A stretch of DNA of 64,000 nt, taken from NCBI GenBank assembly GCA_964304625.1, contig OZ199840.1, positions 1,318,733 through 1,382,732 on the forward strand, in the 5' to 3' direction. The first letter of the stretch is position 1, and each line of letters starts with the position of its first letter. Positions 1 to 64,000 of this stretch are shown piece by piece. This stretch comes from Kudoa neothunni (taxonomy: Eukaryota > Animalia > Cnidaria). The translations under genes and the position numbers were made by a program. Under the pieces are notes generated by a model that made no database searches, had not been told where the DNA came from, and was given only the letters and a program-made list of their open reading frames with translations.

Positions 1-184
1 AGGCCATGGTTTGTATCTCATATTTTCGTAATCCATTGTTAGATCACTAGAACACACATGGAAAATTGCTGAACATAATTTTTAAAACCCTCTTGTCGAA
101 TGGTGATCACTAGCACTCATTGCAGTGTCGGTCGCACGCATATTTAAAGTGATAAGACGGCGGTTCTGTTTATAGATAACAAAT

Positions 185-1099
185 ATGGTCAAAGTCCGCA
201 TCGATAATATCACTGTGGCTAATAGTGAAGGAAAAATTAATGATCGTTTCTCATTTGAGATAGTATTTGAAGCGTTTGAGAATTTGAATGAAGGTAGAAT
301 ACCGCATAAATATCCTCAATTTACTTTTGAGACGTGATAACTACCATTTTTACTGATACAATGGTAGATATTGAATGGAAGTTAATATATGTCGGTTCGG
401 CAGCCAATGAAAAGTATGATCAACAATTGGAAAGTGTTTTGGTTGGACCGATTCCATGTGGAGTTCACAAGTTTGTATTAGAAGTGTGTTGTTGGATAAC
501 AGATCGTTGTTGCGTCATTAGGTGTTAATATTCAATTTTTGCTTAGAGTGATGCGCCAAAATGGGAACTCATTCCCAAAAATGATATTCTGGGATACACT
601 GTCGTAATGCTAACATCCAGTTATTTGAACCAAGAATTCTGCCGTGTTGGATACTACGTGATCAATGAGTATGTGGATGAGGAGTTGCGTGAGAATCCTC
701 CATCACCTCCCATATACGATAAGGTTGTTATTGTCGGTGGTGTTTATTTCGACGATTTGTTCACACATAGATTGTACGAAAAATTATCTCATCCGATCCT
801 AGAGTAACCATTTTCCCCATCAAATGGTCCATTGGTGATACCAACGAATTCCCTTCAATATCCAATGAAAATTCGATGCATAACAATGAAGGTAACAAAG
901 CACCTGATTAGTATAACTTTTCATGTGCCATCCAGAAACAAATGATGATGAAGCCGATGTTTATGTGGACAACAATGATGGTGACGATAATTTGTCCAAT
1001 GATGATGAAGATGAAGATGATGACGAGGAAGAAGAAGAAGAAGATAACGACGACGACGAAGGATCTGACAAAAGCGCTGATCTTGACGATGAACCTTAG
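185..1099 (+). CDS. ASF1: Histone chaperone ASF1 (5 exons: ~185-293, 368-483, 547-723, 771-891, 935-1099) with D/E-rich tail
   Basis: Spliced translation [11 protein letters not shown]...FSFEIVFE...[12 protein letters not shown]...[23 protein letters not shown]...[22 protein letters not shown]...[10 protein letters not shown] matches the ASF1 core; GT-AG introns restore frame; ends in an acidic run then TAG at 1097-1099. Confidence 0.96.
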
Positions 1100-3805
1100 T
1101 GTTAGTGTACCAAGCTGTTGTAAAACCCCACATTCCAATTCCAGGTTATTTTGTGACATAGTTGTTAATTTATCTGCAATATTCAAATTTTTGTTAAATA
1201 TCTTGTTAGGTTTTATCTAGCACCCTTTTTAAAAAACATTTTCCCATTTGTATTTACTCAATTTTAATAAAATATCACGGCTGGTCTTAAAATAATTATA
1301 ATTTCTTTAAAAAAGCTGTGGTTAATTCTAGATGAGTTTTTATGTTGAATATTTTTCGCTCCTATGAATGCATCTTCTCTCAGTGTTTTAAGTTATAACA
1401 AACTTCTCTAAGGCTTATATTAAATTTAAGTTCCTGGCCTGTCACATCGATCATCTGATTAATTTGATATGCATTATGTATCGCTTTGCTATCTCGTGCA
1501 TTACACTACGCTCACGTCTTTACAGTTACGCGGTTGTCCTAATTTCTAATTACTGTTTTTAAATGTCTCATGTAACATTTGTCATCTTACGTGAAATATT
1601 AAAATTCATAGTGTTCATGTATCATATGTTTTCGTATCATCATGTCAACATTATTATTAAGTTGACATTTACTTATATTATATTTTATTATATTATATAT
1701 TAATTAATTAATTAATTTTTATAGGAAAGGCCATTGACACGGATCGTAATATCCAGGTAGGTATAATTTTGACTGTACTTAACTAAACACAGCAGATTCT
1801 AAAAATTAACTTTATATATCAACTAACTATAAATTGAGATGCCGAGATTAAAAACTGATGACGCGCGTGCGAAGTTGGCATTTTGGTTTAAGAAATCCCG
1901 TGTCAATAGTCATTGCCACTTTTGTACTAATAGTCGTTGTATTTTATGTCATCGCTCAAGAGAATTTTATTGATATTTTTACGCTCGTAGGAAGGATCCA
2001 TCGCGAGTTTAAGGCATCAGTAGCACATAGCAGCGACACTACAACTAGAATGGTTATTTACATAGAAAGGGAGATAATTTGTAACATATTTATAATGACG
2101 TCACACCCACCAAAAACATATTTACTCTGAAATAAATTATAAATAGTACACTTGAAAATTAAATATATATTCAATAGCACGTATATATATATATATATAT
2201 ATAAACATTACAGATATGAAATCGTAACCCCGCCGTTCAGAAAATTACTAATTAGAAATTGTCGATCAGAAATTTTTATAATACATTATGTATTGTTAGC
2301 CACTGATGTAATAAGTAATTTATAAGATATAAATTTTTAAAATTCTTAATCTAAATTTCTGCTTAAGTGATAACGTTTATGTATAGAAGACTCCATATTT
2401 GCGAGTAGTTTGTTCCACTACTTATTGAGGATATGGAGAAACAACGATAGGTGAAGCACCCTTAAAAATCAACTCCCAGCATTAAAATATCATTCTTTTC
2501 TTATTTAAAATTAATAGCATGATTGGCATAAGTAAATAATAAAATTTCAAGTGAAGCGAGAATTTTCGAGTACAGATGATCAATCATGAGGAGGCTTAAT
2601 GGGGATTGAAGCCAACACACGGGAGCATGCGCCAAATTTATATTTAGGTTGAAATAAATATTTATAAAATTAATTTCCTCAAAAATTTGTTATCAATATT
2701 TTTTATCGTTTTAAATTACAAAACTATAAAATTATTGCTGTACTAAGTAGGAAATTAATAATCTTAATACGAGTCTTATAATATACATACGAAATACAAA
2801 TTTAATATAATAAAATTGTAAATTTTATTGAATATTTATGCATTTTTCAAATATTTTTGATGATTTTGCTTTATTTTCGTTCTATGCTGTTCTCTTTTTG
2901 TATACTGTGCAACCTCAGACTTCGACCATCAACCACTCTAGAAGTGTGAGGGAACTCCAAAGTTGCATTGTATTTTTATCACGTAACTATTGGAGATATT
3001 TTCATTTTTTAATAAAACTCGTATTATCTCTGTGTACAATTTATACAATTTATACTTATATGTATTAACTCTATATTCATAAAAGTTAACTTTCCGTTTA
3101 GATTATGAATTTTTTTTCTTTAATTTAGCTTAAGTAATCAAAAAACATTGCAGCTTTTTCCCAAAATTGAACTTATTTAAAAATAATTTTTGTAATCAGA
3201 TAGTCTTTATAATTACTAGAAAATCCGTTGAGAAATATAAAGATTTCAATTTTTATTAATAGTATTAATCGAGAAGTAAATGTTAAGTTAATGAAATAAA
3301 AAATCGCAGGTATTTTTGACAACAATATGAATTTACTAACGCTGATTAACATATAAAATAGAGAAATGGACGCCAATTTAACTTTAGTCGTTGCATAATA
3401 TTTAAAAATATTTTATGGTGATATATTTAGGGAGATAATGCGATCTTTACAATGCTATTGTTGAAACACGTCTCTCACTTTGCTGTTATACATCTGTTGA
3501 TCTAAAAAATTCAGGTGTGATCAGTTAAGTTAGAGATGAGATCTTATTGATCTTATGATGCGAATCTCGATTCTGAAAGAAATAGTACAATTTAAAGATA
3601 TTAATGCTAAATATATTGAAGAATTGTGAAACTACACAGAAATAGAAACCGGTGAAAACCAAAAACCAATATTTCATAGGAAATAATAAGGAAACGTAAA
3701 TAAGAGAGTTAACAGAACACCACTAATCAATTAGTCGTAGCATGCGAACGAAAAAGAAGGATGATGTTAGGTGAGCGAATATGCAATAAAATATTTGCAA
3801 ATGAA

Positions 3806-5834
3806 TCAGGGTTGAACAGCTGCGACAGCTTTCTCTATAGCAATAGTATCATCGAGAGCATCAGCGAAATCTTCATCTTCATTCTTATTATCAATAGTTG
3901 TTGGTTCGATTGTAGTGGCAGTAGCGGTGGTTTGATTATCATCTATACCATAAACGAAAATTTAAAAATTTACACGAGAAAAATCTCTACTCTGATTGAT
4001 ATCAGGTGAGGAAGTAATAGTGGTTGAATTAAGTTTGGCGCCACAAGTGCAAACGTTAGAGGATTCGTGCTTTGGCGATGTGGATTGGTCGGTATCAGGA
4101 GTGATAGCAGGTGATGAGGTTTTTTTCTTACTTTTTCGGAAAAAGTTGCATTTGTTGGCAATGTTTTGGTAGAAAGAAGCACGCGGAGGTTTGACGATAG
4201 GATCACAAGGGGTATCGAGGTCTTGGCTGGGTTTTAACAATAGTTTATCATCGATTTGCGCGTTTAAGAGGTTGTCTTCTATATCATTGGCTTTGGGAGA
4301 AGTGTTTGCGTTTGTGCTTGGGAGATCCTCTTTTGTTGTCAACTCAACGGTGTTGCTTCCGTGAGGAGATCTGTTGGCAGCTGTATTGGAAGCACTGATA
4401 GTCTTGGCGTCTTTGTTGGAAGGAGTGGTGGTACTGTTGGACACTACCACAGTTGCACTCCGCACAGAACCACTACCCAAAATTCTTTAATTAAATCAAA
4501 ACAAAGTATGATTATTTTACGATTTGGATCTCCTGTATCTGTTTCGAAAACTGAGACGTTTGTAGCTGAAGGATTTGGGTCGTGTTGATGAAGATTGAGG
4601 AGTTGCGGGGGTGGGTTTGGCGTTAAGTTGATCGCTCCAATCGGGCCAGAATAGCTCCTTCACACGTTCATAATGAGTCATCAAGTTCGCAAAATCATTC
4701 TTTATTATATTAACTAATGGATTGGTATGGTTGGAACAGACAATATTGGAAACAATTGCAAATGCAATACAATCCAATACACAGGGAATCTCACCCATAA
4801 AATATAGTCTAGATTTGACCATAGTTGAAATGAATGAATCTCAAATGTGTGTGATAAGATTACTTTTCACCGAGAAGTTGAGAAAGGTTCTTAAAGTCTT
4901 CTTTGGCAACACTTTTAATGCCTTCTTCACACCAGTTGTAGAACCCCAGTGAGTACATTCGCTGTTTAATGAATTTTTGAGATTTTTTTCTATTTTTGAT
5001 AATTTTTAATGCATTTTCTTTATTGGTTATGTGATTGGAATCACGAACTACATCCTTCCAACCGTCAAAGTTTTCTTGGTAGCGATAAAAATCGACAATA
5101 AAATTGGTTTGATCAATCAATACTGTGGAGAATGCCCTAGAATTAATTACAATTATTATTATTATTATGATGATGAAATAACGCTAGAATTAATTTAAAA
5201 GTCAAAAAAACATATAAATTAAACAAGGACTTTGAATGTGAAGCAGAATAATGTGATTACCTCACTGTACTATTTTCCACCACCGATAAATGACCATCAA
5301 TGCCAATTTTAGACCTCAAGTTTAAATAGTGCAACACCTTCTTGATTCCTGTTAGCAGATAACCCTCATGGTTAATGTAGGCAGGTTTGTTCAATTTTTT
5401 TACATCATATCTCACATTGAAGTTTATTTTCATCATACGGAAAGTGGTTTCCAAAGCCAGACTGTCGAAAGCCAAACACGGGATGGTACCTCCCTTCACA
5501 TGGCGATGCAAGCTGAACATCGGTTTCCCTTTGATACTGCTTTTCACAAATGCTTGTGCATAATGTTGATTGGTCATCGAGGAGTTAAGGATGTCTCCAT
5601 TTCTCACTAGGTTTCCATAAAAAATTAAATCAACCATTAATTGGAATTACTTGATAGTTTGGGCTGTCTGTCCTCGATATTTTCCAAGTGATCTTCTTTT
5701 GCTTCAGTCATACTAGCAGACACCTTGCCATTGGGGATGGTTAAATTAGTTCCATTCATGTTGGCAGCAGGGCCTGTTGGCTTCGCTTCATCTTCAAAAA
5801 AACTTGGGCATTCCGCTTGTGCATCAAACGACAT
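3806..5834 (-). CDS. fax: Failed axon connections / metaxin-like GST-fold protein with low-complexity N- and C-terminal extensions (multi-exon)
   Basis: Motifs PCLAFDSLALETTFRMMKINF (fax N-domain-like), DFKNLSQLLG..LYFMGEIPCVLDCIAFA and NLMTHYERVKELFWPDW (fax C-domain-like). ORFs 5637-5888, 5257-5637, 4860-5120, 4517-4822 and 3962-4480 join through short GT-AG introns; last exon ends TGA at 3808-3806. Confidence 0.78.
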
Positions 5835-7777
5835 CTTTCTCTGTAATAATTGGTTTACAATCTCCTTATCTACAACGTAAACAACCAACTACAACTTGTG
5901 ATTAAAATCTTCTAAGTACTTTGTTTTATTGAGTCAATCAAGTCCAATAACAAAAATAAAAGCTTTTCTAGTAAATACGATTATTGTTTTGTGTAGAGTT
6001 GTTGATGTGGTAAACTAACACGTACTCTACCTTCGCACTCCCTAGCTCTAAGGACAATCGGTCACTCTCAAAACTGCTATTAAACTACCGATAATTTTGT
6101 TTGTTGCTACGTATCTCAACCAGTGACCATGACTACCAAAAAATAACTAAAATCTATTGTTCAGAAGTATTCTAACGTCAAAATTATCTATGTGAATTAG
6201 TAACAATTGCTACACTATTAATAAGTGTAATTGACGGTGGCTACTCTAGCGAGCAGTGCCGTCCCCGTTTATCGAAATACGCGAAACTACGCCCTCAATA
6301 ATGAATATTAATCGAACCAAAGTTGAAATTTAGTCAGTAAGTTAAGTAATATTAATATTTCAAATATGAGACAATTATCAAATGACAACACTGAAATAGA
6401 CAGGGATTTGATGATAACAGGTGTTGATCCCAATGTTGGGTCCTTATCTGAATATATTCGAGCACCCTATACGTTATCCGTTAATCTTACACATAACTTG
6501 GTTGAGACAGTTTAGTTCTGATTGAATAGATTAGTAGATAAAATAATTATCTTATCCCGGAGAACAATATTTTCTATGTTTGTCTATTCAGTGGGTGGTC
6601 TTTTGTTAAAGTTTAACTCCCCAGTGAATAAAAAGAACTTGAGAATGACCATGTTTCCTCATGATGTAGTTGAATAACGTAATCAAATCATGATGATTAA
6701 TTGGCAAATTATTTTAATTTTCATTAGAATTTTGATAATAACGAATATTTAATACTTTTTATAGGAATCTAAATTCCTCATATATCTTGAGGATTGTATG
6801 TGTAATGGTGTATCTCTTGTTTCTGCTCCCTTGGCACCTAATGATAAACCCTCATAGTGAATTGGGGAACTTTATTAAGTTCTGCATATTTAAGAAATAT
6901 ATTTTAACTTTATTTCCATAATAGAGATCTGCATCTATTGGTTTAATTCGATCATCAGATTCTAAATAATTAATAGGAACCTAAAAATTATGAGGTTGGT
7001 TATAATACTTTAAAAAAATTGGTTGTAATTAATTTACTATATTTTAAAAGACATCGCTCTTTTAATTAGCACACATATGAGTGATGAATCTCGTGACTGC
7101 ATAATTATTTGCTTTAACACTGAACAAATAATTAAAGTTGTCTTTTCATCCACAAAGAATAAAACCGCTTAAATTTCTTAATATATATTTAAGCTTAATA
7201 GTAAACCAATAAATATGTTAATGAAGCTATAAATTATAAAAATAATATTATAAGACATAAATATTAATACTGGATTATAATTTCATCTTTCATATTTATA
7301 AATTTTGTCATCCGTCGAATTTAATTGAAACAGTATATAGAATTATTAATATTATGTTTATTTATAATTCTCGTCCTCAGTTTAATCTTTCTTAAACAAA
7401 ATTTGTCGTTTTCTCCAAATGCAAAACAACATTTGTTTCATTAATTGAAATTACTTAGATTCTTACAAAAGTACAAAATTTTTTTATTCTCTCCAACAAG
7501 CCATGATATGATTAAATACTAAAACAAAAAGTTGACATTTCTAAAGTTATGTGACATTATTTCATAAATCCAGTTAATATAATTTCTATGCATAGCAGTT
7601 GAAATAATTGAATTACGTTAGAAAGAAATAAAGCTTAACTCCAATAAAAAAGTTTTGATATTCAAGAATGTTTATTCGATAAATTTTATATTAATCCAAA
7701 ATATATTAGCGCTCTGTCGCTCAACTGAAATTTTTCGCATATTTACTATCCTTAACGATATATACGTATATATATAT

Positions 7778-7842
7778 ATACATACATACATACATACATA
7801 CATACATACATACATACATACATACATACATACATACATACA

Positions 7843-7872
<30 letters not shown>
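7778..7872. repeat. (TACA)n microsatellite, ~23 units, preceded by a short (TA)n
   Basis: Direct perfect tetranucleotide repeat in the sequence. Confidence 0.98.
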
Positions 7873-7873
<1 letters not shown>

Positions 7874-8807
7874 TAACGCGAAAGCCCCCGCTTTGTCCGG
7901 GAGTGGGCCAATTTAAATAAAGGAAAATCTTGGAAAATTAGTAAAATATTAATTACTTTATTATATAACATATATCCCCCGACTGAACAATATAAACTCA
8001 TAATTTGGTTATAACATCATTATTTTGACGACCGTGTTATGTGAAATAAAATTTCATTCGTATAAAATTACCCGACTTCGTCTAATAGTGGGATCATTTA
8101 ACTATAAAAACAATCTTTATCTTTCAACCGACCCGCCGATTAAAATACTAAACGGAAACCTTAATCATAATATCGTCTTTTTAAAATCAATGTTAATCAA
8201 AATAAACAGTAATATCCCAGTCCTCTTCATTTTCATTTGGAATGGACTTTATCTACAATTAGAAAGAAAAATCTCGGAGAACTCTTTTGAAGCTTTAATC
8301 GCTTTAACTAACCCGTGGATTAACACACTAATACAAAATGTGTGAACAGTGTTGCACTTAATGAAAACGTGTTAACTTTAATTTAAATCCATACAAAATA
8401 ATAATCAACTCCCGAGAATTAATCTCCCGCTTGAATAACACATGATTGTTTACCCGGCCTACCTACGCAGGCAAAAACATTATAGAACTTCCCAACTATG
8501 TTCTAATACTAAAAAATAGAATATCACAACCTTATAGTTGAAACAGCTGCGGAAAATCAAAGTTATCTACGCATACCTCTGTATTATATTGAGAGTCACA
8601 TGCTAAAGTAATCTTGCTATTGTCATGTGTAATCTACCCACAAAAAGTTTACACCACCAATTCACCAGTTTTTAGGCGGTCGGTAAACTGCATAATATTT
8701 TTATTGATATTTTTGTACTTTTAAAGTATAAAAATAATCTTAAATAATAAAAAAGATTTTACTATAAGAATATGAATTCACGGACAATACAACTTTATAT
8801 GTATAGA
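7873..8807 (-). mobile_element. Probable non-autonomous Helitron
   Basis: Minus strand starts A|TCTATACATATAAAGTTGTA (same 5' end as at 49012) and ends with a GC-rich hairpin CCCGGACAAAGCGGG ~11 nt before a degenerate CTAG (TTAA) abutting the microsatellite; no TSD or TIR. Confidence 0.55.
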
Positions 8808-10239
8808 TATCTACCACAAAAAATATATATAAACTAAAACTCGATGTGTTGTATCTTTTGTTAAAGCTGAAGTTTTAATATTTTTAGATGCCGAATAGTT
8901 TTGAAAATGAGAAGTTAACTTAAATATTATTACACATGCACAAACAACTTGATAAATGTAGGCATATTGATTATATTCAGTCATGATGTACAAATCCGAT
9001 GCAAAATAAATTTTCAATGCATTTTAAAAATAGTGTGAAATTTTTACGTTGTTATGATACACCAGAATAGGATTTTTATTTAATTTTTTCTCGTTAATAG
9101 ATGCTGATATCTAAAACAAATTATTTTAACTTTATAAATTGTAATACCCAACCATTTTTATCCAATATATTATCTTTAGACAGCAGAAAATAGTTTAGGC
9201 ATAAAATGTTTAAGATTTATTTTTTTTAATTTGTTGGAAGATCACTGAATTTAAAAAGATTAAGATAAATTTTTCATGGGGCTTAACAGGTACCACACGC
9301 CAGTATAACCGTAATTTTTTCACACAATAAGATACGGTATAAAGTTGATTATCAGCACAAGCATCTAAACACCACTAAGAAATTAAATTTTAAAACTATT
9401 AATAATAACTTTAAAATTAAAAAAATAATTTTGTCAATTTAATATTCGTTGAAATATGAATTTGTATTATTAAACTCTTGAAAGAACTTTTAGAGATATT
9501 TTTAAATATTTTATAGATAAAAAATTATGTCTATAATGGAGTTACATTTATTTTTTTATTTCGGCCTCTCACCTTACCGAATCACGCAATACAAGAGACC
9601 TCAATATCAAAGTAAATACCAATTAAATATTTTTGGCGCTTATATTCTTTACGTATTTGATATTTGTTTAATTTTTATTTCGTTATTCTATCAATAGATA
9701 TAGGATTAATGATATAAATGATGTATGATCTGGCGTCAATATACTATTGGTACTTCTTTATAATAAAGCAAAATTATTACTAATAAATATGCTATGTAAA
9801 TATAAAAATAAGAATCATTTAATCTCTATAAACCTATAATGATTTAATACCTAAAATATTTTTATCTAAATCCAAAAAAATCTGATTGATCTCTCAATTG
9901 TAAATTAATAACATGTATTTATGAAATTAATTAAAGATCGGATCAAATTTATAAAGAAAAAGAACAAATTTTGATGTTTTTGATTACAGTTAAATTTCTA
10001 ATTTTAATCATGATCGAGTATCATAGACAGCGTTTCAATTGATAAAACCGCTCATCAGATGAGTTCAAAATTAACTTAATATAAACAGTAACATCGATTG
10101 ACGGTTAGATAGGGTATTTATCTAAAAACAGTCCATTTGAACATATACACCAAAGATTGTTAGATTTTCCAGTTTGGGTCCTTTCTTAGTGGGTTTCTAA
10201 GTAAGGTTAAATAAGTTATTTGTATTTTCTCACCTTGAA

Positions 10240-13200
10240 ATATCAACCATAACTTTTGGGCTTTCTATCAGAAAAACTAACGAACCTCCTAAATATCATC
10301 AATGAGAATCCCGAAATTTTTTTCACACATATAGTCATACACTCTATTGTTGTTGTCATTTTCATACGAATAGGGCCTAAATAGATTCAACAATTCATCC
10401 AAAATAACAGTTAAATAATAAATTACATTTTGTCAGCATAATAATAGGAGGTGGGTGTGTGAGTATCAATATTTTCTGCCGTAAAGTTACGGATTGGCGA
10501 TCCTGGCACCACAACTTTGTGTTTATAACTAAAACGATAAATCAAAAAAGAGATAATTGACAACACTAAACATACACATTGACATTTTCAACATTAGTGT
10601 CAGGATCAACAATGGCAACTCTAAAATTATTAAACGATATTACACCAAACTCACCGCGACCTGCAAAAGGGAAATACTTGGTGAGTTCAGTGGTTTCACA
10701 TTTAGTATATTTAGCTTTGCACGAGCATTCTAATAATTAAGAGAATATATTAAGGTTTAGTGGAGCAGTTGGATTACCGTGAGGCCAACTAGCAGTGAAT
10801 ACTGTGTACAGGAAATAGGTAACCCCGTACGAATATAAACAAAGCATGATGAGGTCAATCAACCAAATAATCAGCAACAACAGTAGAATCACAATCAGCG
10901 AAATAAATATCGAGTCCAGGGTGCTAGTGACAGCCCCAATGTAAGGGTTTTCTTGAAATAAAATCAATCAAAAATCAAATATTTAGAATTATTCAAATAA
11001 AGAGATATTAATAGGTGGTACGTACTTCCAGCAATAACAATGAAATCTCTACTATATCTATTTCCAAGAAAATTTGAGGCTCCAACTTTAACCACATAAA
11101 AGTTGTCGGCTGACAGCCCCGTAATCATAAACTCTGTGGAGTAGAGATTGGTAATGAAATTGCAATGGCTGTGTAGATTGGAGATATTGAAATAATCAAT
11201 ACGGCACCATTCAATTGAAAACACATAATTGGAATCGTTGAAATTTCTCATAGGATATTGCCACATGAGATGTAAGTCGATACCATCAAGAAAAAGCACA
11301 TTATTCAAGATACTTGGAGGATGCGGAGCTCCTACAATGAGATGAGAATCGATAATAAAAATCGAAGAAATAGCAAACAAGCAGATCCAATTACCAACTT
11401 CAAGTGTCCTAAAAGATACCGTGTCTGATGGTCGGCTCCAACCTGATATAATGTGACTTCGTATTTGAATATTCCAAATGGTGTTTCTAAGGAGACCTTC
11501 CACTTGAACAAAGTTTTTTTTCTCAAGAATAGTGAAATACAAAAGATGATTCTTTGTAAACAGTAACACCTAATAAGGAGTTTAGAGAATAAAAGAGTTG
11601 ACTCAATTAATTACCTGAAAATCATGGTAGCTGGATTTGAGATAGAATTCATTAAAGTCCCATCGTATAATAGCACTTGTAGTGTCTACATGGGACACTC
11701 TTATGTTGGCGGGTGGATCAGGTTCCTCTAAAATTTTTTGAAACAATTTAGAAATTCCCATCATAAATAGAAATAGTCACATACCCATTAAGGCTACCAA
11801 TATATCCAATGAATCATATCCATAGGTGTTCTCAGCAACACACGTGTAGACACCAAGTTGGCTAGAATCGGTGAAGGAAAACACATAATTGAGAATCAAC
11901 TGATTCATATTTTGATCGATAGAAATTCCTGCTTCTTTTATCTCGGTACCATTGAACGTGATATATAGTCGACTGAATGGAAGATTTTCAGAAACGCATT
12001 TTATATTGGCAACATTGTTGTATTTGGTGACAAACACAACGATCGTGGAGATATTTGCGTTGATGAAAGGTTTTTCTATTCGATATTAAGCTAGATCTAT
12101 TGAAACAGATAATACTATCAATTACCTTCATTGTAAAGCTCTACATCTTTTACATCATAGGTTCTTTGGCCATTTTTAGTGGCGTTATTATCGGCCACAC
12201 AAGCATAAATCCCTGCGTCTCCTTGAATCATGTAATCAAAGAATAACTCGGAAGCATTTGGTCGAATCTAACAAAAATCTTGCATAAAATCTATCTTATT
12301 GGAACAAATTGGTTACTTGTCTGTAATTGCCAATAGGTTGGTTGTTTCTCCACCAGGTGATTTGGGGAGGGGGTTGGCCTTCCACTTCACACACTATAGA
12401 CACGTTAGCCCCAACACGGCCGTAACCATTATTTAGACGGACAATTCTAGCGGGTCCTAATAGGAATTTAAAAATTTCTTATTATATACTCAAACAAAAA
12501 ATTACGTATGACTCCCATAATTTCTGTGGTTGAGGAGATTGTTCCAAAGTTGTTCTCTGAAACACACGTATATGTACCGATATCGAGTTCCTGAATATTG
12601 CTTATTTTTAGAGTTCCTGCCATTTCCATTTGATATTTTCTTAGACTGTCACGTTCGATCCGGGTTTCTTCGGTGGAGTTATTCCGTTTGAAAAGCCAAT
12701 AATTGTTCAGATCCATTCCATAGGTACTGCATTGGATTACTCCTTCATCACCAACAGTAAATTGGTAACGCTTTAAGGGGTAAACTGCTCGAAATGGAGC
12801 CGCTAAATATCCATTATAATGAGATTGAAACTCAATTTAATAATCTCAAATTAATAATTACTTCCGACAAATACTTCAAACTGTTTGGTTTCTTTGACAG
12901 TCTTGTCACTATCCAACAGACTAGCCACATAAGTGGCCGAATCGTTGTATCTTACGCTTTTTATCAGCAAATTACCAAACCCGTCAACAACATAGCGACC
13001 GGTCGCCGGCTTTGTGGAAGCAGCAGGATTGTAGGTAATCAGAGGCTGGGATGCACCTTTAATACTCCATTGAATAGGTGTGGCTAGAATGTTCGATGAT
13101 CCAACATATATAGTTTGATCCTTGGACAAATCGATAAATTGAATTGGTCTGAATTCTGAAATTGTGGCTATATCAGCGTGTTTAATAACGCCTTCATTTA

Positions 13201-13624
13201 TAAATAATACCATGCTTGGTCAGCATCAGATGCAAAGTTGTATCGATTCCTTGATCATTTTTTAGATGACACGAATAGGTGGTCAATGTTTCGGGTTTAT
13301 TCTTTTGTAAAATTAGCAGGGAATATTTATCCCCATGCATGATGGTAGCTAGATTGTTTTGGTCAATAACCTGATTGTTCTTTTTCCATTTCACAAAAGT
13401 GTTCCCCTGGAAACAACAAACTATGCAAATCTCAGGAAGGGATGGCGTTTCGACGTAGATCATTGGCGAAGTGCTCTGACCACATCGTTCATCTACTATC
13501 GAATAGGTTATTCAGTTCAAGTTTTAATGATTATTCACCATCGGAAATAAATACTCGACTTACTCGTATAAATAAAGTGCTCTCTGCCGCAAAGAACCAC
13601 TATCAAAATGTGAAATATTAGCAT
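10240..13624 (-). CDS. Ig-superfamily cell adhesion molecule: signal peptide, 5 Ig-like, 2 FN3, TM, cytoplasmic tail (NCAM/Fasciclin II-like); 3' end approximate
   Basis: N-terminus MLIFHILIVVLCG; Ig F-strand motifs TYSC, DSATYVA, DIGTYTCVSEN, DAGIYACVADN, LGVYTCVAEN; FN3 motifs EPDPPANI..W, GLLRNTIWNIQIRS, GLSADNFYVVKVGASN; TM ISLIVILLLLLIIWLIDLIMLCLYSYG. Confidence 0.82.
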
Positions 13625-15711
13625 TATTGGATTGGTTGCAAATACTCTCCTCTAACTACGTCTCATACCATCACGATCAAACACCGTAATTTACTTGTAT
13701 GTGTTGATGAGGAATCGCAAAAAATCACTATTTCAAACCTGTTTAAATTAACCCGATTATTTTTTCTTCTAATTCTAAAACGGCTATGTTATTTGAACAA
13801 TAGCACTAGGTGCGATAAAGCATCCCTATGGAAACTGCTGTAAACAAAACAATGTGATTACGCGAAAAACACCACCACCTACGTTTATCAAATACATCCT
13901 TATAACCAAATATAATGATATAATTTTTCCAATCATTGCTGTAATTTGGGATTATCGTGATTACCTACTCAACCCCTCCAAAAATGTATCGATTAATTAA
14001 GTGTGCTTGTAACTTGGATACTAAGCGATATTTACTTTACTTATCGTAACCAAGATTATTTAGGCATTATAACCTTTTTATAACCTATCGATCAGCAGTA
14101 TCCTATGTAAAACCAATAGTGGATACGATTTTCGAATGATCATTAATTTATTGGATTTGTGGCTCCTAAGCTAAAAAATCTAGATGACCAATATTTTTTA
14201 GCTACCAAGAACATCTAATATCCTCTTGATCCGCTAAAACTAAACTCTAGTAGTTAATCAAATTAGGATCGGCATCTCTGTAGCGCTTGTTGAACTGAAA
14301 ACGTCGGGCGTTATTAAATAAATACCGTTGCTATGGTAATCTCAGACCTAAGTTACATAACATTATTTCGTTTATATACTTGGATCAATGTTTTAGTGGG
14401 TCGAATTTTTAATAAATTATTTGAATTTAGAATAAGATTAAAAAGAATTTTTAATTGTATAAATCAATAAATCAAAAAGAAATATAAAATTTTGTTTGTT
14501 ATATGCATTTAAATTCAAACAAGTATTTGATATTTAAAAAAATAATATTATTTTTGATGATAAAATATTAAATTGTGAAAATACAAAAATAAAATAATTC
14601 ATTTTTATAATTATTTAACATACGTGATATTCGGATAAATAGCTTGGAATTACACTAATCATAAATTAAAGAAAAATTTAATTGTCCTAAACGAATAATT
14701 CTTTGCAACTTTATTAAAATACCGTTTTATTTTACAAATAATCTATCTCGATGTTTATTAATTTTAGAAAATGAGTAATTTTTAGGGGATCTTTAAATAA
14801 AAAAATAGCTGAAAGATTAATAGGAGCTATTTGTTATCTTTTAACCACAGTTAATGCTTTCCTTTACGGCAGGGGGAAATTACGCTTTTGCTGTTTTTTT
14901 CAAGGGTATTTTTGGGTTCCAGAGAAAATAGATTTTAAAGGTCCTCAGTTATTTCACTATTAAAAGGATGCTACTGTAAGAAATTTATAAATAAATAGTA
15001 AAAAAATCCATAACTCCATCTGTGAATTAAAATGAAAACACAAAACCATGATTAACAGGATCGAATGGGGTCAACGTCACGAAATCAAAACATAAATCTA
15101 AAAACATAGTGTGTGATGATATCATAGTAAGTCGAAAATTTAGTTTACTAAACTAAATTTAATAATAAATAGTATAGAATGAAGGGATATAGGCTCAATT
15201 AAACGATAACCCCTAAAAATTTTCAGGCAGGACCTAAATTAGAGATTAAAGCGAATGCGTGTTAATCTTATATAACACAGAAATCAATGGTTAAACCATT
15301 TTCATTTTTATATGATTGGTATTAAAAATTATTATACTCTCCTGGGTTTTTACTAATTATTTTTGTATATTTTGTATTTTTAAAGGGACACATTGAATAC
15401 AATAAATCATTTAAATGACTTATTTTGATTAAATTAATTTTTTGATTATCTGGGGTATTAAAACTAGAATCAAAAAAATGGTTTAATTTACATCATGTAA
15501 CTTCTATACGCATAATGCGCAGTATACTAATGTGGATATCAATAATTAATACACACATGATACGTTAATTACAATTATCTTCTCAAATTAAAAATCAACG
15601 ACCATTTTCCCTAACTTTTTTATAAAAAGTATTAATGGCGTCTCTTTTCCAGACAATTCCCGTTCATGTGTTCGTTCGTGCGTTTCGTGTGCGAGGATGA
15701 TGATAAAGTAT

Positions 15712-15797
15712 GCGGTGTAGCGGACGAGGGTCGAACCCATGACCCTCAAACCTAAAAGTGGCGAGACCTTATTACTTGACCATGGACCATAGCGCTG
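15712..15797 (-). ncRNA. tRNA(Lys,TTT)-like pseudogene or tRNA-derived SINE head
   Basis: Minus strand has an A-box-like TGGTCAAGTAATAAGG, anticodon-loop-like CTTTTAG and B-box GGTTCGACCC, but imperfect acceptor/anticodon stems and a duplicated TGGTC in the D region. Confidence 0.5.
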
Positions 15798-17389
15798 GCA
15801 CACGATTACGCACTATTATTATGTTGAGACACCACAGCGGCACCTAAAAACACCCTCTTGCGAATGTTTTTCGAATTTCTTTTTTCATGATTTTCCATGA
15901 TAAACAAAAAGAATGCGGAGGGCGAAAATTCAGCTCAAAATAATTACTTCTAAATTTTAAGAATTTTTCATCCACACACTGAATTTTTTTCGTTCCTTTC
16001 TTAGTTATTAACTCAATAATTATTTATTATTACTATTTAGATTTTTTTCTATTTAATTTGTTGTTGGAAATTAAGAATTTATGCAATTTTTATTATTAAA
16101 ACTAAGAAACCTAATTTTTTAAAATGACAATAGAAAACTGATTTACATTGCAGTATCTGTAATATAAAGAAAAAAAATATTAGGCTATATTTTGATTGTT
16201 TTTTAAGTAAGTTTTTGTGTATGTCAAAATTTAGTAGCAACAAATTCGGACCAATATACGAATCGAGAATATTACTAAGTGTAAATTCAATATCTTAACT
16301 AAGGTTATTATTTTGATCGATACACATATAATTGACTAAAACCAATAAATTTATAGAAATAACAATTTTTGGATTTTTAATAACAACATTTTTACGTTTA
16401 TCGAATGTTATACTAAACACACACCAAAAAATTCCTCTAATAAAGTAATAACTTCATATAATCAACCTTTAACTATTTACCTATTGAGATTAAATGTTTA
16501 TCTAAAATATAATGTTTATTTATTTTTAAAAAACTCATCAGTCCTAAGAATATTAAGAAAATGCATATTGAGAGCACGTGGTTGTCCTCGTTTTTAAACT
16601 ATTCATGATTAAAACCAACAAAAACATGTATGAATAAATCTGATATTGTAAAATTTATATTTATATGCTAAAAAATATGAAGAATAACCAGCTTATGAGT
16701 GATCATCAAAACAAATTAGACAACAATTCAATGTTTGTTGAAAAAAGATGGAGATTGCATGTGTCCGACAGCGTTCGGATGAAAAATTCTTAAAGTTTAG
16801 AAGTTATTATTTCAAGATAAATTTTATCTCTTTCTTATTCATTTATTTTATTATGGAAAATCGTGAAAAAAAGATATTGGAAAAACATGCGCAAGCGTGC
16901 GTTTTTAGGTGCCGCATATTTTATCATTACCAACAAAATCTTAAATCTTAAGTATGAAATTAATATGAAATTGTAAGAGAAGAAAAATATGAGGAATTGA
17001 ATATAAACAATTACGATCTTTACCTTGATTTACTGGAATTTTTGAGGTATGTTACCCCATATGTCATAATTTCATATTTTATTACCAAATAAAAATTTGA
17101 TATCAGTGTTTTTTTCAAAGATAGTTAAATTGAGTTACGAAACAGAAGCTTGCTATATTAAGTTACGCTATAGTCAAATCTGTCTAAACATTTTTTAGAA
17201 TGGTAAAAATACTTCCAAACCCTAATTTTATAAGTCTAATAATTAGAAGCGAATTTTTGAAGTGGCTAAATTAGGTCTATTCAGTTTGCTTTTGAGATAA
17301 TGCAAAATAACACATAATAAAGAGATGGAGTGAATTAAATTTACTTCAGAAATATCTTATTTTTAGTATTATTAGTATAAACTACTAAT

Positions 17390-18880
17390 TTTCTTAACGT
17401 GTTTGGTTCAAGTCTATATTTAGACTTGGATAAAATTTTTCCAGCGTATGAAAACCCCCGTATTGACATTGAGCTGGTCGGCTGTACATGTTAGCTGCAA
17501 TTTTTTAAGATTTTCTTTCTTTGAGTTTTCCCAATAAATGAGCGGATTTTCTTAAACTTGGTTGACTTTTCTCGGATGTACAGTTGAATTTCTGATTGAA
17601 AATCTTCTCAGTCACTATCCAGTTCATAACATATTGAGTAGTTTTTCAAAGGTTGGGGGCTCTTTGGGATTTATTCTAAATTTTTTTTAATGTTTGTTAC
17701 AGGAAAAGATTTATCATCAAATTTGTTTTTTTAAATGGGTAATTTGGTTCAGCCATGCCAGACAAAAGCGACTCAACGTGGTTTGTCACAAAATTTAATT
17801 CTTTATTTTGCAGAATCACACTCAATGAATTTGAATTTTTTATAATTTGGTTGGAGAAAAGCTGCGATTTTATGGTTGATATCAATACATTGTGTGTATT
17901 CTTGTCCAATAAACTTTCCAAGTGCGTACAATAATTGCCCATAAGAGTTTCACGTTGCTTTTGAATCATTGCTTTGATACGATGAAATACAATAAACACC
18001 TAACGATATTGTAAAAAACGAAACTTAAACGAATTACAAAATGTGACGATGGTCTATTCACCTGCTTCAACTGATCAAAGAAATCGGAAAATATTTGAAA
18101 AATTCAGCTACAACAACACATTCGTTCTTGTCCAATCCGTCAAAGTATTTTTTAGCTGGATGATTTTTTGGCACACCCTCCAAACTATCGAAACCCGCCA
18201 TTAACGTCCTATATCGACCGCTGAGACCTCTCCATGGTCGCGTAGCTGAGCCCCATTGTATTTTCATTGGTAATTTTGACTGTAAATCTGCCGTTTTATG
18301 AACAGATCCGCAGAGTTTGTCAACATTCACCCTTAGTATGGATAAATCGGATGTGTTGTTTGTACTGAGATCCCAAGCTACACATAATAAACAAATCGAA
18401 ATTAGATCAGATTCGCTGAGTGAAAATTTACTACAAAATTCCGTGCAGATTTTATTTATATTTTCTGCAGTGTGTTTTACAGGAAAATAGATCATGTCAT
18501 ATTGGAAATGATGAAGGGTGACATTTTTAACAAAGAACACTGATATATCAATGAATGAATTGATTTTGATATTATCAGTCCAAATATCAAGGTTAGGCAC
18601 ATACTCATTCATGATTATTTTTTTAACGCATTTTTTGGATAAAATCTTAAGTCTAGCACTAGGTTCACTGAACATTCTGCCCAAGTTAAATGCAAAGTTT
18701 ATCATCTCTCTCTATAAACGGCGCACTTTCTGTTATTGTAAACGGGAAGGTCGTTTCAGCCACAAAATTAGCAATTTTAGTGTCAAACATTACCTGATCT
18801 GATACGCTTAGATTAACAATTGAGATGGGATACACTAAAATATTAAAGGGGTTAAAAAGATATTATAGACCTGCTTCAAC
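17390..18880 (-). CDS. Uncharacterised multi-exon protein-coding gene (ends uncertain; apparent 1-nt frameshifts in last exon)
   Basis: 212-aa and 100-aa ORFs with protein-like composition linked by short GT-AG introns; no confidently recognised domain. Confidence 0.55.
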
Positions 18881-19564
18881 AAACCTTACAAGTAAGTAGA
18901 ACAATGTGCATTTTAAAATTTAATTTATATAGATTTTTATTTGATGAGATTTCAACATAATTTGCGCGAGAGATAATTTTAATTGTTGAATCATACATGA
19001 AAAGAAATAACCTTTTCCATTAAAAAATTCACATTCGTATTATTGTATCAATTAAAATTTATATTCAGTTTTTTAACAAAATTTTGATAAAAACCGAAGA
19101 AAAACTTAATATGCAATAAAAATTCGTATCATCGCAATAATGTAAATTAATATGGTTAATCTTTAACTTAATTTAAGTTTTTTAGATTTCATTTTGTCTC
19201 TTAAAATACAACGTTAATATTGAATAAAATATGTAATATATTTCCTTACTCCCAAATTAAAAATAATTAATTAACAGGCGGAAGCCGATACTGTAATTTT
19301 CGTAAATGTATTCATTTGAATATATAAAGCAATAATATTAATTATACTAAAAATAAAATTAAAATAAAAAATGCTTATCTAAGATTCACTTTTATTCGAA
19401 TTTTACGAGGATCCTAATTTTTAGACCATTCCTATGTCAATATCTAAGTGATATTAGTAAAATTTTTGGAGTAAACCATATATTGGTGATTTTCAAATTT
19501 TGTTGGTTGATAAGAATGACTAATATTTTAAAATTCAAAAAAGTATTCCAAAATTTGGTACTAA

Positions 19565-19576
19565 TGCGCACGCGCA
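19565..19576. promoter_or_regulatory. NRF1/Erect-wing-type element TGCGCACGCGCA just upstream of the MRPL10 ATG
   Basis: Exact match to YGCGCAYGCGCR in CpG-poor, very AT-rich DNA, 11 nt before the predicted start codon. Confidence 0.5.
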
Positions 19577-19587
19577 ATTATTTTTAA

Positions 19588-20415
19588 ATGATCACTCGCC
19601 TATTCAAGCCAAATAAACTCACTCCAAAAAAGAATTTGTTTATAGAGAATTCCCTTAGAAATTTTTTTATGTTTTATGATCATCCATCTCCACCTAAAAG
19701 AGAGCGTAAATACAAATCACCGAATACGGTTGATGTAATTCGTTTTGTTTATGGAAAATGCTTATAATGGCCGTTCTAGGATGTTTTGCTGGAAAAGGAA
19801 CAAAAGGAAAACCAACACTATACTGATATAGTTGGAATAACGGAAAAGAATGGAAAACCATTCATGCGCTGTGTCGTTGTATTTGAAAATCATCTACTGC
19901 AAAACTACGAGTTGTATCATTTTTTTGGAGTGATGAAGCAAAATGGTTTGGTTGCTTCGTTTGTGCGGGCGCCAAGACTCCACGATCTCACCTCGACGGA
20001 CGATAATTTTCTAAGAATGGCCATCCTAAGTAGAGGAACCAAAGTGTTTGTCACATCGTTCGACCAAACCCAGGGTTTTTCGAACTCGTTATAACTTGTG
20101 GTAATTGATAATGATGTAGATCCCGTGGATGTTCTAAAAATTTGCTTAAAGACAGCCAAAATAGCTCCTCCATTGGCCCTAACCTCGTTGAATCCCTTTC
20201 CTTATAATAGACGGCTGGTTTTGGCTGGAGCTCGTTTAGATTATGGTGTTTACGATTCATTCCAGCTGGCTGAGTTTGCTGACCTACCATCAAAAGATGA
20301 GTTATTGGCCCAAACTTTCTCACTCATGAGTTCGTCTCTCAACGAACTAAGCAGTCATCTTCAAGATCCAATCAAAACGGCAGCATCTCATATATTATCT
20401 ATTAAAACCGAATAG
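19588..20415 (+). CDS. MRPL10: Mitochondrial ribosomal protein uL10m (introns ~19729-19780 and ~20075-20119)
   Basis: Basic presequence-like N-terminus MITRLFKPNKLTPKK; C-terminal L10 signature LVLAGARLDYGVYDSFQLAEFADLPSKDELLAQ. Confidence 0.85.
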
Positions 20416-21364
20416 TTTTTTTAATTTACACCATGTACCCATGATTTATTGTTGCTATCCATTTTTGCGATGTTTTATCTATTCTTTTGTAAAAAAATTT
20501 ATAATTTTGAATGTGCTAACTAATGATTAATAATATGCATTATTACGCGACGATTAATTCCTCAATTTGCTTTCTGCGTTAACGATTATTTATTTTTAAA
20601 TACTCTTAAATTCGATATTGCGTTGTAATTAAAATTTAGGACTACTTAAAAATTAGTCTGTCAATAAATGTGTTTATTGATTACATTTTTGCCCTATATA
20701 AATATTTTAAAAAAGGAAAAATAACTTTTTATTCGAGGTTAAATTATGATAATTGTAGTAAATTAGTGAATATCAAGCGTTGAACATGTTAACACCTCTG
20801 AATACGGAATACCCATCCACTTGTTCGGTACAGTAAATATTTAGAAAAATACGTAAAATTATATAATGATGTTTTAGTTAAGAATAATCCTAAAAAATTG
20901 AAATTTTATAATTTTGAACATGTCAGGGTTTGATGTGGAGGATATGCTAAAGTATTTTATAGCAGCAGAGTTGGCAGCTTTTTGGAGACATTTCAGAGGT
21001 TTTGTATAGGGTTTCAATATATAAGTGGTATTTTTTCGGTTAATTAAAAGATTCGAATTTTTAACGAAAAGGACGCAAATTAGAAATTTGTTTCCATTCT
21101 GTTTTAAAAAGTTATAAATGTGATTTATATAATACATCATGTAAACTATATATTTTTGGGCGGAATAGCTTATTAATCTCATGGAATACGTAAAATGCAA
21201 TTCTGATAAAACATACGCAGGAAAATTGAAATAAGAACTTATTTCAATTTTATTAGGTTTGAATGCTCACCAAAAACAGGTAACTCCTTATTCAGTTAGT
21301 TTTGAAGTTTTAAATAAAAGAAAAATTGAAAGTTAACAAAAACCCATCACTAAAACGTAATTAA

Positions 21365-24300
21365 CTAAGATTCTTGATCGTTCTGGGATTGATTAAGTTT
21401 TTTGGCGATCCATTCCTCAATGCGACTTTTAAGTTCGGGTTGTGGGATGACCATATCGATGGTGAGATGGGCACGATTGAAGGGGTCTTCTTCGGCACTT
21501 TTTGGATAGATAACCATAGTATAAATGTGTCAAGACAACAAATCATAAAATCTACCTTAGTAGTTGTCTAGTGATGGTGCTTCTATCAAGAATCATTTGC
21601 GATGACGGAAGTTTTACAGGATCTTTCATAATTTCACATGAAATGATATCCAAAAATTCTTCGGGGCACTAAAGTTTTAGCAAAAATAAAATATTATTTA
21701 AAAAAGTCCTAAAATACATCAGTGAGATCGAGTGAGGTAGACTTGTTCAAGTTATATATTTGTTTTGTTGTTTCTTGTATCGATTCGATGGATTTGATAA
21801 TGCGGAAGGGGCAGTGAACTTTTTTGAGGATAAAAATGGCTTTCGTAAAAAGACCAGGCGAGTAAGATCGCTCATCTTTGGCGACAGCTTCAACAAAAAC
21901 TTGTTCATTCTCAAAATTGGCGTAGATAATCGAAATGATCTTCAGTAATTTTTTGGGATCGAATTTGATCTCGGCCATATTTCGAACTTTCAACTGAGAT
22001 TGTTTGTTAGAAACCAATTGGAAATAGAAATAGTTTAGCATAGCCGCAAGTTTGTCTTTCATGGCCATTGTTAAAAAGGGTCTACAAAATTAGATTAAAT
22101 GCTGAACAAGTTAAGCTAGAATCAATCACCCCTTGATGTGTGTAGTGATACGTTTGAGTGTTTTGACGGTTTCAAAAGAAATGGTGTTGTATGAGGAGGC
22201 ACGTTCGATGGCTTCATCGAGTTCTTTTTGTTTCTATATGGATCAATTTAATTAAATTGATTTTTATTAGACCTATTTTTGAATTTCTCCTATACCAAAT
22301 CAACATCTTCCGAAGTGAGTTGTGACCATTGGCCGCTATCTTTTAAAGTTTCGATTTCTTTAATTTTGGCTGTATGCTTTTATTGATAATTAAAAGAAAC
22401 AATTGCACTATTGGACAACATTACCGACAAAGCTTCATCCAACAAGTAAGTGGCATCATTGGTGAGAAGGTTAATAAAGCGCAGGAAAAGTGGTAACTCT
22501 GTGCCATCGCATCTTTCGCTCTACACCAAGCAATAAACGATAATATTAATTGGAAATCGCCAAGGATCTAACGAAGCCTATACTTTAGCTCCAATTTCTT
22601 TGAGACGCTGCAGGAGAGGTGGTGTTCTCACAATCAGTCGAATCAGCATGTACATAACGTGTCGATACGCTATAAACAAAGAGTGAAGTTAACTCAAGTA
22701 AACGAGAAACATTGATCCATATGAATTAACACAAAACGGAGAAAAGTGTGGAATAAATACAGAATTTCTGATAGAAAGCACCAGCACGTCCCGTAAACTC
22801 GATATCAATAAAAATGTGTATGAGATTTTTGGGGAATATTTTGACGAGTAGTTGTGAGGCAAGGGATTTAGTATCTAGTGTTCTCTCGATCAAACTCACG
22901 TTTTCTTCTCCATAAGTTCCCGCCATAGGAATTTTATTAAGATAGGAGAGGGTTTTTGCCATTTTCGCTCTACGATGCGGATTTTGTAGGAGGTTTGTGT
23001 TGCCCATCATTGTAGAAATAAAAATGATGATAGGTTGGATAAGGTTATCACAGTCGGTCGAGTATTCATCACTAAAAATGACACAGAGGGTGTCAGACAT
23101 TATTCATGTGATTCAGTTACCTGAGCAAATCGGTTATTGTGGCTATATCCTCAACGAACGAATCTGGCATACAATAGGTGATATCAGGGGCCTAAAGCGA
23201 GGTAACAATGAAAATAAATAACTGTCTTAATCATAGAGAATCGCAATAAATATATCATAATGTTATGATATGTGAAAATTAAGATATGAAATTAACAAAA
23301 AATTAAAAAATAAAAGTTTAATGCAAAAATATGAAATAACTCCGTTCAATTACAAATAATTATGATCTTAAATAGAAATGATAGCATCATTTATTAATCC
23401 TCGAATATCTGGAGGTGGTGAATCAGCGCTTATTATAGCAATAGCGTTTACGAAATATTTTATTTATTTTTCCCTACGTGCATTTTATATTGTAATGTTG
23501 CTTTTAACAATACTTGAATAATGGAGTTATACGTTTAATTTTATTGCTTAAAATCAAAAAAAGAAAAAAGTTACACACATTCCTGAACATGTCCATCATA
23601 AATAATAACGTTAAGACAGGTAAAATATATAAAAGTCTTTCTACAGTAAAATAAAAATTATAAATGTACTTCGAAGCCAGGAATTTTTCTAAAATTCAGT
23701 TTTTTGTTTCTATAACAACCTGATTCTGTTGACTAATTTAGTCTGGCATGGGAGTCGCGCATTTTATAATAATAATTTTATTAAATTACATATCAAAAAA
23801 AGCAAGAAGTTACATATAATTGTTTAAAGTTTAATTTAGACCATACATATTTCTCATTCATAAATTAATTTATAAATTACGAATTAATATATTTAACATA
23901 TTTCTGTCGACGGGGAAAAAGATTTTATAACAAAATCATTTAATCTAAGAATATAACAAAACGAAAATGTGAAAAATGAAATAATAATAATACAGCAGTT
24001 TATTTCTATTTGTTCACGCTATTCAAAATATATACAATATATAATTACTGTTCTTCGCACATTCGTAAATAAACGTCACAAAAATGCCCCATTGATTTAT
24101 TTTTATTGAATTTATTATATTTCAAAATGTAAATAATTATATTTCTAACCTTAAGTGCAACAATTTTTATTATTTTAATACATTTTTGCATGTGGTCTCG
24201 GTGACCACCTCCAGGCCAGGTATTCGTGTAACTTTTTCCTAAGGTGTTCGCGGGTTAAACGAAAATTTTGTTGTGCACAATGAAATTAAAAATTAGTTTA

Positions 24301-27031
24301 AAGTGAGTAATCATAAGGAAAAATCTTATGCAACTTAGATAAAAAATAGGAGGTAATATTTTTCTTAGTTTTACGAATAATTAAGAAAACGTATCTTACC
24401 GTAAAAATAAACTTTACTTAATTTTTGAGTTTCTCATTATTCGTAATTATTATTGTTTTGACTTATAAAAAGCATTTTAAATTCATTATATCATACATAC
24501 GAATTATGGAGTTAGTTTTGAGGCGAAATCGCCGATATATGATTAAATAGGTATTGGCCCATTGTTATAAATTCAATTAAAAAACCAAGCGACTCCGTAG
24601 TAAAGTGTAAATTAGTACAGAGTATTAATATTATTACGAATAAAAGAAAGTTTGCCCTCCTTTAAAATAAATATAATACCTCCCCCTTGTTTTTGGATAC
24701 TTTGAAGTGTGTTTGTATTTTGGATTCCGCTTGGTCCGGTGTTTGATTTGGACGAGGTTGAAGAGAGGGAATAATGCGGAAATCAATGCATTCCAGCACA
24801 TACACTGCAAAAGCTGCACAATATTTCAACAATAATTGTTTCAGGGATGGATCAGCTAGCACAGTCTACAGTTGATTCAAAGAAAGTTAATAAGAATAGT
24901 GCGCTTCCATTGTATACGAATGAGAGTACCTTTTTGGCAAAGTTAAGAAAAAGTACATCCTCTCGTTGTTGTTGCGACCATTCATCGGAGTTCACATTCT
25001 AACAATATTAAACAGACTCCATTATATCAACATTAATCAAATACATTATCATAACTATTCACACTTTCGAAAAATTCTTGATACAACGGGATATACACTA
25101 AACCACAGAGCAAACGATATATATATATATATCAGCAACTAGTAGCGAAAATAAATGTACTAGCTTGAATAAGTCTTGAACAAAGAAAAATCCATTCGGT
25201 AAAAAATGATGGTGTTTGAGTGTAGGAATCGAGTATTCGTTGTTCGATCTCAGGAGGGCGTGGCAACATAGTGGATTCCTCATTCAATTGTAACTCGAAA
25301 TTAGTATACCCCTCGCCCGCGTTGTATTCGTGTTTCTTAATGCAGTAGCTGAAATCCAACTTGTCGCAAAACTTTCTGTAATCGTTTGACATAGGTTCGA
25401 ATATTATTAATGCCACATGCACCACGTTAATACTGAAACCAATAGAGGAGTAAAAGTTCATCGGATCGCGTTGTAACAACACTCCCAGCTAAACCAAAAA
25501 TCACTCTCATAAGATTTTGTAATAAATTAAAGTGATAGATTTACTTGGTTACGTTTAATGTTTCCTTCCACCGCCAATAGAAACCACACGAGTACTTTGT
25601 TGTAGTAAGGTTTTTTGGCGAGAATTCTCTTAAAAATCTACAACATATGACAAATGGCATATGATTAGGAACAATTAATAATAAGTCATGAAAACATGAT
25701 TGATACCATAGCACACTTAATGAGTAACTGGTGGACTTGTCGCTGTAGTGTGATAGCCGTATTGTAAATATCTCGAGTGTGGTTTATATTCTGAAAATGA
25801 ATCTTGATAGTTGTCATAATTAGTCGGTTTCAAAACAAACCAATATCAAATCAAAAAATTACAAGTGTCAAATCTTTAGATCTAGTAAACACTGAAGACT
25901 GAAGTAGTCTACCCATCAGTGTGGTGTTTTCTATCATTGCTCCAGTGGCTGTACCTCGCAATCGGTTGCATAAACCAAACCATAACGTATGGTCGGTGAG
26001 TATTCTCATTGTTAACTCTTCCTCTGTGTAAAGCAAGAGAATATCTGCAGCTGACATATAAAAAGAATCGTATATATTTGCCTCTTTGCTGCACATATCC
26101 AAACGTTTTCCTAATACTGACAATATAGTGTTGAATATTTCTTTCTATTTCAGTTATTGTAGAAAAATTCAATTAACAAACCCAAGCTGAGGTTATTGAT
26201 AATTACAATTTCGGAGTCTTGTGTAATCGACCTTCTAATATCTCTCAAATAAGAAATGACATGTGGTTCTATACAAACCAAATTCTATGTAATACACTCG
26301 TATATATGATAAATGTACTCTCCAAAATTCTACTCATGTATAACCAACGATGTTTGCCTTGTAAAAATATGTCCGGTTCGGTCAAAAATGTACTATATTT
26401 TTGATAATGACATATAGATATGTTTCGATTCATTTTCATGTAGAACAAATACTCACATTGAATATTGTATCACCAATTCTTGGCAATAATTCAAAATTTC
26501 ATCATTATAACAACTTTTGTGCAACTATGTTACAATTTAGTTCTGAGGGGGGGGGGCAATGCAAACAACAAAAATACCACCGACAGTGTGTTCTTCTCAC
26601 GATGGTTTAGTACATCCTCGTATACACCATACAGATAGATCAAACCATAGCTGAAACTTCTGTTGGCGTAATTTTGCAAATTGTGTACACCTATCAATCC
26701 CAATCTTTCCATCATGGCCTAGTTTTGCGATTTTCATTTTTTATTTATGTATGGAATAAATTAAAAAGCTTTTACAGTATCCATTTGATCTTTTGTTAAC
26801 CGCAATGGATCATTTTTTATGTCATTTGAGGCCAAAGATTCGGAAAAACTTGGTAAAAAAAACTTGTCGGTTTCATTCTCTTCACAACAACTTATAGATA
26901 TAATCTAATTGGAAATGAACTTACTATCTAGTGTAATTTTCAATATGTTGGACAACCATTTATGCTCTTGATCTTCTGTCTACAAAGTCCACATTTAGAA
27001 ATGCTGTCATACGCATAGAGAAACCTACCAT
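21365..27031 (-). CDS. UBE4A: Ubiquitin conjugation factor E4 A (Ufd2 core + U-box), many short introns plus one ~1.5 kb intron
   Basis: [46 protein letters not shown]...[20 protein letters not shown] and U-box [41 protein letters not shown]; DIEFTG and PLFLRF favour UBE4A over UBE4B. Confidence 0.92.
23228..24258. mobile_element. Degenerate piggyBac-type non-autonomous element inside the long UBE4A intron (23192-24679)
   Basis: Right end GGTGTTCGCGGGTTAA (GGG-TTAA terminus) with subterminal palindrome GTGGTCTCGGTGACCAC; left boundary is a guess. Confidence 0.4.
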
Positions 27032-27786
27032 TACTATTATATTTTAAAATTTGACTAGTAATTGTAATAAGGTTAAACCAAATTTAGATCAAGTGTTATC
27101 GTCGCTTCTCGATGAATTTATCTTGAGGTCGGCAACAGGACTATCAAAAGTGCTGTGCGCGTTCATTAACTGCATTCTAAGTACATTTCAATTTCGTGGC
27201 TTGGGAACCGTTATATTTTTTAGAATTCGATTTTGATACGAGTGAAAGTTCTTTAGGTTTGGATTATTTAGTTGAAACGCTGTTTACTTTTTATTAATCA
27301 AATTAAATCGCCTTTTCAGAGTTTCTCTCTTATGACTTTTCATCCTTTGTTGTATATTGGAAGTGATTTAGTGTCATTGAAATTAAATTATTACTTAGGA
27401 ATTGAGTCAGTTGAATTTTCATTGATATCGATTAAAATTCAATAGTTGCTCTTCTACACATACGTGTTTCCTTAACTCTTTCTGTTTAGCGTGCAATCTT
27501 TACAACACGAATGTTCTATCTAACTATATATTACTGTTGTTTGTGGTTGTAAAAAATTATAAATTTTATTAAAAAATAGATTTTAATGACATTTTATAAA
27601 AAACCAAAATAGATTCCAAATTAATTTGGAAAACGAGAGAATACGATGGATGATCTGATGATTGAATTATTACGTAGTAACTTTTGTAAAACAAATTCTG
27701 AACCAATTATTAATACTCACTCATAAATTTTAATTACATTTTTATGTAACAATGAACACAAAATTTGAAATTTATCTTGAGATGAA

Positions 27787-28464
27787 TTACCCCTACAGCG
27801 GTCAAGTGTTTATTCTCCAAACCGAATTTTAATCCGATCACCAAATTTGAAATATTGCATTGAGTATTATATTGTTGGATTGGTTCACAGAAATTTTATT
27901 TTTAAATTTTTATTAGCCTTCTAAATAAAATGGGGTGTATTTCGACCCCACACATGTTATAAGGTCATTTTTGAAACATTAATGGTTAGATTAATTTGAT
28001 TTTGACTTTATGTAATCTTCTATATTATAGAGATTCTTATAAAAATGTTATAAAATATTCGTACTTTAATAATGAAACAAATTAAATCAAATACACCTTC
28101 TAAATAAAAATGGGATATAAATCGACCCCTGGGGTTTTTTTTGGTAAATTTGTAAGAAATCAAAAAAATATTTATATTTGAGGTTTAAGGAAGTTCAATC
28201 GATAAAATATTGACTAAATAACAATATATTAGTGACCACATTGTATTGCGCGTGCGCAATAATGAAACTATGAGTTCTTCTTCTGATTACTGCGATAGTT
28301 GCTCTGATTCTGATCTCGATGTTGAAAATTCACTTCCTATTAAAATCTCATCTGATACATCTGATGATGGCTTTGAATTGGCCATCGATTCTTTGCTTGA
28401 CAAAAATGGAACTTTGTAGTCAGTTAATAAACCTATAACTCAAGAACTGGATCAGAAAATATTT
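27787..28464 (+). mobile_element. 5' fragment of a second piggyBac-like element (truncated)
   Basis: TTAC-CCC-like start, repeated GGG..TCGACCCC subterminal motifs (~27932, ~28112), then an acidic Ser/Asp N-terminus MSSSSDYCDSCSDSDLD...LLDKNGTL* typical of piggyBac transposase N-termini. Confidence 0.45.
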
Positions 28465-30324
28465 TTAATAATCATCTTTTGTTATGCACTCGGAACAAAT
28501 AGTTCTCGAATGTTTGTTGCAACAGAATTGGGAACAGCTGTAACATTGATCCTTTGTTTTTGTATCGGACAGTCGAGCACATAAGCTACATCTTTTTTTC
28601 GTCATAGACTTCACGGTTCCATCAGTCGAAATCAGTATAGTTGAGTTGTTGATGGGCTGCATTAATGAGTGTGAAAGTTGTTCTAAGTAACTGCTTCCAC
28701 AAATATAAGGCTTATTAAATATCGTTTTAAATAGATAAAACGAATTGAGTAAACTTATATCGATCATATTATAAAAAACCACCATAGGCCGCCTTCTGGT
28801 GTATCTTTTAACTCTAGTCATGGATGGGATACGATCTACCGTATCCACACCTCCCTTAGTTTTGTTATAATCAGTGATAACCTGGGGCGTTTTTGTCTTA
28901 TCTTGGCATAAATTGACATTATTTGAGGGTGTAGCCAATGAAATGACCGCTTTGTCCCTCTTTGGAACATACGAAACCATCATTTTTTTCATGAAAAACG
29001 AATATAGAACTGAAAACCTCTCTCGATTTCCTAGCTTTAAGAATTAATGGAATGTCTCTTTTATTATGGCGGATAGTCCCCAGAAGGGTTAGGCCAAAGT
29101 TAAGAAGTTTGTTTGCCAACGGAACGATGGTAAAAAAATTGCCACAAACAATGTTTCTTCCGGATCCTTTTAAATGTGACGAGAGCTCTAAGGCGACCTT
29201 TTCACCGACACATTTGTTAATTTAGTTGTTGGTTCTTCCAAGATAAACGGAAATATTGTGTGTATAGTTGGTATGAGGGTCAGTTAAAAGAAAGAACTTA
29301 ATGTCATAAACTGCAGGTTTAGAGGGCATATACTGCCTAAAGGGACACCTGCCCCTAAATGCAACTAACTGTTCATCAACAATAAGATCAGCAGAAGGAA
29401 TTACACACATCGACAACACATTTTTCCAACTATTGAAAACATCGGTTACAGGGCAAAACTTATCATTTCCTTGTCTCATAATCATCAAAATGGATACTTC
29501 TATTTATTTGGGTGAATCTATATAATAACATAATTCTACGAAATATGTCACGCCCTTTATTCAAACTTCAAACTCCATAGCTGCTTAAGAGATTCCATTT
29601 TGGCCTTAAAGATTGACATATATATTAGAATTCGTATATATGATTTAAGTTCCACCATATTCAGATCTTTCCATTTTTTCCTGTAATGGAATGCACCAAA
29701 TTTGTTAGTTAGTGTGAATAATGACTGAATTGAAAAACTCATCATCCAAAAAAATAGAAAAACAGTCCTGTAAATTGCAAATTGGGGATGTTGCAAATGC
29801 TGTCAAACCTAGAGGTTTGTTTAAGATGTTTTCTTTTTTAACTTATGTATTCGAAGGTACAACTGATAACCATAGTCCATTGTTTTTATCCCTACACATG
29901 TCAGGGACACCATCATCATCATCATCATCATCCAAACTATCACAAATAGATGAAGAGAAATATTATTCGATAACATCTTCAATTCCACTGCAATCGGAGT
30001 CATCACTTGTTAGAAAACCATCATATAATTATTCCATTTCTAACGGCAGGTGGCAATCTGTATCACTCGGATAATGTCGGAAACATAAACCTTGATTTTT
30101 CTCATTATTTAGTGGGTGTAACCTTTTTAGAATATAATATTTTATTCTTTATAATTTTATAAACATTTCTATAAAATAAAAACGTGGGCCCCAAAACTGC
30201 GTGGCGTAAGTATTTGCTATAAAATCATAACAAACAAAAAATCATAATTTAAAAATTAAGTTATAAATATATAGAAACTTTTAAAAGAATTATGATTGGA
30301 CCCAAGAAATGCTTGGAGAGTTAA
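28465..30324 (-). mobile_element. piggyBac transposon copy A, pseudogenised transposase
   Basis: LIVDEQLVAFRGRCPFRQYMPSKP, NIVCGNFFT (catalytic D replaced by G), YNKTKGGVDTVD and C-terminal Cys-rich RCSLC..CYSC..CCNKH; frameshifts and stops; terminus TGCTTGGAGAG-TTAA at 30310-30324. Confidence 0.93.
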
Positions 30325-30953
30325 ATGGCATTTTATTTTTTTAAAATTATTATATTTATTATAATAAACGGAAAGTATCATAATTTTTATCATTTCAGAT
30401 TTTTACCTAAAAAGTGACTTCAGTTTTTAGATTTCGAAATAAAATCTGCATTGGATTCTATAAATTATATTAAAAAAATATTTTTTATTAAATAAATCCC
30501 ACAAAACCTTAGTTTCTAAATTTTTCCTTCGCAAATGCGTCATCTACAAATGTTGGCGCATTATTTTTATATTTTCAACAAATTTTAATAAATTTATATA
30601 CTTAATTTTTGTTTAACTAATGCGATTTTCTTAAGAGATATTAATAGACTATTATCTAATTGATAAAAGTAACAAAAAATAAAAACTATGTTGAAATATT
30701 TTTGTTATTTTTTCAATATAAGGTAAAAAAGTGATTTAACGATAATTTGTATGGTGTTTATTACATTATTAATTAAAATTATTGTTTTTTAGAATTTAAT
30801 AATTTAAAAACGAAGAAATCGAAAAATCCATCATACCATAAAACAAATTACGAAATATGGTTCAAAAATACGCAAAAAGATTATAAATTCTTATTAATTA
30901 GTACCAAGCTGGAGCTGTCAAGAGTTAAGCAACACCTAAGTGGAAAGATCAGA

Positions 30954-31475
30954 ATGTTGCGCGAGCAGCTAAACGTTGGATTTCAAATTCTCTTGGTGAG
31001 GATGTTTTCCATTTGCTCATTATTTACCTTAAAGCTGCAGCAGCTTTCTCTTAATAAAGGTAACAAAAATTAATTCATTTTTTTAAATTTTATTACAGGA
31101 TCAATTTTTGCACGAAACAACTTGGCTGCAACTTCCGTTAGAAATTGCTATTGTTTCAAAGTGAAAAATCGTCAATATAAGAAGGGGAAATTACGAAATA
31201 TGAGAATAAGACAACTGATTCAAAAACATAAGGAAGTTAGAGACCCGTTGGTTCAAATCTACCGATTTCCAGACCTTCCACAGGTGGTTCGTGAAACTGC
31301 TCACAAAGAAATTATAGCTATGGGTCCAAATTCGTCGAAAATAAGCGCACGCTCCATGTGTACAATATTGAATAGAGCTAGAGGACGAGTTTTACCCTTT
31401 CGTGTTAATCGAATGGTTTTTCGATATTATGCGGACCGCGGTCAGCTAGCTGGAGTTTCCAGAGCAAAATTTTGA
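30954..31475 (+). CDS. MRPS14: Mitochondrial ribosomal protein uS14m (two short 5' introns)
   Basis: C-terminal S14 signature RSMCTILNRARG...RVNRMVFRYYADRGQLAGVSRAKF; upstream exons give MLREQLNVGFQILL-LQQLSLNKG. Confidence 0.92.
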
Positions 31476-32188
31476 ATTTTATACATATATATTTTATGAT
31501 TTGTCATTTTTTCTTTCATTTTGCAAATTAAGTTCATGCTAAAAATTATTTGTAAGAATTTATGCGCTTCAATCCACGTATACAATTAGGGGCGCAATCC
31601 ATTGTCCCATCGATAACGACACTAAAAATATTTTATGGTGCAATAGACAATCACTTGGCGGCGTGTTTCGCAGATAAATATAATAAGGGTGTGGTCACAT
31701 AATCAGTATTAAACCCAGATAGCAATCTTAACGAGCTATGATACCCATATGTTATCTGAATGCTTGATTTGATGGCAGAACATAAAACAACGAATAAAAT
31801 ATCATCTGGATAGATATGAAATTGTTTCCCACAAGTGTTAATTTAGAATTTCAATTGGTTGATAATATTGTTCAATTGAACAATGTATGAAGGAGATTAT
31901 TATTGATTGAGGTGGTATTTTTGGAAAATATTAGATAATATAATTGTCTGTAAAATTTAAGATATGTATATTTTTCCTGAATTAACGTGATATTTTTCTC
32001 TACATTGTATGGTGAGTTTATTACTGAAATTAATATTTTGGTCTGATTAATATCTTGGTGGTATAAATTGTCTAACGTAAACATATTAAAATTAATTGTT
32101 CGCGTACGCATAAATAGATAAAAAATATTGAACTTCCCTGGGGCTCTAGCAAAATAGCCAATCTATTTTGACAAGAATAAATTCTGAA

Positions 32189-33331
32189 ATGGACTCAATA
32201 AATAAAATTGCGCCCAACAATAAAAGTGGAAACCCATCCGACCCTCCACCGCATTCAATCCAACAATGGAAACCAGATTCTAGAGATTCCGGTTATTCAA
32301 TGCAAGGTAAAATGTTTTCGACTCCAACTCCAACACATCAAAAATGTGTTGATCCAAAATTAGGTAATCTAAGCACCACTAATTCTATAGATGATCCCCC
32401 AATAAATTTTGAGTATGTAAAAAGTATGAAAAACCATTTCGAAAGTGTGTCACATTTGCCATCACCTTCATCTGCTAATTGTTCGCATAACTCAAAAACA
32501 GATTTGGAGCAAAACTTAGACAAACCTGAAACGGTTGATTCCAACGATTTAGTATTAAATCCAAAATTCAACGAGGTTGCAGATCGAACGAGAAGTATTT
32601 CCATTCAAGTTAGTAAACCTCCTATTCAGTTGGCTCCCAATTCTTCACCAAATAATCTCAAAAATGATCATAATGCGACATCTGATAATGATAAAATTGT
32701 ATTCCAACATGGACGCAAGTTCTCTTCTAGTCCAAGTTCGATAAAAAATGTCAATCTGTACAGCGAGCTATTAACAGATCCAAAAATTGAACCCAAACCT
32801 GCCTCAGCAAGCCCAAGTAGCATGGTTGATAGCCGTTCTCAACCAAGTAGTATATTCCGCCAAAGTTTGGACAGCGACGAACAAAGTGCTCCAACAATTT
32901 TGGTACGACGTGAAAGGTATCGCCAACACAAATACGACCTGCACTCCAGTAATGGCGCGAAGACATTCTCTAAAGGAGTTATTGGAAACTCCGTGGTGAT
33001 GGTCGATTATCATCCTCTGTCCTCCAGTTTCAATATTGACAATTATCTCAAGGAGAATATAATCACCGAAGTTAGTTTCTCCAAAGATGATCTAAATTGC
33101 TGCACTTCCAGTTCCAACACCAACAGCACATACACATTCCTTGCCAAAAAAAGTTACAGCGAAGCTATCACTACACCCAAAAAACGAGCATCAACCGTGC
33201 GAATTTCGAGACCTACGACACATTCCACTATACCGAAACAGAAACCTCCTAAATGCACAAACCGGTTTGTAAACTTCTTTCGAAGCATTTTCACTAGCTG
33301 TTTATCTCACAACAGCTCACCAGACTGTTAA
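32189..33331 (+). CDS. Intronless orphan protein, ~380 aa, Ser/Pro/Asn-rich and probably disordered, C-terminal FVNFFRSIFTSCL amphipathic segment
   Basis: 1.14-kb uninterrupted ORF in very AT-rich DNA with elevated GC; ATG at 32189; no recognised domain. Confidence 0.75.
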   Translation: MDSINKIAPNNKSGNPSDPPPHSIQQWKPDSRDSGYSMQGKMFSTPTPTHQKCVDPKLGNLSTTNSIDDPPINFEYVKSMKNHFESVSHLPSPSSANCSHNSKTDLEQNLDKPETVDSNDLVLNPKFNEVADRTRSISIQVSKPPIQLAPNSSPNNLKNDHNATSDNDKIVFQHGRKFSSSPSSIKNVNLYSELLTDPKIEPKPASASPSSMVDSRSQPSSIFRQSLDSDEQSAPTILVRRERYRQHKYDLHSSNGAKTFSKGVIGNSVVMVDYHPLSSSFNIDNYLKENIITEVSFSKDDLNCCTSSSNTNSTYTFLAKKSYSEAITTPKKRASTVRISRPTTHSTIPKQKPPKCTNRFVNFFRSIFTSCLSHNSSPDC

Positions 33332-33563
33332 TATTAGTATATGAACTGTTTTATTTATCATTTTTCTTTGTATGTTTGATAATAATGCGTTCGAAACTAT
33401 ACAATTTATTAACCCAGTTGTGCACAATGTTAATTTAAATTATTTAAAATGAACATAGAAAAATTTCATCCGCATATCTTTTTATTTTCAATATTTTCTC
33501 CAAAATATTTTTAAACGTTATAATGATTTTTATCTATATAAAATCTGACTCAAAATAATATTA

Positions 33564-35823
33564 TTAACCCTCCAAGCATGTCAACAACGAGTATACATCC
33601 ACCAAGCAGTCTTGGGGCTCAGGAGGACCCCAGATTTTTATTGCTTATATTGATAAATAATATTATGAAATATATTTATGATCTTTAACAAAGATTTTTA
33701 CCATCCCGATAACGAAATAATCATAATTTACTTGTGAACCGATGGCGGTTGAAGTTAGCCGATGATTTATTTATATATTTCAGTTAGTTAAACATTAATA
33801 AAATTATAATAATATCCGAAATTACATATGATCCCCTGTAACAACATGAATCTGATTTTATTGATTCTAAGGATTATTCAATGACATTTTTCAAAATGAT
33901 ATAAAAAACAATATTAATAAATTAGTATTCTTAAAAACATTAAAAAAGTTGGACATATATAAACCAATCATATATAATAAAATACGTAATAATAATTAAT
34001 ATATTCCTTAACTAAGCTAAATAAAGTCTCAAAACTAATAATGAAAAATATAATATGTAAGTAAATAAATTTTAATGGTTATTTCTTGTTGCAAATTCGT
34101 AATAAATAATTCTCAAATGTTTGTTGCAATGATCTTTGGAAAAATGATAACATTTGTCCTTTATTTTTATATAGATGAACCGAGCACATAAATTACATCT
34201 TTTTATTGTAGACTTCGCTAATGAATCTGCCGGCGGTTCTAAATAACTGCTTCTACGAACATTAGGTTGATTTTATATGAATAAAACTTATTGAAAAACA
34301 TCATCATAATCCATTGTCTAGTATGTGTTTTTACGCTGGTCCTGGGCGGGATACTATCCACCATATCCACACACGTTTGGTTTTGCTATAATCGACGATA
34401 CTTTGGGGGTTTTTCTGATCTTGGCAAAAATTAAAATTGTTTGAGGACGTAGCAAATTAAACGGACGCGTTGTTCTTTTTAAGAAACCTGAATTAAAAAC
34501 CTTTCTCTATTTCCTAACTTTAAAAATTAATGAGATATTCCGATTATTATGCCGGATTCTCTCCAGAATGATTAAACCCAGGTTAGGAATTTTTGTTATC
34601 CAGCGGAACCGAAATGAAAAAGTTATCGCAAAAAATGTTTCTTCCAACCTTTCACCAATACATTTAGTAATCTGGTCATTGTTCCCTCGAGATAAACGAA
34701 AATATTACGTTTATAATTGGTATGAGGGTCAGTTAAAAGAAAAAATTTAATACCATAAACCACAGGTTTAGAGGGAATATACTGCTTAAAGGGACACTTG
34801 TCTCTCAATGAAACTAACTGTTCATCAATAGTGTGATCAGCAGGAGGAATTACCCACATCGGCAAAATGCTTTTCCAACTGTTTTTTATATCGGTTATAG
34901 GGAAAAACTTATAGATTTCTCATCGCAAACTCTTGTCTCACAGTCATCAAAGTGAATATTTCCGTTTATTTGGGTGAAACTATAAAGCAGCAATATTCTA
35001 CGGAGTATATCATGTCCTTTATTCTAGCTCCACAATTGCTTAAGGGACTCCATTTTAGATTTTAAGCTTGGCATATATACCAGAATTCCTATACATGCTT
35101 CAAACTCAATTATATTTAGACTTTTCCATTTTATTCCGTAATTAAAAACATTAAATTTATTATTGTGAGTAATGGCAGAATCGAAAAATTCATCATCAAA
35201 CAAAATAGAAAAACTATCCTATAAATTTCAAATTCTGGATGTTTGTTTAAGATATTTTCTTCTTCGATATTTGTATTTGAAGACACAACTGAAGACCGTA
35301 GCACAATGATTTTTCCCCTATACTTATCGGTGACTCCATTAACATCTGAACTACCACAGCTAGCTGAAGAAAAGCGTTATTTGGTGATAACTTTAATTTA
35401 ATTCAATTCAAATGCAATCAAAGTCATCGTTTATTAGAAACCCATCACACAATTCTTATATTCCCATAAGTCGGTGGTTACCGGCTTTGTTCGAGCCAAC
35501 CCAGGAACATAAAGCTCTATTTTTCTCAATATCTAATTCATGTACGAATTTGAAATTAGAATATTTTATATTTTACAATTTTTTTGATTTTATTTTTGAA
35601 TAAAAAATCTGGGGTCCAGGGGGACCCCAAAACTGCTTGTTGTAAGTAATCGGTATAAAATCATAACTACAAAAAATTTCTTAATTTTAAAATTAAATGA
35701 TAAATATATAGAAATTTTTAAAGAATAACGATTAGATAAAACCTATTTAACGTTTTCAGTGAGCAGTAAATTGAGATGAAATTCGGCCTGGACCCACCAA
35801 AATGCGTGTAGTTGTAGTGTTAA
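33564..35823 (-). mobile_element. piggyBac transposon copy B (same family as copy A), heavily decayed
   Basis: HTIDEQLVSLRDKCPFKQYIPSKP...GIKFFLLTDPHTNY aligns to copy A; left end TTAA-CCCTCCAAGCA is the near-exact inverted complement of copy A's terminus; subterminal GGGG..GACCCC motifs at both ends. Confidence 0.9.
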
Positions 35824-36533
35824 ATAATCCCATTAGAATACTCAACAAAAACTGGAAATAACGTTATTTCGTATTTTGTAGTTTACTTACAAGGATAAAT
35901 TTTATAAATTGAATAAAATATAATTTGTCGTAATTCAAAAATTTTCGCGCATATATTTTAAGAGTTAATTTTTAATTTAAACAAGTTATAAAAAAAATAT
36001 TGTTTTGTATTGTCGAATAAAGCATTATTTATAATTATAATACATATCTAATTCAAATAAAAAAATATATGTACTATAACTTATTCTTTTTTATCCTCTT
36101 TTAGAAACTTCAGCCTTAATATATTTATATACGGAATAATTTTGAAAATGAGAAGTTTACACCAAAATTGGCGCGCAGGCACAAAAAAATGATCGATGTA
36201 AGCATAATGATTATACTAAGTGTTTGTTTACAATCCTGAATCAAGACACACTTTGAATGCATTTTAAAGATATCGTAGAATTACTAAATCATTATATTAG
36301 GTATGAGTAGGGTTTTTATTTAATTTTCATTTTTACCTATAATTTATAATTTGGTGATAGTGACTGACAACAATTATTTTGAGCATAATAATTTTTTAAA
36401 TCGTTATAACTAATCATTCTCAAGTAAAATATATTATCTCTATAACGCAACAAAAAATATAGATACGGAAGAATTAAAGTCTAACTTTATCGCGCGAATA
36501 AATTACACGAAGTTATTAAAACAAATATAAAAA

Positions 36534-38204
36534 TTAGGGATTGTCTGTGTGATAGGAAGAGGAATGGACACAGCTTTTTATTCGTCTACATTAGAAATAT
36601 ATTAGTTAGTATCAATGAAGTACAAAACAACATTGACGTACCGTATTCTCTTGTCGATACTTTTCTGCAATTCTTCCAGCGATAATGCATCTATTTGGGT
36701 TATTTTGGTGGAGGAATTTGAGGAATTCGAGAAATTGGATTCGACATTAGATTCATTTAATGGCGAATCTGAATTAGAATCTAATAATAGAGAATTTTGA
36801 AGGGTGCAATTACTCTCCACATATTTTGATGGGTTGTTCACATTGAAAGAAAAGTCAGCCGTTTGATTTTGAAAAAAGTGAGTGTTTTTTTGATTTTGGC
36901 ACAGTGCTTGCTGATTTCACGTATTGCAGATGTCTATGCCATAATATCTGCCCATACGTGCACACACATATAGGCACTAGAAATTCGGGAGACAGTTTCA
37001 ACTCTTTCACGGTTATCTCACCAAATTCGATGCATAATTTGGGATCACATGCATCCACGATATTCCACTCGAATTGATCTTGAAACCTTGTGGTGCCAAT
37101 AGTCACATCAAGCTACACTCAACGGAAGTGATCAGTTGTCAAGCCTGCAAAAAGTGTTACACTTATTGTAGCCAATGGGTTGGAAATGGATTTTTTAAAG
37201 ATATCAATTTGGCGACAGTCATCCTGATATCTTTCGACTTGAGCTTTGATTGACTGTACTATTGCCAGCCCAAAAATATCCACCGGTAGGTCATAATCAT
37301 CACATAACAACTCCGAAAACGTATAATAATCCAACAAAAACTCGGCTACAATGAAATCTTAGAATTTCTCTATTTCCAACCATGACTACTTGTCCTATTC
37401 CAAAAGAACACATCATTCAACACATACGGCTCTACAGCTATGTATAGTCGTATAGGAATTAGTTCATCTTTTATTGTGTCTAATGCGAGTGATAGATTTT
37501 TAGAATATTTCCAATCCAAACTAACATTTAATACAAATCAACCACTCAACAAAAGCAGGAATGGAATCGATTCAACTCACTAGATGGATGAACATTTAAA
37601 CTTTTTCTTGGATAACGAAACTTTTTTCGCTATTGTCAAATTGCACACCGGTAACGAAAATATATTGAAATCATTCAACATTAGCGGTGAACTCTCGTCA
37701 ATGTCAACATGGATAATCGTGGAAGTCCAACAACAACTTGAATTCAATTTCAAATTCAATTGTGAATCACGCAATTGTTTGGCCTCCATTTTCTCTTAAT
37801 ACACCACCATTTCAACACACTCACTCTCCAACAACATATACCAATCAATGAAGTGAATGTTGCTCGATATTCTTTGTCGTTCCCCATTACAATATTCGCT
37901 ATATCTGCTGACTTGACCAATGTGACGTTGGTCGCCACTTTTATTTTTGGGATCATCAATAAATGAATAAATCCGTTTACGCTCTTCAGCACTCGCTACG
38001 CGCCTCCATAATTTCGGGAAATTATTTTGTATATTGCGCCACGAAACAAGCCCATATAAGCTCCCGCCTCACTCCCCATCATATAATACTCATTTGAATC
38101 GTCGTCAAGAGTGAATTGATGTGGTTTTGAACCTGTGGAAAGTTGTGGTAAATCCATGTATGTATAATTCTACGTGGGGATGCGTACGCATTACATGCGA
38201 CCAT
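36534..38204 (-). CDS. SMARCB1: SWI/SNF subunit SNF5/SMARCB1 (three apparent 1-nt frameshifts in exon 2)
   Basis: KPHQFTLDDD..YMMGSEAGAYMGLFRGAIYK..FPKLWRRVASAEERK, ATNVTLVKS..GNDKEYRA, repeat 1 ELIPIRL..LNDVFFWN..FSELLCDDYDLP..AIVQSIKAQ, repeat 2 IGTTRFQDQFEWNI..ELKLSPEFLVPI..GQILWH. Confidence 0.93.
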
Positions 38205-38229
38205 ATTTGTGGATTGTATACTGGTAGGG

Positions 38230-38899
38230 ATGCCACTCCAAAATTTAACTGTAAATGATCTACTAATAAACCTTAAGCAGAAATCGTTCAATATCATGGT
38301 GACTGGAACACCAGGAGTTGGAAAATCAAAGTTGGGTTCATATTTGGCAGATCGTTTAAACAAAACACATTTGGATATCTCCAAAATATCAGTTGAGAGC
38401 CATCTCACATCAGGATATGATAAAAAATTAGAGTCGCATTTTATTGATGAAGATATGGTGAGATTTGTTGCGATTTTTTACGTTCGTCTAGCAATCGGCG
38501 TTAATTAGGTCAACGACCACATTGAGCGCCTCTTTTTAAGTCCCTCTGATAATTCGAACGGCCTCGTCATTGATTATCATGGAGTAGACTTTTATGATCA
38601 TCCCGAACTCATAACTGCTATTGTTGTTGTCACCGCGAATACTTCTAATCTCAAACAACGTTATATCGAAAGGTTTTTTATTAAGTTATGCACATTTTTA
38701 AGTATTATTTCTTTTTAGGGGTTACAACGATGAAAAGATTAAAAATAACATCGAATGTGAGCTATTCAGAATGCTTTTTGAGGAATCTTTCGAATACATA
38801 CAAGATGAAAAGAAAATATTAGAATTCCCTAGCAATAACGAAGCGGAATTTGAGGAGAGTTTCGTGCGGTTGTTAGAACAATTGTACAATTTGGTTTAG
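38230..38899 (+). CDS. AK6: Adenylate kinase 6 / Fap7 / hCINAP
   Basis: P-loop NIMVTGTPGVGKS, GYDKKLESHFIDED, VIDYHG (hhh-D-x-H motif), RGYNDEKIKNNIECELF; introns ~38458-38508 and ~38673-38718; alternative start at 38297. Confidence 0.94.
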
Positions 38900-39704
38900 A
38901 TTTTTATTTTTAAAATTTTTCGTTTTATTGACGATAATTTAAAAATATTTGTCGAAATTAGATAAATTTATTAAGGTGGATAATTATATTATTTTTTTGC
39001 CTTGTTTTATTTGGTACAATACTTGTTTTTAAGGAGAATTAAATACTTGAGGATGAAATTAGAGAAAATTAAGGTGATTCATGGAGTTATAAGACTTCTA
39101 ATTTAATGAAAATGGGTTGGTAAGAAAATGAAAAGGTATAACTTAAAGTTTACAAGAATGATATGCGTGAGGGCTTGATTTTAATAATAGTAAAGTTTTT
39201 TTTATGCTATATAAAGTGGAATTTTCTGTTGTAGGTCGTTAAGGAGATTTTGATTCTGGCTTCTTTAAAGGAGAGATGTTAATTCCTGTAATTTTGTTAA
39301 ATTGTTGATGTCAAATGTATTTGTGAGGTAAATTTTTCTGGTCATTTGAAGTCGAATAAGTAATTTTTTAATACTTGGATTGGGATTATTATAATAATGC
39401 AAACAATAAGTATACCTATAACTAACTAAATCATATTTTTTTTATTTGAAGCTTAGACGTCATAAAAGTAAGATTCAATCGATGTGGTTATTTCTTTTCA
39501 AAGAATACATTAAAATATAATTTTATTAGAAATAATCGGTCAAAAATTAATTAACTCCATGATTTGTTATTATTTTTGTTAATTTTGAATTTATTATAGA
39601 AAGGTGATGTAAGGATGCTCAAGGTTGAACTATTTTGAATTTTAATGAAATAATTACGTAAATGCTATTTGAATTGAAATTCATTATAAAATTCTAGTTT
39701 AATC

Positions 39705-40279
39705 CAGTGGTTCTCCAAATTTTTTTGCAATGGAACTCTTTTAGATTATTTGTAATATAAAAAAACCCTATTTAAATTAACTCCTTCAGGTTAGTTCAAC
39801 AAATCTTAATGGGTTAATTTTTATTATAATAAAAAAATATTTTATTTGTAACACAACTATCGAAATTGGAATAGCATATACATATTATGATAAAGACGAT
39901 GTATTAAAACACACAGTATATTGGAACATATTCCACGTTTTTTCAACTGATTCTTTCAGGTCATTCATTTTAAGTTCACCACTTTTAGTGTATTCATTTT
40001 ATGATATTGTTGTACTTATTCTTTTCAACCGAGATTCATTGTAAGACTTTAAAAATAGTCAAAATAATTTGTTGAGTAGAATAAATAATTATGTTTACAA
40101 CAAAGCAGGTAAGTCTTCCCGCAGGTGCGTGGATGCGTAGCTAACCGACAAAAACTAACTATCACTAGTGCTGTCAACTTTAGCTATGATTAAATATTGT
40201 TTTCATTGTATCTTTGTGGATCCCTGTCCTTGCCTCTTGAGACCCAAAAATTCCGCAGAACCCATTTTGAGAACCGCTG
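39705..40279. mobile_element. hAT (Charlie-like) MITE, 575 bp
   Basis: TIRs CAGTGGTTCTCCAAA / TTTGAGAACCGCTG and perfect 8-bp TSD GTTTAATC (39697-39704 and 40280-40287). Confidence 0.92.
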
Positions 40280-41142
40280 GTTTAATCTAATTTTTTTATA
40301 TGGTCCGATGAATATAATTTACCGATTTGTTATTTACTATACATTGATAGAGATTATTTTTGTAGTTGGCGAAGAAAATTTTATGCCCTACTTAATAAGA
40401 TATTAAGAAGTAATAAATATAGAAGCACAAAAAATAAATAATGTAACAAAATATTACGATTGTTGGTTATGACAAATATAAGTAAATAAGAACATTTAAA
40501 GCAATTATAATAAATTCTTTTCGATAATTAATACGAGTTATTGCATTAATATGTAGTTTTATGTGCTTAAATCCTACATAGAAAAAATATAGATGACCAT
40601 TTATAATGAAAAATTATTATCATTAGCAGTTATAATATCTTCGTTTTAAGGATACAAATTTTGGGGGAATTTCTTTGAGAAAAATATAAAAAAAATAATG
40701 TAAATAAGAGAGATAAAATATTAATGTTATTGTAGACATTGTATATATTGATTTATGTAAATATAGAATTTTAATAGATTAAGATGCAAAAGAATAGTTT
40801 GATTAGTGCAGCTGTTCATGGTGAACTAATTGATTATGCTACGAAAAATGACGATTCTCTTGTGAAATTAATATAAAATTAAAACTTTGCTATATTTATG
40901 ATAAAATATTGTATAGTTAATGAAACTAGTTAAGGGAATAAGTTCATTTTATGTTGATAATTATTTGAATTCTATCACACGCGTATTGACAAAAGTTGTT
41001 CACTAAATATATTATTACATTAACCACATTTATTAATAAATGTAGTAAAAATAATGCACAGTTTATCAGATAAAAACCAGTAAAATTAAATTAATTTAAA
41101 AATAACTTAATCGGCTAACAATTATGACCCCAGTAAAATAGA

Positions 41143-44120
41143 CTAATATTTTCTCTTCTTCATTATCACGACACCAACTATCGCTATCACCAATACTCCA
41201 GCAACCGATGCAATAATTATTCTATAAGTAATTTATCTCATTATTTAATAATGCAAAAATATGTACATTAGTTTTGTTTTTCCACTAAAAATAAATTAAT
41301 TAAAATCAGATCATAATATTATATTTGTTACCCTGAGCTGCTTTTCGCTCCTACAAAATAAAAGATTAAATTAGTTATATAACAAAAAATATACCTTGCT
41401 GTATGTCCAGCACCACCAAATATTTTAGAATCTTGAGCATTGTAAACAGTCAAATGATAATCGTTTCCATCAGGCAAATCATTTATTCTGAACTCTTTAC
41501 AGGTTACGAATGTAGAACATCCATCCACATCAGCTCCCATGCAAGATTTTATAATTGCATTTGACATGATACTACTGTTACGTAACTCCCACTTACATTT
41601 CGATTGGTCATTCATACTAGTTGGAAGATGAGAGTTTATAATGAAATTATTCCCATCGCGAGTAATAATGACTACTATCAATTTAGCAGAGTCAGTTGGA
41701 TTTTTCTTTTGGTGCACCTAATATAAGACTCATTTATAATTAATTTCTCAATGATTATATTTATCTCTATAATTTAATACTTGATTCTATTGTATAATCT
41801 CTTTGAGATGACTTTCCGATTGCGGTGACTAATATTTTATATTCCTTTGTTGCATCATAACCAGAAAATAGTATGGAACTGCAAAGTGGATTCGATGAAC
41901 ATGTGTTTGAATCTGAGTTTCGGTTATTAGCAATACCAGCAAGTTGTAAAACTGAATCTTCCGATGTTGTAGATGTCGCAATTCTAACAATGCTTGATTC
42001 TGTATGACCTAACATGGATGGAAGTTTTTTAGGGGTTTTTTGGCGCTGCTGTAGAAGCAGGTGTGGTGACTCTCGTAACTGCTTGGCAAGTGTAAACGTC
42101 TTTATACTCGTTTCCATTCTTTTCTTTCACAGTATAACTGCAAGTTGCAATTGGATTTACTGCGGATAATTGTGCATTCAATATCAAACCATCTGATTTG
42201 ATCTTATGTGTTATCGTCAATGTTGTTAGATCTAGTTACAATAATTAAAAAATAAAGAGTAAATTTTAAGTTTAATAACCTGTTTTTACATTTTTATACT
42301 CAGTAATTGCATAATCTTTATGTGCAATTACTCTAATATCATATAGGGTATTTGGCTCGAGATCTTCTATTGTTACCTGGTCTCTACACAACCCTCTACA
42401 TGGGTTACCACTGGTGCACTTTGCTGGGAAAAAGGTATTCAATCCCGCGGGACTCACCAAGTATTCACAAGTGGGTTCATTTGTTCTTGTGTTTTCTGCA
42501 GTTCCGCCAACAGCTGTAAAAGAAGCTGTTGTATCTGTCTTTATTGGTGATGTAGTTTGATATGCTTTACCAGTAGCATGTTCTTCAAAAATTACAACGA
42601 ATTAGAATAAAAAATAAATAACTTACTCGTCCTTATGAATATCTTCTCTTTAAACCCTTCTGGATTAGTTATATCTGATTCGATTTCAATCATGTACGCT
42701 TTTCCTGCATCGAGTTGTTGGATCACTAATTTATTGCAATTCGTCTTGCATTTGTTGCTTTGTGAACTATCGCTATCGCATTTTGTATCAGTTAACGAAT
42801 CTTTTCTGAGTTTATCAGCAGGGTAATGTTTGAGAGTGCATGTGCTAAACTTAGGTTCTGCGCCTTGTGTTAGGGTGGTTACATCAAAAGTAACACCCAC
42901 ATTGGTGTAATCAGATAGTAATCCACCAGATGGTTCAGAAATAGCTAATACAACGAATAAACTGAGATAGTAATTAAACGATTACCAAATTTTTTCTGTT
43001 TATAACCTTCCAAATCGTCGCCAGTAGCTCTAATATTATGATGTCTGGTTTGGATTAAAATATCGTAGATTTTTTTACCTGCAATACCGTCTAGCACGAC
43101 GTCTTTACAAGGAGCATAACAGTTTTTACCAGCAACACCACAAACAGACGTATAAGTTTGAGCGTTTTCCCCAGTTTGGCCACTTTTAAGACTGAACAGA
43201 CATATTTCAGATGATGGAGAATTAATGAATTTAATTTCAATTTTATTACTATCTTTAGCAACAATATAATACTGGGGTTCATAAATAGCAATATTTTCCC
43301 TCATATATTGATTTGGCATATTGTAGAAGAAACTGGGATAATTATCGCATCTCATTTCGTAATGTGGTAACAATAAATCAAATTCGACTTTATTATTAAT
43401 ATTCACTGTTTCACAATTATTAACCTTTGTACCTTCTACATACCGAATATCTTTATAATAAATTGGACAATTCACAGGTGTGCAAGTTTTAACATCAATT
43501 TTTAAATTTTTATCGGTAGTGTCCGTTGATACAGTAACTTGAGGATTAGCCAATAAAGCTAAATTTAATTTATTAGTTTATTATTATAATTTCAATTATT
43601 ATACGTATTGCATATCCGAATACTTTTCCGCCCCTATCCTTTCCAGCTGCTATAACAGCTTCAGTAGTAGCATCCACATTTACATATATATATTTAGTTC
43701 TTGGGGAAAGTTTATCATATGTGATTCTATTATCATTTGTCTCACAAGAGACAACACACTTACCATTAGCCTTATCAGTATCATTGGCAGTGCAATTCTC
43801 GATATCTTTAAACTCAGCCGGTGTTGCTGTCGTACCAGCTTTTATGATTTCGGCTTCATTTGATCTCATTACGCGGCATTTTTTCCCAGCAGCATAATCA
43901 GAGCCACCGAGATTGATTTTAATTTTATCTATCCTAGTAGTAGTATCTTGCATAATTTGGTAAGCTAGAGTTTTTGTTGGAGGAGTGGATGTAGGTGAGG
44001 GACTTGGTGCGTTAGTGGCATTAACATTATTTGAAATGAAGAATACTAAATTACGCATTATTATTACAATAAAACCATGTATACACCTAATATATAGTAG
44101 ATAAATCCATCCATTAGCAT
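41143..44120 (-). CDS. Type-I membrane protein with six 4-Cys FN3-like modules, paralogue 1 (roughly 850 aa; two homopolymer frameshifts in this assembly)
   Basis: Spliced signal peptide MLMDGFIYYILVFFISNNVNA; modules ending DKLSPRTKY, DGIAGKKIYDILI, QQLDAGKAYMIEI, EDLEPNTLYDIRV, SGYDATKEYKILV, NDLPDGNDYHLTV; TM IIIASVAGVLVIAIVGVVIM; tail KKRKY*. Confidence 0.85.
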
Positions 44121-44642
44121 AAAAGACTTTATTATAGAACAATCGTTTGTTCGGGATTCACTCAAACGGATTACTCTCATTTGAAAAATTAACGAATAAA
44201 TCATTTTTATAACGAATGAATTGGATGATTTATACAATATTAGGGCTGAATTTTGATATAAACCCCCTAACCTCAAATTAACATAGGATTAACACAATAG
44301 AAAAAAAACTATGAAAAACAACACAAATACAAACCTAAATGATGATAAACTAAAATTTTTTAACGAGGATATAACGCCATCCCATAAATCGAGATTGTGT
44401 TTTCTTCTCCATTGAAATTCATCAGAAATTTATTGATACCATCCATACTGATAGAACCATCTTCATAACCGGAGACGTCCTGTTCGTCGGTGATATTTTA
44501 TATTTCATAGCTCCCCAGGTTCCTTCGATGGTGTTTGTATGAGGCCATGTGGTATTATCCACATATTCCATACCTTGATTTACAGTGAGATGAATATAGA
44601 AAATATGTAGCATTCCATGGCTTTTGATGCAATCGGTTATAA

Positions 44643-47217
44643 CAAGGGTCTCCAAAATGGTCGATAAGTGTTTTAGAGATTCTATTGAATTTTATGGGCT
44701 TTTAAGGTAATGCTTCCCATCTCCAATCTCCCTACTACATTATTTAATTATATTAATTAATACTACCCGTGACACTTTTTTTTATGTTTAAGTTATAATC
44801 AAACGCCACATTTCCTATTTATATGATTCAATGTTTTTCATTTGTGAAGAGATACTTTGTTGCTCATAAAAATTAGTGAATACATTGGCTTTATTTTTCT
44901 TTAATATTAATGATCGTCAGTACTCATTGTTATTAACAATTTATAAAACAATAACCATAGTTTATATTAAATCTATAATAGACTAAGAAGGATAAGTGTA
45001 ATTTTTAAAATTGATTTGAATCGTAAATACAAAAGATACAAAAATAAGTATAATAATCTGAAAATGTTGTTCCAACCCCTGCGGACACTTCAAAAACTCA
45101 TCAAGCGCTCTCGAACTAAGGAACATAATCTTAGGGTAAAGATTAAGATATTCTTAGTAACTTGTAGAGGCAGCTATGAATAAATGTTAGCTTTTCTATA
45201 TATATGTGTAATTTAATCTTAAAGTCTGCCGTTGTATTTATATATGTGCAAAAGTATGTAACTGTAACATACACAGGCGACCTAACTTGGTAGGCCAATT
45301 GAATAAGATTTAGGATGAAAAATAGGTTCATTGTGGTAAATTTTCTAATGTAGTTGTTTTTTGCCAAGATATGAATATAAATATCTGTGTAAATCTACAA
45401 ATTTAAAGAATTTTTCTAAAGACAGTGGCTATTCTCATGTAAACGAATAACTCCTCCGTTATGGATGATATTTCAAATCTGACTACATATTTGAATTTAT
45501 CTATTTTTAATCTAATTTGTCATGAAAAAATTATTTGAAACTTTTAAGAATAAAAATTCAACACTTTGTCCTATTTACACTGTTTACTAATAGTAAACTC
45601 ACATTTTTGAGTCTGATATTATGTAATATAAACATTTTAGTTGAAATAAAACGTAAAAACATTTACTAATAAGTAAAAACTGTTCTTTCTGTGCATTCTT
45701 GTGTCACCCACCATGTCTGAATATGCGAGTGAATCCTATTTGATTGTGGGGCGTTCTATTTCGTGAGACTATTTCTAAGTTTTAAAGAACTTTGAAATAA
45801 CTGATATGTGTAGGACAAGTTTATGTATTATATTCAGTTGTAGAAAAGAAATTTAAGCTTTTGTAAGATATAAAATACCAATCGCATGGAATAAGTCTGA
45901 AAAATGGTGTCATTATTGCATCCTACGAAGCGCCTTTAAATTGATTTGCTCAAACTTCACCTTTTATTAAAAAATATTATTGTACTGAAAAAATTTCGAA
46001 TGTAGTTATCTTGGAGAAATTTTATGGGCCTACAGCTAAACAACCATGGCTAGTGAATAAGTTGATCAATTCTTGATTGGAGTGAAAATTGATTTCTCTG
46101 AACTATTAAAATTACACATTCCTCATTATCAGGAAGCGGATGTTTGCAATCTTACAATTAAATTTTTCAAAAAATTTCAAAATGCTCAAGGATGAATTAA
46201 CTGTTATTTTTACTCCAACATTGTTTATTATAATACTTTGCTACATTTCTTCGTTGGTTCACATTTCAAAGGTCAAAGCAATGGTACCCCAAAAATCGCC
46301 ATTCAAAAATTCCCATTTTATAAATTTACCCATTGAGACACTACCAGAGAAATTAATGCAGAAAATTTGGAACCACCCAGCTTCTTAACAATTGATAAAT
46401 GGGTTTAAATTAAGAAGTATAGGTTTACTCTTAAATTTAAACTCATAGCTTCCTGTACTCACAAATAGGCATCATAAAAAACTTTCTCATACTTCTAACT
46501 AAAGTAAAGAAATTTGTAGGGACAAAACAACGAACATTCCTCGAAATAATGGTACAATCTTATAGATACACACGAAAAGTGGTTTACATCAATGTAAAAT
46601 GGTTTGAATCAAATTAATATCCATTAATTAATGGAAATTTTGTTAAATTAATATTAAAAAATGTTCAGGTAGAAACGTACATGTTTCGTAAATGATTGGA
46701 GAAGATTTATGCTAAGTTAAACTGCATGCGCTGAGACGTATTAAGCTAAAGGTTTCTAACCACCACCGGATATGTTTTTATTTCAACTAAAATGTTCATA
46801 TTACACAATATTAGGCTCAAAAATGCGATTGTACGTATTAAACATTGTAAATAGGGCTGACAAAGTGTTGAATTTTTATTCTTTAAATTTTCAAACAATT
46901 TTTGCATAAAAAATTAGATTAAAAATAGCTAAATTCAAATATGAAGTCAGATTTGAAATATCATCTATAACGGATGAGTTATTCGTTTCCATGAGAATAG
47001 CCACCGCCGTTTCTAATATATTTTGACGTTACATCGTTAATAAAAGCTTTTTTGGGGGTTAATATAATTTTTCATTTTATAATATATTAGAAATAGAATA
47101 TTAATGGGATATATTTCACATATTTTTAATTGTCCCAGCCAAAAAAATGAATATACTCTAATATTTTTAATAAAATCTCTGAAAGGGGTCGACGAAAAAA
47201 AGGTTTGGTGACCCCTG
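44643..47217. mobile_element. hAT element inserted into the Merlin transposase
   Basis: TIRs CAAGGGTCTCCAAAA / TTTGGTGACCCCTG, subterminal GGTCGA at both ends, 8-bp TSD GGTTATAA / TGTTATAA (7/8); removal rejoins the Merlin ORF. Confidence 0.8.
45423..47006 (-). mobile_element. Tc1-like element with long (~150-165 bp) TIRs nested in the hAT
   Basis: 45423-45590 (CAGTGGCTATTCTCATG...) is an inverted repeat of 46838-47006; interior has faint Tc1-like remnants (FWGTI, MQ.ND, RHGG); TA TSD not evident. Confidence 0.7.
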
Positions 47218-47862
47218 TGTTATAATAATCGGTCCAGGGTGAGCGTACGTTTTAATTTTTTGGATAAGATTGTCAGCGGTTCTGTTAGGAAACTCCACAA
47301 AAAACATTTTTCATTCTGACGTCCTTTCTACAAGTCCAAGAACCTATGCTCCATTAACGCCATGCCCTCTGTTATGCTTCACCTTGCCAAATTTAGACAC
47401 ATCAACCTCTACAATTATATTTTCTCCTCTAATGACTATGTCCTCAAAGTTTAAACTATCTGCTACCTACCAGCTGGCGAAGATAATGACAACGATTCGT
47501 AATTGTTTGAGAAGAGTGTCCGATAATTGTGCCCAGGTTAACGGTATTTACACTCAACAACCAGTAATATGATAATTCCAAAAAATGATGTAGTTTAATT
47601 TTCAAATAACTGAAAAATATTGAATCAAAAATAGAAATTTCTTTTCTACACAATTTCGAACAGCATCACCAATTTTGTCGATGTCTAGAATGGTTGGTAC
47701 CATGAAACTTAATAAAGTAATTCGGTGTTTTAAATATAGCAATAGCGGTGAGAATATGGGTGTACTTATCCTCATTGCAAAAAATATTATCAAAAGACTT
47801 CTTTGGGGAATTTATTCGCGACAGACATAACGATGAGTGGTCGCAAACCTCTAAATAGTATA

Positions 47863-48918
47863 CAGTCGAACCCCCTTTATCCAAAAATGTTGGGATCTGG
47901 CATTTTCCTTTCGGATACTGAAATTTCGGGTAAACGAAATTCGGTGAATGCGCGTGTGCGGCGGAAAAATTCTAAGTTGGTTACATACTTTATTTTTCAT
48001 TTTTCAATGTTTGTTTTATATTTTTAAAGAAAATTCTACTATATCTAAGTTATACTAGTGAATACAATGCGAAAACTCTAGTTTAAGGCACACTAGTTCC
48101 AGATCCAATGTAGTCGGCGAACGCATACTACTGATACGTGCGACCTTAACGCCGCTGCGCCACATTAGAATGGTACATTCTAGGTTCTAAAAAAGGACTA
48201 TTATTATTAATTTTTTATAATTTCTTCTCAATACGGATATTGTAGACCCTATTAATAATGATGGTAAGAATAATTAAAGTAATAATGAGGAGTATTTTCT
48301 CAGAATTCTCTTTAACAATATTTAGAATTTAATTTTTAATTAAGATATGTCATATTCCAACAATTTAATATTGTGTAATGATTGTTAAAATTCAATAAGA
48401 CTTAAAAGTGGAGGTGTTATGTGCAAAGACTGATGTATGAACATTATTGAATTTAGTTAATTCCGTGGATAAATTGGTCTAATGAAGTCACTGCTAGTTT
48501 TTGATTAAATAATCCAATAAATTTCATGTTTATACATTATTACTCATAAAGAAATAAAAGAAAGTTTGTCTTTACCAAACATTAATTCGTTCATCATGAA
48601 CATGGTTGCATTTTGAACATAAAATACTATATTATCTACGTTACGTTAATTCTATTAATCCAGCATAAACTAAAATTGAATAAATAACGAACATATGTGT
48701 CTAAAAAATAAATGTAAATGCCATTTTAACCAGACACTAATCCAGACTTGAAGGCATTTTTATCCGAAAATTCTAGCCAAAAGTTGTTTCGGATTGAGGT
48801 TGCTGAAATTTCTGTTAAACGAAATTTTTTCCTCTAGAATATGCACCAATTTCAAATAAATTAAAAAAAATAATTTGGATAGAACGATTTTCGGATAAAA
48901 GGAGGTTCGGTTCGACTG
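47863..48918. mobile_element. pogo/Tigger-like non-autonomous element
   Basis: TA|CAGTCGAACCCCCTTTATCC ... GGATAAAAGGAGGTTCGGTTCGACTG|TA: TIRs with TA target duplication. Confidence 0.85.
48095..48165 (-). mobile_element. Degenerate tRNA-derived SINE-like head inside the pogo element
   Basis: Minus strand GTGGCGCAGCGGCGTTAAGGTCGCAC (A-box-like, resembles the ~15770 element) followed by a weak B-box GTTCG. Confidence 0.3.
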
Positions 48919-48920
48919 TA

Positions 48921-49011
48921 ATTGGAAAGATTAAAGAATAGTCATGTGTTATTGTTTAGTATTTTGAGTGCAATAATCAGGTTTATTATTGTGAGAATAG
49001 TTTCCAATTCA
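48921..49011. repeat. ~90-bp non-coding block also present at 61666-61755, upstream of each surface-protein paralogue
   Basis: TTGGAAAGATTAAAGAATARTCATGTGTTATTGTTTAGTATWTTGAGTGCA is shared, with weaker similarity continuing to TCCRAYTCA. Confidence 0.85.
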
Positions 49012-49260
49012 TCTATCTATATATATATATATAAAGTTGTAGAGTAATGGGTAAGCATACGCCTCACCAAATTGGGCCTTTTCCTCATGCTCGACCTTCC
49101 CGATTTTATCCAAAACTTATTTTACACGATTTTTAAATATTTACTAAATACAGAAAAAACTCAAAAATCATTGCCATAAAATATGACAACAACTGCTTTT
49201 TGGGACTGGATCCTGGATCGGTGGTCGGGCACGCTTATGCTCGTATTGGTTCTCCATTAT
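49012..49260 (+). mobile_element. Helitron-like 5' end (3' end not located)
   Basis: A|TCTATCTATATATATATATATAAAGTTGTA matches the 5' end at 8807; it interrupts the shared block at an A|T site where the 61755 copy is uninterrupted. Confidence 0.5.
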
Positions 49261-50049
49261 TTTAGACCTTTTTAACTATTAAAACATCTTCTATTCAGAT
49301 AATTTCTTTTTTATATTATTCCATTTCATAATATATAATTTTTAAATGGCAATATTTTGAATGAACCATCAATGTTGATAGTTTCGTAATAAACTAACAA
49401 ATTCCAATAGATGGCATGATAATAAAAAAAATGTTTTTTTATTCCTTACATTAAGTTAAAATAATTTGCGATCGTATGAAATAATTTTTAACGGTGTAGG
49501 CACAAGTTAACTCCTTGTTGATGAATATGGTGAGAGTTTTTAGTTATACCACACTCTGACGCTAGGATCTTTATTTTTATGCGGTACAGTGTAATTATCA
49601 AATTTTTGAATTTATTGTGTGTTGTTTGCTATTAATTCTTGTTTTAATGCTATTTTCCACGTGAGATACTATGGTACAAATAACAAATCAACGACAATTT
49701 TATCTTTTTTTCGCTAAACAAGGAGTCCTTAATTACGTTTTTAACTGAAAAGGGACTAATTCACAGTGTACCAAGTAGATGCAAGAATTGTCAGCGAGAT
49801 AACACTCAAAGTGAAAATAACTAAAATAGAACATTCAATAACTCTGCGAACGATCTTTTTGACGATTCATTGGAAAAAATTAATTACATATGCTCAAAGT
49901 TTATTCTATTCTAAATATTATATAAATATTCGTTGTTTTTTTTTAGAAAAAATTGTAGAACTAGTTTATTGTGTCATGTCAACACATTTTTCGGCATTAA
50001 TAATTCGTCGGGGAATAATTCCTCAAAATTAACAATTTCTCAAATATTT

Positions 50050-50842
50050 GAACTTATTTATTTATGGAATGTTGGAGAATTATGAAATAGAACAATTATG
50101 CTCACAAGTATAAGTGGAAAGACCCTTTCGTTTTGGTTTTCGTCTCTTTCAAAAATATGCACAAGAATTTATCATCGACGAGAAAAAATTTGGTGGGTCA
50201 ATCACCATAATAGAAATTAACGAAAGTCTTATGAGAGAAGAGGGAGAATAATTGGGGTCGGTATCTCTAAATGGATCATTGGAGGAATAACGCTTCTGAT
50301 GACTCTTAAGTTCCTAGTGACTCTAATGGCGACGATTCCGAGATTCAATCAATAGGAGAAAGATATGGAAATCGTTCCGATGACCCATGGGTGGTTGGAA
50401 TTTGTCGATGTTCTGATAATGATGATGGCAAACGACCTTTACTCGAGTCAAGGTTTTTTATTGTGGAAACAACCGATAAATACACCCTTAGTAATTTAAT
50501 TCTACAAGAGATCAATTATGGCTCGACGATATTTACAGACAAATGAGAGTGTTACAGAGACTTGAGCATATTCGGTTACAACCACATCCCGCATAAATCA
50601 CTCACAACAATATGTCATCGATGATGGCAATCATACAAATACAGTCAGTTAAAGTCGTTTGGCATCATCTAAAAAACAAAATACTCCGAAATATGAGTGG
50701 TATACCAAGAGCCATGCTTGAATCTTATCTGCATGAACAGTGGATTAGATCCAAATATAGAAATAACTGGGAATTCTTCGAGTTTATTTTTAACTCAATT
50801 TCCAGGATTTATTCTATAAACTCAAATATGACTGAAAATTAA
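50050..50842 (+). mobile_element. Second Merlin/ISXO2-like transposase pseudogene (different family)
   Basis: IIEINESL, DPWVVGICR, FFIVETTDKYTL..LILQEINYGSTIFTDK*ECY, NHSQQYV.DDGNHTN, LESYLHEQWIR, with stops and frameshifts. Confidence 0.8.
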
Positions 50843-51100
50843 TCTTCTTTCTGTTATTGAATTTGTTTTTCTAAATCAATTATCGAATAGACCATTTTTA
50901 ATAGAGTAATATTTTCTTAACCTTATTAGGTGAATATGTATAGAATATTTTTTCGCGTTAAAACTGACGAATAAATGCCGAATTTAAAGGAGCGTTTTAT
51001 TAAAACTAATTTTTCAGTTACAATAAACGATTAAGTGCGAATAATTTTTTTGGACCTTGGAAAAACACTTATATTATGACGTAAAAATTAGTATCTGTAA

Positions 51101-53035
51101 TCTAGATATATAAAATCCTTTGTCTGTCTGTGTGTGTCCACAAGTGCGAATGCGTCATGGAGAAACTTTTTTCAATATAGTTTTTAGTTCGCATTTGAAT
51201 AGATGATACCGTTAATAAAAATCGTTCGTTTACTTAGGAATAAAAATATAATCGATGTCGTTATCAAAAGTAAGCAATTTTCCGACTGTTTACAACAATT
51301 ACCAGATTAAGAGGTACCTGAATAATATTGATGTTAGTTTACTCCAGAGTGATAGAGAATTAGAATGATCTTCCACTCATATATACGAAGAAAATCTGTT
51401 AAATTTGATATGAAATGTTTAAAAAATGTTACATATGCCTGTTCGGAGTAATTTTAAGATAAATAAAAGTATTATCGTTACATTTATAAGAGTTTTTGCA
51501 TTTCCCTTAAAATTTGCAGAATATTACATTTTTTTAAAATATAGATTCATTTTTCAATCATTATAGATACATTTTAAACAAAAAGACTTAAATTATGTGT
51601 TTATTTAAAATAATCTAAGATTATAAGTTGGTTTCATCAAGGAATAATTTGGTAGCTATATAAGCATCCTGAAAACGATGTATGATGTGTGTAGAGTTTT
51701 CAAATAATTAAATTTTTGTGATAACATCTTAAATGAAAATTATGCTCTATTGGAATTCCTGAGATGTGAAAATTTCTATTTTTCAAATATATCGATTAGG
51801 ATTGAAATTATACTCGTCTTTTCGATAAGTTTTTAATCATTTTTTGATTTTCCAAAACTTTCTTGAAAATAGCTGACATCACTAATTCGACAAATTTCCA
51901 TATTTGATGAGACAATTTTTTTAATAATGCTTAAATTCTTAGTAAACTAATTATTCCCTATCCCCAGACCTTAAGGTTAATATTCAAATCAATACATAAT
52001 TTTTTTCGCTAAAAATAATTCATTATGATATAAACGCTGTATGAAAATATTCGACACCGCATTCTATACGTAGTTTAAGAATTTATATCCACAATTACTT
52101 TTGCACAAAATGCAGTCCCCACTCAGTAAGTGTCGTAAGTTAATGCAAAATTATTGGTCTATTTGATCTAACCGATATTTTCGCATAGTTTTCGTTAATC
52201 TAAGAATAGTTCAATACGAAGAAATTTTTTTAAGGTAATCAAACAGTACGTATATTTTTAAAAGGGTGCATTTCTGCGATAAAACCAATTGATATTTAAG
52301 CATTACTGTAATTCTTCAAACCAAAGACACCTTTACATTTTAGATTTAATCTTATTTTTTAAATTAAATTTATATATTTTTGAACCAGTAAATATTTTTG
52401 TTAAAAAGTACGGTTTCATTTATTTAAAAATCAGGAAATTATGTTAACATAATGAATACGTAAGTTACCACTCACAACTTATTAAAACCTCCTTAACACG
52501 CTTTATAAAATTTCAACAAAGGAGTAACAAGTAATATTTTTATTTCTGACGCATTTCAGGCCGATTTTATTTTTTTATCGTTTGTAGATTAATAATAAAT
52601 TTTATAACTAGTAGGATTAATTTTTATCGCAAAATTTTGAAAAGAAGTGAAAGTCCTATTTAAGTTACTTAATGATATTGTTTAGTAAATAAATGAACTT
52701 TAATCGTTAATTACATTTCTCATAAAATTAAAGTCATTATATTTTTGGTCAATAATTAGTAAAATAAACTTAAAAATACTCCTTAATTTCTCTCAATACC
52801 TCTTTTTATATTTGAATGGAAAGTGCGTGCATAATTGTGTTTTTCTAAATCATCACACTGCGAAGATAATGACAAGCTTTAAAATGCAACAATTAAAAGA
52901 GAAAAATAAAATTTACAGGGTTTAACGTGCTAACTAGATTAAATCTAAAATAGAATTTCTCCATTCAAAAATTAAACTAAAAGTTAAAGTTTCCCATCAC
53001 ATAGTACCGGGAAAATCTGGCCATTAGGGGCAGTA
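51101..53035 (+). mobile_element. Probable Helitron-type (DINE/HINE-like) non-autonomous element; right end tentative
   Basis: A|TCTAGATATATAAAATCCTTTGTCTGTCTGTGTGTGTCC start with a (GTCT)/(GT) microsatellite; possible decayed hairpin CCGGGAAAATCTGG near 53008. Confidence 0.4.
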
Positions 53036-53233
53036 TTAGTTTACGCGCGGTTATCGGTTGTTTTGCCACCGTGTATTCATTACTGCGTTACGTCTACATT
53101 AATAACTATTCATAAACGTCAGCAAATCAATCAGATTAATGACATATGAATTAATTGAGTACTGAATATGTCTTGACGAAGATAATTCGTACTTAATATC
53201 ATTTACAAGAGACGTTTTACATTATTGTGAACT

Positions 53234-54622
53234 ATGTTGGTACCTTCGTTATTTTCTTTTTTCTTAGCAATTGTTACCGCTGGTGACAGATTTGATTCGC
53301 TATTTATATTTACCTATTTTGTAAAGAGAGAGCTTTACCTTCATATGATAAAGATGCAGGTCAGCCACCAGCTTGGTTGGGGACTGAGGAACTAAAAAAA
53401 CAGGCTGCCGTAGAAAGATGGTATATTGATAAAGCTGACGCAACTTGTAAACCTTTTACTTATCTTGGGTCTCTTGGAAATTTCAACAACTTTGTTTCAA
53501 GATCTGCCTGCAACGAGCATCGTATATGGCGATAAATTTATTTAAGCCATTAATACTGGAATAGTAAAATTCAAACCTGAAGAACAAGCAGACGCATGTA
53601 AGTTAGAGAAAGCAGACGGAGATTGTAGTCTAGCAGGTGACGAAAGGCTAACGAGGTGGTACTTCAAAAGGGAACCTGTTGAAGGAAAGAAAAACTCTTG
53701 CCACAGCTTCAAATACAATGGTTGTGGTGGAAACGCAAACAACTTTGAATCAAAAAAGGAATGTGAACAAGCTTGTCAAAGTAATTCCTTTATCAATTAA
53801 TGTAGAGTTTAAAGTCAATCAAGATTATAAAAATTATTTTGTAATTACGTTAATAGATAAGGAGAATGGTGAGATAAATGATGAAAGCGATCCTAAAAAA
53901 CTGACTCCAACTCCAAATGAATTCGATTGCAAATTTATACCTGAAGTAAAAACTCACGACCCCCAAATGGGAATTGTTCCTCACAAAGACGGAAACAAAT
54001 GCGTTTATGCTGCTGTTGGAAAGGAGGCCAAGAGAGGATTTTTCAATGATTTACCAACCTGCGTCAAGACTTGCATAAGTATATAATTCAAAATAATAAA
54101 TAATTAATTTATCTCAAATAGAAAATAAAGTTGCAGCTTGCAATGCTGACGGTCCATACCAAGCTCCATCAGATTCTGATGTTACAAGCGGCGCAAAAGA
54201 TTACTTCTACTTCAATAAAACCCTAGCATTATGTTTACCCTTCATGTCGAATACACCAACTGGGACGAACAAGATTGACGATGGTACATTAAACATATTT
54301 AGCTCAGTTGAACTCTGTGCTAGTTTCTGTCCCGCGAGTATACCAATAATTACGAATAAAGTGTGATAATATAAATTAAGCTGCTCATATTGGTCAATTA
54401 ACTGCGGTGGAGGCTTGTAAACTGCCAAAAGTTGGAGAGTCAAATACCGATGATAAATACAAAATTCCTAGATATTATTATGACCACAAGAAAGTATCGT
54501 CTGGATCCGAAAACAAAAAATGCACGGCATTTACTTTTAATGGAAAAGATATGAACCTGAATAATTTCAAAACCGACGAAGATTGCACCAATATCTGTGA
54601 GAATCCTTTGAAACCCGCCTAA
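53234..54622 (+). CDS. Secreted five-domain Kunitz/BPTI-type protein (one domain per exon)
   Basis: Signal peptide MLVPSLFSFFLAIVTA; exons encode RWY..C.PFTYLGSLGNFNNF...C, a canonical C..C..RWYF..C.SFKYNGCGGNANNF..C...C, and three further domains ending F...TCVKTC, NIF...LCASFC, NNF...DCTNIC; phase-1 introns. Confidence 0.92.
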
Positions 54623-55854
54623 TTATACCATCTACTTTTATATTATTAAGTTTAACATATTTATGAACCTTAATATACTGATACTCTTAGTTGCCATTAA
54701 TTATGAGTTTTTATGTCGTCAAAAGTACGCAGAATATCAATTAAAGCATTAATCATAATAGATTTTTATTGAAAAAATTCTATCAATACTTCCTAAAATG
54801 GGGATGAATCAGGACTTATCTCCTAAGGATGCGAAAAATATTGCCCTATAAAACTTTGCATCAAATATATATCCTAATTTTTATTAAATAAATCAATTAA
54901 TAGCCGAGAAAATATATTTTAGGAAATGTACCTGTGAAAAATAAATTATTGTAAAATCGTATTCAAAGCTTAGATTAATCTTCATTTATCTGATGATATT
55001 ACTCCATTATTACTTGCTTAACCGATACAGTTGTTCCAATCATATTTTTAAAAATAAAGAATTAATCAAATAATGAAAATATAACTTATAAGAAATATAT
55101 ATATTAAAATAAAGATTATATATTAATGATCGTAAAGTTGTGGGACGTGTGATTTTAAGCTCGGTTTTTGAAATTTGAATTCGAAGAGGTTAATTTTGTT
55201 CACAGAATGTGAGAAATAAGTAGGGAATGGAATTTTCGATTTCGATCGATTTAACACTCATACTGAGTTTGGGATAAAAAGTGACCCCAGAGAAAAATTC
55301 ACTTCTTAAAAGCTATATTCATCAGCATTAAAAACTCAAATTCATTGTTTTAAATCCACCTTTAAATGAGTTTGGGGTCGTTAGGAATCCAGAATAAATA
55401 ATTATATTATAACATTAATAACTTGACATAATAAATTAATTTAAATATTAACTTTGATATTAAAATCTTTCCAATGTTTTAGACCCTTCTAGGATTTTCT
55501 AGAAGGATCCTGGACGGCTGTGGGCATACCATGACCCGTTGGCCCCATCTTGTCCCATGATGTTCTCTTCGGCCATCGGGTGCGATAATAAGTTTACTAT
55601 AGAATTTATCTGTTTGGGATATATTTGGGATTCAGTTCCTCACTAAGATATTTTAAAAGCCAGACTAATATTAATTCATCCGTAAACATAAAGTTTCCGC
55701 ATTTTTTTATACTCAAGTTTAATAACTGTTTACGTTAGACTTACAATTAAAAACATGAATAATTAATAAATATGGCTAACAATATCTAGAAAATTAGAAA
55801 GAATAAAGCATATGAATTAATATAACTATGCGACGTCACACAAGCTATGAAAAC

Positions 55855-56058
55855 TGTTATAGTTTGGGATTAAGGCCGCGCAAAAGAAAGAGAACTGGAA
55901 TAAAATAGACTAAAGGTAGTGATGGTATTCCTCCCAGTTAAGTCGTGTCTATGTATATCTCCGTGTAGCGTGGGCCCTGCCTCGGTCTCCAACGGGTCGC
56001 CCACCCGGGAACGACTTCCCTCTTTATTGTGAAGGATCGTGATTCTCGGATTATGACA
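55855..56058. mobile_element. Solo LTR, 204 bp
   Basis: Termini TGTTATAGT...ATTATGACA (TG..CA, 7/9 inverted match), perfect 5-bp TSD AAAAC (55850-55854 and 56059-56063), GC-rich interior. Confidence 0.8.
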
Positions 56059-57705
56059 AAAACTAAAAACTCAATAAAATTGTAGAAGGAAACTTCTTTA
56101 TTTATATTTTTTGGGATGGCGCATATTATAAACAGATTAGCCCTATTTAAGTAATAAAATTACTCCGTTACAAACTACCTGATTCAATAATCTATTGAAA
56201 ATGAGCCATTTAATTCATTAGTTTGTTTGAGAATAATCAAGTTCGAAATATATTTTGCCTCGTTCTACTATACTTACAAAACTACTTGCTCAACCAATTA
56301 AACATATGATTCTTTCACAAGATATTTAATTCTAATCACAGTGGACACTGAAAAGCGAAAAATTGATAACGAGTTCCTTGTTTTTAATAAAGATTTGGTT
56401 GAAATGTATTTATTTGTACATACTCGCCCAACGTTGTTTGCCTTATTTATCATCATATCTGTGCAGTACTCAACAAATTATGTATATATTTTTATTAAAT
56501 TCTTTTAAAATAATTTCTTTTAGACTTGTGATCAAATTTTTTGTTATATAAATCTGTCTACGCAAACGTATAACTGTCCACCCCTGAACAAGAAGAAAAT
56601 ATAATGTTTAGTATCATTGAAGGAATTTCAAATGAACACGGCATTGAAAACGTAGCCAAACAGAATCAAATTTCGCGAAAATGAGATTCAAATAAAAGGA
56701 TAAGATGTTTCATTTTCCCAAGAGAGCATGTAACAAACGTTCAACTTGCCACTAAAATGGTATGAAACCTATGTTTAACCCTCATATACCAATATTTTGT
56801 GAAAATTGCATCAAAAATTATAATTAGATAATAATATTTTCCAATTTTTAATATTTTTATCGTTTGGACGGAGAAATTTTTTCGTATAACTACTATTTCT
56901 ATCCTGGGGGCAAAAACAACCCTAAACTCATATAAAGGTGAAGATTGTAGACTCACTACGAGTGTTAAACAAATCAAATTATCTTATTAAAGCTTCTATT
57001 TATTTAGATATACTCAACGTCATCATCTAATTGGGCGGTCGTAAGTTATTAAAAGTTAAATATGTTCAAGAATCAAATCATGATTTTGCGAGCGAATGAA
57101 TAAAATAATTTGAGAATATTTTGTTATGAAAAATATTTAAATTAAATTATATTCTTACAAATAATTGTATAAATGTAGGTCATGCTCGATTTAGATGCAT
57201 ACGAAAATATTTCACTAACATTTTTTATTACATAAATTTATTGAAATAACCGAGTCATAACTATTTGTTTTTGTAAGCTTACCTAATTACGAACAAAAAA
57301 AAATTAATCAGGAAAATCACGTAAGAATGATTAATTAATTGTAATCAATTTATTCATCTAAACTTAATTAATTAAATTGAAATATTCAGAAAATAAATAC
57401 AGATTAAAATTTTAAAGAAAGTAAGTTTGATTAATTTAATAAATCAAATTTTAATAGAAAATTATTTTAAATATATGCATACTATTTTTGTTTACGAATC
57501 GAACTAAGAGAACGAATGCTGCAACAATATATTAAGAATTAACGCCATTGTAATTATAGAGCAAAGAAAAATCAAAAGTTCAATAAAGCGATTGTTCTTT
57601 TTTATATGTAAAATTTATTGTAATATTGTAGAAAGAAGAAAATTATTATTAGGAAAAAATATTAGTAATTCAATTAACTAATAATTAAAATTCAATAATA
57701 ATGAA

Positions 57706-60675
57706 TTAATCCTTTTTCTTCTTCATTATCACGACACCAACTATCGCTATCACCAATACTCCAGCAACCGATGCAATAATTATTCTATAAGTAATTTATT
57801 TCATTATTTATTAATGCAAATATATGTACATTAGTTTTGTTTTTCCACTAAAAATAAATTAATTAAAATCAGATCATAATATTATATTTGTTACCCTGAG
57901 CTGCTTTTCGCTCCTACGAAATAAATGATTAAATTAGTTATATAACAAAAAAATATACCTTGCTGTATGTCAGCACCACCAAATATTTTAGAATCTTGAG
58001 CATTGTAAACAGTCAAATGATAATCGTTTCCATCAGGCAAATCATTTATTCTGAACTCTTTACAGGTTACGAATGTAGAACATCCATCCACATCAGCTCC
58101 CATGCAAGATTTTATAATTGCATTTGACATAATACTACTGTTACGTAATTCCCACTTACATTTCGATTGGTCATTCATGCTAGTTGGAAGATGAGAGTTT
58201 ATAATGAAATTATTCCCATCGCGAGTAATAGTGACTACTATCAATTTAGCAGAGTCGGTTGGATTTTCTTTTGGTGCACCTAATATAAGACTCATTTATA
58301 ATTAATTTCTCAATGATTATATTTATCTCTATAATTTAATACTTGAATCTATTGTATAATCTCTTTGAGATGACTTTCCGATTGCGGTGACTAATATTTT
58401 ATATTCCTTTGTTGCATCATAACCAGAAAATAATATGGAACTGCAAAGTGGATTCGATGAACATGTGTTTGAAGCTGAGTTTCGGTTATTAGCAATACCA
58501 GCAAGTTGTAAAACTGAATCTTCCGATAATGTAGATGTCGCAATTCTAGCAATGTTTGATTCTGTATGACCTAACATGGATGGAAGTTTTTTAGGGGTTT
58601 TTGGTGCTGCTGTAGAAGCAGGTGTGGTGACTCTCGTAACTGCTTGGCAAGTGTAAACGTCTTTATACTCGTTTCCATTCTTCTCTTTCACAGTATAACT
58701 GCAAGTTGCAATTGGATTTACTGCGGATAATTGTGCATTCAATATCAAACCATCTGATTTGATCTTATGTGTTATCGTCAATGTTGTTAGATCTAGTTAC
58801 AATAATTAAAAAATAAAGAGTAAATTTTAAGTTTAATAACCTGTTTTTACATTTTTATACTCAGTGATATCGTAATCTTTGTGTGCAATAACTCTGATAT
58901 CATATAGGGTATTTGGCTCGAGATCTTCTATTGTTACTTGGTCTCTACACAATCCTCTACATGGGTTACCGCTGGTGCACTTTGCTGGGAAAAAGGTATT
59001 CAATCCCGCAGGACTCGCCAAGTATTCACAAGTGGGTTCATTTGTTCTTGTGTTTTCTGCAGTTCCGCCAACAGCTGTAAAAGAAGCTGTTGTATCTGTT
59101 TTTGTTGGAGCAGTAGTTTGATATGCTTTACCGTCAGCTTGTTCTTAATAGTTCAAAATTAATTTAAAGTTAAATTGAGTAACTTACTTGTTCTTATGAA
59201 TATTTTTTCTTTAAAATCAGCCAGATTTGTTATGCCTGCTTCGACTTCAATCATGTACGCTTTTCCTGCATCGAGTTGTTGGATCACTAATTTATCGCAA
59301 GTCGTTTTGCACTTGCTGTCTTGTGAACTATCGCTATCGCATTTTGTATCAGTTAACGAATCTTTTCTGAGTTTATCAGCAGGGTAATGTTTGAGAGTGC
59401 ATGTGCTAAACTTAGGTTCTGCGCCTTGTGTTAGGGTGGTTACATCAAAAGTAACACCCACATTGGTGTAATCAGATAGTAATCCATCAGATGGTTCAGA
59501 AATAGCTAAGACAACGAATAAACTGAGATGGTAATTAAACGATTACCAAATTTTGTCTGTTTATAACCCTCCAAAGCGTCGCCAGCAGCCGCAATATTAT
59601 GATGTCTGGTTTGGATTAAAATGTCGTAGATTTTTTTACCTGCAATACCGTCTAGCACGACATCTTTACAAGGAGCATAACAGTTTTTACCAGCACCACC
59701 ACAAATAGACGTATACGTTTGAGCAACTTCACCAGTTTGGCCACTTTTAAGACTGAACAGACATATTTCAGATGATGGGGAATTGGTGAATTTAATTCCC
59801 ACTTTATTACCATCTTTGGCAACAATATAATACTGTGGTTCATAAATTGCAATATTTTTCTTCATATATTGATTAGGCATGCTGTAGAAGAAACTGGGAT
59901 AGTTTTCGCATCTCATTTCGTAATGTGGTAACAATAAATCAAATTCGACTTTATTATTAGTATTATTTGTATCGCAATTTATACCCTTTGTACCTACTAC
60001 ATACTGAATGTCTTTATAATAAATAGGACAATTCACAGGTGTGCAAGTTGCAGCTTCAAGTTTTAAGTTTTTATCCGTAGAATCCGTTGATACAGTAACT
60101 TGAGGATTAGCCAATAATGCTAAATTTAATTTATTAGTTGATTATTATAATTTTTATTATTTTACGTATCGCATATCCGAATACATTTCCACCATTTTCC
60201 TTTCCAGATGCTAAAACAGCAGTACTACTATCATCCACATTTACGTACACGTATTTGGTTCTTGGAGAAAGTTTATCGTATGTGATTATATTTTCATTAG
60301 TGCCACAATCGACAACACATTTATCATTTCCATGGGTTTGATCGGTGGCTGTACAACTGCTGATATCAATAAATGTAGCTGGTGTTGCCTTTGTTGCAGC
60401 GATTTCGGCCTCATTTGATCTCATTACGCGGCATTTTTTTCCAGCAGCATAATCAGAGCCACCGAGATTGATTTTAATTTTGTCTATCCTAGTAGTAATA
60501 TCTTGCATAATTTGGTAAGATAGAGTTTTTGTTGGAGGAGTGGATGTAGGTGAGGGACTTGGTGCGTTAGTGGCATTAACATTATTTGAAATGAAGAATA
60601 CTAAATTACGCATTATTATTACAATAAAACCATGTATACACCTAATATATAGTAGATGAATCCATCCATTAGCAT
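57706..60675 (-). CDS. Type-I membrane protein with six 4-Cys FN3-like modules, paralogue 2 (one apparent 1-nt deletion near 57970)
   Basis: Same exon structure, signal peptide and TM as 41143-44120; tail KKKKD*. Confidence 0.87.
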
Positions 60676-61665
60676 AAAAGACTTTATTATAGAACAATCG
60701 TTTGTTCGGGATTTACTCAAACGGATAATTCTCATTGGTAAAATTAACGAATAAATCATTTTCACGACGAATTAATTAAATGATTGATTCATTATTAATA
60801 TAATATTATATACAATCTTTATATATTAAATTTATGATTACCGTTTGTTATTCTAATAAATGCTAATACTGTTTTCAGATTTTAATTTTGTTAGGAAATT
60901 GAACCTGACCGAACGAAATTTATATTGATAATTAATAAATCTAACTAAGTTTAACATAAAAAAAATTATTTAATAGTATACAATCATGTCATTATTGAAC
61001 ACTCTATCCAGTTAATTTTTTAGCAGTGCAATTTTGTATCCGATATTTATAAGTTGGAATCATAGTTCTCGATAAAAATCGATTTTAGTCGTCGAATTTT
61101 TGAAAAAGTTTTGACTTTTATTTTCTGGGAATATTCGAAATCTCCCCAAAAACTTGAAATCTGTAGTAATCGGGGAGAATTTAAAAGTTTTCTTGTGGAA
61201 TGGATCGACACAGAGAAGGTTGAAAATAAATTAACCTGTAAATATTGCAAAGTGAAATTATCTCTATAAAAAAATAGAATTTACGAGAAAAAAATATCCA
61301 AGAAACATATTTCGTTAAAAAAGCGTTTCAAGATATTTATCTGCCAATTATTTTTACAGATATGGAAAAAACGCTAAATTTGAGAAAAATTTGATTTCAT
61401 TATAGTTATCGATGTATTTCCATTCTCGTTATTTAGTATGAAAAGTTTTGTTTGAGAAATTCTTTCGAAATTTTGTTAATATAAAATATTCAACTATTCG
61501 CGCGTGCGCTATACTGAACCAACATAAGCGTCGATTTTAGTAGTCGAATTTTTCAAAATAAACGTCAAAAACTGCGATCCCTATTTATAAGATTTCTAAC
61601 ACTTAACACAATTAATTATGAAATTTTTAATTAAAACGTTTGATAATGTTGAGTTTATGAATAGT

Positions 61666-61755
61666 TGGAAAGATTAAAGAATAATCATGTGTTATTGTTT
61701 AGTATATTGAGTGCAGAATCAAAATTCTATTATATTGAGATTAGCATCCGACTCA
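61666..61755. repeat. Second copy of the ~90-bp upstream block (see 48921-49011)
   Basis: Direct sequence similarity. Confidence 0.85.
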
Positions 61756-62459
61756 TGTATAATATTTTTACCTATATTATTAATTGAACCTTGCTTTTAC
61801 ACAAATAATTACAAAATTTGTCGGGAGAGATTTTCTTATTTTGCTGTTTATTGGAAAAATAAACTTACAAGGTATAAATCATGAATTAATGGCATTTCTA
61901 GACCTAAAAATTTTAGATGTTCCCCTTACATAACAAGCGGTCAATTAATCTCTTTTATTGTGCTTTATTTATTTTTGAGAAACGTAACGTAAATGTTTCC
62001 TATAATACTTAAGATAAAATAAATTTATTTATTTAAAAAGTTGTGTCTGTTTTGCCGGACGCGCATCTTCTTCTAAAATAATAAATCAATCATTATCATT
62101 TTTTCCAAAAAATATCTTATAAACGCAAAATATAAATTTAGTTTCATTAATTCAGAGACGTACTTTAACATATCTAATTTTTATCAATAAATCCAAATGA
62201 AACCAAGGTATAGTATAACTATTCGACTCATTCACTTTTTAAAATTCTTACAATAAGATAAATATTTCCACGGGATGAATTATACAATATTAAAATTTAA
62301 TAAAATATTCAACTTTTTAATTTGTAAATAAATGGTACTGTGCAACTACATAAAATTATGTTTGAATCCTGTATATCGACATTTTTGTTACATTATTATT
62401 ATCAACACAATAAAACATTTTTTTCTTAAAATCTATAACCGTTTGTAATATAACTTTTG

Positions 62460-63990
62460 GTCTACCTCTCAATTTCATCACAGATGGCAACTTTATTCCT
62501 ATAATTTCGTGGATTTCGCAACATGGATAAAATTCACATAGCTGTCAAAAATGGATATTTAACTGTAGAATCACTCACAGTATCTAAGATTTCCATATCA
62601 GTTATTTATGATGTGTTATTATCTCGAACTGTTTCTTGTATATCCATCCTCTCCTTTCATGATTCCTCATTAACGAAATGTAGAATAAGAATTTTACTAA
62701 AGGGACTCTCGTTACATTGTGGATCTGAAATTTCTTGATTGTTGCTGATAATAAATTCAGACGTTAACTTGAACTAAATTAAATTGATATATGAAAAGTG
62801 GAAAAAATGAGCTACCTTATCCATAGAATCCTCATTGAAAATAAGCGGGATTAATCCATCCAAAATCTTGTTGAGTAAATCATATTGAGTCTCCGTTTGT
62901 TCAGACCTCAGTGATGCTATTTTTTGCAAAGAATTTAAGCTTCAAATAAAGATTAAATGTAGAATTTGGAGCAGATTATTGACTCGAAATTTATGTAATA
63001 GCTGGTTGCACACTACACAAATGATTCTGAATATGAATATCTTTGATCATTTAAATAAATGATAGGGAATAATTCTGTTTCCATCTCCTATTTCAAATTT
63101 TTTGTCATATAAGTCCATATTCGTTTTCTACCTAGTAGAATTAATATGTCTGCATGGTAACTTCATATTTATGTAGAAGAAACATGTGCAAATAATGAAA
63201 TAGGTCTCGATTGAATTATTTATTTCAAGTTACATAATATTGTATGTATATGATGTTAATGATGTGATAATCTTATGTTGAAATCTGAGTTTGATTTTTC
63301 AACAATTTGAGTTGTAAGCTCTCTACCTAATATATCCTCCCGCTCAGTCTTCATATTTGATAAAAAAAATTAGCGAATCACTGACAAAAGTTCTATGGTT
63401 GAAATTTTTTCCAGAATATCCGATCCAATATCAAATGTGTTCGTGCTTTGAGTACGTATTCATTGATTCTTTAATCTATCCAACGTTCAAGAATGTATTA
63501 CCGACTTTTACGTCTGGTATAATATCTGGAATAAGTAGTGTTGGATCAGACTCTCCTTCCATAACGATTGAACACGGTATTATCAACGTTACAACCGCAC
63601 TCTAAGGATCATTTTACTCATTTATGACGTTACACTACGTAAAATAGCTTTAATAGAGAAATATAAACTGATTCATAGAAAACTTAACGTATTTTTTATG
63701 AATACTTACACGAAAATTAAAAATATCCTCGATGCATTTGGATGCCTAACTGTTAACTAAAAAATAAATGAACCTAAATTTATATTCTGCATTTATTAAA
63801 GATATTTTTATGGAAGAGATCATAACGACTGAATTATTATTTTAGAAGAAAAAGCGCGTCTGGCAAAATAGTCACTGCCGTAAATAAATGCTTCCAGGAT
63901 TATTATAGGATAGAAGTATTGACGTACAAGTTCTATCAGAGTACCGTTAGATATAATGTGTTATATCTTAGGCTAAAATAGGAAACCTCT
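62460..63990 (-). CDS. 3' part of an uncharacterised multi-exon gene, probably entering from beyond the window
   Basis: Short exon-like segments (SAVVTLIIPCSIVMEGESDPTLLIPDIIPDVK; LNSLQKIASLRSEQTETQYDLLNKILDGLIPLIFNEDSMDK; FKLTSEFIISNNQEISDPQCNE) bounded by GT/AG at intron-like spacing; frame not fully resolved. Confidence 0.45.
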
Positions 63991-64000
63991 AATACATTTA

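What the first reader, a model, noticed from the sequence alone, without database searches (positions are those of the whole stretch)
41143..60675. Candidate variant surface-antigen system: mosaic paralogues shaped by segmental gene conversion
The two ~3-kb genes alternate between near-identical tracts (by eye ~98%: 43850-44160, 42770-42940 and most of 41155-42290, introns included) and sharply bounded divergent tracts: 43600-43850 vs 60160-60405 (EIIKAGTTATPAEFKDIENCTANDTDKANGKC vs EIAATKATPATFIDISSCTATDQTHGNDKC), 43400-43520, and 42540-42700, where even the intron is largely unalignable. Variation concentrates in membrane-distal domains while cysteines, membrane-proximal domains and the TM are fixed. 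Such patchwork is the known signature of conversion-driven diversification (Borrelia vlsE, Anaplasma msp2, mosaic trypanosome VSG). An analogous system in this animal is inference.
Basis: partly seen in the sequence, partly recalled or inferred. Interest (0 to 1): 0.85.

Follow-up and report, generated by a model that had tools for sequence, protein, structure and literature searches.

The report
Gene-conversion mosaics in Kudoa surface-protein family
Neighbouring copies of a membrane-protein gene in a tuna-muscle parasite (very probably the myxozoan Kudoa neothunni) have swapped stretches of sequence by gene conversion. They belong to an apparently undescribed family of at least 150 such genes, which makes them a credible but unproven candidate for variable surface antigens.

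Summary
Genes A (41143-44120) and B (57706-60675), both on the minus strand, are 92.7% identical over the gene body only. Their divergence is strongly patchy, even at near-neutral sites (p<=1e-4).

A third copy, C, lies 7 kb beyond B, and a fourth, D, lies 2.1 Mb away. With these the patchwork becomes a phylogenetic mosaic:
- A groups with B in some segments, A with C in others, and B with C or B with D in others.
- One 1,469-bp stretch of B and C is perfectly identical.

B and C are intact 9-exon genes. B encodes 843 aa with a signal peptide, 28 cysteines in FN3-like modules, a transmembrane segment and a 5-residue basic tail. A carries three private frameshifts, and D and E are also broken.

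The family has at least 150 loci in a 40-Mb genome whose assembly statistics match Kudoa neothunni. Other pairs in the family also show conversion tracts.

Divergent tracts have high synonymous divergence and pN/pS below 1. They are old sequence, not bursts of positive selection, and no near-identical donor or silent cassette exists.

Interlocus gene conversion in a large, lineage-specific surface family is well supported. A programmed antigenic-variation system is untested. The first stage of this scan noted this family at many other places in the genome.

The parts
57706..60675 (-). Gene B, intact. It has 9 exons: 60675-60642, 60600-60166, 60119-59547, 59505-59188, 59143-58841, 58792-58343, 58279-57959, 57913-57895 and 57784-57706. 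The CDS is 2,532 nt, giving 843 aa.
   Evidence: All introns are GT-AG. Introns 1-7 are phase 1 and intron 8 is phase 2. There is a single terminal stop and 28 Cys.
41143..44120 (-). Gene A, a probable pseudogene with the same 9-exon structure: 44120-44087, 44045-43605, 43558-42986, 42944-42627, 42582-42280, 42231-41781, 41717-41395, 41350-41332 and 41221-41143.
   Evidence: Exons 1-5 are open. Exons 6 and 7 are disrupted by three private 1-nt insertions.
42041..42041 (-). A-specific extra A in an A-run (6 vs 5) in exon 6. It creates an immediate in-frame TAA.
   Evidence: B, C and D all have the shorter run. The translation breaks here.
41705..41705 (-). A-specific extra A (5 vs 4) in exon 7; a frameshift.
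41408..41408 (-). A-specific extra G (GG vs G) in exon 7; a frameshift.
43872..44207 (-). Tract where A matches B (B 60427-60762): upstream element, exon 1, intron 1 and the first third of exon 2. Identity is 95-99%, while C is only 72-79% identical.
   Evidence: The segment tree groups (A,B) with support 0.999.
43768..43870 (-). Hypervariable tract in exon 2 (B about 60329-60425, with a 6-nt in-frame deletion in B). All copies differ here. It corresponds to two family-wide variable loops of the N-terminal module.
   Evidence: A-B identity is 58-67%. pS is 0.4-0.6 and pN/pS 0.39-0.74. The best genomic matches are 82-84%.
43650..43767 (-). Dimorphic tract. A shares one form with C (89-96% in 100-nt windows), and B shares the other form with D.
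   Evidence: The segment tree gives (A,C) 0.975 and (B,D) 0.705.
43218..43344 (-). Tract in exon 3 where B matches C (98-99%) and A differs.
42995..43145 (-). 151-bp tract perfectly identical between A and C (end of exon 3). B differs.
42697..42980 (-). Tract where A matches B (intron 3 and most of exon 4; B about 59258-59541), 92-100% identical. C is 58-75% identical, as distant as D and E.
   Evidence: The segment tree groups (A,B) with support 0.995.
42586..42696 (-). End of exon 4 plus intron 4. This is a dimorphic tract, with A grouping with C and B with D.
   Evidence: Intron 4 differences: A-C 2/43, A-B 16/44. The segment tree gives (A,C) 0.906 and (B,D) 0.788.
57678..59146 (-). 1,469-bp ungapped stretch of B that is 100% identical to copy C (G000:C3:1386806-1388274, beyond the window). 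It covers exons 5-9 and introns 5-8, and ends 28 nt past the stop codon.
   Evidence: 0 mismatches, then 6 mismatches in the next 19 nt.
41149..42578 (-). A's counterpart of the B=C tract. It has 42 differences from B=C that are private to A (about 3%), including the three 1-nt insertions.
44121..44205 (-). Conserved element directly upstream of A's ATG (B: 60676-60760). A related element, with a CCGAAC...CAATTG core, lies upstream of the ATG in most of the 23 family loci aligned.
   Evidence: The promoter or 5'UTR role is inference.
57724..57783 (-). Transmembrane segment of B (20 hydrophobic residues), followed by the tail KKKKD and the stop codon. In A the TM is 41161-41220 and the tail is KKRKY.

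Best explanation
A, B and the neighbouring copy C belong to a very large, lineage-restricted family of single-pass type-I membrane proteins. Each protein has a signal peptide, a Ser/Thr/Pro-rich stalk, FN3-like modules with four cysteines each (28 Cys in B), a TM segment and a 5-residue basic tail. The host organism is the myxozoan fish parasite Kudoa (the assembly matches K. neothunni).

The paralogues are old. Their flanks are unalignable, and synonymous divergence in unconverted tracts is 0.4-0.6. Copies lying 7-16 kb apart in the same orientation, and occasionally a copy 2 Mb away, repeatedly repair or recombine off one another (ectopic, interlocus gene conversion). Tracts of about 0.1-1.5 kb are overwritten, introns included. 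This leaves a patchwork in which each segment has its own nearest relative. A broken copy (A) takes part in these exchanges.

Selection keeps the beta-sandwich scaffold, the cysteines and above all the membrane-proximal module (dN/dS 0.05). A few loops are essentially free to vary (pN/pS about 1).

Shown here:
- the mosaic and its statistics
- the gene models
- the pseudogenes
- family size
- selective constraint
- the FN3-like fold, at moderate confidence.

Inferred:
- The proteins sit on the parasite surface and form a germline-encoded, reshuffled repertoire at the host interface (a contingency-like family).
- The shuffling occurs over evolutionary time rather than by programmed somatic switching.
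For: Mosaic:
- A/B/C site patterns number AB 224, AC 102 and BC 98. They fall in 129 runs against 259 expected (minimum 224 in 10,000 permutations). The longest runs are 51, 14 and 42 sites, against permutation maxima of 20, 11 and 10.
- Segment trees switch between (A,B), (A,C)+(B,D), (B,C)+(A,D) and (B,C), with supports of 0.7-1.0.
- B and C share a 1,469-bp perfect identity with sharp ends.
- The heterogeneity persists at near-neutral sites.

Homology limits:
- Homology is limited to the gene body.
- The only shared flank block, 47868-48902, is a dispersed repeat with at least 46 copies.

Family-wide conversion:
- 53 of 253 pairs exceed all 300 permutations.
- Perfect tracts of 461, 316, 272 and 269 bp occur between copies that are otherwise 76-84% alike.

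Selection:
- dN/dS per exon is 0.05-0.64.
- Divergent tracts have pS 0.23-0.59 and pN/pS 0.29-0.89 across the three tracts tested.
- Loops have pN/pS about 1.1, against about 0.3-0.5 for the scaffold.

Family and fold:
- The four cysteines are invariant in 49 aligned modules.
- The AF2 model has pLDDT 82, and its best structural matches are FN3 domains at Z 5-7.2.

Organism:
- The genome has three chromosomes of 17.15, 12.04 and 11.05 Mb plus an 18.2-kb mitochondrial contig.
- The window's GC is about 30%, and seven of gene A's eight introns are 41-63 nt.
- This matches K. neothunni in PMC12239612: span 40.2 Mb, N50 12.0 Mb, GC 30.41%, median intron 49 bp.
Against: - No expression, localisation or host-recognition data could be obtained.
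- The assembly rests on only about 7x HiFi k-mer coverage. A's three 1-nt insertions, two of them in homopolymers, and the perfect B=C tract have not been checked against reads. QV 48.5 does make three errors in 640 bp very unlikely.
- The organism was identified by matching assembly statistics, not by sequence comparison.
- The site-order permutations do not model rate heterogeneity, so the weaker 'significant' pairs there may only reflect conserved stretches.
- Gene conversion cannot be formally separated from old unequal crossing-over using one genome.
Confidence: 0.75

Rival explanations
1. This is a programmed antigenic-variation system. One or a few copies would be expressed at a time on the parasite surface. 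Segmental conversion from other copies, including pseudogenes such as A, D and E, would create new mosaics during infection to escape fish antibodies.
For: - The host has adaptive immunity, and antigenic variation has been reported in myxozoans with an unknown molecular basis.
- The family has at least 150 loci in a genome with 5,316 predicted genes.
- It forms dense arrays near chromosome ends, for example about 30 genes in the first 460 kb of C3 and clusters at 16.4-16.9 Mb of the 17.15-Mb C1.
- The proteins have type-I surface architecture with variable loops.
- About a quarter of 30 sampled loci are disrupted.
- A pseudogene shares recent tracts with an intact gene.
Against: - No expression site or partial-cassette array exists within 84 kb.
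- Every copy examined has its own conserved upstream element, signal exon and TM.
- The hypervariable tracts are unique, with best genomic matches of 82-84%, so no recent import from an extant donor is visible.
- There is no excess of non-synonymous change.
- A single germline-like assembly cannot show somatic switching.
Confidence: 0.15
2. The mosaics arose from a few old unequal crossovers or partial duplications that created chimeric genes, not from recurrent non-reciprocal conversion. For example, B would be a 5'-A-like/3'-C-like hybrid.
For: B looks like an A-type 5' part joined to a C-type 3' half. All three copies lie in the same orientation within 30 kb.
Against: - An unequal crossover would duplicate the spacer, but the A-B and B-C spacers share only a dispersed repeat.
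- At least nine alternating segments with four different groupings need many events.
- Several tracts are short (110-170 bp) and internal.
- D, which lies 2.1 Mb away on the opposite strand, shares segment types with B.
Confidence: 0.08
3. The pattern is an assembly artefact: uncollapsed haplotypes placed in tandem, or consensus homogenisation between paralogues in a low-coverage assembly.
For: Coverage was only about 7x, the fish-infecting stage is diploid, and haplotypic duplication had to be purged.
Against: - The flanks of A, B and C are unrelated, and a Kunitz-type gene and other sequence lie between the copies.
- Parts of the genes differ by 25-40%, far beyond allelic divergence.
- Analogous tracts occur between loci 20-280 kb apart.
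- The assembly QV is 48.5.
Confidence: 0.03
4. No recombination occurred. The patchwork only reflects uneven selective constraint along a uniformly old duplicate.
For: Constraint does differ strongly between exons; dN/dS ranges from 0.05 to 0.64.
Against: - The heterogeneity is just as strong at four-fold and intronic sites.
- Introns 5 and 6 are identical in all three copies, while intron 4 differs at 36% of positions between A and B.
- The nearest relative changes from segment to segment, which constraint cannot produce.
Confidence: 0.01

Closest known systems
Large families of complete variant-surface genes that recombine ectopically (Plasmodium var/rif/stevor, Giardia VSP)
   Same: - The family has tens to hundreds of full-length, separately promoted genes for single-pass surface proteins.
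- The genes sit in clusters that are partly near chromosome ends.
- They have mosaic ancestry from ectopic recombination or conversion, with pseudogenes mixed in.
- Variable loops sit on a conserved scaffold.
   Different: - No sequence or fold relationship was detected.
- Cysteine content is 3.3%, against more than 10% for VSPs (VSP criteria).
- Mutually exclusive expression and immune recognition are untested.
- The organism is an animal (cnidarian), not a protist.
Cassette-type antigenic variation (Borrelia vlsE, Anaplasma msp2, trypanosome VSG mosaics)
   Same: Segmental, non-reciprocal sequence transfer between paralogues, including pseudogenes, gives sharply bounded mosaic tracts.
   Different: - There is no single expression site and no promoterless partial cassettes.
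- The tracts seen here are germline differences between full genes.
- The variable tracts have no identifiable donor.
Ordinary interlocus gene conversion / concerted evolution in tandem gene families (established population-genetic phenomenon)
   Same: - Near-identical tracts include introns and synonymous sites.
- Homology is bounded by the gene body.
- Tract lengths are 0.1-1.5 kb.
- Exchange is strongest between close, same-orientation copies.
- The phylogeny is incongruent along the gene.
   Different: Nothing in the mechanism differs. What is unusual is the setting: a family of at least 150 orphan surface-protein genes in a 40-Mb parasite genome.
Fibronectin type III domains, especially the disulfide-containing FN3 of class I/II cytokine receptors
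   Same: The predicted module is a 7-strand-type beta sandwich. Its best structural matches are IFNAR1, IL-20R, prolactin-receptor and other FN3 domains at Z 5-7.2, with 76-94 aligned residues. One exon gives a sub-threshold Pfam fn3 hit.
   Different: - Pfam scores only 19 bits against a cut-off of 25, and only for exon 5.
- Foldseek finds nothing at E<=1e-3.
- The invariant four-cysteine pattern and short helical inserts are not those of canonical FN3.
Candidate surface families proposed in the myxozoan Sphaerospora molnari (VSP-like, RIFIN/STEVOR-like, ETRAMP-like; bioRxiv 10.64898/2026.02.11.705288)
   Same: Both are duplicated lineage-specific membrane proteins in a myxozoan, proposed as immune-evasion repertoires. 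Both have a short basic C-terminal tail after the TM.
   Different: - The architecture differs: FN3-like 4-Cys modules rather than CXXC-rich or Plasmodium-like proteins.
- The family here is far larger (at least 150 loci, against 10-27 genes).
- The Kudoa genome paper does not mention it.

Membership tests
Interlocus gene conversion among paralogues | Near-identical tracts that include introns and synonymous sites, embedded in older divergence | tested here: met
   pS is 0.00 in converted tracts against 0.4-0.6 elsewhere. Introns 5 and 6 are identical while intron 4 is 36% different. The dispersion test on near-neutral sites gives p<=1e-4.
Interlocus gene conversion among paralogues | Nearest relative changes along the gene (phylogenetic incongruence), beyond chance | tested here: met
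   129 runs of site patterns against 259 expected, with a permutation minimum of 224.
Interlocus gene conversion among paralogues | Homology confined to the exchanged unit, with flanks not co-duplicated | tested here: met
   Identity collapses within about 50 nt outside the gene. The only shared flank block is a repeat with at least 46 copies.
Cassette-type antigenic variation (vlsE / msp2 / VSG) | Archive of silent, promoterless or partial donor cassettes next to or feeding an expression site | tested here: not met
   With A, B and C masked, no family fragment is found in 84 kb at E<0.49. All 23 aligned loci keep the signal-peptide exon, and most keep the ATG and upstream element.
Cassette-type antigenic variation (vlsE / msp2 / VSG) | Variable region of the expressed gene assembled from identifiable donors | tested here: not met
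   The best genomic matches to the hypervariable tracts of B and A are 82% and 84%.
Cassette-type antigenic variation (vlsE / msp2 / VSG) | Switching during infection; immunodominant surface antigen | not testable with these tools
   No reads or expression data were available.
Variant surface multigene family (var / VSP type) | Large family of complete genes for surface-anchored proteins in a parasite | tested here: met
   At least 150 loci. B is an intact ORF with a signal peptide and TM. The organism is matched to Kudoa neothunni. Surface location itself is inferred from topology.
Variant surface multigene family (var / VSP type) | Mutually exclusive or clonally variant expression | not testable with these tools
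   No transcript data exist for this parasite.
Variant surface multigene family (var / VSP type) | Diversifying selection on exposed parts | tested here: inconclusive
   Loops have pN/pS about 1.1 pooled over 8 independent pairs, but the loops were chosen by amino-acid variability. Divergent tracts have pN/pS 0.29-0.89.
Giardia-type VSP | More than 10% cysteine with many CXXC motifs | tested here: not met
   B has 28 Cys in 843 aa (3.3%). Criteria are as quoted.
Pfam fn3 (PF00041) | Sequence score above the gathering threshold | tested here: not met
   Only exon 5 hits, at 19 bits against a cut-off of 25. The other six pieces gave no fn3 hit.
FN3-like fold | Beta-sandwich superimposable on solved FN3 domains | tested here: inconclusive
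   The model has pLDDT 82. VIA-align gives Z 7.2-5.0, mostly to FN3 domains, but the tool rates Z<8 as middling. Foldseek's best E-value is 0.047.

The most novel reading that the evidence does not exclude
This would be the molecular basis of antigenic variation in a metazoan parasite. Kudoa would carry a repertoire of 150-300 or more FN3-like surface glycoprotein genes, partly subtelomeric. These would be expressed one or a few at a time and continually reshuffled by ectopic gene conversion, with pseudogenes such as A, D and E serving as sequence reservoirs. That would be an animal counterpart of var/VSG built on a new scaffold.
Probability: 0.15. Interest if true: 0.9.

Novelty: new member of a known kind. 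Interest (0 to 1): 0.6.

Why it matters
Myxozoans cause major losses in fisheries and aquaculture. Kudoa causes 'jelly meat' in tuna. Myxozoans persist in hosts with adaptive immunity, and antigenic variation has been reported in them, but no molecular basis is established.

A single orphan family makes up several per cent of the gene count, encodes type-I surface proteins with variable loops, and visibly exchanges segments between copies. That gives researchers a concrete, testable candidate for this open question.

The family may also have been missed. The published annotation was hint-based and RNA-poor, and such a multicopy family could be missed or masked as repeats in that kind of annotation. 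That last point is inference.

Tried and rejected
- **Reads and expression.** A's frameshifts, the B=C tract and expression therefore remain unchecked.
- **Organism.**
  - Nematode SL1, Col_cuticle_N, TTR-52 and arthropod Chitin_bind_4 gave nothing, and the controls were uninformative.
  - HSP70 is at most 78% identical to anything public.
  - I considered the orthonectid Intoshia linei. [quoted passage not shown]
  - ARAGORN found no tRNA in standard mode and only doubtful ones in mitochondrial mode.
- **Homology.**
  - Only 15 hits appeared among 1.8 billion representatives. Of the seven best-placed hits looked up, six are unnamed ENA or Logan fragments and one is an unrelated bacterial repeat protein.
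  - The ESM Atlas gave nothing by features, and only generic Ig/FN3 phage or bacterial models by shape.
- **Positive selection.** I looked per exon, in 30-codon windows, per tract and in loops. None was convincing.
- **Donors and cassettes.** I found none.
- **Shared upstream block.** I tested it as a relic of a larger duplication. It is a dispersed repeat.
- **Literature.** One search was uninformative.
- **Joined protein.** All database searches and the fold were run exon by exon by reference. No joined spliced protein went to any search or fold tool. The exons were joined only inside a script to count length, stops and cysteines.

Full report
**What is at the coordinates**

The window contains one internal duplication relevant here, 41149-44242 versus 57713-60797. 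It is 92.7% identical over 3,104 aligned columns, and the flanks drop to 30-55% identity within about 50 nt. Both copies lie on the minus strand.

Reading the sequence and comparing copies gives a 9-exon gene with GT-AG introns of 41-63 nt plus one of 110 nt. Introns 1-7 are phase 1 and intron 8 is phase 2.
- Exon 1 (34 nt) starts a signal peptide that continues into exon 2.
- Exons 2-7 encode cysteine-containing beta-sandwich modules.
- A 19-nt exon encodes a short linker.
- The last exon encodes a 20-residue TM segment and a five-residue basic tail.

B is intact: 2,532 nt, 843 aa, one terminal stop and 28 cysteines. The joined CDS was built only inside a script, to count these features. Every database search and the structure prediction used single exons by reference.

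**Check of the observation**

- 43849-44148 is 95-100% identical.
- 42769-42948 is 98-100%.
- 41150-42288 is mostly 97-100%.
- 43729-43848 is 58-67%.
- 42559-42648 is 67-70%.

The unevenness is not a by-product of selection. At 752 four-fold-degenerate and intronic sites, the variance/mean of differences per 40 sites is 5.3. The maximum in 10,000 permutations was 2.56. Introns 5 and 6 are identical, while intron 4 differs at 16 of 44 positions.

**More copies turn patchiness into a mosaic**

A search of the whole assembly found further copies:
- C is 89% identical to A and starts 7.3 kb beyond B, about 4.1 kb past the window's end.
- D is 81% identical, 2.1 Mb away on the opposite strand.
- E is 74% identical, 110 kb away.
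- Dozens more copies are at about 70%.

In a five-way alignment the nearest relative changes along the gene:
- A matches B at 95-99% over the upstream element, exon 1 and the start of exon 2, and again over intron 3 and most of exon 4. C is as distant there as D or E, at 58-79%.
- A matches C (89-100%) at 43650-43767, at 42995-43145 (151 bp identical) and through intron 4. In two of these segments B carries the form found in D.
- B matches C at 43218-43344.
- From 3 nt inside intron 4 to 28 nt past the stop codon, B and C are identical for 1,469 ungapped bases. Six mismatches follow in the next 19 nt.

Among sites that differ in A/B/C, the patterns AB, AC and BC (224, 102 and 98 sites) fall in 129 runs. 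The expectation is 259, and no permutation out of 10,000 gave fewer than 224. Segment trees give the alternating groupings supports of 0.7-1.0.

Uneven constraint cannot change which copy is the closest relative. Recombination between paralogues is therefore required.

**Conversion rather than recent duplication or artefact**

Homology stops at the gene body. The spacers hold other sequence; the first stage noted a Kunitz-type gene at 53234-54622. The only shared spacer block, 47868-48902, is a dispersed repeat with at least 46 copies. An unequal crossover would have duplicated the spacer.

Haplotigs would share flanks and would not differ by 25-40% in parts of the gene.

The same signature occurs elsewhere in the family. 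Perfect tracts of 461, 316, 272 and 269 bp occur between copies that are otherwise 76-84% alike and lie 20-280 kb apart. The weaker 'significant' pairs in that test may only reflect conserved stretches, because the permutation ignores rate variation.

**State of the copies**

B and C are open throughout; C's exons 5-9 are identical to B's.

A has three private 1-nt insertions, at 42041, 41705 and 41408. The first creates an immediate stop. D has frameshifts in exons 5 and 7, and E in exon 3. About 8 of 30 sampled loci show some disruption.

The published assembly has QV 48.5, so three errors in 640 bp are very unlikely. Coverage was only about 7x, however, and I could not check reads. If the insertions are real, a pseudogene has recently exchanged sequence with an intact gene.

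**Selection**

Nei-Gojobori estimates give dN/dS by exon:

| Exon | dN/dS |
|---|---|
| 7 (membrane-proximal) | 0.05-0.07 |
| 5 | 0.14-0.20 |
| 3 | 0.18-0.34 |
| 2, 4 and 6 | 0.33-0.64 |

In the sharply divergent tracts, synonymous divergence is high (pS 0.23-0.59) and pN/pS is 0.29-0.89. These tracts are old sequence that escaped homogenisation, not recent bursts of amino-acid change.

In a 49-sequence alignment of the N-terminal module, the four cysteines and the strand residues are invariant or nearly so. Variation and indels concentrate in a few loops. Those loops evolve at pN/pS of about 1.1 against 0.3-0.5 for the scaffold. They were chosen for variability, so this shows freedom to vary, not positive selection.

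Family-wide, variability alternates by exon rather than declining steadily towards the membrane.

**Tests of the antigenic-variation analogy**

- The hypervariable tracts of A and B have no near-identical donor in the genome; the best matches are 84% and 82%.
- With A, B and C masked, no fragment of the family exists in 84 kb around them.
- All 23 aligned loci keep exon 1 and intron 1, and most keep the ATG and a conserved element upstream of it.

The architecture is therefore that of a family of complete genes, as in var or VSP. It is not an expression site fed by silent cassettes, as in vlsE, msp2 or VSG.

**Family and fold**

Either the first or the last module alone finds 150 significant loci on all three chromosomes. 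This is the scoring cap, with 259 and 306 candidates. Dense arrays lie near some chromosome ends, for example about 30 genes in the first 460 kb of C3. Other clusters are internal.

Outside this genome, only 15 weak hits appear among 1.8 billion representative proteins. Six of the seven hits looked up are unnamed ENA or Logan fragments, and the seventh is an unrelated bacterial repeat protein. Pfam gives one sub-threshold fn3 hit.

An AlphaFold model of the exon-2 module (pLDDT 82) is a beta sandwich. Its best matches are FN3 domains of cytokine receptors and adhesion molecules at Z 5-7.2, which is a moderate match.

**Organism**

The assembly has chromosomes of 17.15, 12.04 and 11.05 Mb. It also has an 18.2-kb contig carrying a very divergent cox1. 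The window is about 30% GC, and most introns in this gene are 41-63 nt.

These values match the curated Kudoa neothunni assembly recovered from yellowfin tuna HiFi data. That assembly has three chromosome scaffolds plus a circular mitochondrion, a span of 40.2 Mb, N50 12.0 Mb, GC 30.41% and median intron 49 bp (PMC12239612).

That paper predicts 5,316 proteins from protein hints only and reports 45.6% repeats. It does not contain the words 'gene family', 'surface' or 'orphan'.

A 2026 preprint on Sphaerospora molnari proposes other, smaller surface families as immune-evasion repertoires. It notes that the basis of myxozoan antigenic variation is unknown.

**Verdict**

The mosaic is real, statistically solid and best explained by recurrent interlocus gene conversion among old paralogues of a very large Kudoa-specific family of type-I membrane proteins. 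Functional copies are under purifying selection on the scaffold and have free-varying loops.

A host-interface, contingency-like role is a reasonable inference. Programmed antigenic variation is possible (about 15%) but has no direct support.

Mechanistically this is a known kind of evolution. The family and its setting appear to be new.

Noticed in passing
whole assembly G000 (C1 17,154,348; C2 12,040,071; C3 11,048,340; C4 18,219 bp): The assembly statistics, GC and intron length match the published Kudoa neothunni genome (PMC12239612). That genome was recovered as a contaminant of yellowfin tuna sequencing at about 7x coverage.
   Followed up: yes
window 47868-48902 (and C3:1383393-1384430): This 1-kb block is shared between the A-B and B-C spacers at 88% identity. 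It is a dispersed repeat with at least 46 copies at 77-88% identity on all chromosomes. It is therefore a mobile element, not a relic of the gene duplication.
   Followed up: yes
window 48919-49016 vs 61662-61760: A 98-bp block at 83% identity lies next to the repeat above. Another first-stage note read it as a family regulatory element. Given its neighbour, it may simply be part of a repeat.
   Followed up: partly
about 85 nt upstream of the ATG in A (44121-44205), B (60676-60760) and most of 23 family loci: A conserved element (CCGAAC...CAATTG core) lies directly 5' of the start codon across the family. It may be a shared core promoter or 5'UTR.
   Followed up: partly
window 29007-30297 vs 34490-35733: A second internal duplication in three collinear blocks at 76-83% identity. 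I did not examine it.
   Followed up: no
window 28465-28992 (-): A 175-aa ORF ends in a Cys-rich motif that looks like the C-terminal part of a piggyBac-type transposase. This rests on reading the translation only.
   Followed up: no
window 62043-62152 / 63763-63875; 45425-45651 / 46776-47004; 15837-15973 / 16777-16915: Three pairs of inverted repeats at 82-88% identity lie 0.8-1.7 kb apart. The first is just upstream of gene B and was read by another first-stage note as a Pack-type element. It carries no fragment of this family.
   Followed up: partly
G000:C3:50038-50355, 66772-67089, 122110-122427 and 2805128-2805445: Four copies of the membrane-proximal module give identical scores to the query. 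One lies 2.7 Mb from the other three. This suggests very recent duplication or conversion over long distances.
   Followed up: no
L056 (G000:C4:1-10000): This mitochondrial contig is 43% GC. Its cox1 pieces are highly divergent and interrupted under table 11 (probably TGA read as Trp, though I did not check the stop codons). Standard ARAGORN finds no tRNA. This is consistent with reports of extremely divergent Kudoa mitochondrial genomes.
   Followed up: partly
L031 (Logan SRR33849685 contig, 2,166 bp) and L032 (ENA ERZ795007): Unnamed public contigs encode 41-45% identical relatives of exon 3. In L031 the exon-2 and exon-3 equivalents lie in one 333-aa ORF without the intron. These probably come from other Kudoa-infected samples.
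   Followed up: no
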